Shown here in pieces: positions 1 to 20,000 of a stretch of DNA of 20,000 bases (positions within the stretch are counted from its first letter, which is position 1; every line of letters starts with the position of its first letter). Origin of the DNA: an uncultured virus (IMG/VR IMGVR_UViG_3300025009_000092) (taxonomy: Duplodnaviria > Heunggongvirae > Uroviricota > Caudoviricetes). A program made the translations under genes and the position numbers. The notes beneath the pieces were generated by a model, which ran no database searches, was not told the DNA's origin, and worked only from the letters and a program-made list of their open reading frames with translations. The stretch is taken from IMG/VR virus record IMGVR_UViG_3300025009_000092. One strand, 5' to 3'.

Positions 1-93
1 AATGCCAGATTGCAGTGCCCGATACAGAGCTACCCGACGGATCTGCTCTGACTTCTCATTGGCGGTCAATTTAACTGGTGAATTACGTCTCAT
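1..93 (-). CDS. N-terminal fragment of a gene running off the window (MRRNSPVKLTANEKSEQIRRVALYRALQSGI...), probably the portal protein by position
   Basis: ATG at 93 overlaps the TGA of the 90..308 ORF (ATGA coupling) and the frame is open to base 1. The portal call rests only on gene order after terL. Confidence 0.45.
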   Translation of the reverse strand, partial: MRRNSPVKLTANEKSEQIRRVALYRALQSGI

Positions 94-308
94 TGTATTT
101 TAAGCCCCGCCCGAATGAAACAATCCTTCGCTTCAAGTAGTTTCCGAAACCCTTCTGCTTTCTCCGGGCCATCTGGTAGTTCATCCATCATAATATCGGC
201 CAGATCAGCAACTAGTCTGGCCGTCACCTGTAAAGACTCCGGTAAATGACCATACTGGAAATATTGATATACCGGATAAAGATGTTTCGCCGCTGGATTA
301 CTGGCCAT
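90..308 (-). CDS. Small helical phage protein (72 aa), possibly Acb2/Tad1-like hairpin family
   Basis: Tightly coupled to terL and to the downstream gene. The YGHLP..LQ...LA......LPDGPEK..G.RKLLEAKD..IRA pattern recurs in phage proteins; the family assignment is tentative. Confidence 0.7.
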   Translation of the reverse strand: MASNPAAKHLYPVYQYFQYGHLPESLQVTARLVADLADIMMDELPDGPEKAEGFRKLLEAKDCFIRAGLKIQ

Positions 309-312
309 TATA

Positions 313-1701
313 TCACCACGTCCCTACTCGTTTTGTATTAGTCAATTCATCAAAGGCATCGGCAGCCGCATCAACCTGATCCTTGAATTTGCCTTCCGGA
401 AAGTTTTCTGCCTCAAGCAAAAATGCTTCATTCCACGCGCCCTGTACCAGTTTTACATTGCCGGCCTGGGCTTGACTGGCCAATGGGGTGGCCCGGGTCT
501 CTTTCGAGCCTGTAACCGGCAATGTCTTTATTGTATAACCGGCCAATTCTTTGACGAAGGCCTTTGCCTGGCTCTTACCGGCCTGACCAGGATCTTGCGG
601 TAATCGAACCGGCACCAACTTACCATCCTGGCTGGCAATATTCTTGATGGAGTCGATTACTTTACTGGCATCAATTTGAAAACGAGTTGAATCTTCGATG
701 TAATAAACCCCGGCAACCTTGGCCATCCTGATCCCAGCGGTATATGCCGGCCCGCCATCTTTCTTCGCCTTTCGGTCTTCCGGATCTCGATCAGTCCCGG
801 CAAGATCCCATGCTCGAACTCTTTTTGCTCCGGCCGGCACTGCACTCACTATTTCAAAATCAGTCCGCTTGAAATAACTGCCGGCGGTTGGTCGTACATT
901 CCAATTCCCCTCAAGAAGCTGCGCCCGTTCAACCCGGGGGAGAGCGTTCAGTTTTGCAAGATAGGTCGGATCTTTCTGGAGGAGAATCTTATTATCATTG
1001 ATCGTTGAACGGATGAAGGTAAAGGAGAGCGGTTGAACGGGCGCATCAGCGGTACTGTATTTGTCGAGTAATTCTTGTTTTGAATCACCCCATATAACTT
1101 CATCGCCAAGAAGAATAAACCAGCGAATTACACCTGATCTACTGGCAATAACAAAACCATCTGGACCAATCCACCAGTCAATGAACTTCCGGACCCATGA
1201 ATCAGGATCAGGATTGCAGGTTCCTCGGATTCGGCCAGGGACACCAGACATGGACCGGTTCCGGGAAAGCATATACGAAAACTGCTTCCAGGTAAAGTGG
1301 CATATCTCATCAAAACCAATCAACGGGATCTGCGACCCTTGCCAGTCCAAGCGATTCTTCTCGTGCTCCATATGGGCAAAACTAATTGCCATCTTGGAGG
1401 GGAATCGGAAACACAATTCATTCTGATTCGGTTTGCCACCAATGGCCGGATACAACTCCGAGGCTTCATCCCACAACCCACCTTCTGAAGTAATCTGTTT
1501 GGTGGTCCGGCGGAAAATGACCGCACCGAATTTGGAATTGTTTACGTGATATAAGGGTTCCAGCAGAAGGGCGAATGATTTTCCCCCTCCGGCCGAACCA
1601 CCATAAAAAACAACATCTGCCCAACACGCAAGAAACTGAGTCTGCGGCCCCTCCTGGGGTTTTATCTCAATTACTTCTTGTTGAGGCATTGCTGCTGTCA
1701 T
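313..1701 (-). CDS. terL: Terminase large subunit
   Basis: PQEGPQ adenine-binding motif, Walker A GGSAGGGKS, Walker B IGFDE, TCNP coupling motif, C-terminal RNase H-like nuclease motifs RAWDLA and KDQVDA. Confidence 0.95.
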   Translation of the reverse strand: MTAAMPQQEVIEIKPQEGPQTQFLACWADVVFYGGSAGGGKSFALLLEPLYHVNNSKFGAVIFRRTTKQITSEGGLWDEASELYPAIGGKPNQNELCFRFPSKMAISFAHMEHEKNRLDWQGSQIPLIGFDEICHFTWKQFSYMLSRNRSMSGVPGRIRGTCNPDPDSWVRKFIDWWIGPDGFVIASRSGVIRWFILLGDEVIWGDSKQELLDKYSTADAPVQPLSFTFIRSTINDNKILLQKDPTYLAKLNALPRVERAQLLEGNWNVRPTAGSYFKRTDFEIVSAVPAGAKRVRAWDLAGTDRDPEDRKAKKDGGPAYTAGIRMAKVAGVYYIEDSTRFQIDASKVIDSIKNIASQDGKLVPVRLPQDPGQAGKSQAKAFVKELAGYTIKTLPVTGSKETRATPLASQAQAGNVKLVQGAWNEAFLLEAENFPEGKFKDQVDAAADAFDELTNTKRVGTW

Positions 1702-2507
1702 CCAACCATTTCCTTCTGGGGGAGTATGATAACCGCAGAACCAATTGGGGTGTCGCCGGTGGTAATATCAATATCCTGGCGGTCATTCCATTGTTCGGCC
1801 TTGGGAAGCGTTTTGGTACGATTCCACAAAAAGAATTTGGCGCTGGCAACATCGGCCGGCATATGTTTCTTTACCAGTTTATGAAGTATGATCTCCCGTA
1901 TAGGATAACCTTCCTCATCCCGGACTATATTACCATCGATATCCTTCTTGAATTCTTGGCGATATTCCTTCTCTTCCAGGTTGTAGCCACATGCCCGATG
2001 ATAAAGGCTTTTCGCCACGTTTGCATTAGCTACTTCACGCCCCTCTATAATGGCATAATTAAATTCGTCATCATCGTCCCGCCATTTATGTAACGTCTCA
2101 ACCTCAATCCCCAACAGCCTGGCCAGCTTCTCATCCGTACAACCCAACAAACAATACGACAAAGCCAATGCCGGATGGGTATCCTTCTTATATATGGGCT
2201 CGACCCCTGCGTGCATCTGTTCTTGTATTGCTTTTATCTGCCTTTGGAGTTCATTTATCTTGTTATATCTCCGGGCGCATTTCCTTTTGACGGTGGAATC
2301 ATTGGGATTTATCTTCAGGAGGGGAGTGGCCTTGATGGGGCCTTTGCCGGCGGGCTTATACTTGAGTGTTGGCTTCTGTATTGTGTTTTGGAGGCCTGGG
2401 GAGGATTGACGAACCATAATTTTGTACTTGTTGAGGTTGATATATATGGAGCGGGATTTCTGGGGTGGAAGATTTCTTGTTAATTTCCTTCCCCTTATAT
2501 TTACCAT
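1698..2507 (-). CDS. terS: Terminase small subunit (true start uncertain, possibly ATG at 2417)
   Basis: Directly upstream of and overlapping terL. HTH segment (LLGCTDEKLARLLGIEVETLHKW), then ANANVAKSLYHRACGY and PADVASAKFFLWNR...W.DR, typical of phage TerS. Confidence 0.85.
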   Translation of the reverse strand: MVNIRGRKLTRNLPPQKSRSIYINLNKYKIMVRQSSPGLQNTIQKPTLKYKPAGKGPIKATPLLKINPNDSTVKRKCARRYNKINELQRQIKAIQEQMHAGVEPIYKKDTHPALALSYCLLGCTDEKLARLLGIEVETLHKWRDDDDEFNYAIIEGREVANANVAKSLYHRACGYNLEEKEYRQEFKKDIDGNIVRDEEGYPIREIILHKLVKKHMPADVASAKFFLWNRTKTLPKAEQWNDRQDIDITTGDTPIGSAVIILPQKEMVG

Positions 2508-2641
2508 ATATATTAGATTTGCGAAGAATCAAAGGAGAATTAATTTTTTATATAATCTTAATAAATGCTTTATGATTATTGAAAAATAGATTATTATGGA
2601 GGTATAAGGCTTCAATATTATCGCTTAAAAGGAGAATAAAA

Positions 2642-3235
2642 ATGAAAAAGAGTTTAGTTGAATTACGAAGGGAATTAAAGCGCAAGTACAAATATGATCC
2701 AGAGACCGGAATATTTACAAGAAGAGACGGAAAGGTCCATGCCAATAGACTGAAAGAAATATATGCCGATAAACCCGAGCGATGGAAAGGGGCTGGTAAA
2801 TTAGTTTTAACCAAAAATGGCTTTGTAATTGACAACCAATATAATGGAGTCTATCTCAGCGGTAAAAGTTATAAAAACAATAGAGCGGCATTTTTATATA
2901 TGAAGGGATACCTTCCAGAAGGTATCGTTGATCATATTGATCAAGTAAAAACAAACGATCGCTGGGATAATCTCCGCGAAGTATCCCATTCATGCAATTT
3001 AAAAAATTCAAAACTCAGCAAAAAAAACAAAACTGGGGTGAAGGGGGTTTTCTATTCAGAAAAGGAAAAAAAATTCATTGTAAATATATCAGGGAATAAC
3101 AAAAACATCCGCCTCGGGAGTTTCAAAACCCTTTTGGAGGCTGCTGAGGCTCGGCATAAAGCAGAAATCGAATTTGGTTATCCAAATTGTGAAATGAATT
3201 CAACGGCTTTGCAATACATCAAAAAACACGAATAA
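2642..3235 (+). CDS. HNH homing endonuclease with C-terminal AP2-like domain
   Basis: AAGGAG RBS before ATG 2642; YDPETGIF, VDHIDQVKTNDRWDNLR...N (HNH), NKTGVKGV...RLGSFKTLLEAAEAR (AP2-like); AT-rich relative to its neighbours. Confidence 0.9.
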   Translation: MKKSLVELRRELKRKYKYDPETGIFTRRDGKVHANRLKEIYADKPERWKGAGKLVLTKNGFVIDNQYNGVYLSGKSYKNNRAAFLYMKGYLPEGIVDHIDQVKTNDRWDNLREVSHSCNLKNSKLSKKNKTGVKGVFYSEKEKKFIVNISGNNKNIRLGSFKTLLEAAEARHKAEIEFGYPNCEMNSTALQYIKKHE

Positions 3236-3259
3236 TTTATTAAGATTTTAGTTTTTTTC

Positions 3260-3288
3260 TTGACATCCTGTACAGGGCATATTATTAT
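3260..3288 (+). promoter_or_regulatory. Sigma70-type early promoter with a palindrome in the spacer
   Basis: TTGACA (3260-3265), 17-nt spacer, TATTAT (3283-3288), T-rich upstream tract; the spacer contains the perfect palindrome CCTGTACAGG (3267-3276). Confidence 0.8.
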
Positions 3289-3388
3289 AAGACATAAGAT
3301 AAAGATTGAGAGGGAAAGGGGGAGGTTAATCGAGAACCCGATAGGCGGGGATGGTCCAGTTGAGGAGCGCCCCACCAGGAAGCGGATA

Positions 3389-3442
3389 TAGTGTCTTTGA
3401 TTGTTTGATCAGACTGACGAGCCCATTCAGGGCGAAACACTA
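3389..3442 (+). ncRNA. Hammerhead ribozyme, type III
   Basis: Stem III TAGTGT/ACACTA; cleavage triplet GTC (cut after 3395); stem I TTTGATT-GTTT-GATCAGA; core CTGACGA (3414-3420); stem II GCCC-ATTCA-GGGC; GAAA (3434-3437). Confidence 0.92.
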
Positions 3443-3458
3443 AATGAGGAGATTGGCC

Positions 3459-3716
3459 ATGAAGAAATGTTTATCCGATGCATTGGCTATCGACGAGTTG
3501 CGAGTAACACTGGAAAACATATCACATGATGATGATAGGGATATGGAAGATTATAGTAGGGAAGAACTGGTAGCGGAGGCTAATTATGTTCTTTCTTGCT
3601 ATTTTGAAGGTGGGCATATGTCAAATGATGAATTGAATTCAGATGATGGCGAAATCAGATCAAGCGCTAAAAAACAGGTAAAAATGTTACAAAATTATAT
3701 TAAAAAATATAGTTAA
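3459..3716 (+). CDS. Hypothetical acidic early protein (85 aa)
   Basis: GAGGAG RBS at 3446-3451 and ATG at 3459; first ORF after the early promoter and hammerhead. Confidence 0.75.
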   Translation: MKKCLSDALAIDELRVTLENISHDDDRDMEDYSREELVAEANYVLSCYFEGGHMSNDELNSDDGEIRSSAKKQVKMLQNYIKKYS

Positions 3717-3764
3717 ATAACAACCCCCAACCGAGCCCGGCGGAATCCGGCATTGGAGGATGGT

Positions 3765-3935
3765 ATGAAATTGGAAATAGTCAAATATGGGGACGAAAGA
3801 AATATCATCGTTAAATCCTGGAAAGAGGTAAAAGAACATTTACAAAGAACAAATCTCCCTCACTGCTTTGTTCTTTCTGAGATCAAAGGCCATAACTGCT
3901 CATTAACCAAAACTGGAAGATTACAAAGAGATTAA
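3765..3935 (+). CDS. Hypothetical early protein (56 aa)
   Basis: GGAGGA RBS at 3755-3760 and ATG at 3765. Confidence 0.65.
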   Translation: MKLEIVKYGDERNIIVKSWKEVKEHLQRTNLPHCFVLSEIKGHNCSLTKTGRLQRD

Positions 3936-4004
3936 CCACTTCGAAACCGGCTCCGGCCGGTCATCCAGGGTTCGGCTCCTGGGTCTGATGAGATAGCCGG
4001 TTAA
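3932..4004 (+). ncRNA. Hammerhead ribozyme, type II, with loop I/3'-tail pseudoknot
   Basis: GAAA 3943-3946; stem III ACCGGC-TCCG-GCCGGT; GTC triplet (cut after 3962); stem I ATCCAGG/CCTGGGT; core CTGATGA 3985-3991; open stem II TC/GA extended by TTAACC/GGTTAA; loop I CGGCT (3973-3977) is complementary to AGCCG (3995-3999). Confidence 0.92.
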
Positions 4005-4024
4005 CCAAATCAAAGGAGAATGTC

Positions 4025-4255
4025 ATGAATATCGAACGGGTATATCTTTGCAACGAAGCATTCGGGACTGTAAAAAAGCAGGTTCATGCTTGGATTGATG
4101 GTCAATTCTATCGGATTTTTGGCGAGGGAGATAAAAGGGAAATAAGAAAAGTCATCTCCGCAACAAAACAGCCAAAATTAACCGGAAAGAAATTGATCAA
4201 TAAAATTTTAGCCGCAGTCGATAGCAAACCCCTTCCTCCTGTTGCATGGTTTTGA
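4025..4255 (+). CDS. Hypothetical basic early protein (76 aa)
   Basis: AAGGAG RBS immediately after the second hammerhead; ATG at 4025. Confidence 0.75.
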   Translation: MNIERVYLCNEAFGTVKKQVHAWIDGQFYRIFGEGDKREIRKVISATKQPKLTGKKLINKILAAVDSKPLPPVAWF

Positions 4256-4276
4256 ACTTTAAAATAAGGACTCCCC

Positions 4277-4705
4277 ATGACCAGAATCAATATAGTCCCA
4301 CCCGCCGAGCTTTGCGACCAACAGCTTATAGCTGAATGGCGCGAGCTAACCAGAATCCCCAATGGTATTGTTGCCGGGAAGTATGTAATTGATTTGGAGC
4401 AGATCCCCAAACAATACACCGTCAGGACTGAAGATAATCCGGATGGCGGCAAAGGGCATATGAAATTCTTCTTCAATAAGTTAAAATTCCTGTATCGCCG
4501 GTATGAAGCAATCAGGGATGAGCTTGCCCAGCGGGGAATGCCGAGGCGGAGTATGTGGCCTGTTGGTGAATTTATGGTCTGGCCCACGATTGATAATATT
4601 CTTTGGAACGATTACGAGCCGACCCCGGAAGCAATGACCCTGAACAGAAAACGGATTGCGGAGAAGTTCCCCAAGAAACCAAGATATGCAAGGGAAAGGT
4701 TATGA
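4277..4705 (+). CDS. denV: Pyrimidine-dimer DNA glycosylase / T4 endonuclease V family
   Basis: MTRINIVPPAELCDQQLIAEWRELTRI matches the EndoV N-terminus (catalytic Thr2 and Glu23 region); G.GHMKFFFNKLKFL..RY..I..EL..RG. Confidence 0.93.
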   Translation: MTRINIVPPAELCDQQLIAEWRELTRIPNGIVAGKYVIDLEQIPKQYTVRTEDNPDGGKGHMKFFFNKLKFLYRRYEAIRDELAQRGMPRRSMWPVGEFMVWPTIDNILWNDYEPTPEAMTLNRKRIAEKFPKKPRYARERL

Positions 4706-4914
4706 AGAAATATCCACCGGCCTGGAACTTAACGGCAATCGAACTTGAACTAGCCATTCTGCGTGGGCTTCCGGCCACAGACCTAGTTGAGCATTGGGAG
4801 CGGCTGCAGAAAATCCAAGCCGATCTAGCCCATTTGTTTAAATCAGTTACTTATCAACGGGCCGTAAATTTAGCGGCTCAATCCGATATTATTGAGGAGG
4901 AAAATCATGAGTAA
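4702..4914 (+). CDS. Hypothetical protein (70 aa)
   Basis: ATGA overlap with the denV stop and a GAAAGG RBS; start reassigned from 4603 to 4702. Confidence 0.65.
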   Translation: MKKYPPAWNLTAIELELAILRGLPATDLVEHWERLQKIQADLAHLFKSVTYQRAVNLAAQSDIIEEENHE

Positions 4915-5050
4915 TCGAGCAGGTTTTTGGTTTATGGTTGGATTCATTCTTGTTATAATAATTTCCTTCATCACCTATGCCCCGGAAATTATGGGAGTCA
5001 AACAGAAACTCGAAAACAAGGCGGTGGGATATGGTCAGCTCAATTATTAA
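4907..5050 (+). CDS. Small membrane protein (47 aa, MSNRAGFWFMVGFILVIIISFITYAPEI...), not in the ORF track
   Basis: GAGGAGG RBS, ATG 4907, TAA 5048-5050; one hydrophobic segment. Confidence 0.7.
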   Translation: MSNRAGFWFMVGFILVIIISFITYAPEIMGVKQKLENKAVGYGQLNY

Positions 5051-5150
5051 GATCGTTGTCGCCATCCTGTTTCTGATTCTTTTTGGAATAGCCGGGGAAA
5101 TGGATTATCAGGACCATGTTTCCCGGCAAGAACCAACAACCCAGTATTAG
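5031..5150 (+). CDS. Small membrane protein (39 aa, MVSSIIKIVVAILFLILFGIAGEMDYQDH...), not in the ORF track
   Basis: ATG 5031 to TAG 5150 fills the gap before the sigma-factor RBS; hydrophobic stretch followed by G.MDYQD. Confidence 0.6.
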   Translation: MVSSIIKIVVAILFLILFGIAGEMDYQDHVSRQEPTTQY

Positions 5151-5159
5151 GAGATTGAA

Positions 5160-5675
5160 ATGACCCCCAATCACACCAACCAGCTCGTTGAAAAACATAT
5201 TTCCCAAGTAAACAAACTCGCCTGGTCCTTTGCCAAAACAACTGGTCATGAATTTGATGACCTCAAGTCGGAAGGAACTATTGCAATGCTGAGGGCAATC
5301 AAGAAATTCAATCCAGATCATGGTTGCGAATTATCCACCTTAATTCATACCACCTGCCGGAATGCCATGGTTCAGTATTTGAAAACCCAGGGGAAGAAGT
5401 TCCCGGCAACGAATGAGGAAGTTGATGTAGCGGATCATAGGCCGAGTGGTCACCAGCGATATGAATTTCTTGAATCCCTCTCTTCCCTTGGGGCCGAGGC
5501 AAAACAGGTATTGCGGATCATTTTCGAGTCACCAAAGGAAATGACCAATATCACAGCGGGAAATTCTGCCGGCAATATCCGGAAGACCATTGAACGGACC
5601 ATGCGGGATATGGGATTCAAGGGCCGGGGGATCGAGCGGGCGTTTAATCAAATCAGATCAACTTTTCAGAATTAA
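5160..5675 (+). CDS. Phage-encoded sigma70-family sigma factor (region 2 recognisable)
   Basis: FDDLKSEGTIAMLRAIKKFNPDHGCELSTLIHTTCRNAM resembles the region 2 consensus (DL.QEG.IGL..A..KFDP..G..FSTYA...IR); AGGAG RBS. Confidence 0.82.
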   Translation: MTPNHTNQLVEKHISQVNKLAWSFAKTTGHEFDDLKSEGTIAMLRAIKKFNPDHGCELSTLIHTTCRNAMVQYLKTQGKKFPATNEEVDVADHRPSGHQRYEFLESLSSLGAEAKQVLRIIFESPKEMTNITAGNSAGNIRKTIERTMRDMGFKGRGIERAFNQIRSTFQN

Positions 5676-5684
5676 GGTGGGGAT

Positions 5685-5891
5685 ATGGCAAAGCAAACCA
5701 AGGAAGAAAAGGTCATTGAATTTTTAAAATCAAGGGGACTTGTCGAGATCCTGCCTTCCAAATCCAGGAAATATCGACAATTTAAAAAGGCGGACGATTC
5801 GGTATATTCCTATTGGGTTGGCAGAAAAGGTGCCTGCAGAAAAGGAAAAGTTTCATCCCAGTCAATCCCCATAACCTTGACCTTATTGTAA
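5685..5891 (+). CDS. Hypothetical basic protein (68 aa)
   Basis: AAGGTGG RBS; its stop overlaps the helicase start. Confidence 0.7.
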   Translation: MAKQTKEEKVIEFLKSRGLVEILPSKSRKYRQFKKADDSVYSYWVGRKGACRKGKVSSQSIPITLTLL

Positions 5892-7798
5892 TGCAACTCC
5901 GCCAACTCATAAAGACCGATCCGGACTATACTATTGCCGCGCTTCTCCATCTTTTTGGTGGAGATAAGGTTTTCAAATGTACTGAGCGGAAGATCCTTAA
6001 AATCCTGGCGCGGCAATATGAATCAACCGGTTTGCTCTCTGATCCGCAGCTGCAAGCTGCCGCCAGAATACTGCCGAAATACCATGATAAGTTGGCCGGC
6101 TTGGAAGTTATTGCCTCTCCTGAAAAGAAAGAACTCCCCTCGCAATATGACAAAATCGCCTGGCTTGATGGTATCTCAATCCGCCTGAAAACCAATGACC
6201 GAGCCGATGCCATCCGCACCAAACAACTATTCAATCGACGATACCGGGCCAGCGATGATTCATATAGCTGTCAATTTACCCTTGATAATCTTCTCCACCT
6301 CAAGGAATGGGGGTTCTCTTTCCATCGGGATCTGCGCCGGAAGCAACGAAAAGTCTGCCGCAAAGCATCGACTCTAACCAATAGAATTGAGACCCCCGGC
6401 CTGCCTGGAACCCTCCGCGAATACCAAAACGAAGGAGTAAATTTCATCCACGCAAAAGGCGGCCGGGCTTTACTCGGGGACGATATGGGTCTCGGCAAAA
6501 CGGTCCAGGCTCTTGCATATTGTCATCTCATCAAAGAAACTCCGATCCTGATAGTCACAACTGGTGGATCAAAATTGAATTGGAGAAATGAAGTAAACAT
6601 CTGGCTCCCGGGAAGATCAATCTTTATTTGTAAGGGTCGGAAACCTGGTATCAAAAAGATCAAGGAGCAGGTTACAATAATCAATTACGATATCCTCAAG
6701 GCCTGGGAACCGGTATTATTAGCTACGGATTTCAAGGTATTGATTGGTGATGAAATTCACTATATTAAAAACCCCAAGGCCAACCGTTCAAAGGCATTCA
6801 AGAGCCTTGGTACCTCAATTGAAAAATTCATTGCCATGTCCGGTACCCCTTTTGATAACCGGCCTATCGAGTTGTTTGCCGCCGTAAATCTTCTTTCCCC
6901 CTGGCTCTTCCCTTCCTATTGGGATTATGCCAAGCGCTATTGTGGCGCTTATGAAGGAGATTGGGGATGGGTCGTAACCGGGGCCAGCCATATCCCAGAA
7001 TTATATGAAAAGCTGCAGTATATAATGATCCGGAGAAATAAGGTCGATGTTCTCAAGGAACTCCCTGATAAGATCCGTTCGATCATCCCGATTGAATATG
7101 ACGAAAAGATATACGCTGCCGGCATGAAAGAATTCAAAGCCTGGGCTGACCGAGACTGGAAAAGAGATGATGAAGGCCGGATGCAGACCTTTGAATATAA
7201 CCCGGCTGCAGCCATGGTCCAGATTGAAAAATTGAAGTTTGCCTGCGCGAAAAGTAAGATGCCGGCAGTTTATGAATGGATTGAGGAATTTCTTGAAACG
7301 GATGATAAACTGGTGGTTTTTTGCGAACATCAAGAGATCCAGCAAATGCTATTGGAGCAATTCAAAAAGATTGCCGTCCACTCCAAGGTTAAAACTTCCG
7401 TTTATGAATTCCAGAAATGTGATGCCTGCGGGGTAGTTCAGGACAAGCACAAAAGTGATCCTACCGCCTGTGAACAATATACTCCGAACCTGAAAGCAAG
7501 ATTATTTATCGGCGGGAAGGATGCCATTGAAGCAATCACCCTTACTGCCGCCAGGGCGACTTGTACCGTCGAATTCTGGTGGACCTGGACCAAGCACGCT
7601 CAGGCTGAAGACCGCGTGTACAGGATCGGTCAAGAGCATGATTCGGTGAATGCCTTTTATTTAATCGCTGACGGAACCATCGAAAATGATATAATAAAGC
7701 TGCTGGATAAAAAGAGGAAGGTTTTCGATGGAGCTTTGGATGGAATTGAAACGGAAAAAGATGATTTATTGGCCGGTTTATTGAAAAAATTAGTATAA
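5891..7798 (+). CDS. SNF2-family (SF2) helicase/ATPase
   Basis: LREYQ, LLGDDMGLGKT, DEIH, MSGTP, QAEDRVYRIGQ; start set at ATG 5891 (TAATG coupling). Confidence 0.93.
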   Translation: MQLRQLIKTDPDYTIAALLHLFGGDKVFKCTERKILKILARQYESTGLLSDPQLQAAARILPKYHDKLAGLEVIASPEKKELPSQYDKIAWLDGISIRLKTNDRADAIRTKQLFNRRYRASDDSYSCQFTLDNLLHLKEWGFSFHRDLRRKQRKVCRKASTLTNRIETPGLPGTLREYQNEGVNFIHAKGGRALLGDDMGLGKTVQALAYCHLIKETPILIVTTGGSKLNWRNEVNIWLPGRSIFICKGRKPGIKKIKEQVTIINYDILKAWEPVLLATDFKVLIGDEIHYIKNPKANRSKAFKSLGTSIEKFIAMSGTPFDNRPIELFAAVNLLSPWLFPSYWDYAKRYCGAYEGDWGWVVTGASHIPELYEKLQYIMIRRNKVDVLKELPDKIRSIIPIEYDEKIYAAGMKEFKAWADRDWKRDDEGRMQTFEYNPAAAMVQIEKLKFACAKSKMPAVYEWIEEFLETDDKLVVFCEHQEIQQMLLEQFKKIAVHSKVKTSVYEFQKCDACGVVQDKHKSDPTACEQYTPNLKARLFIGGKDAIEAITLTAARATCTVEFWWTWTKHAQAEDRVYRIGQEHDSVNAFYLIADGTIENDIIKLLDKKRKVFDGALDGIETEKDDLLAGLLKKLV

Positions 7799-7804
7799 TA
7801 AAAT

Positions 7805-8155
7805 ATGAAACTTATAATAGCTGGAAGCAGAACAATTACCGATATAAAATGGATCAGAAAGGCAATCCATAAAAACAATATTTCCATAGATAATATTGAA
7901 CAAATTGTAAGTGGAGGAGCGCGAGGTGTCGATTTATTAGGAGAAAAATTCGCTAATAAATTTTCAATCCCCGTAAAAAGATTTCCTGCAAACTGGATAA
8001 GATATGGAAATTCTGCTGGATATATAAGGAACTCAGAAATGGCAAAATATGCAGATTGTCTGCTTGCTATCTGGGATGGCCAATCAAACGGAACAAAACA
8101 TATGATAAATCTGATGAAAAAAGAAAACAAAACAGTTTTCATTTATATCCCATGA
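7805..8155 (+). CDS. SLOG-superfamily protein (YspA/DUF2493-like)
   Basis: KLIIAGSR, IVSGGARGVD, FPANW..YG.SAG.IRN.EM, AIWDG.S.GT.HMI; AT-rich. Confidence 0.88.
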   Translation: MKLIIAGSRTITDIKWIRKAIHKNNISIDNIEQIVSGGARGVDLLGEKFANKFSIPVKRFPANWIRYGNSAGYIRNSEMAKYADCLLAIWDGQSNGTKHMINLMKKENKTVFIYIP

Positions 8156-9093
8156 TTGATATCATCAAACTATACCGAGACTTCAATATTGAATATCGGG
8201 ATCATGGGCACAAGCATTGCCGCGCTGGTTGGGTGCAGATTGAGTGTCCACTATGTAATGGTAATGCGGGCTTCCATCTCGGTTATTGTATTGATTCTCG
8301 GAGTAAGTTTGCCGGCGCTTTTGTCTGCTGGCGTTGTGGTGGTCACCAATCGGCCAAAGTCCTGAAAGAAATCCTGCAGAAACCCATCACGCAAATTAAA
8401 GAGATACTTCGCCAGTACCGCCTTTCAGGCGGGTCCGGCCCATCTATAGACGCCCAGATTAAACTCATCAAGTCCAGCTTCAAGTACCCCTCTGGTACCG
8501 GCCCTCTGCAAGAACATCATCGGAAATATCTCCAGAAACGCAAATTTGACCCAGATTATATTGAAAAGGAATGGGGGATTCTTGGGACCGGACCTATTTC
8601 CTCCCTATCAATTGGAAGAGGGAAAGAACAGAAAATCATTGATTACAGTAACCGGATCATCATACCAATTGAATGGGATGATAAAGTAGTTTCTTTCCAG
8701 GGCAGACATATTACCGAACGACACAAAATGAAATACCTGGCCTGCCCGGAGGAACGGGAAATCATCAATCTCAAGACAATCTGTTATGGCCGGTCAGATG
8801 GGAAGCGAGCGGTTATTGTCGAGGGGGTGACGGATGTCTGGCGGTTGGGATTTGGTGCTTTGTCTTTATTTGGCATAAAATATACCCTGGCACAAGTGAA
8901 ATTATTGAGTAAGTTTGAAATGCTTTTTATACTTTTTGATCCAGAAGATCAGGCCCAGGAGCAGGCCAGAAAACTGGAAGCAGCGTTAAATTTTCGTGGA
9001 GTCAAAACCAAGATTCTGGATGGATTTAGAACAGATCCAGGCAAGATGAAGCAGGTAGATGCTAATCATTTGATGGAGGATTTGGGATTATGA
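8152..9093 (+). CDS. DNA primase (Zn-binding domain plus TOPRIM)
   Basis: CPLC...CWRC zinc motif, RIIIPI...VVSFQGR, VIVEGVTD, LFD.E; start at ATG 8152 (ATGA coupling). Confidence 0.88.
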   Translation: MIDIIKLYRDFNIEYRDHGHKHCRAGWVQIECPLCNGNAGFHLGYCIDSRSKFAGAFVCWRCGGHQSAKVLKEILQKPITQIKEILRQYRLSGGSGPSIDAQIKLIKSSFKYPSGTGPLQEHHRKYLQKRKFDPDYIEKEWGILGTGPISSLSIGRGKEQKIIDYSNRIIIPIEWDDKVVSFQGRHITERHKMKYLACPEEREIINLKTICYGRSDGKRAVIVEGVTDVWRLGFGALSLFGIKYTLAQVKLLSKFEMLFILFDPEDQAQEQARKLEAALNFRGVKTKILDGFRTDPGKMKQVDANHLMEDLGL

Positions 9094-9302
9094 CTGACCA
9101 GATTGAAGAAAAACAGGAATCCAAAACGAGGGAGAAATGGACAATATCATCTTATTATGGCGGCAAGAAGGTTACGGTTTTGAAGTGCGATCACGGTTAT
9201 GAAGAGGCGAAAAAGTACGCCGACCGGATTTATTTGGATCAGATATCCTATGAAAAGACAATGGCCGGGACATCGCCAAATAACCTTAACCAGTTCATTT
9301 AA
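9090..9302 (+). CDS. Hypothetical protein (70 aa)
   Basis: ATGA overlap with the primase stop; GGAGG upstream. Confidence 0.65.
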   Translation: MTDQIEEKQESKTREKWTISSYYGGKKVTVLKCDHGYEEAKKYADRIYLDQISYEKTMAGTSPNNLNQFI

Positions 9303-9377
9303 TAGGAGAATATAAAAATTTAAATTAACCAAAAATAAAGATTTAAATTTTTATATAATTAAATTATATTATCCTAT

Positions 9378-9480
9378 TAAGAAGGTCGCGCTTCTTATTC
9401 GGTTTGAATTGTTGATCCCCCTGGATTATGAGTAGGTAACCGACCTGCGCGACCTCATTTTCCAGGGGGATTTTTCATTT
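9378..9480 (+). promoter_or_regulatory. Structured leader / putative attenuator upstream of the replication initiator
   Basis: Hairpin TAAGAAG-GTCGCG-CTTCTTA; long hairpin ATCCCCCTGGA (9415-9425)/TCCAGGGGGAT (9461-9471) followed by a T-tract; cross-pairings AGGTCGCGC/GCGCGACCT and TCGGTT/AACCGA. Confidence 0.65.
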
Positions 9481-9494
9481 ATGGAGATTTGCGG

Positions 9495-10409
9495 ATGGAA
9501 GTTTTTGATCAAGATAAACCGAAAAGAAAAGTAAAGGGTATTTGGATTCCTATTGAAATTTGGGAGTGTAAAATCTTAACTCTGCAGCAAAAAGTATTCC
9601 TCGCCGAAATAGATAGTCTTGATCATGGGAATGGTTGTTATGCTAAGAATAAATGGTTCTCTAAACAATTTGGAATTTCTCAAGATCGAGCATCAAGGGT
9701 AATTGGAAGTTTGATTGATCTTGGATTGGTTTCTTCAAAACTTATTTATAAAACCAATTCAAAAGAAGTCGAAAAAAGATTGTTAAAAATGATTGCCCCC
9801 CTCCCGGTAGAAATACCTATAGGCCCCGGTGAAAGTACCGATACCCCCCCCGGTAAAAACACCGAGGATATAATATATAAAAAAGATAATATAGATAATA
9901 AAAGAATATATGGCAATGTTCCTGCGGAACAATTGCCGAATGATTCTAATGATAGAAGTCTTAAAGCATGGAGTGAAGTAATTTTAAATAACCCCTCCAA
10001 AATTAATTTAAATAAAACCCTCCAAAGAAAAGCAACAAAAGTTCTTTCCAGACTTAATCAACTTGGTTCCAAACCAAGAGGGTTCCGGCCAGTCCCTGAA
10101 AATTTGAAATATATAATATCCCGCCTGAAGGATGGATTTTCCGTACAGGATTGTTTCCAAGTTCTTGAAACAAAAATCCATGATCCTTGGTTTGAAGAAA
10201 ATCCAAAACTTTATAATCCAGAAACATTATTCCGCCCCAAAAACTTCGAAAAATACCTGAATGAAAAAGTACAGGACTATGAAAAGAAACAACCAGGGGT
10301 AGCCAATGGCTCAGGCATCTCCGGCAATATTGATTATTCACTCAGGCCAGGAAGAGACAAAAAAATAAAAGTCGACAAAACCAATTGGGGGAAATACGAT
10401 AATGAATGA
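9495..10409 (+). CDS. Phage replication initiator (N-terminal HTH; conserved phage replisome-organiser C-terminus)
   Basis: KGIWIP.EIW...L...K.FLAEIDSL....GCYA.N.WFS..FGIS...SRVI..L...G (wHTH); RLKDGFS..D...V...K...W......NPETLF..NFEKYLN; internal iterons; followed by a loader ATPase. Start set at ATG 9495 after GGAG. Confidence 0.88.
   Translation: MEVFDQDKPKRKVKGIWIPIEIWECKILTLQQKVFLAEIDSLDHGNGCYAKNKWFSKQFGISQDRASRVIGSLIDLGLVSSKLIYKTNSKEVEKRLLKMIAPLPVEIPIGPGESTDTPPGKNTEDIIYKKDNIDNKRIYGNVPAEQLPNDSNDRSLKAWSEVILNNPSKINLNKTLQRKATKVLSRLNQLGSKPRGFRPVPENLKYIISRLKDGFSVQDCFQVLETKIHDPWFEENPKLYNPETLFRPKNFEKYLNEKVQDYEKKQPGVANGSGISGNIDYSLRPGRDKKIKVDKTNWGKYDNE
9803..9910 (+). repeat. Putative replication origin: three iterons plus an AT-rich tract inside the initiator gene
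   Basis: CCCGGTAGAAATACC (9803-9817), CCCGGTGAAAGTACC (9825-9839), CCCGGTAAAAACACC (9849-9863), spaced 22 and 24 bp, each with a GGT-N6-ACC dyad, then an A/T-rich stretch. Confidence 0.75.
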
Positions 10410-11091
10410 TTTTGAAGATAAATTCCAAGAAGAAGTCAAAAACCAAAAATGTCAATGCGGGGATAAAGTAAGTTTCGGCTGCAACGATCAATGCCGGCTT
10501 TGCTACTATACCAATAAATTTCAATCCAAAAGTATCTTGACCCATCTTATCGATGCCGGCACCCCATCAAAAACGGCCCGTAGAGCGATGAGGATAGCCC
10601 AGGACGCAGCTGAAAAGGAATGGTCGGTCCTTCCTATCTCTATCCAAGAAAACTTCAAACAGAGCCTATTCCTATCCGGAGAAGCCAGGCAGGGGAAAAC
10701 GACCGCGGCGGTCTGCTCCATGCTCTATCATATGGAACAATACAATATGGTCAAGGAGCACCTGAATCCCAGAGCTACCTTTCTTTTTGAATCGTCTCCG
10801 CAGTTGATCCAGAATCTTCAGAAATCATTTAAACTCTCCGCCGGGGAAGAGCAGGCAATCATGGATAGATACAAGAATGTGGATTTTCTGATCTTGGATG
10901 ATTTTGGAGTGGAGAAACCAACTGAGTGGGCTTTCACGGTAATGTATTTGATTCTGACCCATCGATACGAAGAGGATAAACAAACTATTTTTACCAGTAA
11001 TTTCAATATTGACCAGATTGCTAAACGCTATGGAGATGAGCGATTGACCCGCAGGATCATGGATTGGTGTAATATTTTTGAATTGGCGTAA
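10402..11091 (+). CDS. DnaC/IstB-like helicase loader ATPase
   Basis: LFLSGEARQGKT (Walker A), FLILDDFGVE (Walker B), RY...K.TIFTSN, DERLTRRI. Confidence 0.9.
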   Translation: MNDFEDKFQEEVKNQKCQCGDKVSFGCNDQCRLCYYTNKFQSKSILTHLIDAGTPSKTARRAMRIAQDAAEKEWSVLPISIQENFKQSLFLSGEARQGKTTAAVCSMLYHMEQYNMVKEHLNPRATFLFESSPQLIQNLQKSFKLSAGEEQAIMDRYKNVDFLILDDFGVEKPTEWAFTVMYLILTHRYEEDKQTIFTSNFNIDQIAKRYGDERLTRRIMDWCNIFELA

Positions 11092-11137
11092 AATAAATCA
11101 GCAGAAAACTGATTGAAAAAGTATAATAGGATAGAAG
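11088..11137 (+). promoter_or_regulatory. Repeated phage promoter-like motif, copy 1
   Basis: GTAAAATA...AGAAAA...GAAAA-AGTATAATAGGATAGAAG; the 18-mer core is identical to 16836-16853. Confidence 0.75.
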
Positions 11138-11202
11138 AAAGATCAAAAGTAATTGAAATTAACCAATATCTGGAAATTAAATGTTTCATTTCTATCATAT
11201 AG

Positions 11203-11380
11203 ATTGGAGTGGCGAATGGGATTTTACGCGGGCTGTCTCAGCAGCTTGGCCGCGACCATTGCTCTCCGATAAACCAGGTCTGCTTGGCATCCGCCCCGAA
11301 AAGCGGGCCAGACCACGCCAACAAGATTATGGCTAGCTTCAAGCGCCGGCCAGACTGAGACTGCCCATTTGCGGCGCAAA
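11203..11380 (+). ncRNA. Unidentified structured RNA (module 1 of the non-coding block)
   Basis: Long hairpin 11203-11270 (ATTGGAG/CTCCGAT, AATGG/CCATT, CGCGG/CCGCG, GCTG/CAGC); hairpin GGTCTG/CAGACC; loop TCTCAG is complementary to CTGAGA (11355-11360); no credible ORF. Confidence 0.55.
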
Positions 11381-11466
11381 CATAAGTAGCAAGATACTAG
11401 AATATAATCTTCTGAGGAGTACTCAAAGACCCCATACCTGTAAAGGATGGGGTTGAGGCAGTGAAT

Positions 11467-11674
11467 GAGCATGGTGGCGGAATGGCAGACGCTAAACTAT
11501 GGGGTCATGCGGGATCGGAGACAGAGCCTTGCTGTAAGACAAGTCAGGTAAACACTCGGGAAGCAAGGGCGGTCCAAAAACTTGATGAAAATATTAACCA
11601 ATGTCCCACTGATGTGGTGCTGACTAACATCAAGCATATGCAAGCTGCAGGTTCAAGTCCTGCCCATGCTCGCA
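11467..11674 (+). ncRNA. tRNA-like RNA with a ~150-nt structured insert replacing the anticodon/variable arms
   Basis: Acceptor stem (G)AGCATGG/CCATGCT(C), T8-G9, class II-like D arm GCGGAATGGCAGACGC, perfect T arm GCAGG-TTCAAGT-CCTGC; no canonical anticodon arm and no encoded CCA. Confidence 0.8.
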
Positions 11675-11697
11675 ATTATTTATTTTGAGGACGAGTA

Positions 11698-11842
11698 CAA
11701 GCCAATTCAATCTAGGATAGGAGGTAGCGCCATGTAGAGCCCCTAAAAAGGGCAAGCAAGAAATCACACAGGCGATAGCCAACTAAGCAACAGATCACAA
11801 TCTGATCGGCCCAAAAAGAGCAGGCGCTCAGCAAAGGGCTTG
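11698..11842 (+). ncRNA. Unidentified multibranch structured RNA (module 3)
   Basis: CAAGCC/GGCTTG and AGCGCC/GGCGCT close three small hairpins: GCCC/GGGC, GGC-GATA-GCC and CAGAT-CACA-ATCTG. Confidence 0.5.
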
Positions 11843-11870
11843 CCCCATACCTTCCAAGGTTGGGGCTTTT
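11842..11870 (+). terminator. Probable intrinsic terminator closing the ncRNA block
   Basis: GCCCCA-T-ACCT-TCCA-AGGT-TGGGGC followed by TTTT. Confidence 0.6.
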
Positions 11871-11913
11871 GTGGTAAAAACAAAATCACTTCAAAATTCA
11901 TAAGGAGACCAAA

Positions 11914-12048
11914 GTGAAAGACGATGATTGTACCCCTCTTGATGGAATGGTATGGTGGGCAAAATGTTTTTGGTTCGTATATCTCACTTTGTCAACGACT
12001 ATTATAGTTTGTGGAATAATTTATTTAAAACAACTTATCTGGGGATAA
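11914..12048 (+). CDS. Small membrane protein (44 aa, GTG start), not in the ORF track
   Basis: TAAGGAG RBS, GTG 11914, TAA 12046-12048; hydrophobic segment CFWFVYLTLSTTIIVCGIIYL. Confidence 0.65.
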   Translation: MKDDDCTPLDGMVWWAKCFWFVYLTLSTTIIVCGIIYLKQLIWG

Positions 12049-12049
12049 A

Positions 12050-12262
12050 ATGAACGTAAATACGAATCATTTAGTGAATGTTGAATATGATGCTCCAGCA
12101 CCAGAAGGATATGATTTATTGCCAGGAGGATTGAATCGTGCTGCCCGGAGGAAATTGGGCAAAGATAATAGTGCTTATGTCAGCAAAACCTCCGGTGGAA
12201 AATTATCTCGATGGGCAGCTAAACAAAGAAAAATCAAAAATGGAATAAACAAGAAATCATGA
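12050..12262 (+). CDS. Hypothetical basic protein (70 aa)
   Basis: Coupled to neighbours on both sides; LNRAARRKL basic motif. Confidence 0.7.
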   Translation: MNVNTNHLVNVEYDAPAPEGYDLLPGGLNRAARRKLGKDNSAYVSKTSGGKLSRWAAKQRKIKNGINKKS

Positions 12263-12705
12263 AAATCTGTTCTGATAAATGCCCATTAGATGATTGTTGT
12301 GAAGGGGCTTGTTTTCATCCGGAGATGAGGATCGATGCCCCTGGTGAAATTGGAATGAATACCCCTGAACCTCCACCAATCAAAAATAATCATCCAGCCG
12401 TCTGGGATCTGGTTCAAAAGGACATGGAAGAACGGGATGAGATTGGTAAGCAGAAGTATAATACCCGGCTGCAGCCTTTCAATGGCCGAGATCCTCTGGT
12501 GGATGCATATCAGGAAGTTCTGGATTTGGCGGTATATTTGCGCCAGGCTATTTATGAGCGGGACTACCCAAAATGTATGGTTTGCGGGAAACCAGCAACA
12601 AACTTTAGCAGGGATGTTCGAGAACTCCCGCCGGATGAAAGCGGATTTAAAACTATTGTTCCGGGTTTAATAAACGCCGGTTGTAATGATCATCCTGTTG
12701 ATTAA
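12259..12705 (+). CDS. Putative all-alpha NTP pyrophosphatase (MazG-like fold) with Cys-rich termini
   Basis: Core R...G..KY.T.L...NGRD.L.DAYQE.LD..VYL.Q resembles phage nucleotide-modification-associated helical PPases; the activity is inferred. Confidence 0.55.
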   Translation: MKICSDKCPLDDCCEGACFHPEMRIDAPGEIGMNTPEPPPIKNNHPAVWDLVQKDMEERDEIGKQKYNTRLQPFNGRDPLVDAYQEVLDLAVYLRQAIYERDYPKCMVCGKPATNFSRDVRELPPDESGFKTIVPGLINAGCNDHPVD

Positions 12706-12719
12706 AAAAAGGGAAAGCC

Positions 12720-13589
12720 ATGAAAATAATCAAACCAAGCGTTCAGTTTTTCGGAACAGTACCGACAGAATACAATGCCGCCCTCAAGTTCATTGAGATG
12801 GCCGGCAGAACTTGTTATAAGTCAGAAGACAAGATCACTGAAGATAGCGCAGAAGGATTTGTTAAGAAATTGATCAAGGCTGGGCATCTGGCTATGGTTG
12901 AACATTCGAATTTTGTAGTGAAAATACGTAATGTTGAGTGCGATTGGGAATCAATAGACTTACCAAATAAATATCTCAATGGCCTTGAAGATACGGTGAC
13001 CGATTGCGCTTATGTTGGTGGTAATTTGACCGCTTGGTTCAATGCTGTAACTTTAGAAGGCTTCTCCCCAATATTTGACCCATTCTGCGAATTATATGAT
13101 GAATTATTCAACTTAGGTTTTACCGAAGGCGGCACTGATCATTGGCAACCCTGCCCTCACGACGAAATTCCCAAAGAACTCCACAGATACAGTGCCAAGA
13201 TCATCTGTGATCGCGGAGTCAGTCATGAGTTGGTGCGTCACCGACCTTGTTCTTTTGCACAAGAAAGTACTAGGTATGTGAATTACGGCGGCAAGGATAT
13301 GGAATTTATTGAGCCGGCTTACCCTAGTGAGTGGAATTTTTCTGCATACAGAGCTTTTGATAGAGTCTGTAAAGATGCAGAATACTACTACAACTTGCTA
13401 CTTGATAATGGTCTCAACCCACAACAAGCCCGAGCAGTCCTGCCTAATGCTCTTAAGACCGAGATTGTGGTTACGGCCGATGCAGCCGAGTGGTCACATA
13501 TCAGAAAGCTACGAACAGCTAAGTCGGCTCATCCTGATATGCAGCGAGTTATGAACATGATGCCTTGGGAGGAGTTTTTGAATGATTGA
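12720..13589 (+). CDS. thyX: Flavin-dependent thymidylate synthase
   Basis: AGRTCY.S, GH...EH, RGVSHELVRHR..SFAQESTRY, ARAVLPNA, LR....AHP. Confidence 0.95.
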   Translation: MKIIKPSVQFFGTVPTEYNAALKFIEMAGRTCYKSEDKITEDSAEGFVKKLIKAGHLAMVEHSNFVVKIRNVECDWESIDLPNKYLNGLEDTVTDCAYVGGNLTAWFNAVTLEGFSPIFDPFCELYDELFNLGFTEGGTDHWQPCPHDEIPKELHRYSAKIICDRGVSHELVRHRPCSFAQESTRYVNYGGKDMEFIEPAYPSEWNFSAYRAFDRVCKDAEYYYNLLLDNGLNPQQARAVLPNALKTEIVVTADAAEWSHIRKLRTAKSAHPDMQRVMNMMPWEEFLND

Positions 13590-14199
13590 TCTGAAACAGA
13601 AAGAACTAAAGGAATGGCAAGAGCGAAACTTTCCCCGCTCCCGATATGAAGCAATGACCAAGGACCAACTTATTGATATGATCCTTGCCATGCAGTTTAC
13701 CCTTGGAATGGCCGAAGAGGTTGGTGAAGTAGCGTACCATATCCTGAAAGGAATCCAGGCAATCAGGGGCGGGATTAATGGGTTCAATATTAATCAGATT
13801 GCCGATGGAGTAGTCGATTCTGGGGTATTTGGTCAGCAACTTCTTTCGCACTTTGGTGTTGATTCAGAAAAAGAAACTTCCAAGGTTATCGATGAAGTGT
13901 TGAAGCGGGATTGGAAAGAAGATCCGAGCGGGGGAAATATGGGGGTGCCAATTCAACAAATTTCAAATGATAAATTGGTCGAAGTTTGTGATAAATGCTC
14001 CAGGGCTTGTTGTTGGTATGGGGAGTTTATGTGCGATGATGCGTATGGCGCTGGGACTAAAATATTAGCCATTTCTGAATTAAAAAAACTGGAGAATGAA
14101 AATGAACATTATTGGTCGGATGAATATATGATCAAAATATTTGGTGAGCCGGCTCCGTTTGGATACAAGAAGGAAATGACCCGGCGTATTCCGGTTTGA
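13582..14199 (+). CDS. MazG-like nucleotide pyrophosphohydrolase with a C-terminal Cys-rich domain
   Basis: W..RNF...LGMAEEVGEVA...IADGVVD...V..RDW (MazG EExxE...D pattern); the tail has CDKC.RACC...MC. Confidence 0.75.
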   Translation: MIDLKQKELKEWQERNFPRSRYEAMTKDQLIDMILAMQFTLGMAEEVGEVAYHILKGIQAIRGGINGFNINQIADGVVDSGVFGQQLLSHFGVDSEKETSKVIDEVLKRDWKEDPSGGNMGVPIQQISNDKLVEVCDKCSRACCWYGEFMCDDAYGAGTKILAISELKKLENENEHYWSDEYMIKIFGEPAPFGYKKEMTRRIPV

Positions 14200-14202
14200 T
14201 TA

Positions 14203-15735
14203 ATGAGTTCCCAATTCATCGAACGCCGCATTGCCATCGGCCTCATTACCAACGACCAATACCTGCGGGAAATAGCCCCCGTATTTAATGCCGATCTCCT
14301 CAAGGATGAAGCGGCAAAAAAGATTGCCTCCTGGTGCATCCGCTATTTCAATAAGCACGGAAAAGCACCCCTGGAAGATATCGGGATCATCTTCGAATCA
14401 TATACCAGGAGGGGGAAACTCAATCAGGAAGAATCGGAGGATATTGGTAGCATCCTTGACGACCTCAGTGATGAATATCAAACCCAGGCCGAGAACAACC
14501 CGGAGGTCCTGATTGACGAAACTTTCGCATACTTCGATGAAAACAGGCTAGTTCGCCTGGCGGATGATATCAAGGCCGAGGCCCAGCGGGGGAACCTGTT
14601 AGAGGCCAATGTACTGCTTGCTACTAATAAGCAAATTCAACGGGCGGTAAATATAAACCATGACTTCTTCGCCGATGATATTACCAGGACGCAAAAAATA
14701 TTTGAAGACATCCAGGAGCCAATTGTCGAATACCCTGGTAAGCTCGGGCAACTCTGGAACCGGCATTTCGTTCGTGGAGGTTTTGTTGGATTACTCGGCC
14801 CTGAAAAAACTGGAAAAACATGGTGGCTGGCAGACATTGGATTCCAGGCCCAACGAACCGGTAAAAAAGTAGCCTTCTTTGCGGCCGGGGATATGAACCG
14901 GGAGGAAATGGAACTCCGGAAATATATCTATATGGCCAGGAAATCCAACGAACTTGAATATTGCGGGCAATTGATGATCCCGGTGGTTGATTGTTTCTGG
15001 AATCAGAATGGTCAATGTCCGGCTGGTTGCGGTGAATCGCCAATCCGGGGAGATAAACCACCGGCCTTCAAGGATCTCCAACAAGTTTATAGCGATGCTT
15101 TTGAACAATATGGAAGTGACCATACCCCATGCACCAAATGCCAGGGCAAAAAAGAATTCCTAGGTGCCCCATGGTTCAAGCTCCGAGATAAAATAGTCCC
15201 CCTGAACTGGAAAGAGGCATATAATATTGAGCGAAAATTCCAAAAACGATTTCGTGGGGCTGGTTGGAACTTTGCCGATTATCCGGCTTATACCCTCAGT
15301 CCGAAAATGATTGATAATCAATTGGCCATCTGGCACGAAGGCGGCTTTACAGCCGATGTTGTGTTGATTGATTATCCGGATATCATGGCCCCAGACCTGG
15401 AAGACCAGCGAATGGATTTCCGGCAGAAAGAGAATATGAAGTGGTTGAAGATCCGGGCGTTGGCCCATAAGTGGCATTGCCTCGTTGTTTGCCCTACACA
15501 AGCCGATGGAGCCAGTTATGGCAAGGACTGGCTGGATCTCTCCAACTACAGCGAGGATAAGCGAAAGTACAGCCATACAACGGCCTTCTTTGGTCTCAAT
15601 CAAACCGATGGGGAAGCCGAGTTGGGGCTATTCAGGATTAATCAATTAATTGTTCGAAGTGGAAAGCGAGGAAAGAAGTATGCAACTATTTGCCAGCGGC
15701 TCGAAATGGGTCGGCCATTTCTAGGATCATATTAA
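14203..15735 (+). CDS. DnaB-like (SF4) replicative helicase with a Cys-rich insert
   Basis: Helical N-terminal domain (IERRIAIGLITNDQYL), Walker A GPEKTGKT, VLIDYPD (Walker B), VVCPTQ, late Arg motif IVRSG. Confidence 0.8.
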   Translation: MSSQFIERRIAIGLITNDQYLREIAPVFNADLLKDEAAKKIASWCIRYFNKHGKAPLEDIGIIFESYTRRGKLNQEESEDIGSILDDLSDEYQTQAENNPEVLIDETFAYFDENRLVRLADDIKAEAQRGNLLEANVLLATNKQIQRAVNINHDFFADDITRTQKIFEDIQEPIVEYPGKLGQLWNRHFVRGGFVGLLGPEKTGKTWWLADIGFQAQRTGKKVAFFAAGDMNREEMELRKYIYMARKSNELEYCGQLMIPVVDCFWNQNGQCPAGCGESPIRGDKPPAFKDLQQVYSDAFEQYGSDHTPCTKCQGKKEFLGAPWFKLRDKIVPLNWKEAYNIERKFQKRFRGAGWNFADYPAYTLSPKMIDNQLAIWHEGGFTADVVLIDYPDIMAPDLEDQRMDFRQKENMKWLKIRALAHKWHCLVVCPTQADGASYGKDWLDLSNYSEDKRKYSHTTAFFGLNQTDGEAELGLFRINQLIVRSGKRGKKYATICQRLEMGRPFLGSY

Positions 15736-15746
15736 AAGGAGAGGAT

Positions 15747-16121
15747 ATGTCAATCACAGTAACCAAGAAGTTTAGTTTTTGTTATGCTCACCACTTGCCG
15801 GAGTATGATGGAGACTGCTCCCGTGTTCATGGCCACAATAGTGCCGTTGAGGTCGAATTCACCAATGAGTATGGTCAGCTGCCAAGACCATATCCGGGCA
15901 TGGTAGTCGACTTCAAGGATATCAAGAAAATTGTCGGGCCGATTATTGATCAGCTTGATCATCGGTATTTGAATGATATTCTTGACCCCTTTAATCCCAC
16001 CGCCGAGACCATTGCAAATTGGATTGCCGGCCGGATAATGGAGACCCCACTTGGTCCGGGATTGATCAGGGTGCAGGTTTCGGAAACTGACGATTCTTTT
16101 GCCACCTGGAGAAAAGCATGA
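15747..16121 (+). CDS. queD: 6-carboxy-5,6,7,8-tetrahydropterin synthase
   Basis: FCYAHHL, CSRVHGHN, MVVDF, LDHRYLN, PTAE, VSET; AAGGAG RBS with ATG 15747. Confidence 0.95.
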   Translation: MSITVTKKFSFCYAHHLPEYDGDCSRVHGHNSAVEVEFTNEYGQLPRPYPGMVVDFKDIKKIVGPIIDQLDHRYLNDILDPFNPTAETIANWIAGRIMETPLGPGLIRVQVSETDDSFATWRKA

Positions 16122-16774
16122 AAACGAAGATTAATATCATGTCAATTTTCTTTTCAATCTCCGGAGAGGTCAATATCTGGCCGCAAGGAGCCCCGACCAT
16201 ATTCATTCGTTTTGCTGGTTGCAATTTGGCTTGCCACTATTGCGATACCAAACAATCAATCAATGCTGCCGGTACCCAGATGACTGTCGAAGAAATAGTC
16301 GAGCAGGTCAAATCTTTTGATTGTCAGCGGGTTTTGATCACCGGCGGGGAACCCCTATTACAAAAGAATGGTCTACAGGCATTAATCAGAGAACTTGATA
16401 TCCAGGGATATGTGACTAGTGTTGAAACAAATGGATCTCTTCCCCTGGATATCCTTCCTGAGCATCCGGATTGCTGGGTGGTCGATATCAAGATGCCGGG
16501 GAGTGGATATTTTGATTCTATGATCCTGCCGGAAAAACACCTGGAAGATGCCGAAGTCTGGGATAATTTGATTTTCAAATTCCCAATTGAGAATGAACGA
16601 GACTTCCAAACCGCGGCCGATATTATAAAGGATCTGAGCGAACACGCGGCCGGATTCGCTCTTTCCCCGATTTCCCCCTTGACTGCAATTGAATTATGGG
16701 GATGGATGGTCAGAGCCGGATTGACTCATTGTATCCTAAATACCCAGATTCATAAGTTTTTAAAATTAGAATAG
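16118..16774 (+). CDS. queE: 7-carboxy-7-deazaguanine synthase (radical SAM)
   Basis: IFFSISGE, FIRFAGCNLACHYCDT (CX3CX2C), ITGGEP, VETNG, QIHK. Confidence 0.95.
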   Translation: MKTKINIMSIFFSISGEVNIWPQGAPTIFIRFAGCNLACHYCDTKQSINAAGTQMTVEEIVEQVKSFDCQRVLITGGEPLLQKNGLQALIRELDIQGYVTSVETNGSLPLDILPEHPDCWVVDIKMPGSGYFDSMILPEKHLEDAEVWDNLIFKFPIENERDFQTAADIIKDLSEHAAGFALSPISPLTAIELWGWMVRAGLTHCILNTQIHKFLKLE

Positions 16775-16802
16775 ACTGCCGGCAGAATTATTTTGCCGGA
16801 AT

Positions 16803-16853
16803 GTAAAATATTTCCGTAGAAAATCATTCGAAAACAGTATAATAGGATAGAAG
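16803..16853 (+). promoter_or_regulatory. Repeated phage promoter-like motif, copy 2
   Basis: GTAAAATA...AGAAAA...GAAAACAGTATAATAGGATAGAAG, matching 11088-11137; preceded by the hairpin CCGGCAGAA/TTTTGCCGG (16779-16799). Confidence 0.75.
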
Positions 16854-16915
16854 ATAAAAATGGTCAGTGTGATCATTTGCCAGGATTTCCAAACCAAGAA
16901 TAAAGGAGAATTGCC

Positions 16916-17719
16916 ATGAGTGAACCCAAACGCCCCGAATTGATTGCTGCCGCAAAGGAATTGAACACCCTGCTGGACCCCGATCCCAAGATCAAGACGG
17001 TCGGCGTAAAGACTGATGAATTGACCAAGGCTATTGTGGTAGCGGCCGGCCTGCTCGATAAGGGGGATTCCCTGACGACCGAAACCCACGCCGTCCTCTG
17101 CGCCCTGGAAGTTGAGTTACCGGAAGGCCTGGTCATTGCCGCTGCCGATGCGGATGATGAAAATGGCGATAATGCCCAGGAAGAGAAAAAGCCCGAGCCG
17201 GCAATTGAGCGGGAAGACCTGGTTGCCCTGATCGAAGAAATGAACAAGGTCATGGATCTGGACCCGGCAATCGAAGCCAGTGAGAAATCAAGCATCGACG
17301 GTCTCAAGAAACTGATCCATGATAATTGCTACGATAAGGGCGAGTGCCAGGTCTTTGATACCGACAAATTCAGCCCCGAAGCATGGGAAACCTTGACGGT
17401 CCTGGGTGTCCGGCCGGTAGTTACCAAGAAGGCCAAGGATAAGCCGGCAAAAGCCGAGAAGGCAGAAAAGCCCGCCAAGGCCGGAAAAGCGGAGAAGGCT
17501 GAGAAGCCGGCAAAGGCCAAGAAAGAGAAAAAGGAAAAATCCCCCGGCACCCCTTCCAATAAGCGGATTGTTTATGACCTCTTTGCGGCCGGCGAGAAGG
17601 ATCAGGCAAAAATGCTGAAAGCCACGAATGATGCTGTATCCGCCACGACCATCAAGATTTGGATCTCCATGTGGGCCAAGGGTAAAAACCTGCCGGCAGG
17701 TATCAAAGCCGCCGAATGA
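16916..17719 (+). CDS. Hypothetical protein: duplicated acidic domain, Lys/Ala-rich (histone H1-like) repeats, small C-terminal domain
   Basis: AAAGGAG RBS; KPAKAEKAEKPAKAGKAEKAEKPAKAKK; two similar N-terminal units. Confidence 0.8.
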   Translation: MSEPKRPELIAAAKELNTLLDPDPKIKTVGVKTDELTKAIVVAAGLLDKGDSLTTETHAVLCALEVELPEGLVIAAADADDENGDNAQEEKKPEPAIEREDLVALIEEMNKVMDLDPAIEASEKSSIDGLKKLIHDNCYDKGECQVFDTDKFSPEAWETLTVLGVRPVVTKKAKDKPAKAEKAEKPAKAGKAEKAEKPAKAKKEKKEKSPGTPSNKRIVYDLFAAGEKDQAKMLKATNDAVSATTIKIWISMWAKGKNLPAGIKAAE

Positions 17720-18123
17720 AACGAATAGCCTTCATAGGTTGTTCAAAGAGGAAGAAAACCTCCCCCTGCCAGGCAAAGGACCTGTATCAGGGGGAGTTGT
17801 TTAAAAAATCTCTTCGTTATTGCCAACAAGAAAAATTCGACGAAATATATATTCTGTCTGCCAAATATGGATTGGTCTTTTTACAAGATATCATCCAGCC
17901 GTACGAAAAAACCCTGAATACATTTACAGAAGACGAAAAGAAAAATTGGTCCGATAAAGTAAAACAACAAATTTTAGAAAAGAATATTTCCGGGGAATTT
18001 TGGTTCTTTTGCGGAAGCAATTACCATAAACATTTTGAAGGTGAAAAACCTTTATTTGGTTTATCCCTTGGATATCAATTAAACTGGTTCAATCAAAAAT
18101 TAAAAAAGGGGTTCAATCTATGA
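17716..18123 (+). CDS. DUF6884-like protein
   Basis: IGCSKRK.....AKDLY.G.LF....Y......YILSAKYGL.....I.PYE.TL; AT-rich; coupled to both neighbours. Confidence 0.75.
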   Translation: MKRIAFIGCSKRKKTSPCQAKDLYQGELFKKSLRYCQQEKFDEIYILSAKYGLVFLQDIIQPYEKTLNTFTEDEKKNWSDKVKQQILEKNISGEFWFFCGSNYHKHFEGEKPLFGLSLGYQLNWFNQKLKKGFNL

Positions 18124-18782
18124 AAATCGTCTTATCGCTATCCGGCGGGATGGATTCCGCCGCCCTGCTCGGGACCCTGCTCGGGACTGGCCATGAAGTT
18201 TTTGCCGTCTCTTTCTTCTATGGTTCCAAGCACAATCAGTATGAATTGGAAGCCGCCCGGAAGCTGACCGAGCATTATGGTATAAAGCGGCAGTCAATGG
18301 ATATCTCCGGGATCTTCGCCGGGTTCAAGTCGGCCCTGCTGAAAGAGGATTCCCGGTCGATCCCGGAAGGTCATTATGAAGACCGTACTATGGTACAAAC
18401 GGTCGTACCTGGGCGGAATATGATCTTCTCGGCTATCCTTGCGGGGTTGGCCCAATCATTCGAGTACGACGCGGTAGCGCTCGGTATCCATGCAGGGGAT
18501 CATACCATCTATCCGGATTGCCGGCCAGTCTTCAAAGAAAGCATGGATCTGGCCATTAAAACCGCTTCTGAGTATTCGGTTTCCTTGTATGCCCCTTTCC
18601 TGGGAATGAGCAAGGGAGATATCGTCAAGGTCGGGATGGAGCACAAAGTTCCTTTTAAATTGACCCGCACCTGTTATAAGGATCAGTCTTTGTCTTGTGG
18701 AAAATGTGGATCATGTACCGAAAGATTGGAAGCATTCGCCGAGAATGGCCTGGTTGATCCGATTCAGTATGCGGTAAAGTAA
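18120..18782 (+). CDS. queC: 7-cyano-7-deazaguanine (preQ0) synthase
   Basis: SLSGGMDS PP-loop, VPGRNMIF, YPDCR, TRTCY...CGKCGSC.ER zinc site. Confidence 0.96.
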   Translation: MKIVLSLSGGMDSAALLGTLLGTGHEVFAVSFFYGSKHNQYELEAARKLTEHYGIKRQSMDISGIFAGFKSALLKEDSRSIPEGHYEDRTMVQTVVPGRNMIFSAILAGLAQSFEYDAVALGIHAGDHTIYPDCRPVFKESMDLAIKTASEYSVSLYAPFLGMSKGDIVKVGMEHKVPFKLTRTCYKDQSLSCGKCGSCTERLEAFAENGLVDPIQYAVK

Positions 18783-18794
18783 ATAGGAGGCTCC

Positions 18795-19679
18795 GTGAAA
18801 AGAATTATTACAAATGAAGAAGTAGAACTTGCTTGCCTGCCAATAATAAAATCAATCCCAAAAGATGAACTAGGGTTTGGTGGGCCGAGTTTTTATGGTG
18901 TGCCGCGCGGAGGAATTGCCCCTGCATATATGCTGGCCGGATTAACCGATGGTTCCGTAGCGGATCATCCTAAAAAAGCCGACTATATTATTGATGACCT
19001 GATTGATTCCGGCAGTACCCGAGATCGATACGCCAAACTCTATCCCGACACTCCATTCATTACTCTTTTTGAAAAAACCGATCCGATGGAATGGCTGGTC
19101 TTCCCCTGGGAAGTTACCGAGCAGGGCCATGACACCTCTGCGGAAGATATCCCATCTCGTTTTTTAGAATTTATCGGAGAGGATTTAAATCGGGATGGAT
19201 TAAAAGAAACTCCAAAACGAATGATTAAAGCCTGGAAAGAAATTTTCAGCGGATATGAACAAAATCCATCTGATGTTATAAAAACTTTCGAATCAGATGG
19301 ATATGATCAAATAGTCCTTTTACGGGATATTGAATTATATTCCATGTGCGAACATCACGCATTACCATTTGTAGGCCGGGCACATGTCGCATATATTCCT
19401 GGAGGCAAGGTTATCGGTATTTCAAAGCTCGCAAGACTGATTGATATCTTTTCCAAAAGATTACAAATTCAAGAAAGAATAGGAGATCAGGTGACCTCAA
19501 TTCTCATGAATGAATTGAATGCCCAGGGAGCCGCCTGCATAATTGAAGCAGATCATTTCTGTATCAGAATGAGGGGCGTCGGAAAGCAGCATTCTACTAT
19601 GGTAACCTCTTCAATGAAAGGCGTATTTTTAACTAAGCCTGAAGCAAGATCCGAGTTATTGAGTTTGATCCGGTCATGA
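18795..19679 (+). CDS. folE: Fusion of a type I (Gpt-like) phosphoribosyltransferase domain and GTP cyclohydrolase I
   Basis: N-terminus: YGVPRGG, IIDDLIDSGST (PRPP loop), WLVFPWE. C-terminus: RDGLKETPKR, SMCEHHALPF.G, GISKLAR, LQIQER, HFCIRMRG. AGGAGG RBS with GTG start. Confidence 0.93.
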   Translation: MKRIITNEEVELACLPIIKSIPKDELGFGGPSFYGVPRGGIAPAYMLAGLTDGSVADHPKKADYIIDDLIDSGSTRDRYAKLYPDTPFITLFEKTDPMEWLVFPWEVTEQGHDTSAEDIPSRFLEFIGEDLNRDGLKETPKRMIKAWKEIFSGYEQNPSDVIKTFESDGYDQIVLLRDIELYSMCEHHALPFVGRAHVAYIPGGKVIGISKLARLIDIFSKRLQIQERIGDQVTSILMNELNAQGAACIIEADHFCIRMRGVGKQHSTMVTSSMKGVFLTKPEARSELLSLIRS

Positions 19680-19851
19680 AAATTTACCTGGCCGGCAATA
19701 CCCCTGATCGAGTAAAAGAAGAAAAGTTATTTCGAAAGAATGGAATTTGCCCCCCCGCAGACTCATGGCTTATCATTATCTCATCTGTGATAAATCGGTA
19801 ATGGAGATGTTTAAATATTTCATCCAAGGTTCCATCCAGAAAAAGAAATGA
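19676..19851 (+). pseudogene. Short MKIYLAG protein, apparently frameshifted at a C7 tract
   Basis: As read it stops at 19801. One extra C at 19750-19756 gives ...CPPRRLMAYHYLICDKSVMEMFKYFIQGSIQKKK*, ending in an ATGA overlap with the next ORF. Confidence 0.6.
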
Positions 19852-20000
19852 AGATTTATTTAGCCGGGGTTCCGGGGGGGGGCAGTCCCGGGTATTGCAA
19901 AAGGGAGATTGAACTGATTGATAAAAATCTATTTAAAACCAGATTACATTCTTTTTATCATCTAAAAATCACGAATAATAGTATAATAAAGCAGAAGAAA
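19848..20000 (+). CDS. Second MKIYLAG paralog, truncated by the window end; possibly related to the N-terminus of DpdA/TGT-like proteins
   Basis: MKIYLAGVPGGGSPGYCKREIELIDKNLFKTRLHSFYHLKITNNSIIKQKK, open to 20000; contains a G9 tract at 19874-19882. Confidence 0.6.
   Translation, partial: MKIYLAGVPGGGSPGYCKREIELIDKNLFKTRLHSFYHLKITNNSIIKQKK

Follow-up and report, generated by a model that had tools for sequence, protein, structure and literature searches.

Hammerhead cleavage leaves a 2',3'-cyclic phosphate on the 5' product and a 5'-hydroxyl on the 3' product, and the engineered element RiboJ derives from a type III hammerhead of a satellite RNA. In prophages, multiple hammerheads of mixed type flank genes, single or in short blocks, that vary in identity; these arrays cleave in vitro and in vivo, and it has been suggested that they divide long phage transcripts into mRNAs of gene length (Perreault et al., 2011; PMC3088659). 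The same account places a hammerhead of the halovirus HF1/HF2 directly before the opening gene of the early operon; the mapped 5' end there lies no more than 3 nt from the cleavage site (Perreault et al., 2011). In Escherichia coli, RiboJ increases protein 2- to 10-fold and transcript about twofold (Clifton et al., 2018; PMC6206723). The roles of bacterial and phage hammerheads have been called 'largely elusive' (Weinberg et al., 2019; PMC6765202), a view that is also taken in the available parts of the cyPhyRNA-seq paper (PMC8782182) and that a preliminary description of the present locus, made from the letters of the DNA, had shared in calling the role largely unresolved. A literature search at the level of abstracts found no paper that gives phage hammerheads a function, and Camara-Wilpert (2023; PMC10651486) mentions hammerheads solely as an engineering tool.

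The window analysed here is a 20,000-nucleotide stretch of the genome of an uncultured tailed phage, and it contains a predicted type III hammerhead in the leader of its first early gene (Table 1). The kind of element has been known in phages since 2011, and this locus adds no new kind. Like the prophage clusters, as far as the available text of Perreault et al. (2011) describes them, it has hammerheads of mixed type close together that bracket small genes of changing identity, with a pseudoknot in the type II member; unlike those clusters, the phage ribozyme is welded here to a conserved promoter-leader and to a Shine-Dalgarno sequence and ATG, with the whole unit moving between phages. Neither a welded promoter-leader-ribozyme-Shine-Dalgarno module nor its exchange between phages was found described in the literature searched.

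The HF1/HF2 ribozyme, again as described in that source, shares the position immediately ahead of the first start codon in an early polycistronic transcript, but it has a core insertion and a salt dependence, whereas the ribozyme in the window has a consensus core and a cleavage site that is predicted only. RiboJ, in the account of Clifton et al. (2018), is likewise a hammerhead between a promoter and a ribosome site that removes a promoter-derived leader and leaves a structured 5'-hydroxyl end (both predicted here), with the effect that expression of the downstream gene is raised and made independent of context. RiboJ was, however, engineered and then provided with an added hairpin, whereas the natural module keeps a conserved leader that would later be discarded. 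The seed members of Rfam family RF00008 (viroid, satellite and eukaryotic type III hammerheads) have the same core, helix topology and cleavage triplet; those process multimers in circular RNA replicons or repeats, whereas the present element is encoded by DNA, lies in the leader of a phage mRNA and has a sub-threshold score.

Table 1. Positions of genes and predicted RNA and regulatory features in the window (numbering from its first letter).
Feature	Position	Strand	Remarks
Terminase large and small subunit genes	313-2507	-	
HNH endonuclease gene	2579-3235 (ORF)	+	Between terminase small subunit gene and early promoter
Predicted early promoter (TTGACA, 17 nt, TATTAT)	3260-3288	+	Sigma-70-like, 11/12 matches, best in 2400-5200
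Leader detached by predicted cleavage, about 100 nt, ending in GUC	3295-3395	+	Alignments and fold
Predicted type III hammerhead ribozyme	3389-3442	+	Predicted cleavage between C3395 and U3396; full-length RF00008 match, core equal to consensus
Shine-Dalgarno GAGGAG (3446-3451), 7-nt spacer, ATG (3459-3461)	3446-3461	+	3' part of conserved module; near-identical in nine viral contigs
ORF A, 85 aa	3459-3716	+	Acidic; belongs to no Pfam or PHROG family; confidently modelled with five helices
Intercistronic junction: C-rich tract, short GC hairpin, GGAGG, ATG of ORF B	3713-3770	+	Conserved, 58 nt
ORF B, 56 aa	3765-3935	+	No family
Predicted type II hammerhead ribozyme	3939-4002	+	RF02276, 44.5 bits versus gathering score of 37; predicted cleavage after C3962
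AATCAAAGGAGA ribosome site and ATG (4025) of ORF 4025-4255, 76 aa	4008-4027	+	Conserved

The complete core, three stems, GUC triplet and type III topology proposed in the preliminary description are reproduced base for base by direct reading, by the alignment to RF00008 and by an independent minimum-energy fold. Stem III, read directly, pairs U3389-U3394 with A3437-A3442 in 6 bp that include the A15.1-U16.1 pair (A3437-U3394), and the GUC at 3393-3395 places the predicted cut after C3395, as had been stated. Stem I joins 3396-3401 to 3408-3413 (6 bp, or 7 with an optional U-G pair), the core segment CUGACGA occupies 3414-3420 with position 7 as its one free position, and stem II (GCCC/GGGC) joins 3421-3424 to 3430-3433, closed by G10.1-C11.1 (G3421-C3433). 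The GAAA that follows (3434-3437) supplies the core GAA, G12-A13-A14, at 3434-3436. The consensus elements are present: C3-U4-G5-A6-N7-G8-A9 with G12-A13-A14, and an N-U-H triplet with the A15.1-U16.1 and G10.1-C11.1 pairs. The covariance-model alignment and the fold agree on three helices (stem I 6-7, stem II 4 and stem III 6 bp), with loops closing stems I and II and stem III open, and the element ends 3 nt ahead of the GAGGAG of the first early gene, again as first described.

The Rfam search that the preliminary description had proposed as a check aligned all 54 positions of RF00008 to 3388-3443 (cmscan) with 41.7 bits, corresponding to an E value of 1.8 × 10−7 when 1 kb is searched and of 3.5 × 10−6 for the whole window against all 4227 families. 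This score lies under the RF00008 gathering score of 48.5, so that default Rfam annotation would not report the element, which would account for an element of this sort being left without annotation. At E ≤ 0.5, the scan of the whole 20 kb produced just two matches, the type III and the type II hammerhead. In isolation, 3386-3446 (61 nt) has the exact three-way junction as its minimum-energy fold (−14.7 kcal/mol, z = −2.05), and this fold is retained within a leader context of 175 nt. Five distinct sequences, compared over 16 helix pairs, have 94.9% of cells paired and no compensatory change, the family being too close to tell. Contacts between loops are the basis of fast cleavage at cellular Mg2+ (Perreault et al., 2011); between loops I and II no tertiary contact of 3 bp or more is visible here, a 2-bp UG/CA complement being all that appears by eye, and the loop changes in relatives do not covary.

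A second hammerhead, of type II, begins 3 nt past the stop codon of ORF B and is separated from the type III element by 496 nt. Of the Rfam matches in the window it alone exceeds its curated threshold, and it combines that score with a consensus core, a GUC at 3960-3962 and a pseudoknot, read from the sequence, between loop I (CGGCU, 3973-3977) and the 3' tail (AGCCG, 3995-3999). Such a pairing of loop I with the 3' tail is known for type II hammerheads (Perreault et al., 2011). The preliminary description had overlooked this partner, as well as the portable promoter-leader-ribozyme-Shine-Dalgarno module and the close positional relatives without a ribozyme that are described below.

The pattern formed by the 3' part of the type III hammerhead, the Shine-Dalgarno sequence and the ATG recurs in nine viral contigs representing six versions, one of the nine being a record identical to the window over the compared stretch. 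With 100% identity over 1888-5752, the nearest record, G001, is not independent; blastn of 2500-5200 against the phage collection gave no match. Five versions keep the −35 hexamer, the 17-nt spacing and the −10 hexamer of the promoter with a spacer of varying sequence, and the hairpin after the leader block differs in sequence among versions and is absent from L144. From the hammerhead through the Shine-Dalgarno sequence and ATG the mean column identity is 94%, and the first ORFs that follow are dissimilar in all six versions (85, 46, 100, 69, 76 and 70 aa). As judged from these alignments, the putative ribozyme is the 3' part of a conserved portable unit consisting of early promoter, leader of about 100 nt, hammerhead, Shine-Dalgarno sequence and ATG.

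An alternative is that the resemblance to a hammerhead is fortuitous and the sequence no ribozyme. The score below the curated threshold and the lack of covariation speak for this, but the E value on the window, the correctness of every core base, the identity maintained beside unrelated genes and the nearby type II element with its above-threshold score are all against chance, which can be given next to no weight. The type III element is almost certainly a true hammerhead motif. It probably also cleaves in vivo. Of 18 consensus hammerheads, 14 were active in vitro (Perreault et al., 2011).

The type II hammerhead accompanies the module in four of the six versions, 448-757 nt downstream, with scores of 44.6-46.9 bits and 98-100% identity to that of the window; the RNAs that would be released measure 567, 828, 631 and 519 nt. 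No type II hammerhead occurs within 1.5 kb in the remaining two versions. When 2500-5499 was compared with the module loci by blastn, the islands of homology within the variable region 3200-4260 were the promoter-to-ATG module, the 58-nt intercistronic junction and the type II hammerhead, and the ORFs between these islands differ among loci. Outside that region some downstream genes are common to the module loci, and L147 also shares the upstream HNH region. Conserved copies of the junction are present in L147 (two), L149, L150 and L151, and in L012 the hairpin survives two changes on both sides; tied to a ribosome site, this hairpin may act in processing or stabilization. The ribosome-site motif downstream of the type II hammerhead is found again in L147, L150 and L151, before different genes. 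Contigs from three other studies (runs X5, X6 and X12) cover only 3259/3283/3307-3452/3462 and 3933/3936-4019/4027 and are unlike the window beyond the modules, on the sides that they reach; being independent contigs of low depth, they are weak evidence of portability.

Two of the six versions (L148/L151 and L144) carry changes expected to impair the ribozyme, L144 having two mismatches at the base of stem I and a score of 26.4 bits. In L148 and in L151, the hammerhead of which lies at 1456-1511, the core A6 is replaced by G (CTGGCGA) and a U-G pair of stem I by C-G, with the type II hammerhead still downstream.

Relatives defined by position or by gene content do without the ribozyme altogether. 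In the syntenic but diverged record G002 (66.6 kb), the terminase genes are followed by 184 nt of intergenic DNA, a different ORF of 87 aa and then a homologue of ORF 4025, with no hammerhead in the entire 66.6 kb and no HNH gene between the terminase genes and the ORF 4025 homologue. Neither hammerhead type is present in the relatives collected through ORF 4025 (L005-L008, records G002-G005). Nine of nine metagenome loci with ORF A homologues (40-67% identity) gave no ribozyme match at E ≤ 0.1, and the homologue with 67% identity is preceded by a promoter and then a short plain leader. The ribozyme is therefore bound neither to its gene nor to its genome position, and the predicted hammerhead is, by these comparisons, dispensable at this position.

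The position of the element can also be set against that of other phage hammerheads. A pattern for hammerheads sharing this stem II has more than 123 matches in the viral collection, of which 84, at 80 loci, were examined and classed with a crude parser of our own as 26 of type III, 50 of type I and eight unparsed; the pattern biases this sample, to which the window locus and L073 belong. The end of the hammerhead lies within 30 nt of a start codon preceded by a Shine-Dalgarno sequence and opening an ORF of at least 40 aa in 18 of 26 distinct type III examples and in 29 of 45 distinct type I examples, compared with 384 of 3950 positions chosen at random from these loci. Within this biased sample, a place just ahead of a ribosome site is shown to be the rule for the predicted hammerheads and no peculiarity of the window.

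These observations allow the conserved junctions to be read chiefly as recombination linkers, short tracts of common sequence between genes where cassettes pass from one related phage to another, with hitch-hiking hammerheads whose cleavage is incidental or decaying. Modules that are 95-100% identical between contigs with unrelated flanking genes, a ribozyme-free junction (3713-3770) conserved in the same pattern, damaged hammerheads in two of the six versions and positional relatives with no ribozyme all speak for this reading. On the other hand, a perfect core is kept in four of the six versions, and hammerheads of unrelated sequence are enriched about sevenfold just before ribosome sites, which a pure patch of homology does not predict. 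Linkers as the main explanation are accordingly considered improbable; the sub-threshold score, the lack of covariation or of a convincing loop contact, the damaged versions, the dispensability and a Shine-Dalgarno accessibility that cleavage leaves unchanged (see below) keep the idea alive.

The predicted promoter, situated between the HNH gene and the downstream plus-strand block, puts the start of transcription near 3295, so that the leader removed by cleavage would be about 100 nt long; the same figure had been given in the preliminary description, and it corresponds to the distance from this start to C3395. The leader comprises a conserved block (3310-3344) followed by the variable hairpin (3344-3376). 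Directly downstream of the early promoter, the block reads GGGAAAGG, 2 nt, GAGGTTAATCGAGA, 2 nt and CC. In L144 and L154 there is an additional upstream helix with a compensatory change (CUCAG/CUGAG versus CACAG/CUGUG).

The leader itself could be the product for the sake of which the cut is made, a small RNA with a defined 3' end and with 3310-3344 as its functional part. The block is kept in four diverged versions, it contains a helix in which one position is occupied by G-C, C-G and U-A pairs, and in L154 it runs straight into the ribosome site with no hammerhead between them, so that it has a role of its own. L154 is at the same time an argument against release by cleavage, since the block evidently needs no ribozyme there; moreover, the helix is just 3 bp long, the block has no Rfam match and the 3' end of the leader would be unprotected once stem III melts. 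Release of a functional leader RNA is thus regarded as quite unlikely.

An effect of cleavage on access to the ribosome site was considered and rejected. The predicted probability that the Shine-Dalgarno sequence is unpaired is 0.63 in the uncleaved and 0.64 in the cleaved RNA, which gives no sign that cutting unmasks translation. An 8-bp helix between leader and spacer, seen in the minimum-energy fold, was also dismissed as a mask of this site: it is not kept in L144, and L154 is without the spacer.

The preferred reading is that the cuts define mRNA ends. RNA transcribed from the early promoter would fold into the three-way junction during or just after transcription and cut itself between C3395 and U3396, and the leader would depart with a 2',3'-cyclic phosphate. 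The first early message would then start at the 5'-hydroxyl of U3396, already paired in the stem I hairpin and 50 nt from the ribosome site. The type II hammerhead would cut after C3962 and free the first two small ORFs; the two predicted cuts together yield a 567-nt RNA (3396-3962) with ORFs A and B. In folds of the cleaved RNAs, nucleotide 1 of both 3' products lies inside a hairpin, which is stem I of the respective ribozyme, and the 567-nt RNA is predicted to have a hairpin flush with its 5' end and, 3 nt short of its 3' end, the stem III hairpin of the type II ribozyme. The next cistron, starting at 4025, would likewise begin with a hairpin-capped 5'-hydroxyl end right before its own conserved ribosome site. 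Ends of this kind would be expected to withstand end-dependent ribonucleases. Flush 5' hairpins and 5'-hydroxyl ends slow the decay that depends on RNase E or RppH. Interchangeable early genes could in this manner gain defined, nuclease-resistant mRNA ends and a constant 5' UTR whatever the sequence upstream, and the fixed 50-nt 5' UTR would make translation independent of upstream context.

The arrangement of a ribozyme insulator is present, with a predicted ribozyme between promoter and ribosome site and one module before six different genes. End definition or insulation has at best an even chance of being the selected role. The chain as a whole, from a genuine type III hammerhead through its cleavage to end definition for interchangeable early genes, is judged marginally probable. 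A wider and distinctly more doubtful proposal is that the type III element, the type II element and the intercistronic junction form a kit of portable junction modules, each with its own ribosome site, that act as natural insulators: the transcript would be cut at every junction into hairpin-capped pieces, and phages would swap their first-expressed genes by recombination within the modules while mRNA stability and translation stay constant. The genes swapped would plausibly be those for host takeover or counter-defence. If this proposal is correct, the junction modules are a natural counterpart of RiboJ and an explanation for phage hammerheads that precede ribosome sites.

The locus offers a clean test case, since each of two ribosome sites has a hammerhead at a fixed distance, one a consensus type III and the other a type II. 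In some natural variants the core (A6 to G) or stem I is damaged, and the same leader and the same first gene also occur ribozyme-free; these variants are ready-made controls for the effect of cleavage on mRNA stability or translation.

A different fate for the 567-nt RNA would be its joining into a circular mRNA, by a ligase of the RtcB type or by reversal of the ribozyme reaction. A 5'-hydroxyl and a 2',3'-cyclic phosphate are the ends that RtcB uses, the pairing of ribozymes recurs in four of the six versions, and spliced or circular products have been raised as a possibility for paired prophage hammerheads (Perreault et al., 2011). The ends of this RNA are, however, no more complementary than expected (−22.2 kcal/mol versus −21.4 ± 4.0 kcal/mol after shuffling, with 85 of 200 shuffles as good), the two ribozymes differ in type and are not repeats, and no ligase gene was found among the 30 ORFs scanned; circularization is very unlikely. 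A circular RNA of the viroid-like or retrozyme type was rejected because the ribozymes are of unlike types and the end complementarity is no better than in the shuffled controls.

ORF A has homologues in two protein clusters, found by a protein-database search, and in the nine metagenome loci mentioned above. Its AlphaFold2 model, built from a nine-sequence alignment, has five helices and a pLDDT of 96.8. Compared by Foldseek with the PDB and BFVD libraries, the fold had no match at E ≤ 0.001, and the sequence matched nothing among the sequences of solved structures at E ≤ 1 and gave no usable Atlas feature match. A function as an anti-restriction DNA mimic, suggested by the acidity of the protein and by the association with ardA noted in the available text of Perreault et al. 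(2011), found no support.

The designation of ORF A as the first early gene, made in the preliminary description, fits the gene map: the terminase genes are on the opposite strand, the strong promoter precedes ORF A, and genes for repair, a sigma factor, helicases, primase and nucleotide metabolism lie downstream. The long plus-strand block after the HNH gene encodes a pyrimidine-dimer glycosylase, a sigma factor, an SNF2 helicase, a primase, a replication initiator and loader, ThyX, a DnaB-like helicase and a QueD/QueE/QueC/GTP cyclohydrolase I set. With regard to the host, the hammerhead pattern is absent from the collection of genome contigs, and relatives of the terminase (29-65% identity) are scattered over unrelated phyla and archaea, the five best such loci being without a ribozyme.

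Several further features of the window were noted. The likely start of the HNH endonuclease gene is the ATG at 2643, behind AAAGGAGAA; the gene is missing at the corresponding place in L150, L151 and G002 and looks like the insertion of a free-standing homing endonuclease. The 12-mer AATCAAAGGAGA has two exact copies in the window, at 4008-4019 and at 2527-2538; the latter lies in the terminase-HNH intergenic region, has no suitably spaced start codon and could be a scar of recombination. Two tandem 25-nt repeats that are 80% alike (9976-10025) lie within the replication-initiator gene (9489-10409) and could be origin iterons, as in lambda O. The genes for QueD, QueE, DUF6884, QueC and GTP cyclohydrolase I occupy 15690-19679, together with a 267-aa ORF without a family (16916-17719), and a que/GTP cyclohydrolase I set usually points to phage DNA modified with 7-deazaguanine. 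A 23-nt palindromic element (CCCCAT...ATGGGG) occurs in two copies, at 11430-11452 and 11843-11865, on either side of a small ORF (11461-11688).

Follow-up and report, generated by a model that had tools for sequence, protein, structure and literature searches.

Two hammerhead ribozymes of different types are predicted to frame a pair of small genes at the start of the early operon of an uncultured tailed phage, and the question is what such a pair does for the genes between the two cuts. In a 2019 review, the roles of hammerheads in bacteria and phages are called "largely elusive" (PMC6765202). The purpose of these ribozymes has been open since 2011, and the locus described here does not answer it. 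The original prediction was that the early transcript processes itself into a discrete two-gene cassette, which may then become a circular mRNA. We compared the locus with Rfam, with related phage contigs and with known systems of RNA processing and gene exchange.

The window, that is, the whole stretch of 20,000 nucleotides that was analysed, carries terminase genes that diverge from an early/replication operon. The operon encodes small ORFs, a DenV-type pyrimidine-dimer glycosylase, a sigma factor, an SNF2 helicase and a primase, and further a replication initiator and loader, ThyX, a DnaB-like helicase and QueD/QueE/QueC/FolE. The features needed below are the following:

313-2507, minus strand: terminase large and small subunit genes
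2579-3235, plus strand: free-standing HNH endonuclease gene, followed by the long operon
3260-3288, plus strand: sigma-70-type promoter (TTGACA, 17 nt, TATTAT) with 11 of 12 consensus matches
3295-3387, plus strand: purine-rich, conserved leader, about 100 nt long, whose hairpin lies at about 3344-3376
3388-3443, plus strand: type III hammerhead (HH3), Rfam RF00008 Hammerhead_3, predicted to cut after C3395
3459-3716, plus strand: ORF1 (ATG at 3459, stop at 3716), 85 aa, acidic, with the RBS GAGGAG at 3446-3451
3713-3764, plus strand: hairpin and RBS module, a conserved intergenic block between ORF1 and ORF2
3765-3935, plus strand: ORF2 (ATG at 3765, stop at 3935), 56 aa, an orphan, with the RBS GGAGGA at 3755-3760
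3939-4002, plus strand: type II hammerhead (HHII), Rfam RF02276 Hammerhead_II, predicted to cut after C3962
4003-4255, plus strand: linker with the RBS AGGAG (4014-4018) and ORF3 (4025-4255, 76 aa), the first gene downstream of the HHII cut

The promoter at 3260-3288 is the top sigma-70-like site within 2400-5800, and a promoter-like sequence lies at the equivalent position in the relatives. Transcription is predicted from this promoter to start at about 3295. No terminator-like sites were found on the plus strand between 2400 and 5800. For record-wide searches, we used the IMG/VR record G001 (26,966 bp, 41% complete), which is identical to the window over 3200-4300. A blastn comparison of 3200-4300 with 50,697 phage records, at settings for distant matches, gave no match. 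Scans of genome contigs with a degenerate leader pattern and with an HHII 26-mer also returned 0 matches, and therefore neither a prophage copy nor a host was identified.

The type III hammerhead scores 41.7 bits, which is below the Rfam gathering score of 48.5, and has an E-value of 3.5e-6 in the 20-kb window and of 1.3e-7 in 751 nt. The copies in relatives score 37.7-43.5 bits with the same model (RF00008). Read by hand, its core is complete: CUGACGA occupies 3414-3420, GAA occupies 3434-3436, the A15.1-U16.1 pair is 3437/3394, and the GUC triplet ends at C3395. The helices are stem III (UAGUGU/ACACUA), stem I (3396-3413) and stem II (GCCC/GGGC), which is followed by GAAA. The cleavage site consists of GUC at 3393-3395 and U at 3396. 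The pairs G3421-C3433, U3396-A3413 and A3437-U3394 agree with the acceptance rules of Perreault et al. (2011), and the C at N7 is allowed by them. The minimum-energy fold of HH3 is the hammerhead fold, with a z-score of -2.06. In an alignment of six lineages, every pair of stems I and II is retained, as are the five inner pairs of stem III; the outermost pair is the exception. All pair changes across these lineages are one-sided (U-G to C-G or U-A), with 0 compensatory changes. In one lineage of four contigs (L004, L023, L039 and L040), the core reads CUGGCGA and departs from the core rule of Perreault et al. (2011). Changes at this position, A6, are described as lowering hammerhead activity (PMC3088659). 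The rest of the module is retained in this A6G lineage, so efficient HH3 cleavage may not be needed.

The type II hammerhead scores 44.5 bits against a gathering score of 37 (E-value 2.4e-6), and the model is matched over its full length, 1-66. Its hand-read core is also complete, with GAA at 3943-3945, the pair A3946-U3961, a GUC ending at C3962 and CUGAUGA at 3985-3991. Stem III (3946-3961) and stem I (3963-3984) are each closed by a loop, and the cleavage site is GUC at 3960-3962 followed by A3963. Stem II is short and open, consisting of C3942-G3992 and U3941-A3993. A candidate 5-bp pseudoknot joins CGGCU (3973-3977) of loop I to AGCCG (3995-3999) of the tail. The four lineages are identical at these bases, so they give no covariation. 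The candidate fits the type II consensus, in which a pseudoknot of at least 4 pairs joins loop I to the tail just 3' of stem II (PMC3088659). When HHII is folded alone, an alternative pairing of the 3' tail with the 5' strand of stem III is favoured. The sequence of HHII is 98-100% identical in L004, L005, L011 and L039, as compared with 86-90% for the flanking genes. Besides HH3 and HHII, there were no further credible Rfam matches in the 20-kb window. Two E-values near 1e-6 and a conservation of HHII above that of the flanking genes place the pair beyond chance, and the sequence analysis confirms both predicted hammerheads at 3388-3443 and 3939-4002.

From the cores as read, the predicted cuts fall between 3395 and 3396 and between 3962 and 3963. 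The two ribozymes lie 551 nt apart on the plus strand downstream of one promoter, and the piece between the predicted cuts (3396-3962) is 567 nt long and contains exactly two ORFs. The expectation that two hammerhead cuts bracket just these two small ORFs with their RBSs was thus borne out by the Rfam matches, the complete cores and the length of the piece. For ORF1, the start at 3459 was chosen over the ATG at 3444, because diverged relatives lack the upstream ATG and keep the second one. ORF1 has two clusters of homologues at 67% identity, and its Atlas result consists of low-confidence helical look-alikes that give no functional lead. The homologue search with ORF2 gave no candidate. ORF1, ORF2 and ORF3 belong to no family in PHROGs or Pfam, and a role of the first two as host-takeover proteins, as in the original prediction, is putative. 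Both ribozymes are fused to the RBS of the gene that follows them. The hairpin and RBS module between ORF1 and ORF2 recurs by blastn at 86-89% identity in L004, L005 (twice), L011, L024 and L028, always immediately ahead of a small ORF that differs from case to case. In the relatives its hairpin reads GCCCGG-CGGAAU-CCGGGC, and the copy in the window is weaker. A scan of viral contigs found the module in 8 stretches on 6 contigs, all of the same phage group.

Relatives were gathered in several ways. A search with the DenV-like protein gave 7 viral-contig loci, and scans with DNA patterns, exact or degenerate, found 5 contigs for HHII, 6 for the leader and 9 for HH3. Using an HH3 20-mer, we scanned metagenome contigs and obtained 14 stretches, 7 of which belong to the same phage group. 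The other 7 of the 14 lie in unrelated sequence; they have neither a hammerhead context nor an Rfam match and were rejected as chance matches. HH3 is present in six lineages: the window, L005/L035, L011/L037, L004/L023/L039/L040, L024/L022/L033 and L028/L038. Both ribozymes occur in four of the six, with cut-to-cut distances of 567 nt in the window, 631 nt in L004, 828 nt in L005 and 519 nt in L011. No HHII was found within 2.5 kb downstream of HH3 in the L024 lineage or within 1.1 kb in the L028 lineage. In L003, L007 and L008, neither ribozyme was found and the whole region is missing; in L003, the DenV-like gene directly follows the promoter region.

To compare the frames, positions 2401-5800 were used as a blastn query against the relatives. 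It turned out that the block of promoter, leader, HH3 and RBS matches up to 3461-3468 at 89-95% identity, and that the leader with HH3 is 90-95% identical, as compared with 86-90% for the flanking genes. Further conserved islands lie at 3713-3770 (86-89%) and at 3933/3940-4003, which is HHII (98-100%). Nothing aligns between these blocks, and matching resumes at the DenV-like gene or at later genes (86-90%). The breakpoints cluster at the start of ORF1 (3452-3468), at the ORF2 stop and HHII start (3933-3940), and after the HHII-linked RBS (4003-4027). Contigs from three other habitats, namely, a landfill (X5), freshwater (X6) and wastewater (X12), match 3259-3462 and/or 3933-4027 only and then run into unlike sequence; past HHII, the matches end at 4019-4027. 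In the landfill contig, the sequence after HHII leads into a homologue of the gene found at 4702. The wastewater sample consists of two short contigs from a run labelled RNA-Seq and marked as probably DNA. A second run with the RNA-Seq label (X11) gave no contig, and among the runs listed for the stretch none is recorded as RNA.

The genes inside the frames are replaced from lineage to lineage. Among 47 ORFs of at least 40 aa from the six lineages (blastp, E<=1e-4), no cargo ORF is common to any two of the four two-ribozyme lineages, and ORF1, ORF2 and ORF3 of the window have no match among these 47. The sole sharing of cargo is between one ORF of L004 and one of L028 (59%), and between the post-HHII ORFs of L004 and L005 (85%). 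The check proposed together with the original prediction, namely, whether the cargo varies among related phages, had a clear outcome: four unrelated cargo sets of 519-828 nt lie between ribozymes that are kept. The frame of ribozyme and RBS is where related phages differ, and this makes the frames candidate fixed junctions for exchanging small early genes.

Some of the substitutions seen in the ribozymes fall in loops, namely, at 3404 in loop I of HH3, in the stem III loop of HHII in L011, and at 3970 in loop I of HHII. The others preserve pairing in stem I of HH3 (U-G to C-G or U-A). Since changes are confined to loops or keep the pairs, and HHII is conserved above the protein genes, the pattern is the one expected of a selected RNA structure.

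Taken together with the promoter, these features suggest that the ribozymes serve as fixed processing and insulating frames around swappable early genes, and we give this reading a probability of roughly 60%. Self-processing of the early transcript into a discrete two-gene piece is the most economical interpretation, because the promoter at 3260-3288 is strong, the plus strand has no terminator-like site and the cores are intact. The transcript from about 3295 would cut itself twice during synthesis. HH3 would remove the leader of about 100 nt, and HHII would split 3396-3962 from the downstream message with ORF3, the DenV-like gene, the sigma factor gene and onward. At its front, the cassette would carry a 5'-OH and then two hairpins of HH3, stem I and stem II; at its other end would stand the GC-rich hairpin of HHII stem III and a 2',3'-cyclic phosphate. 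In the downstream message, the first element would be the HHII stem I hairpin. On this reading the ribozymes are protein-free processing sites and insulators that would uncouple the stability and translation of neighbouring early genes, while the small early genes would be swapped between the frames, probably via homologous recombination. What the sequences show are the motifs, their conservation and the turnover of the cargo, and from these we infer cleavage in the cell, a stabilising or insulating influence on the messages, and recombination at the frames. Of the proposed discrete, perhaps circular cassette, the anatomy stands, the processing is plausible and the circularisation is not supported.

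Several observations run counter to this reading. HH3 is under its gathering threshold, the changes in the helices are one-sided and lend compensatory support to neither ribozyme, and HHII has an alternative fold. The A6G lineage and the two HHII-less lineages speak against a strict role as an excised cassette. Where a host has RNase J, a message with a 5'-OH end can be destabilised and not protected, as in the glmS precedent, which was counted against a stabilising role.

The early mRNA of phage T7 is cut by RNase III between genes into discrete messages with protective hairpins, whose ends are 5'-phosphate and 3'-OH. The arrangement proposed here is similar in that a polycistronic early transcript would be cut into discrete hairpin-ended messages. 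The difference is that in T7 a host enzyme acts on double-stranded sites, whereas here the RNA is predicted to cut itself and to leave 5'-OH and 2',3'-cyclic phosphate ends. RiboJ, attributed to Lou et al. in 2012, is a hammerhead between promoter and RBS that reportedly removes a variable 5' leader, leaves a hairpin and makes expression independent of context. HH3 likewise lies between promoter and RBS, and a hairpin would remain before the RBS. Unlike the engineered RiboJ, the phage locus has a conserved leader and a second ribozyme after the genes.

It is possible that the conserved unit is the leader with HH3 and not the pair of ribozymes, and that HHII is an independent, optional second site. 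HH3 would then set a precise 3' end of the leader, which would be a small phage RNA, or the leader would sense a signal and gate HH3 cleavage. The HH3 cut would free a leader RNA of about 100 nt with a 2',3'-cyclic phosphate at C3395. The leader is nearly identical in L004, L005 and L011 and about 80% identical in L024 and L028. It immediately precedes HH3 in each of the six aligned lineages, and this holds for the two without HHII as well. In six sequences analysed with RNAalifold, its hairpin shows two compensatory pairs, one changing from G-C to A-U and the other from C-G to U-A, between the groups that are about 80% identical. It is this company of leader and HH3 in six lineages, together with the two compensatory pairs, that raises the possibility that HH3 serves the leader. 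Regulated cleavage of phage hammerheads was also raised by Perreault et al. (PMC3088659). However, the evidence for the leader amounts to six sequences and two compensatory pairs, and its single-sequence fold is not unusual when compared to shuffles (z-score -0.64). An Rfam search of 3280-4030 at E<=10 gave nothing credible for the leader or for the hairpin module, and weak snoRNA and PreQ1 matches were taken as chance. No ligand or target can be named, and the A6G lineage retains the leader though its cleavage is probably slowed. We consider this interpretation unlikely, yet the strongest of those that compete with self-processing.

Another view is that the ribozymes are catalytically minor, either as hitch-hiking or relic sequence or mainly as DNA homology patches, so that any processing would be inconsequential. 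This view agrees with the A6G core variant, which is fixed in a lineage of four contigs, with the absence of HHII from two lineages and of the entire region from L003, L007 and L008. According to Perreault et al., some clustered hammerheads may be non-functional (PMC3088659). But a relic or a patch of homology would not account well for HHII being more conserved than the neighbouring protein genes, nor for substitutions that are confined to loops or preserve pairing. Such a role is improbable.

Hammerhead products end in a 5'-OH and a 2',3'-cyclic phosphate, which are the substrates of RtcB. The original prediction can be extended in this sense: an RtcB-type ligase of the host would join the ends of the excised 567-nt RNA and so produce a circular, translatable mRNA with two genes. 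The end chemistry fits, and so does the minimum-energy fold of the excised RNA of the window, in which nt 1-15 pair with nt 535-550 beside the 3' hairpin and the ends abut. Between the first and last 40 nt, 11.7 pairs are expected, as compared with 2.1 +/- 3.1 in 60 random 567-nt fragments, of which 3% reach 11.7. The corresponding values for L004 and L005 are 10.7 and 8.7. However, the register of end pairing is not the same from lineage to lineage, and the value for L011 is 3.7. One third of random pairs form a duplex at least as good as the end-to-end duplex of the window. The complementarity of the 5' 20 nt with the 30 cargo-specific nt before HHII has P values of 0.66, 0.51 and 0.81, and of 0.014 in L011. 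A search for RtcB (PF01139) in the 27-kb record G001, which is 41% complete, gave no match, and the pair of ribozymes is not obligatory, since lineages exist with a weakened HH3 or without HHII. Religation by a ribozyme is not expected, because the ends come from two different ribozymes that would have only one stem II pair in common. Perreault et al. also looked for spliced or circular RNAs from arrangements of this kind and could not detect any, as data not shown (PMC3088659). Neither a conserved terminal helix nor one rebuilt ribozyme was found at the ends of the excised RNA. The circular mRNA is accordingly very improbable.

Two candidate routes to joined ends were rejected. The first was a chimeric hammerhead, assembled either from both ends or from leader and downstream fragment, that could religate or splice out the cargo; the joined forms lack parts that it would need, either a proper stem II or the half with GAAA and stem III. 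The second was a closing stem that is conserved and specific to the cargo, for which 3 of 4 lineages show no complementarity beyond chance. Less probable still is a variant in which the leftover hammerhead halves anneal (5' UUUGA of the HH3 product with UCGAA(A) of the HHII product), bring the 5'-OH beside the 2',3'-cyclic phosphate and let host RtcB make a circular, exonuclease-proof, translatable mRNA, although, if it were true, the frames of ribozyme and RBS would be a natural plug-in system that gives circular messages from any recombined early gene.

In the Tornado design, the ends of the RNA are held together by a designed terminal stem. Viroid-like agents and retrozymes are described as having ribozyme-derived circular RNAs (Cervera & de la Pena 2020, PMC7229834). 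The phage locus resembles all three in predicted self-cleavage at both ends and in termini that RtcB could join. In those systems, both ends derive from copies of one ribozyme, or a designed or conserved terminal stem holds them, whereas the phage piece has two different hammerheads, no conserved closing stem and a coding message.

Self-processing into framed, swappable genes has a close precedent. The text of Perreault et al. (2011) describes prophage hammerheads that flank non-constant genes, and suggests that long phage transcripts are processed in this way and may also yield spliced or circular products (PMC3088659). Of the tandem arrangements tested there, three of three cleaved in vitro and one in E. 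coli (PMC3088659). In D. vulgaris, three type II hammerheads near phage-like genes are reported to self-cleave in vivo (PMC8782182). The layout and the processing idea are thus already published for phage hammerheads (PMC3088659), and the locus adds another example. As in the clustered hammerheads defined by Perreault et al. (2011), at least two lie on one strand of a phage transcript and flank single non-constant genes or short blocks of them. The types are mixed, the variable genes are small, and the type II ribozyme has a short stem II and a candidate pseudoknot between loop I and the 3' tail, as in those prophages. Unlike the arrangements described in that text, the locus lies at the start of an operon right after the promoter, a conserved structured leader stands in front of it, and cleavage is predicted. 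It also comes with a series of close relatives with cargo replacement, with the A6G lineage and with the hairpin and RBS module; this comparison is with the text, and Figures 3 and S1-S3 of that paper may show closer arrangements.

The proposed exchange of genes at the frames can be compared with the PeSL cassettes, mobile regulatory elements of hyperplastic regions in T4-type phages, in which a promoter and a terminator stem-loop lie between small non-essential early ORFans (Arbiol et al. 2010, PMC2839356). Insertions, deletions and replacements that distinguish close relatives are described as mapping to these motifs (PMC2839356). Here, too, short conserved motifs lie at the junctions of variable early ORFs, and this likeness is functional only. 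Whereas PeSLs, as described, work at the level of DNA and transcription, the phage motifs are a predicted self-cleaving RNA or a hairpin fused to an RBS. Each PeSL motif has an early promoter and a terminator stem-loop; in the window, a promoter was found in the first module only, and no module has a terminator-like site on the plus strand between 2400 and 5800.

The comparison of relatives suggests that the frames of ribozyme and RBS double as junctions where phages of this group may swap small early genes. The locus also offers a compact natural series: the same frames with four cargo sets, a lineage with the A6G core, lineages with HH3 only and relatives without the region. With such a series, it could be tested directly, in heterologous systems, whether cleavage governs the level, the stability or the independence of the framed genes.

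Between the sigma-70-type promoter (window 3260-3288, +) and the type III hammerhead (HH3) lies a conserved segment.

3295-3387: purine-rich leader of about 100 nt

The leader was found in all six HH3-bearing lineages, that is, in the window and upstream of HH3 in the related phage contigs L004, L005, L011, L024 and L028. It folds into a hairpin of 11 pairs, and two compensatory changes separate groups that are about 80% identical. A comparison with Rfam gave no match for the leader. One possibility is that it is set free as a small RNA; another is that it regulates HH3.

In L004 (positions 1909-1915) the HH3 core reads CUGGCGA rather than CUGACGA, an A6G change at a core position, and the same is true of the contigs L023, L039 and L040. 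This lineage also has a U-to-C change in stem I of HH3, which turns a U-G pair into C-G. The type II hammerhead (HHII) is intact in the three A6G contigs that reach it (L004, L039 and L040); L023 breaks off some 0.1 kb past HH3, short of HHII. The A6G ribozyme appears to be a naturally occurring variant that is slow or dead.

HHII ends in a 3' tail, AGCCGGUU (window 3995-4002), that is complementary both to loop I, as a putative pseudoknot, and to the 5' strand of stem III, AACCGGCU (window 3945-3952). The plain minimum-energy fold prefers the pairing with stem III. Such pairing could represent an inactive conformer or a means of keeping the two cleavage products annealed.

A third conserved intergenic module is found between the two ORFs that lie between the ribozymes.

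3713-3770: GC hairpin fused to an AGGAGGA RBS

Its stem is GCCCGG/CCGGGC with the loop CGGAAU, and the stem of the window's copy is weakened. Other copies occur in L004 (2266-2311), in L005 (2113-2168 and 2791-2826), and also in L011, L024 and L028. The small ORF directly after the module differs at every site. A search of viral_contigs detected the module in this phage group only.

The genes after HHII (window 4025-4705), ORF3 and a DenV-like glycosylase gene, are variable among relatives too. L004 and L005 carry a different ORF of 117-123 aa downstream of HHII, and L011 and the landfill contig X5 have a homologue of the window gene 4702-4914 directly after it. An exact 14-nt repeat, AATCAAAGGAGAAT, is present in the RBS-bearing linker after HHII (window 4008-4021) and in the terminase/HNH intergenic region (2527-2540). 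This repeat may be due to chance or may be a further trace of module reuse.

Another gene adjoins the variable region.

2579-3235: HNH endonuclease gene

It is carried by the window and L005; L004, L011 and L039 lack it, and there the sequences on its two sides adjoin each other. An AT-rich near-palindromic motif of 32 nt occurs in the window as two inverted copies that bracket the gene (2551-2582 and 3219-3250, 78% complementary). Together, this presence/absence pattern and the bracketing copies suggest a mobile homing-endonuclease insertion.

The window also carries a further gene set.

15690-19679: QueD-like, QueE-like, DUF6884, QueC-like and GTP cyclohydrolase I genes
16916-17719: additional, unassigned ORF of 267 aa, within the QueD-like to GTP cyclohydrolase I stretch

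This gene content indicates that 7-deazaguanine is made, probably to modify DNA.

What the first reader, a model, noticed from the sequence alone, without database searches (positions are those of the whole stretch)
3932..4004. Type II hammerhead ribozyme with pseudoknot between early genes
Seen: a second hammerhead of different topology, with a cUCCGg-capped stem III, a GUC site at 3960-3962, CUGAUGA, a short stem II, and loop I CGGCU pairing with AGCCG in the 3' tail. It fills the gap between ORF 3765-3935 and the RBS of ORF 4025. Known: such loop I/tail pseudoknots are typical of active type II hammerheads.
Basis: partly seen in the sequence, partly recalled or inferred. Interest (0 to 1): 0.75.

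Follow-up and report, generated by a model that had tools for sequence, protein, structure and literature searches.

The report
Self-cutting RNA between swappable phage genes
A genuine self-cutting hammerhead RNA sits between two small early genes of an uncultured phage and probably chops the long early message into gene-sized pieces, a layout known in phages since 2011; the only oddities are a weakened stem and a strong competing fold that may slow it.

Summary
Confirmed. 3941-4000 (+) is a type II hammerhead: Rfam RF02276, 44.5 bits against a cut-off of 37, with an intact core and a predicted cut after C3962. The loop I/tail pseudoknot covaries across 66 relatives, but its register is 3972-3976 with 3996-4000; U3977-A3995 is unsupported. 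It lies in a phage early operon, 567 nt after a type III hammerhead. The geometry is common: 125 of 139 pattern hits in viral contigs share it, and 100 of 125 sit just before a ribosome site. Four of seven sister phages carry it at 98-100% identity, with four unrelated upstream genes and three different downstream genes; the others use different spacers. Best reading: it cuts the early transcript into hairpin-ended, gene-sized mRNAs and marks a border where genes are swapped. Perreault 2011 described this layout, and the scan found it before on other DNA. Two deviations could slow it: U·U at the third stem II pair (0 of 64 relatives) and an 8-bp competing helix stronger than in any of 69 relatives. 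Cleavage is untested. New member of a known kind.

The parts
3941..4000 (+). Type II hammerhead ribozyme (Rfam RF02276), minimal extent from stem II to the end of the pseudoknot tail
   Evidence: model match 3939-4002, 44.5 bits, cut-off 37
3946..3961 (+). Stem III hairpin, 6 bp, cUCCGg cap; becomes the 3'-terminal hairpin of the upstream product
   Evidence: the loop reads UUCG in sister L003; end protection is inference
3960..3962 (+). GUC triplet; predicted cut between C3962 and A3963
   Evidence: cut position follows from hammerhead numbering (established knowledge), not observed
3963..3984 (+). Stem I (7 bp) with 8-nt loop I (3970-3977); becomes the 5'-terminal hairpin of the downstream mRNA
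   Evidence: all 7 pairs show two-sided changes in the family, 92.6% of cells paired
3985..3991 (+). Catalytic core CUGAUGA
3992..3995 (+). 3' strand of stem II: 2 pairs with 3941-3942, then U3994 facing U3940 (mismatch where relatives pair), then A3995
   Evidence: third pair formed in 60 of 64 distinct relatives, U·U in 0 of 64
3996..4000 (+). Pseudoknot tail, pairs with loop I 3972-3976
   Evidence: sister L005 has A at the 4000 position, giving U-A
3945..4002 (+). Competing 8-bp helix, 3945-3952 with 3995-4002, which would remove stem III and the pseudoknot
   Evidence: about 22% in the pseudoknot-free ensemble of 3925-4030; the minimum-energy fold of 3940-4002; duplex -13.5 kcal/mol, reached by 0 of 69 relatives
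4012..4019 (+). Ribosome-binding site of ORF 4025; the 12-nt stretch 4008-4019 is shared by all four sister variants that carry the ribozyme
3765..3935 (+). Upstream exchangeable gene (slot 2), 56 aa, no family; its stop ends 6 nt before the ribozyme's CGAAA
   Evidence: unrelated genes in sisters
4025..4255 (+). Downstream exchangeable gene (slot 3), 76 aa, no family; relatives elsewhere show no type II ribozyme pattern in front
3388..3443 (+). Type III hammerhead (predicted cut after 3395), partner ribozyme at the head of the same operon
   Evidence: 41.7 bits, below the cut-off of 48.5, E 3.5e-06
3459..3716 (+). First exchangeable gene (slot 1), 85 aa, no family
3717..3764 (+). Spacer M: C/A-rich stretch and GC hairpin directly before an RBS; unclassified junction element between slots 1 and 2
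   Evidence: no Rfam match
3260..3288 (+). Sigma-70-type promoter that probably drives the operon
   Evidence: 11 of 12 consensus matches, best of 10 sites; shuffles give 7.8 sites; identical in L002 and L003
4277..4705 (+). Endonuclease V (pyrimidine-dimer glycosylase) gene, next gene on the downstream cleavage product

Best explanation
A functional, possibly somewhat slowed, type II hammerhead that processes the phage's early polycistronic mRNA. SHOWN: intact core, family membership, covarying stems and pseudoknot, position between a stop codon and an RBS, and near-invariance in sister phages whose flanking genes are replaced. INFERRED: stems III and I fold during transcription, the tail docks on loop I, and the RNA cuts after C3962. 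Because the open stem is only 2 bp the products part at once. The upstream piece (3396-3962 if the type III ribozyme also cuts; 567 nt, two genes) ends in the stem III hairpin. The downstream mRNA starts with a 5'-OH, the stem I hairpin and a fixed 62-nt leader holding the RBS. Each gene thus gets standard ends whatever its neighbour is, without a host nuclease. That makes the junction a natural insulator and lets small early genes be exchanged at its borders.
For: Rfam score above cut-off; 0 of 100 shuffles give a descriptor hit. Family of identical geometry: 125 of 139 distinct matches pass both stems although stems were not in the pattern. Stem I plus pseudoknot: 87.1% of cells paired against 58.7% in shuffles and 32-41% for slid partners. 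RBS and start follow in 100 of 125 (shuffle mean 20.6), and an upstream ORF stops within 15 nt in 61 of 76. The 64 nt are 98.4-100% identical in 3 of 3 sisters that carry it, while neighbouring genes are 80-96% identical. The two sister differences within 3940-4003 are benign: a stem III loop change and a U·G to U-A improvement of the pseudoknot. No + strand terminator was found in 2400-5300. Perreault 2011: three tandem arrays cut as predicted in about 2-kb transcripts, one also in E. coli, and 14 of 18 tested hammerheads were active. RNase E and RppH need single-stranded 5' ends (PMC3997798 passage).
Against: No cleavage or RNA end was observed. The third stem II pair is U·U, seen in 0 of 64 relatives. 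The competing helix is stronger than in any of 69 relatives and is the pseudoknot-free minimum-energy fold of the 63-mer. The ribozyme is dispensable: 3 of 7 sister variants lack it, and relatives of the downstream gene lack the pattern. Sister L005 has an A-to-G change in the core of the type III partner, so decayed copies do persist in this clade. The leader is as conserved (96-99%) as the ribozyme, so high identity alone does not prove activity. RNase J can start on a 5'-OH (glmS case), so the cut need not stabilise; the host is unknown.
Confidence: 0.7

Rival explanations
1. Gated ribozyme: the 8-bp competing helix holds it off until a ribosome terminating at 3933-3935 melts 3940-3950 and lets stem III refold, so cutting depends on translation of the upstream gene.
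For: The competing helix is unusually strong (0 of 69 relatives match it) and present in 3 of 4 carriers. The stop lies 6 nt from the core, and stops abut the core in 61 of 76 relatives. The ribosome footprint covering this stretch is recalled, not measured.
Against: Sister L005 breaks one pair of the helix while improving the pseudoknot. Stem III and stem I are local hairpins made before the tail. Stems I+III (-21.9) plus the pseudoknot duplex (-8.1, before loop cost) probably beat the competing fold (-23.1). Sharing among three sisters may only reflect descent.
Confidence: 0.1
2. Degenerate or nearly inactive ribozyme kept mainly as a DNA homology island and RBS leader through which early genes are exchanged by recombination, like PeSL elements of T4-type phages.
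For: Gene replacements begin at the stop codon on the left and at or just after the RBS on the right: 4 unrelated upstream genes and 3 different downstream genes in 4 carriers. All three quartet patterns occur among informative sites of the backbone, consistent with a recombining group. U·U mismatch and competing helix. This can coexist with the best explanation.
Against: Core, both stems and pseudoknot are perfectly kept; a mere homology island needs none of them. Only one copy was seen in each fetched stretch, so no repeat-to-repeat shuffling was seen. Only three of the four flank combinations needed to place a crossover inside the ribozyme were seen. Strong conservation also fits selection on structure.
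Confidence: 0.1
3. The cut is a decay trigger: it exposes a 5'-OH end to an RNase J-type exonuclease and lowers or times expression of downstream genes, as with glmS.
For: RNase J1 degrades glmS mRNA from the ribozyme-made 5'-OH (PMC3997798 passage). Reviews leave open whether products are more or less stable (PMC6765202 passage).
Against: The new 5' end is base-paired from its first nucleotide. The ribozyme is followed by a strong RBS in 100 of 125 relatives, which suggests expression rather than silencing.
Confidence: 0.06
4. The two ribozymes excise 3396-3962 for ligation into a circular two-gene mRNA.
For: The piece would carry a 5'-OH and a 2',3'-cyclic phosphate, the ends RtcB-type ligases join (recalled). 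Perreault 2011 raised the possibility.
Against: Perreault 2011 looked for circular and spliced products and found none. Sisters L155 and L162/L171 keep the type III ribozyme without the type II, and L005 keeps the type II with a core-altered type III, so the pair is not held together.
Confidence: 0.03
5. An integron attC-like single-stranded DNA recombination site rather than an RNA.
For: The stop codon sits in TAAC and GTT follows the element, recalling attC boxes (recalled). Structured motifs in consecutive spacers can be attC sites (PMC5737381 passage).
Against: Both boxes are present in only 1 of 4 carriers. The fold is a three-way junction with the exact hammerhead core, not one long hairpin. 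No integrase among the 29 window ORFs scanned.
Confidence: 0.01

Closest known systems
Rfam RF02276 Hammerhead_II; type II hammerheads with loop I/3' tail pseudoknot (Perreault et al. 2011, PMC3088659; abstract, section 6, first part of section 11 and passages read)
   Same: Topology (stems I and III closed, stem II open), core, GUC site, short stem II, pseudoknot of four or more pairs, phage setting.
   Different: U·U where the matching subfamily has a third stem II pair (0 of 64), and an 8-bp competing helix stronger than in any of 69 relatives.
Clustered hammerheads flanking single genes or short gene blocks in prophages (Perreault et al. 2011, Fig. 3 legend and text)
   Same: Two hammerheads of different type bracket a two-gene block; the identity of the flanked genes is not constant; processing of a long phage transcript is the proposed role.
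   Different: Here close sister phages show gene replacement around one nearly identical ribozyme, and show the ribozyme itself replaced by unclassified spacers.
PeSL regulatory cassettes of T4-type phages (Arbiol et al. 2010, PMC2839356; abstract only)
   Same: Short conserved elements between non-essential, mostly unknown early genes in a hyperplastic region, with gene replacement at their borders.
   Different: PeSLs are promoter plus terminator units in many copies. This is a single self-cleaving RNA with no promoter or terminator in it, and recombination inside it is not shown.
T7 early mRNA processing at RNase III sites, and the synthetic RiboJ insulator (both recalled; RiboJ seen only as a term in a search listing)
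   Same: A long message is cut between genes so that each starts with a fixed, hairpin-bearing 5' end.
   Different: T7 needs a host enzyme and RiboJ is engineered; this is a natural, protein-free element. It is a functional analogy, not homology.

Membership tests
Hammerhead ribozyme type II (RF02276) | Covariance-model score at or above the curated cut-off | tested here: met
   44.5 bits against 37, model positions 1-66 of 66
Hammerhead ribozyme type II (RF02276) | Core CUGANGA, GAAA and NUH without substitutions | tested here: met
   3985-3991, 3943-3946, 3960-3962
Hammerhead ribozyme type II (RF02276) | Stems I and III closed by loops, stem II open, no mispair next to the core | tested here: met
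   stem II has 2 pairs, within the range that PMC3088659 calls common
Hammerhead ribozyme type II (RF02276) | Pseudoknot of four or more pairs between loop I and the tail after stem II | tested here: met
   4 Watson-Crick pairs plus U·G; columns covary in 66 aligned members, 0 of 500 shuffles reach the covariation score
Hammerhead ribozyme type II, subfamily with 3-bp stem II spacing | Third stem II pair | tested here: not met
   U3940·U3994 in the window and in all three carrier sisters; paired in 60 of 64 relatives. Not a defining feature of RF02276 itself
Hammerhead ribozyme type II (RF02276) | Site-specific self-cleavage | not testable with these tools
   needs a bench assay or RNA ends
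Clustered prophage/phage hammerheads (Perreault 2011) | Several hammerheads close together flanking single genes or short blocks | tested here: met
   type III at 3388-3443 and type II at 3941-4000 enclose two ORFs
Clustered prophage/phage hammerheads (Perreault 2011) | Flanked genes are not constant | tested here: met
   no blastp hit at E 1e-3 among the four upstream genes of the carriers (0 of 6 pairs); three different downstream genes
PeSL cassette | Sigma-70-like promoter and terminator stem-loop within the element | tested here: not met
   no promoter-like or terminator-like site in 3936-4024
PeSL cassette | Recombination at the element shuffles genes | tested here: inconclusive
   replacements border the element and the backbone shows mixed quartet patterns, but no crossover was placed inside it
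PeSL cassette | Mini-circle formation | not testable with these tools
   needs phage DNA
Integron attC site | Inverse core and core boxes at both ends (box wording recalled) | tested here: not met
   both present in 1 of 4 carriers
Integron attC site | Integrase gene nearby | tested here: not met
   none among 29 window ORFs scanned; the rest of the genome was not available

The most novel reading that the evidence does not exclude
The early operon of this phage group is a plug-in array whose junctions are interchangeable RNA devices. The hammerhead is a translation-gated switch (an 8-bp off-fold reset by the ribosome stopping 6 nt upstream) that doubles as the recombination joint for gene exchange. 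The unclassified spacers that take its place in sisters (spacer X, found after a homolog of the same gene in L162/L171, and spacer M) are undescribed self-cleaving or processing RNAs.
Probability: 0.1. Interest if true: 0.7.

Novelty: new member of a known kind. Interest (0 to 1): 0.3.

Why it matters
The RNA itself is ordinary. What bacterial and phage hammerheads do in the cell is still open (PMC6765202, passage read). This locus offers a tidy natural experiment: seven sister phages in which one junction is present, absent or replaced, with different genes on each side. That makes the insulator, decay and recombination-joint ideas testable with short constructs, and it points to two unclassified spacers in the very position where new ribozyme classes were found before. 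The host is unknown and the phage uncultured, which limits tests in a real infection.

Tried and rejected
No whole genome is held for this window, so other copies in the genome could not be counted. blastn against 50,697 cultured phages gave only a 28-30 nt AT-rich match at E 0.5: no cultured relative at that sensitivity. RNA runs: no RNA holder listed; no reads were laid. Outer helix 3932-3937/3999-4004: rejected as a conserved feature, 40 of 125 members against 44 in controls; among the four carriers only L002 has a strong one. Repeat search of 2400-5300 showed nothing tied to the ribozyme except the 14-nt RBS stretch 4008-4021 repeated at 2527-2540. Folding z-scores were not significant (-1.28 and -1.01), as expected for a pseudoknotted RNA folded without its pseudoknot. 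The flanking small proteins have no Pfam or PHROGs family and no usable Atlas hit, so no anti-defence role can be claimed. Spacer X: patterns in viral contigs and genomes gave only four true copies in three phage variants; the rest lacked the hairpin or lay in a gene, too few for covariation. Spacer M with its RBS: 0 matches in genome contigs. The metagenome scan returned 8 loci, all copies of variants already seen or shorter pieces of them. One fold printed for L003 used wrong coordinates and was ignored. The control (offsets inside the upstream gene) is weak by design. Paper searches listed no title or abstract showing phage hammerheads as recombination joints or measuring their effect during infection; most subscription papers are outside the library. 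No supplements were opened, and Dataset S1 of PMC3088659 may hold close relatives of this RNA.

Full report
1. The observation. Rfam matches 3939-4002 on the + strand to RF02276 Hammerhead_II at 44.5 bits, above the cut-off of 37, over the whole model. The only other credible RNA match in the window is a type III hammerhead at 3388-3443 (41.7 bits, below its cut-off of 48.5, E 3.5e-06). My own descriptor for all three topologies found exactly these two, and none in 100 dinucleotide shuffles of both strands.

2. Anatomy. Stem II is U3941-A3993 and C3942-G3992; G3943-A3945 are core. Stem III is 3946-3951 with 3956-3961, loop UCCG. The predicted cut is after C3962. Stem I is 3963-3969 with 3978-3984 around an 8-nt loop. 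The core CUGAUGA is 3985-3991 and the tail is 3995-4000. To test the pseudoknot without assuming it, I scanned viral contigs with a pattern holding only core letters and spacing. These held 139 distinct matches, of which 125 also formed stems I and III; 14 were dropped. Of the 125, 69 have the tail spacing of our RNA (64 distinct), 42 a shorter spacing and 14 neither. On an ungapped alignment of those 64 plus the window and sister L005, stem I plus pseudoknot pair in 87.1% of cells, against 58.7% in shuffles and 32-41% for slid partners. The four pairs matching 3973-3976 with 3996-3999 show 18, 27, 16 and 2 two-sided changes. The 3972-4000 position is mostly U-A or U·G. The 3977-3995 position is unpaired in 38 of 66; the A was fixed by my class definition, but its partner is free.

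3. Two deviations. The third stem II pair is formed in 60 of 64 relatives but is U·U here, a state seen in 0 of 64 and shared by all carriers of this lineage. The tail can also pair with 3945-3952 over 8 bp, which would remove stem III and the pseudoknot. This duplex (-13.5 kcal/mol) is stronger than in any of 69 relatives (median -3.1), and in 67 of 69 relatives stem III survives in the pseudoknot-free fold. Here the competing helix is the predicted fold of the 63-mer and about 22% of the ensemble in a longer piece. Stems I and III (-21.9) plus the pseudoknot duplex (-8.1 before loop cost) probably still beat it (-23.1); that is an estimate, since the program cannot fold pseudoknots.

4. Setting. 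The window is a tailed-phage genome: terminase genes on the - strand, then on the + strand an HNH endonuclease, small unknown genes, endonuclease V, a sigma factor, helicases, primase, ThyX and 7-deazaguanine pathway genes. A near-consensus sigma-70 promoter at 3260-3288 heads the small genes, and no + strand terminator was found in 2400-5300. The order is promoter, leader, type III hammerhead, gene (85 aa), spacer M, gene (56 aa), type II hammerhead, gene (76 aa), endonuclease V. The placement is the family norm: an RBS and start follow in 100 of 125 members (shuffle mean 20.6), an upstream ORF stops within 15 nt in 61 of 76 with enough flank, and the next ORF has a median of 66 codons in 67 members.

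5. Sister phages. Pattern and protein scans gave seven distinct variants of this operon: the window (identical to L001), L002, L003, L005, L155, L162/L171 and L166. Four carry the type II ribozyme, 98.4-100% identical over 64 nt, while shared neighbouring genes are 80-96% identical; the leader is 96-99% identical too. The four upstream genes are unrelated (0 of 6 pairs hit at E 1e-3), and three different genes follow. Shared sequence ends at the stop codon on the left and at or just after the RBS on the right. The same holds after the type III ribozyme, where six variants share sequence up to the ATG and then carry six unrelated genes. In L162/L171 a 59% identical homolog of L005's upstream gene is followed by a different structured spacer (X) in place of the hammerhead. 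Informative sites in the backbone support all three quartets, which fits a recombining group but does not place crossovers in the ribozyme. Only three of four left/right flank combinations were seen.

6. Mechanism. Shown: family membership, intact core, covarying structure, junction position, gene exchange around it. Inferred: co-transcriptional folding and cutting after C3962; quick parting of the products through the 2-bp stem II; a 3' hairpin on the upstream piece and a 5'-OH, hairpin-first 62-nt leader on the downstream mRNA. RNase E and RppH need single-stranded 5' ends, whereas RNase J can start on a 5'-OH (PMC3997798, passages), so stabilisation is likely but host-dependent, and the host is unknown. 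I give 0.7 to constitutive, perhaps slowed, processing into gene-sized mRNAs; 0.1 to a translation-gated switch; 0.1 to a near-inactive homology island; 0.06 to a decay trigger; 0.03 to circles; 0.01 to an attC-like site. The chance that the RNA cleaves at all is about 0.85-0.9, in line with 14 of 18 active in Perreault 2011.

7. What is known. Perreault et al. 2011 (PMC3088659; abstract, section 6, first part of section 11 and passages) described natural type II hammerheads and this pseudoknot, with mutational support. They also described clusters flanking non-constant genes in prophages, cutting of about 2-kb transcripts at all sites, and no detectable circles. A 2019 review (PMC6765202, passages) says the biological role in bacteria and phages remains largely open. 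PeSL cassettes (PMC2839356, abstract only) are the closest model for gene exchange, but this element fails their promoter and terminator features. T7 RNase III processing and RiboJ are recalled analogies. The scan's own notes report the same layout, including the recombination-joint idea, on several other genomes; they are unchecked leads, not support. Supplements were not opened.

8. Verdict. A real and well-formed type II hammerhead, a new member of a common and long-described kind, in a described setting. The sister-phage series, the two structural deviations and the unclassified substitute spacers are useful handles for testing function, but none is shown to be new biology. Interest 0.3.

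Noticed in passing
window 3717-3764; L002 2799-2842 and 3472-3517; L153, L154, L163, L152, L143: Spacer M: a C/A-rich stretch plus GC hairpin placed after a stop codon and directly before an RBS, in 6 of 7 sister variants (twice in L002) and in several unrelated viral contigs. No Rfam match; 0 matches with its RBS in genome contigs.
   Followed up: partly
L171 (reverse strand; spacers 3108-3189 and 4203-4272 of the reverse complement), L155 1676-1765, L220 695-760: Spacer X: outer stem, conserved internal loop and inner hairpin, between small genes and before an RBS. It takes the hammerhead's place after a homologous gene. The outer stem changes compensatorily in L220. Four true copies only; no Rfam match in L155 or L162. 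A candidate processing or self-cleaving RNA.
   Followed up: partly
L005 3454-3500; L166 3955-3990: A third short GC hairpin spacer shared by two sisters in front of different genes.
   Followed up: no
L005 about 2409-2415: The type III hammerhead of sister L005 has G for the A of the core (CUGGCGA), probably inactive, while the surrounding sequence is kept.
   Followed up: no
window 3289-3387: The leader before the type III hammerhead is 96-99% identical in three sisters, and a diverged version in L162/L171 keeps blocks and a possible paired region. No Rfam match. It is absent in L166.
   Followed up: partly
window 2642-3235: HNH endonuclease gene between the terminase genes and the early promoter; present in the window, L002 and L166, absent in L003 and L005, so probably mobile.
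   Followed up: no
window 15690-19679: QueD, QueE, QueC and GTP cyclohydrolase I genes plus a DUF6884 gene: a 7-deazaguanine pathway, probably for DNA modification.
   Followed up: no
L004 (reverse strand), L098, L064: Unrelated phages with denser arrays: L004 has two type II hammerheads with a compensatory pseudoknot change and a third hammerhead-like core further on; L098 holds seven type II matches and L064 three.
   Followed up: no
L155 1235-1477: A weak homolog (32% over 47 aa, E 8e-4) of the window's gene 4025-4255 sits after spacer M and appears cut short by an early stop.
   Followed up: no

Follow-up and report, generated by a model that had tools for sequence, protein, structure and literature searches.

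The record of phage T5 (AY543070) lists RNA1 (30501–30644, misc_RNA) as a 'tRNA-like stable RNA with unknown functions', beside a tRNA-His and two further RNAs, RNAI and RNAIII (30394–30500 and 30284–30389), each entered as a 'stable RNA with unknown functions'. Our full-text literature search returned nothing on T5 RNA1; one article that cites the T5 tRNA papers (PMC4810235) is silent on it in the sections available. In tmRNA, the two ends form a tRNA upper half around a large structured interior (PMC3985003, PMC3929946). In the t-elements of plant mitochondria and in mascRNA, a tRNA shape lies within a longer transcript, where it is cut by tRNA enzymes and sets the ends of its neighbours (PMC1920247, PMC11693755). 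Irregular allo-tRNA-like sequences with extra junctions, perhaps regulatory, have been described from soil metagenomes, and with an 8-bp stem binding to EF-Tu is about 100 times weaker (PMC7609411). A preprint on three bacterial tRNA mimics deals, in its accessible part, with other Rfam motifs.

The locus described here is a G+C-rich block of a groundwater phage, contained in a 20,000-nt stretch of DNA that was analysed in full (the window). Replication genes, among them one for a DnaC-like loader, lie on one side of it and a small membrane-protein gene on the other, with thyX two genes beyond. Three modules follow one another: M1, with a small ORF and several RNA helices; M2, a tRNA-Leu-shaped RNA for which RNA1 of phage T5 is the closest known thing; and M3, a hairpin-rich RNA that ends in a terminator. 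Sequence comparison indicates that the block is a string of independently gained, lost and reordered parts rather than one giant RNA. Its modularity, a tRNA frame lacking the anticodon arm, covarying pairs in both M1 and M3, and the conservation of the ORF were all demonstrated. The full-text search brought up no article that deals with Leu-shaped phage RNAs lacking an anticodon, or with motifs resembling M1 or M3.

An earlier note on this DNA had pointed to a G+C-rich, helical, non-coding block with a promoter motif near 11120, an internal tRNA-like element and a terminator-like hairpin at 11842–11870, and had matched it to no family. Much of this was borne out: G+C is 0.45–0.53 at 11100–11999 and 0.35–0.37 on either side, TATAAT lies at 11122–11127, acceptor strands, a D arm and a T arm were located inside the block, and a hairpin followed by TTTTGTGG occupies 11842–11874. 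An Rfam cmscan of 11050–11950 run up to E = 10 gave two rows, both at chance level; at gathering scores the block matched nothing, the sole match in the window being Hammerhead_II at 3939–4002. ARAGORN reported zero tRNAs across the window. The block had no match by blastn among 50,697 phage records, nor in the nearest virus record (G001). The note's premise that no credible ORF is present is doubtful. A 51-codon frame at 11181–11336, beginning 22 nt before the position at which the block had been taken to start, runs without interruption from one shared start to one shared stop in all seven variants (51–54 codons), which weakens the idea that the block is non-coding throughout.

Promoter-like signals and the first module

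The promoter-like motif TTGAAAAAGTATAAT (11113–11127, + strand) includes the −10 sequence named above and has no good −35 element at 17 nt. A second copy stands at 7781–7799, before the gene at 7805; two such motifs in the window compare with 0.03 expected by chance, and the motif is kept in relatives that retain the upstream DnaC-like gene. It was not among the sites reported by a generic sigma-70 scan. The phage encodes a sigma factor of its own (5160–5675). An alternative promoter-like site, TGGAAA-16-TATCAT (11171–11198, + strand), matches at 9 of 12 positions and its sequence is conserved in 7/7 variants; it is weak alone, since three such sites were found against 2.7 expected. Transcription from this site would start near 11205, where helix P1 begins, and would thus exclude the ORF start. 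Beyond the block, the next gene (11914–12048, + strand; GTG start, Shine-Dalgarno sequence AAGGAGA) encodes a 44-aa protein with one hydrophobic stretch; no family was found for it, and it always comes after the terminator.

The ORF at the head of M1 (+ strand) appeared in the open-reading-frame list as 51 aa (MFHFYHID...QQDYG) with an ATG start and a TAG stop. Across the seven variants the start and stop columns are identical, the stop alternates between TAG and TAA, and the indels are of 3 and 6 nt. When the observed substitutions were placed at random, a stop arose in 48–95% of trials per pair. Public sets include it as a called protein (P0001–P0005). Its substitutions fall 20/22/22 by codon position, with no third-position excess; pN/pS is 0.25–0.54 inside one lineage and 0.8–1.05 elsewhere. 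A codon-usage score of 0.09 per codon did not separate the ORF from spurious frames (0.08–0.13), its Shine-Dalgarno sequence is weak (GGAA), and AlphaFold2 on an 8-sequence alignment gave an uninformative model (pLDDT 58, pTM 0.16). No PHROG match was obtained below E = 0.02, and among 1.84 billion representatives only two related clusters and no family were found for the product. We think it rather more likely than not that the ORF is translated. The other frames of the block, among them a minus-strand 82-aa ORF (11224–11472) and a 75-aa ORF inside M2 (11461–11688), were set aside, each being confined to some variants and unconserved.

Helices are also predicted within the ORF. The 5′ domain of M1 (11204–11269, + strand) consists of P1 (11204–11219 with 11256–11269) enclosing P1a (11227–11231 with 11250–11254) and P1b, whose loop UCUCAG lies at 11236–11241. 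For M1 as a whole, 7 of 39 pairs changed on both sides with 97.4% of cells paired in the seven variants, and for helices 1–3 the corresponding values are 6 of 23 pairs and 94–98%; these counts come from about two to three lineages and, like the covariation counts of the other modules, are small and partly inherited. The folding z of the domain ranges from −1.8 to −4.2 across the seven variants. Two changes in L139 disrupt P1a yet are synonymous in the ORF, so that coding appears to be favoured over RNA structure there.

The 3′ element of M1, P3/P3a (11343–11377, + strand), begins 7 nt after the ORF stop codon and has the form GCGCC...GGCGC enclosing GGCCAG-ACUGAGA-CUGCCC. It is nearly invariant in 7/7 variants, and the non-coding P3 is better conserved than the adjoining ORF; P3a shows covariation at its closing pair (UA in five variants, GC in two). 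The loop ACUGAGA (11354–11360) is complementary to CUCAG at 11237–11241, a candidate 5-bp loop-loop pairing that never varies. A covariance model of M1 (R1) recovered no additional copy when 50 other thyX-linked loci were searched. Downstream lies hairpin 1 (11430–11452, + strand), CCCCAUACCU-GUAA-AGGAUGGGG, a GNRA hairpin that has a bulged A but lacks a U tract. The non-coding tail of M1 (11337–11460) is the sole part of the block that stands out in folding energy (z −2.95; 1/200 shuffles equally good). The z values of M2, M3 and the whole block are −0.67, −1.97 and −1.64 (for the block, 1/20 shuffles equally good), and support for structure comes from compensatory changes and not from folding energy.

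A tRNA-Leu frame without an anticodon arm

M2 (11467–11675, + strand) has an 8-bp acceptor stem, GAGCAUGG/CCAUGCUC (11467–11474 with 11664–11671), a Leu-type D arm (11477–11492) preceded by U8 and G9, a canonical T arm (11647–11663) and the tail GCAA. A T-rich run, TTATTTATTTTG (11676–11687, + strand), follows directly, as a T run also follows the tRNA-like elements of L123, L228, L239 and L240. In the place of the anticodon arm is a branched insert of ~150 nt, with predicted helices at 11512–16/11571–75, 11527–33/11562–68 and 11581–87/11628–34 and a hairpin at 11606–11617, so that M2 could not decode. In the MFE fold the acceptor and T arms form unforced, and acceptor stem, D arm and T arm stand in cloverleaf order, with 8 bp instead of 7 in the acceptor. 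Between the D arm and the variable region, neither ARAGORN nor the Rfam tRNA model detected an anticodon arm in M2, with its 5-bp stem and U33-bearing loop of 7 nt, and the latter gave no match at all on the M2 of the window. On the relative in L228 the model scored 33.2 bits (cut-off 29), skipping the anticodon arm, in whose place it passed over 62 nt. With introns allowed and the threshold lowered, ARAGORN proposed a tRNA-His(GUG) with a 114-nt intron in the window and a tRNA-Ala in L123; both were rejected for a poor anticodon stem.

Many phage tRNA-Leu genes have the same D-arm 17-mer as M2, and a tRNA-Leu was present there in 22 of the 25 loci checked. One contig, L239, carries an M2 of the window type in a different phage. 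The interiors of the two share identical runs of 20–30 nt, four pairs changed on both sides and are still paired, and two have a one-sided change that creates or removes a G-U pair; the interior structure thus rests on two sequences, the window-type M2 having one relative. Between the same two phages the acceptor stem has two compensated pairs; across ten elements its pair types vary, and the extra pair −1:73 covaries (GC, CG and UA seen). When IMG/VR was scanned with a pattern for the T arm and acceptor of M2 and with the core of M3, the only additions were L239 and L240. In L240, the acceptor stem and T arm of M2 sit on an 80-nt tRNA-Leu(CAA)-like gene (Rfam tRNA, 43.8 bits), from which we conclude that M2 was probably derived from a phage tRNA-Leu. 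The M2-type frame carries three unrelated interiors (window, L123 and L228), and in L123 the D arm has been replaced. Similar anticodon-less, Leu-shaped elements occur in the unrelated phage contigs L003, L041, L063 and L065. In phage SPP1 (X97918), a scan for the acceptor and T arm gave no such element and Rfam no tRNA-like row at E ≤ 0.5, both tests being insensitive to large inserts.

RNA1 of T5 shares with M2 the tRNA-Leu frame, U8, a canonical T arm and paired ends; the Leu-type D arm reads CCGGAAUUGGUAGACGG in RNA1 and GCGGAAUGGCAGACGC in M2. Alignment to the Rfam tRNA model shows a 47-nt insert replacing the anticodon loop of RNA1, and M2 is likewise insert-bearing. RNA1 stands in a row with small non-tRNA RNAs and a tRNA, just as M2 stands between M1 and M3. 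Of the features that define an RNA of the RNA1 type, M2 displays covarying paired ends, a Leu D arm with G18G19, a canonical T arm and a variable structured insert. RNA1 differs, however, in keeping an anticodon-stem-like helix, in its long variable-arm hairpin and in its length of 144 nt, whereas M2 has the longer acceptor stem, the larger branched insert and no anticodon stem. Beyond the tRNA frame the two have no sequence similarity detectable by blastn among the 50,697 phage records. The T5 RNAs are reported to be stable, whereas M2 is known here from sequence alone.

Compared with class II tRNA-Leu, M2 has the identical D-arm 17-mer, the T loop UUCAAGU, U8 and G18G19, but no anticodon arm and an acceptor of 8 bp, not 7, in which the extra pair covaries. 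A73 is a leucine identity base in tRNA. M2 has instead a G after the acceptor stem, and CCA is not encoded; L123 and L239 have ACCA. The 8/5 arrangement of acceptor and T helix recalls bacterial tRNA-Sec, from which M2 departs by a D stem of 3–4 bp with a 9-nt loop (not 6 bp) and by the lack of a UCA anticodon or any anticodon arm. The 5-bp T stem also distinguishes it from allo-tRNA-like RNAs, as neither 8/4 nor 9/3 applies. A tmRNA was considered and rejected: none was reported by ARAGORN or Rfam, the D arm is complete, pair 3 is C-G and not G3:U70, and the acceptor has 8 bp; no tag reading frame conserved between the M2 of the window and that of L239 was found. A tRNA-Leu bearing a group I intron was likewise rejected: it should show half of an anticodon stem on either side of the insert and a core of at least about 200 nt, and M2 has no such halves, an insert of ~150 nt and no Intron_gpI match. 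A control, the phage tRNA-Leu of L083 with a 279-nt span, scored 38.5 bits with Intron_gpI. The t-elements and mascRNA are eukaryotic or organellar and short, and the processing of M2 is presumed by comparison.

M3, the repeated hairpin and module order in relatives

M3 (11716–11873, + strand; about 155 nt) has five hairpins, two of them covarying and the last an intrinsic terminator. A perfect Shine-Dalgarno sequence, AGGAGGU (11719–11725), precedes a start-stop, AUG UAG (11732–11737), after which come H1 (11739–11753), H2 (11771–11780), H3 (11793–11807), H4 (11808–12/11836–40) enclosing H5 (11818–11829), and the terminator stem (11842–11866) followed by UUUUGUGG, all on the + strand. In six variants, 5 of the 31 pairs changed on both sides with 94.6% paired; 0/500 shuffles reached as many both-side changes, and slid controls gave 0–1. 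The Shine-Dalgarno sequence and AUG are kept in 6/6 variants, and the mini-ORF has 1, 1, 4, 4, 8 and 7 sense codons. Tag frames in the style of tmRNA and longer ORFs in M3 were rejected, having no start codon and a frame not kept among variants. A rule-based terminator scan found none, missing this one because of a bulge in its stem. The covariance model of M3 (R2) found nothing beyond the known copies in 74 sources, and nhmmer likewise added none. Long-range pairing within the block did not rise above shuffles.

Hairpin 1 is a near-copy of the terminator stem (11843–11865), and the two copies flank M2 and M3. In L154, from which M2 and M3 are absent, a single hybrid hairpin combines the 5′ flank of hairpin 1 with the U tract of the terminator; M1 is followed there by the terminator only, and the downstream genes are the same. 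Seven distinct M1 variants were recovered in all. A tRNA-like RNA stands behind M1 in three of them (window, L123 and L228), with three different interiors; the same slot holds a true tRNA-Asp(GTC) in L127 and a small hairpin with TTTT in L230. In L139 a protein gene comes after M1, and there is no terminator. On L239, a different phage contig of 66 kb, the order is M3, terminator, M2, without M1. Modules thus stand alone or reordered in 4/7 M1 variants and in L239. The presence of three inserts on one frame, and of an ordinary tRNA or nothing in the same slot of sister genomes, suggests that frame and payload are separate functional units.

Genome contigs scanned with the ORF alignment and the M3 core pattern gave no match and hence no host. 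The phage terminase likewise indicated none, its relatives (≤49% identity) belonging to phages of unrelated hosts.

Competing readings of the block

We lean, by a little more than even chances, towards an accessory unit that runs from promoter to terminator and is cut into separate RNAs at its tRNA-shaped module. The whole unit would be transcribed from the TTGAAAAAGTATAAT promoter. Host tRNA-processing enzymes would recognise M2 and release it as a stable RNA: RNase P would act at the 5′ side, and the 3′ side would be formed by a tRNA 3′ nuclease or by termination within the T run. Its release would also fix where the upstream RNA ends and where the downstream one begins. The hairpin copies flanking M2 and M3 may serve as recombination sites for cassette insertion and deletion. 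We infer co-transcription and processing by analogy with tRNA operons and the T5 stable RNAs, as we infer stability and every function proposed here. Each module has a possible end signal of its own (hairpin 1, T run, terminator), and together with the weak internal promoter-like sites this would also allow separate transcripts. The length of the acceptor stem, 8 bp, counts against the RNase P step: normal cleavage at +1 would be shifted or hindered by it, as is established for tRNA-His.

The earlier note had proposed a block of ornate structured RNA, either a new large ncRNA or a processed ncRNA operon. A single GOLLD/ROOL-like RNA of about 670–750 nt, with three modules folding around an embedded tRNA-like domain, is highly improbable. 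The block is bracketed by a promoter-like motif and a terminator, G+C is raised throughout, and GOLLD has been reported near tRNAs or containing them; phage context, a nearby tRNA and G+C-rich helices are indeed common to GOLLD, ROOL and the block. Against this, no Rfam family was matched, GOLLD and ROOL included, the parts are independent and of 120–210 nt each, an ordinary tRNA-Asp fills the M2 slot in one variant, the first 156 nt are the conserved ORF and the whole-block z is unexceptional; the shuffling of modules largely refutes a single RNA. The ornate structure found backing in the compensatory pairs of M1 and M3 and none in folding energy, and the idea of a processed operon came close to what the module comparisons revealed, with the processing itself presumed. 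It is also quite unlikely that the block is mostly debris, with M2 a decaying tRNA-Leu gene with insertions, M3 the 5′ remnant of a lost gene, the rest UTR and termination the only function. M2 without an anticodon arm and with shuffle-like folding energy, three unrelated interiors on one frame, a Shine-Dalgarno sequence and ATG in M3 followed by a stop after 1–8 sense codons, and a narrow family (seven M1 and six M3 variants, with no match in two scans of genome contigs) would all fit decay. However, the M2 interior is conserved across two phages with compensated pairs, M3 is conserved between the same two with five compensated pairs, the non-coding P3 surpasses the adjoining ORF in conservation, anticodon-less Leu-shaped elements recur in unrelated phages, and a comparable tRNA-like RNA is a stable species in phage T5 according to its record.

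An unlikely alternative centres on M1: a translated leader or small protein gene, an RNA switch and a terminator that would attenuate or otherwise regulate the downstream operon (membrane-protein gene and thyX), with M2 and M3 as cargo in the terminator hairpin. Translation of the ORF would melt P1, P1a and P1b and free CUCAG from the ACUGAGA loop, and a ribosome stopping at 11334–11336, so close to P3, would alter the folding of the downstream hairpins. The layout of L154 matches (promoter, ORF, P3, a single hairpin with a U tract and the same downstream genes), covarying helices lie inside the ORF, the stop codon lies just before P3, and the frame stays open in 7/7 variants while its sequence drifts without third-position bias, as would be expected if the act of translation outweighs the peptide. 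On the other side, no covarying alternative (antiterminator) pairing was found, the loop-loop pairing is invariant and so offers no covariation, M1 in L139 precedes a protein gene without a terminator, and the ORF has the weak Shine-Dalgarno sequence noted above. Beyond the processed accessory unit that we favour, M2 and its look-alikes might form a widespread, uncatalogued class of phage RNA, a tRNA-Leu upper half carrying an exchangeable structured payload, within a cassette system with two further new motifs; this extension is unlikely. The tRNA-Leu half would secure processing, stability and perhaps aminoacylation, and the payload would replace the anticodon arm, for example as a decoy or guide against a host factor. 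The repeated hairpin would mark recombination-driven cassettes, the new motifs would be the loop element of P3 and M3 with its start-stop, and M3 could be a ribosome-binding decoy.

The design of T5 RNA1, a tRNA-Leu upper body with an insert for the anticodon, recurs in an unrelated groundwater phage, and the locus yields defined constructs for studies of processing, charging and effects on infection. For genome scans it offers two cautions: a G+C-rich 'non-coding' block can conceal a short conserved ORF, and an apparent large RNA can be a string of cassettes. Contigs from run X5, labelled RNA-Seq and probably DNA, contained relatives of M1, of the M2 ends and of M3 at 80–95% likeness.

Limits and phage setting of the block

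The G+C-rich block differed from its surroundings in base composition (G+C of 0.45–0.53 over 11100–11999, as against 0.35–0.37 on both sides) and was located between the gene for a DnaC/IstB-like loader (10402–11091) and a 44-codon gene starting at 11914. The promoter-like motif that an earlier note had placed near 11120 was recovered as TATAAT at 11122–11127, inside TTGAAAAAGTATAAT. Two copies of the longer motif TTGAAAA-N(1-8)-TATAAT were found in the window, before the gene at 7805 (7781–7799) and before the block (11113–11127), as against 0.03 copies expected, and a phage promoter at 11113–11127 is therefore plausible; a generic sigma-70 scan did not list this motif for want of a −35 hexamer at normal spacing. 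At the other end, the hairpin at 11842–11866 followed by TTTTGTGG can reasonably be regarded as an intrinsic terminator, in agreement with the terminator-like hairpin described earlier at 11842–11870; a bulge kept it from being called in a rule-based terminator scan. No Rfam family matched the block, consistent with the earlier failure to assign it to a known family, and ARAGORN called no tRNA in the window.

The window belongs to a tailed phage without close cultured relatives: no record exceeded 49% identity to its large terminase (313–1701, minus strand). DNA of the window was present in groundwater metagenome runs. Other predicted products included ThyX (12720–13589), a sigma-70-type factor (a sigma-70 region-2 protein; 5160–5675) and, elsewhere in the window, an SNF2 helicase, a primase and an HNH endonuclease. 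A preQ0/7-deazaguanine set at 15690–19679 comprised a QueD-like PTPS, a radical-SAM QueE-like protein, DUF6884, QueC and GTP cyclohydrolase I (FolE); the usual role of such genes in phages is DNA modification. A type II hammerhead ribozyme (3939–4002, plus strand; Rfam 44.5 bits, cut-off 37) was located within an intergenic gap, with small ORFs on either side (3753–3935 and 4025–4255).

Modular composition among relatives

Relatives were recruited via the flanking proteins, DNA patterns from the block and one metagenome scan; six loci (L122, L135, L144, L145, L247 and L252) whose underlying contig is identical to the window were left out of the counts. The block was divided into M1 (~11181–11460), M2 (11467–11675) and M3 (11716–11873). 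M1 was found in seven distinct variants (the window and the related loci L123, L127, L139, L154, L228 and L230). A tRNA-like RNA follows it in three of the seven (the window, L123 and L228), with mutually unrelated interiors of 205, 118 and 119 nt, respectively, between the stem ends. In L127 it is followed by a normal tRNA-Asp(GTC) (ARAGORN; Rfam 39.2 bits), in L230 by a small hairpin and TTTT, in L154 by a terminator alone, without M3, and in L139 by a protein gene, without M2 or M3. On a different, 66-kb phage contig (L239) the order is M3, terminator and then window-type M2, with no M1 nearby. The differing successors of M1 and the order in L239 thus indicate that the parts of the block are separate cassettes. 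Folded as a single molecule, the whole block was not more stable than its shuffles, with a z (folding energy relative to shuffled sequences) of −1.64 and 1 of 20 shuffles equally good. Given modules that separate in relatives, this z value and the missing Rfam match, the single large RNA of GOLLD or ROOL type that had been suggested is largely excluded.

The M1/M3 family is narrow as far as sequence searches reach: the M1 covariance model found no further copy in 50 other thyX-linked loci, and the M3 model none in 74 sources beyond the known copies. Diverged relatives of M1, of the M2 ends and of M3 were observed on separate short contigs of a wastewater run (X5; labelled RNA-Seq, probably DNA), and the cassettes are thus not confined to groundwater. 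The tRNA-Asp(GTC) in the M2 slot of L127, a sister phage, is a queuosine tRNA, which may be compared with the preQ0 set of the window. On the contigs that carry L139 and L142, an extra gene of ~1.3 kb (L125/L126, 3716–5040) lies between the DnaC-like gene and M1 and encodes repeated Cys-x-x-Cys units ('CDYCGKEF'-like).

Open reading frame and helices of M1

The block had been described as lacking a credible ORF, a description that is now doubtful: an ORF of 51 aa with an ATG start is listed at 11181–11336 (plus strand), and gene callers predicted it in public data (P0001–P0005). The frame is open in all seven variants (51–54 codons), with start and stop columns unchanged, TAG or TAA as the stop, and indels of 3 and 6 nt. 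When the observed substitutions were placed at random, between 48% and 95% of trials, depending on the pair, produced a stop; the chance of the frame staying open, six frames allowed for, is roughly estimated at 1e-3, as a product over comparisons assumed to be independent, and roughly so, combined with the in-frame indels. Synonymous changes were observed at otherwise fixed places (e.g., CGG/CGA, CCG/CCA, TAT/TAC and GGC/GGT). The even spread of substitutions over codon positions (20/22/22, window vs. L154) counts against a conserved protein, as does a pN/pS of 0.25–0.54 in one lineage but 0.8–1.05 elsewhere. Further points against it are an AlphaFold2 pLDDT of 58, a codon-usage score that did not separate the ORF from spurious frames, no PHROG match of note, and only two related clusters among the 1.84 billion representatives searched by profile. 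We read the frame as apparently kept open while its sequence was free to change, which would fit a small protein that evolves fast or, alternatively, a leader in which translation itself matters; that the ORF is translated we consider moderately probable.

The M1 pair model, built on the seven variants, places helices P1, P1a and P1b inside the ORF and the stem-loop P3/P3a after its stop. Overall 97.4% of 273 cells were paired, and 7 of 39 pairs were changed on both sides, which amounts to few events because the variants fall into only two or three lineages. None of 500 shuffles reached the pairing or the covariation score, and controls in which the same model was slid along the alignment gave 31–48% pairing and 0–2 pairs changed on both sides. 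In L139, P1a is interrupted by two A-C mismatches, both at synonymous sites, and in L127 a single C-A mismatch falls in P1b. The 5′ domain had z values of −1.8 to −4.2 across all seven variants, and the non-coding tail (11337–11460) a z of −2.95. Within this tail lies the best-conserved stretch of the whole block, GCGCC-GGCCAK-ACUGAGA-MUGSCY...GGCGC, whose loop is complementary to the P1b loop CUCAG; since both loops are invariant in the seven variants, the candidate loop–loop pairing is neither supported nor contradicted. The P3 element matched no family.

M2, M3 and the proposed division of the transcript

The tRNA-like element reported earlier was confirmed in an unconstrained fold, in which 11467–11474 pairs with 11664–11671 and a T arm forms. 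Its acceptor stem of eight pairs is accompanied by a T loop, U8 and G9 of canonical type. Phage tRNA-Leu genes have the 17-mer GGCGGAATGGCAGACGC as their D arm; this 17-mer occurred at 121 or more loci in the scan, and ARAGORN called tRNA-Leu over it in 22 of 25 loci checked. At the outermost acceptor pair, the window, L123, L228 and L240 have G-C, L239 has C-G, and L003 and L063 have U-A; the bases after the stem are ACCA in L123 and L239 but GCAA in the window. M2 lacks an anticodon arm: ARAGORN called no tRNA over it and, with introns allowed, returned poor guesses only. The Rfam tRNA model matched the L228 variant (33.2 bits, cut-off 29) through its acceptor, D and T arms, with the 17 positions of the anticodon arm left unaligned across 62 nt, and did not match the longer window copy. 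The window and L239 have interiors that are ~90% identical. In four predicted pairs both bases differ and pairing is retained (two in the acceptor stem, one in the helix 11512–16/11571–75 and one in the hairpin 11606–11617), and in two further pairs a single base differs, converting the pair to or from G-U; the M2 insert is thus under selection.

An 80-nt tRNA-Leu(CAA)-like gene (L240, 647–726) has the acceptor and T arms of M2 and likely represents, on this resemblance, an ancestor form. Its acceptor stem is 8 bp long, position 33 is a C and the variable region is short. Comparable elements with paired ends, the same D arm and odd interiors of 115–173 nt were found in unrelated phage contigs (L003/L019, L041, L063 and L065), three of them reaching the Rfam tRNA cut-off only as frames. 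A stable RNA of phage T5, RNA1 (AY543070, 30501–30644), is recorded as a 'tRNA-like stable RNA with unknown functions'; its neighbours are RNAI and RNAIII, likewise stable RNAs, and tRNA-His. In addition to a D arm of Leu type and a T arm, RNA1 has 47 nt inserted in place of the anticodon loop, and it scored 24 bits with the Rfam tRNA model. Two simple tests of phage SPP1 did not reveal an RNA of this kind. M2 is a new variant of this type, which is absent from the Rfam 15 catalogue, and a full-text literature search found no description of an M2-type RNA. The 8-bp acceptor stem of tRNA-Sec is said to lower EF-Tu binding about 100-fold (PMC7609411); by analogy, the eight pairs of M2 would fit an RNA not meant to decode. 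Among other phage tRNA-Leu genes, one (L073, minus strand) has an intact anticodon stem and, inside the anticodon loop, a 77-nt insert that contains a T-arm-like hairpin and is far below group I intron size. Two others, L083 (317–493) and L058, span 279 and 342 nt, the former with a sub-threshold group I intron match (38.5 bits, cut-off 50) and the latter without an intron row.

All six M3 variants (the window, L123, L127, L230, L228 and L239) carry a perfect Shine-Dalgarno sequence (AGGAGGU or GGAGGU) 6–7 nt before an AUG that is soon followed by a stop, after 1, 4, 1, 4, 8 and 7 sense codons, respectively; the window reads AUG UAG. The hairpin just 3′ of the start varies in sequence with compensation, and more hairpins and then the terminator follow. 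Of 31 pairs, 94.6% were paired and five were changed on both sides; no shuffle in 500 was as high, and slid controls gave 0–1. No longer frame was kept between variants, and M3 matched no family. The start–stop site could serve in ribosome loading, as a minigene (lambda bar is a precedent) or as part of a switch with the terminator.

The best-supported reading is an accessory unit, running from promoter to terminator, whose transcript would be divided at the tRNA-shaped M2 through recognition by tRNA-processing enzymes, by analogy with tRNA operons, tRNA-like processing signals and the stable RNAs of T5. A serious rival reads M1 as a leader that is translated and carries an RNA switch before a terminator, and M2 and M3 as inserted cargo; L154, where the terminator directly succeeds M1, has this layout. 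The stem CCCCATACCT...GGGG is present in two copies, without a U tract at 11430–11452 and with one at 11843–11865, on either side of M2 and M3. L154, in which both are missing, has a single copy, its left flank and arm corresponding to the first hairpin and its right arm and U tract to the terminator. Judging from this arrangement, such a remnant would be expected after recombination between the hairpin copies or after an insertion event in which the hairpin was duplicated. The unit order in L239 is a rotation of the M2, M3 and terminator units of the window. The M2 insert opens with a stretch (11497–11506, CTATGGGGTC), kept in L239, that is complementary to 11428–11437 and similar to the 3′ arm of the repeated hairpin; recombination may have left it as a scar, or it may provide an alternative pairing.

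Follow-up and report, generated by a model that had tools for sequence, protein, structure and literature searches.

An open reading frame at 18795..19679 of the window (the whole stretch of DNA analysed, 20,000 nucleotides of an uncultured caudoviricete virus; all features described here lie on the plus strand) encodes a small purine phosphoribosyltransferase (PRT)-like domain fused to GTP cyclohydrolase I (FolE). This conserved and unannotated purine-PRT module, attached to FolE or encoded beside it, is an undescribed accessory part of phage 7-deazaguanine systems. There is about an even chance that the N-terminal domain is a catalytically competent, pared-down 6-oxopurine PRT, probably acting on guanine, which would return the base to GMP and GTP for FolE and remove the guanine released by DpdA; this reading is based on sequence comparison and structure models. 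Work on the 7-deazaguanine modification of phage DNA is active, with interest in the evasion of restriction and CRISPR and in new DNA bases. The published parts list spans FolE to DpdA and the tailoring enzymes, and the PRT module adds one part to it. The published systems (FolE, QueD, QueE, QueC or Gat-QueC, and DpdA1-4; Hutinet 2019, Cui 2023) have the same gene set as the present cluster, with FolE treated as a plain GTP cyclohydrolase and the PRT part undescribed in the literature searched. The string 'phosphoribosyl' has 0 occurrences in the main texts of PMC6884629, PMC10516641 and PMC10484667, and no PRT is listed in the supplement of Cui 2023. No mention of a PRT-FolE pairing was found in this phage deazaguanine literature, and other supplements or papers outside open access could contain one.

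The fusion is a single uninterrupted frame from a GTG at 18795 to a TGA at 19677-19679, specifying 294 aa with an N-terminus, MKRIITNEEV, that is conserved among homologs. A ribosome-binding site, AGGAGG (18784..18789), can be read off the sequence 5 nt 5' of the GTG, and the stop codon of queC (18780-18782) stands just ahead of it, a tight, operon-like spacing. The mini purine PRT domain covers aa 1-106 (18795..19112), a length below that of every characterised Gpt. It is followed by an acidic linker with variable alignment columns (aa 107-120, 19113..19154; pLDDT ~80-88 in the full-length model) and by the FolE domain (aa 121-294, 19155..19676). PF01227 matches aa 121-292 over profile positions 6-178 of 179 (229.5 bits, E 2.4e-68, Pfam), and TIGR00063 is passed with 215 bits against a cut-off of 181.6. 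The FolE motifs CEHH (aa 185-188, 19347-19358) and H254/C256 (19554-19562) show no variation across 116 homologs; we take C185, E186, H187, H188, H254 and C256 to correspond to the zinc ligands and catalytic motif of the E. coli enzyme.

The fusion is confirmed as real and is neither a chance arrangement nor an assembly artefact, since an identical ORF occurs on a separate IMG/VR contig record (L001), fusions of at least 250 aa make up 118 of the 119 homologs listed next, and isolated phages carry it, NP1 and VpKK5 among others, annotated simply as "GTP cyclohydrolase". A functionless domain, either a relic in decay or a product of faulty annotation or assembly, would fit its shortness and its lack of a Pfam match. 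Such a reading is already contradicted by the conservation data and has next to no probability: besides the independent contig record, at least 118 full-length fusion homologs extend down to about 50% identity with the motif set kept, all fused forms belong to one old clade (support 100/94), and AF2 confidence is high.

Against Pfam the N-terminal domain gave nothing, PF00156 included, even at E 10, and it scores far under the cut-off of NF006613, the Gpt equivalog (22 bits versus 138). As a single sequence it matches the PDB by phmmer with E 4e-4 across the PRPP motif, and a profile built from 116 fusion homologs matches residues 5-142 of XGPRT with E 6e-8. The profile of the whole N-domain family matches the Pyrococcus horikoshii purine PRT 1vdm (E 2e-17), XGPRT (E 3e-12 to 8e-10) and Sulfolobus GpT-2 (E 1.6e-9). 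For the AF2 model of the domain (pLDDT 93.8) the best Foldseek match is E. coli XGPRT (TM 0.72-0.77). By sequence profile and fold the domain is a Gpt/XGPRT-family purine phosphoribosyltransferase with predicted activity. Its fold is common to the Gpt/XGPRT enzymes of E. coli and Yersinia (1nul, 1a95-1a98, 4jls, 5xtk, 6kp5) and to 1vdm, and the elements follow in the same order: an N-terminal helix, the (S/P)RGG PPi loop, the PRPP motif with its acidic pair and the Asp after it, a Lys after the next strand, and a C-terminal W-x-x-x-P-W-(D/E). Unlike these enzymes, the present domain lacks a hairpin of 22-25 residues, is fused to FolE and stays under the Gpt equivalog cut-off.

The original prediction of a compact Gpt-like PRTase fused in frame to an intact FolE agrees with the ORF, with PF01227 and TIGR00063, and with the profile and fold of the N-terminal domain, and the motifs that it quoted are all found. 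The PPi loop VPRGG (aa 36-40, 18900..18914) aligns with SRGG of XGPRT. Among the fusion homologs 117/118 have G40 and 110/118 have K/R38, and in the best 150 family representatives R/K38, G39 and G40 are each present in 150/150. The PRPP-binding motif IIDDLIDSGST (aa 65-75, 18987..19019, with D67, D68 and D71) aligns with VIDDLVDTGGT of XGPRT; D67, D71, G73 and T75 occur in all 118 fusion homologs and D68 in 117. D71 lines up with the Asp that follows the acidic pair of the XGPRT motif, a residue that in 6-oxopurine PRTs handles N7 of the purine, an atom that deazapurines lack. The base-pocket segment consists of K94 and EWLVFPWE (W100, W105 and E106; 19074..19112, within which WLVFPWE is aa 100-106, 19092-19112); the counterparts of the latter in the alignment are TWIEQPWD in XGPRT and KWIVFPWE in 1vdm. 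K/R94 is found in 110/118 fusion homologs, W100, presumably the purine-stacking Trp as in XGPRT, in 117/118, and W105 and E106 in 118/118; across the best 150 family representatives D/E71 is kept in 148 and W100 in 147. The catalytic residue constellation of the domain is under strong constraint.

One element of the fold is missing. In the stretch that joins the PPi-loop helix to the PRPP motif, XGPRT carries 22 and 1vdm 25 residues more than the N-domain family profile. From RGG to DD there are 29 residues here and about 50 in XGPRT; this spacing is 20-39 residues in 133 of the best 150 family representatives, the other 17 giving no motif match. Judged from these alignments, the flexible-loop hairpin (loop II) is absent throughout the mini-PRT family. 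The fused forms are also shortened ahead of the Trp. In type I PRTs the flexible loop covers the active site on closing and contributes to catalysis; the activity of the N-terminal domain could therefore be low or absent. The earlier assignment to Gpt-like PRTases therefore stands as to family; it had overlooked the loop loss, and activity cannot be assumed.

The loop loss also speaks for a reading in which the domain is no enzyme and binds a ligand in a regulatory or scaffolding role. By binding PRPP, GMP, guanine or an alarmone, it would adjust the activity of FolE, or the assembly of the decamer, to the purine supply, as PRT-fold regulators do. The fusion itself points the same way: GMP is two host kinase steps short of GTP, so covalent attachment to FolE would give no direct channelling, a point that counts against salvage as well, and the full-length AF2 model forms one confident body (pTM 0.81). 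Among the fold neighbours found by Foldseek is the ppGpp-bound PRT-like protein 5vog, and alarmone binding at the active sites of purine salvage PRTs is described in bioRxiv 10.1101/2020.03.04.977603. The residues needed for chemistry are nevertheless nearly invariant (D71, the basic residue of the PPi loop and the acidic pair), and regulation of FolE would make little sense for the standalone majority of ~130 aa, the picocyanobacterial members of which are encoded away from folE. A purely regulatory role is on balance unlikely, and it is the foremost of the alternatives. That the two domains are physically joined suggests something beyond cooperation in metabolism.

The genes around the fusion set the context for salvage. 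A queD gene of the CPH4 synthase family (15690..16121; PF01242, E 1.9e-32) is followed by queE, a radical SAM gene resembling CDG synthase (16118..16774; PF04055, E 3e-16), whose homologs in related loci are neighbours of both queD and the fusion gene, and by queC for preQ0 synthase (18120..18782; PF06508, E 3.6e-56; TIGR00364, 178 bits, over the cut-off). The full preQ0 set (folE, queD, queE, queC) is thus contained in 15690-19679, in the order queD-queE-queC before folE. Downstream, two short units of the form 'MKIYLAG...RL(L/M/H)(S/A)(Y/F)' (19676..20000) resemble the N-terminal module of DpdA. The start of dpdA lies ~20 nt past the window end on the same contig (L001 10262/10403-11293). 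Its product contains the motif FLDSGAFS and has 45% identity (E 9e-67) to a gene of phage NP1 annotated 'queuine tRNA-ribosyltransferase'; the match to the NCBIfam DpdA model is weak (E 1.3e-5, 24 bits versus a cut-off of 200), and the Pfam TGT model (PF01702) fails to detect these phage DpdAs. The layout of folE followed by dpdA, clamp and polymerase is that of the Queuovirinae (NP1, iggy, CAjan, 9g). The host of the fusion gene is, as read from its genes alone, a phage Dpd-type 7-deazaguanine DNA modification cluster.

PRT and FolE are fused in 44 of 78 IMG/VR loci. In others folE is directly followed by prt, for example in L051-L058 and in Brevundimonas phage MaInes, or prt directly precedes folE, as in Flavobacterium phage immuto_2-6A, or the order is folE-queD-prt-queE (L065-L076). 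In MaInes the folE-prt pair has genes for a dNMP kinase and RNR as neighbours, and queCDE and a DpdA3-like gene lie at a distance of 7 kb. FolE is the only partner domain seen: of the 22 family representatives that exceed 170 aa, 11 have FolE and 0 any other partner. Standalone mini-PRTs of ~130 aa are the majority (128/150 best representatives). They are known from marine picocyanobacteria, PHROG 8995 ('phosphoribosyl transferase'), immuto_2-6A gp211 and Cellulophaga phage phiST CGPG_00045, and belong to the same loop-less family, sharing with the fused form RGG, DD-x-x-D/E-(S/T)G-x-T and EW(L/I)V(F/Y)PWE. They differ from it in being separate genes of ~120-180 aa, in which the segment ahead of the Trp is longer, and the cellular ones do not stand beside que genes. 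For locus L055, a complex prediction that paired the split FolE and the standalone PRT next to it had a score of 0.00 (mark, 0.32), a value that weighs neither for nor against contact between them.

The suggestion was that fusion homologs be surveyed for the co-occurrence of dpdA versus polymerase. Counted with our own HMMs, built by iteration on the fetched loci, and with simple ORF calling, both uncurated, DpdA is seen in the fetched stretch of 56 of 71 PRT-bearing viral loci, and of the 15 in which it is not seen, 14 are truncated contigs or stretches. A complete que cluster with a PRT and no DpdA was not encountered among these 71 viral loci; one of the viral loci, L072, has a PRT and no que genes within 10 kb. 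Phage records matching the N-terminal domain number 38, with 0 from Escherichia and Mycobacterium, against 405 records matching the whole fusion protein, mostly via FolE. On these counts the mini-PRT is accessory, and most deazaguanine phages do without a PRT.

In the salvage reading, the N-terminal domain would convert a free purine base and PRPP to GMP (or IMP or XMP), and host guanylate kinase and nucleoside-diphosphate kinase would raise GMP to GTP. GTP would then serve as substrate of the fused FolE in the first step of the FolE-QueD-QueE-QueC route to preQ0. DpdA would exchange preQ0 for guanine in the phage DNA, freeing one guanine per exchange. The PRT would close the loop by returning the expelled guanine to the GTP pool for the next preQ0, and the DpdA product would be cleared. 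A search for guanylate kinase in the nearest record, a 27 kb fragment, gave no hit, which carries no weight either way. We infer the activity of the domain, its guanine substrate and the benefit from GTP supply and guanine removal alike. Such a salvage of guanine to refill GTP was one of two models in the original prediction; it is now favoured by the family assignment, the residue conservation, the link to folE and the co-occurrence with DpdA, and its enzymatic part keeps the standing of an inference from sequence. In 37 fused loci dpdA, queD and queE can all be seen; QueC is present in 18 of these and gives no hit in 19, and the cluster of phage NP1 has Gat-QueC. Since the same fused PRT-FolE serves clusters of all three kinds, guanine or GTP would be their common denominator, and a substrate shared by all of them fits better than a deazapurine that changes between them. 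The missing loop, the failed curated thresholds, the accessory spread, the Dehalococcoidia fusions described below and L072 count against salvage, as does the lack of direct channelling.

The second model had the domain make preQ0 nucleotide for pre-replicative incorporation. In its broader form, a 7-deazapurine PRT would ribosylate preQ0 or CDG for incorporation into DNA at the nucleotide level or for another use. The gene does sit within a base-synthesis module, between queD and queE in one lineage, and DpdA3-type loci have the order folE-prt-PRA-PH/MazG-like-DNA polymerase. It may be speculated that loss of the loop opens the pocket edge near position 7. PRTs also belong to deazapurine nucleoside gene clusters, among them those for toyocamycin and tubercidin, where we take the enzymes to be ToyH and TubC. 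According to bioRxiv 10.64898/2026.04.15.718813, these clusters, like the present one, encode the PRT with homologs of FolE, QueD and QueE (and in some cases QueC); compared by gene content, they differ from it in having no DpdA and in having a GMP reductase, an adenylosuccinate synthase and lyase, and a HAD phosphatase. A Pfam search of the 20 ORFs of the window found no member of these toyocamycin-type partner families. Furthermore, dpdA is directly downstream here and accompanies the PRT in most viral loci, one conserved pocket is kept across QueC-plus, QueC-minus and Gat-QueC clusters, the Asp aligned to the XGPRT position after the acidic pair is invariant, and cellular mini-PRTs exist without que genes. 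Cui et al. 2023 conclude that all known cases are post-replicative. The model is weakened by the downstream dpdA, the DpdA counts and the near-equal presence and absence of QueC, and a deazapurine substrate is distinctly improbable. There is a still slighter chance that the loop-less PRT accepts preQ0 or CDG besides or instead of guanine and opens a nucleotide-level branch alongside DpdA. Possible uses of such a branch are incorporation by the polymerase, storage of the base, or a nucleotide acting on a host target, and the MazG-like pyrophosphohydrolases that are often nearby would, in that case, police the deazaguanine nucleotide pool.

Cellular mini-PRT loci were collected by an alignment search of genome contigs with the N-terminal domain, using EWLVFPWE as sole pattern, and the set is therefore motif-biased. 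It includes 29 picocyanobacterial loci, away from folE and with no que or dpdA genes nearby. In the three picocyanobacterial genomes examined (3/3), no Hpt or Gpt scored above the family cut-off, and in two of them the best Gpt-like match is the mini-PRT itself. In the tree, L068 and L077, split forms from phages, group with Prochlorococcaceae proteins (support 99/91). This branching, and the occurrence of picocyanobacterial mini-PRTs without que or dpdA, indicate that que operons acquired a purine-PRT-like gene of an ordinary cellular kind.

The fusion is also found on six Dehalococcoidia chromosomes, with no que or dpdA within 8 kb. These copies were considered as strong proof of a DpdA-independent role and rejected as such: in the tree they fall within the clade of fused phage forms, their FolE reads CERH instead of CEHH, and their neighbours are a HepT-like gene and large unknown genes.

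If guanine is recycled, the PRT would be a built-in product sink for DpdA and would explain how phages pay for a modification that costs one GTP per modified guanine. It would also show a type I PRT working without the flexible loop, which bears on PRT enzymology and on the picocyanobacterial mini-PRTs. According to Cui 2023, full DNA replacement could not be reconstituted heterologously for DpdA3 systems; such reconstitution might need the mini-PRT gene. FolE genes of Queuovirinae-like phages labelled 'GTP cyclohydrolase' should be re-annotated as bifunctional candidates.

Two further neighbours had been described as MazG-like. For 13582-14199, a search of Pfam at E 10 and a sequence search of the PDB gave no match, and ESM Atlas feature matches (score 0.90) to MazG, dUTPase_2 and PRA-PH clusters make it a lead; for 12259-12705 no MazG support was found, Pfam at E 10 included. 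Within the que cluster lies a DUF6884 gene (17716..18123; PF21818, E 1.8e-34), which is rare, occurring in 2 of the 78 related loci.

The window forms part of a tailed-phage genome and encodes a large terminase (313-1701, minus strand), an SNF2 helicase, a primase, a DnaB-like helicase and ThyX (12720-13589). Its 7-deazaguanine cluster comprises queD (15690-16121), queE (16118-16774), an unknown ORF, a DUF6884 gene (17716-18123; PF21818, E 1.8e-34; also weakly YaaA-like), queC (18120-18782) and the phosphoribosyltransferase (PRT)-FolE fusion ORF (18795-19679), an uninterrupted frame of 294 residues with a GTG start and AGGAGG 5 nt upstream. The DUF6884 gene overlaps the start of queC and is present in only 2 of 78 related loci. 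A 148-aa ORF, ThyX and a 205-aa ORF lie upstream of the helicase (12259-14199). Pfam and PDB sequence searches gave nothing convincing for the 148-aa or the 205-aa ORF; the former has a Cys-rich N-terminus and PHROG matches to the C-terminal part of families of mostly unknown function, and the first 125 residues of the latter resemble MazG/dUTPase_2/PRA-PH pyrophosphohydrolases in ESM Atlas features only (0.90).

The FolE half is complete at residues 121-292, which match positions 6-178 of the 179 in PF01227 at E 2.4e-68. It scores 215 bits against TIGR00063, exceeding the cut-off, and none of 116 homologs departs from its CEHH and H-x-C motifs. Residues 1-106 had no Pfam match, even at E 10, and fall below the Pfam and NCBIfam thresholds. 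As a single sequence this N-domain matched E. coli XGPRT over the PRPP motif (E 4e-4), PHROG 8995 'phosphoribosyl transferase' and NF006613. A profile of 116 fusion homologs aligned positions 3-98 to XGPRT residues 5-142 (E 6e-8), and a profile of 38 viral-locus N-domains matched the P. horikoshii purine PRT 1vdm (E 2e-17), XGPRT (3e-12 to 8e-10) and Sulfolobus GpT-2 (1.6e-9). AF2 models were confident for the whole fusion (pLDDT 93.8, pTM 0.81) and for the N-domain alone (pLDDT 93.8), and the best Foldseek matches of the latter were XGPRT chains (TM 0.72-0.77). Profiles and predicted structures thus clearly place residues 1-106 among the purine PRTs by family.

When aligned with the mini-PRT, XGPRT and 1vdm have 22 and 25 extra residues, respectively, ahead of the PRPP motif and past the helix that follows the PPi loop. 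In type I PRTs this is the position of the flexible loop, which closes the active site. Fused forms also have a shorter stretch ahead of the C-terminal Trp. Judging from the alignments, all other features defining the active site are kept. Among 118 of the 119 listed homologs (all listed matches of at least 250 aa), D67, D71, G73, T75, W105 and E106 are kept in 118/118, D68, G40 and W100 in 117/118, and K/R38 and K/R94 in 110/118. The best 150 of 7987 representatives from an exhaustive profile search, a sample independent of any word pattern, retain R/K38, G39 and G40 in 150/150, D/E71 in 148/150 and W100 in 147/150, and next to no credence is given to the domain being a remnant or an artefact. 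The invariance of EWLVFPWE in the N-domain alignment is inflated, because loci were fetched via peptide patterns that included this one. The loss of the flexible loop is a real reason for doubting PRT activity, and no direct channelling is gained from the fusion to FolE, which counts against a salvage role. Both points speak for a ligand-sensing or scaffolding module, an explanation to which a minor but appreciable share of the probability is assigned. The preferred reading adds to a known pathway an accessory module that is undescribed and probably enzymatic, a predicted PRT.

The fusion protein was used as query to fetch 78 viral loci, many on cut contigs and with uncurated ORF calling; these hold 44 fused genes, 27 separate mini-PRT genes and 7 folE genes with no detectable PRT. 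The separate gene directly follows folE in L051-L058, L060, L062 and L069, lies one gene past it in L063, and occurs in the order folE-queD-prt-queE in L065-L076 and L078. The DpdA3-type loci (L055 9887-13369 and its sisters within L051-L063) have the gene order queC, 2OG-Fe(II) oxygenase, queD, queE, folE, mini-PRT, PRA-PH/MazG-like gene, DNA polymerase B; the mini-PRT is 181 aa long including a C-terminal tail, and the DpdA3-like gene is just upstream of queC. Among isolated phages, NP1 and VpKK5 (Queuovirinae) carry the fusion, labelled 'GTP cyclohydrolase' only, followed by a gene annotated as queuine tRNA-ribosyltransferase, the clamp and the polymerase. Flavobacterium phage immuto_2-6A, for which fdPreQ1 is reported in Cui et al. 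2023, has a gene for a 131-aa 'phosphoribosyl transferase' right before folE. In Brevundimonas phage MaInes the PRT directly follows folE, and this pair adjoins the genes for RNR and for a dNMP kinase; queC-queD-queE and a DpdA3-like gene lie 7 kb away from the pair. The PRT adjoins a QueE-like gene in PA5oct and is near RNR in phiST. In a tree of 59 PRT domains, all 24 phage and 2 Dehalococcoidia fused forms make up one clade (support 100/94), and separate phage PRT genes interleave with cellular ones; in this sample, the fusion arose once, and separate PRT genes entered que operons more than once. The N-domain is dispensable for most deazaguanine phages, since 38 phage records match it versus 405 for the whole fusion protein, the latter mostly via FolE.

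An identical fusion gene is present on the IMG/VR contig L001, which continues 10 kb further and encodes dpdA, a sliding clamp, DnaE interrupted by a Hint/GIY-YIG insertion, and a clamp loader. The dpdA gene corresponding to the window thus lies outside it, at L001 10403-11293; counting an upstream module, it would begin at ATG 10262. The product is 45% identical to that of the NP1 gene (E 9e-67) and contains the FLDSGAFS motif; its NCBIfam DpdA match is weak. A dpdA survey across fusion and PRT loci, proposed in the original prediction, used self-built, uncurated HMMs for DpdA (iterated) and Que. DpdA was found within the fetched stretch of 56 of 71 PRT-bearing viral loci (48 similar to the window's DpdA, 8 to immuto_2-6A DpdA3). 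Seven of the 15 others are fused genes that begin no more than 1.8 kb into the contig or stretch, at the end that holds dpdA in sister loci; seven are split PRTs on short or cut stretches, and one, L072, spans 10 kb on both sides without que genes. No complete PRT-bearing que cluster lacking DpdA occurred among the 71 loci. According to Cui et al. 2023, every virus having 7-deazaguanine synthesis genes encodes DpdA, and modification after replication is proposed for all known cases. These statements and the co-occurrence of DpdA agree in weighing against preQ0 nucleotide synthesis for incorporation before replication, one of two models originally offered.

On L001 (12785-16720) DnaE (Pol III alpha) is encoded by two ORFs with a Hint/intein-like segment and a GIY-YIG/NUMOD3 homing endonuclease gene between them. 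At least five units of about 40-70 codons flank dpdA (window 19676-20000; L001 9922-11830). They start with MKIYLAG or MRIYLA, contain (K/R)RL(L/M/H)(S/A)(Y/F), and recur as the first ~50 residues of full-length DpdA proteins in relatives. Each has a homopolymer or (GA)n tract, in which two need a frameshift to continue; 19874-19882 reads G9 in the window versus G8 in L001. The locus L003, with an 89% identical fusion protein, has conserved the units and one of the frameshifts as well. Possible explanations are decay after duplication, switching of the DpdA N-terminus by slippage, or tract sequencing errors.

Three indirect, comparative arguments favour an ordinary 6-oxopurine as substrate, with guanine as the simplest candidate. 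D71, the Asp after the acidic pair, is invariant and aligned with the corresponding Asp of XGPRT, which acts on purine N7, an atom absent from deazapurines. The 6-oxopurine is favoured because of this invariance and because the family occurs in cells without deazaguanine DNA genes nearby. Fused PRTs with the same pocket residues are found in 18 loci that have QueC, in 19 that gave no QueC match (several with contiguous dpdA-queD-queE-fusion) and in NP1, which has Gat-QueC. Guanine is favoured since the deazapurine would vary among these clusters, to all of which guanine and GTP are common. These same observations make it improbable that the domain is a deazapurine PRT acting like those of the toyocamycin and tubercidin clusters, whose make-up is described in bioRxiv 10.64898/2026.04.15.718813.

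As a 6-oxopurine PRT, the domain would convert guanine (or hypoxanthine/xanthine) and PRPP to GMP (or IMP/XMP). Host kinases would raise GMP to GTP, which the fused FolE would use to open the path to preQ0, and DpdA would put preQ0 in place of guanine, freeing guanine again. The PRT would thereby replenish the precursor pool while clearing the product of DpdA. GTP supply for FolE is weighted above a guanine sink for DpdA because FolE is the tightest genomic partner, most clearly in MaInes; the two are proposed to be parts of one loop. Alarmones target purine salvage PRTs at the PRPP site, in a pocket shaped by loop II, as described for B. subtilis XPRT (bioRxiv 10.1101/2020.03.04.977603). A loop-less phage PRT might escape alarmone control.

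Database records name the fusion gene 'GTP cyclohydrolase', and a few precomputed Pfam strings list PF00156 beside PF01227. Within the set searched, beyond which the literature may differ, no paper combined DpdA, phage and phosphoribosyltransferase. Hutinet 2019, Cui 2023 and the iggy paper do not use the term 'phosphoribosyl' in their main texts, and no PRT appears in one Cui 2023 supplement, from which the other supplements may differ.

The exhaustive profile search returned 7987 clusters at E <=1e-3 and 3237 at E <=1e-10. Standalone proteins of at most 170 aa account for 128 of the best 150 representatives, and 133 have an RGG-to-DD spacing of 20-39 residues, the other 17 having no motif-pattern match; the loop-less mini-PRTs thus make up a large family in their own right, with the fusion as one branch. 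The 22 representatives longer than 170 aa comprise 11 with FolE, 9 with the PRT domain only and 2 with nothing, and none has a fusion partner other than FolE. P0126 and P0127 are tandem double mini-PRTs of about 255-277 aa, in whose second copy the acidic pair is gone along with other motif residues. To our knowledge, cellular mini-PRTs are uncharacterised as well. Prochlorococcus and Synechococcus relatives, which encode standalone mini-PRTs of about 130 aa, make up 29 of 42 genome loci found by the EWLVFPWE pattern (L083, L088-L098, L100-L108, L110-L115, L119-L121). None has que or dpdA within 8 kb, and one has folE 2.5 kb away. No Hpt or Gpt scored above the curated cut-off in the three picocyanobacterial genomes checked, in two of which the mini-PRT itself was the best Gpt-like match. 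In Synechococcus L092 its gene overlaps a nucleoside 2-deoxyribosyltransferase-family gene. Six Dehalococcoidia chromosomes (L082, L084-L087, L090; match at about 7800-8825) encode PRT-FolE-like fusions, about 300-340 aa long, and have neither que nor dpdA genes within 8 kb of them. CERH replaces the CEHH zinc/catalytic motif in these fusions, which for this reason, and because they are nested in the phage clade, look acquired and altered. The L082 fusion adjoins a HepT-like gene and a TauD-family dioxygenase.
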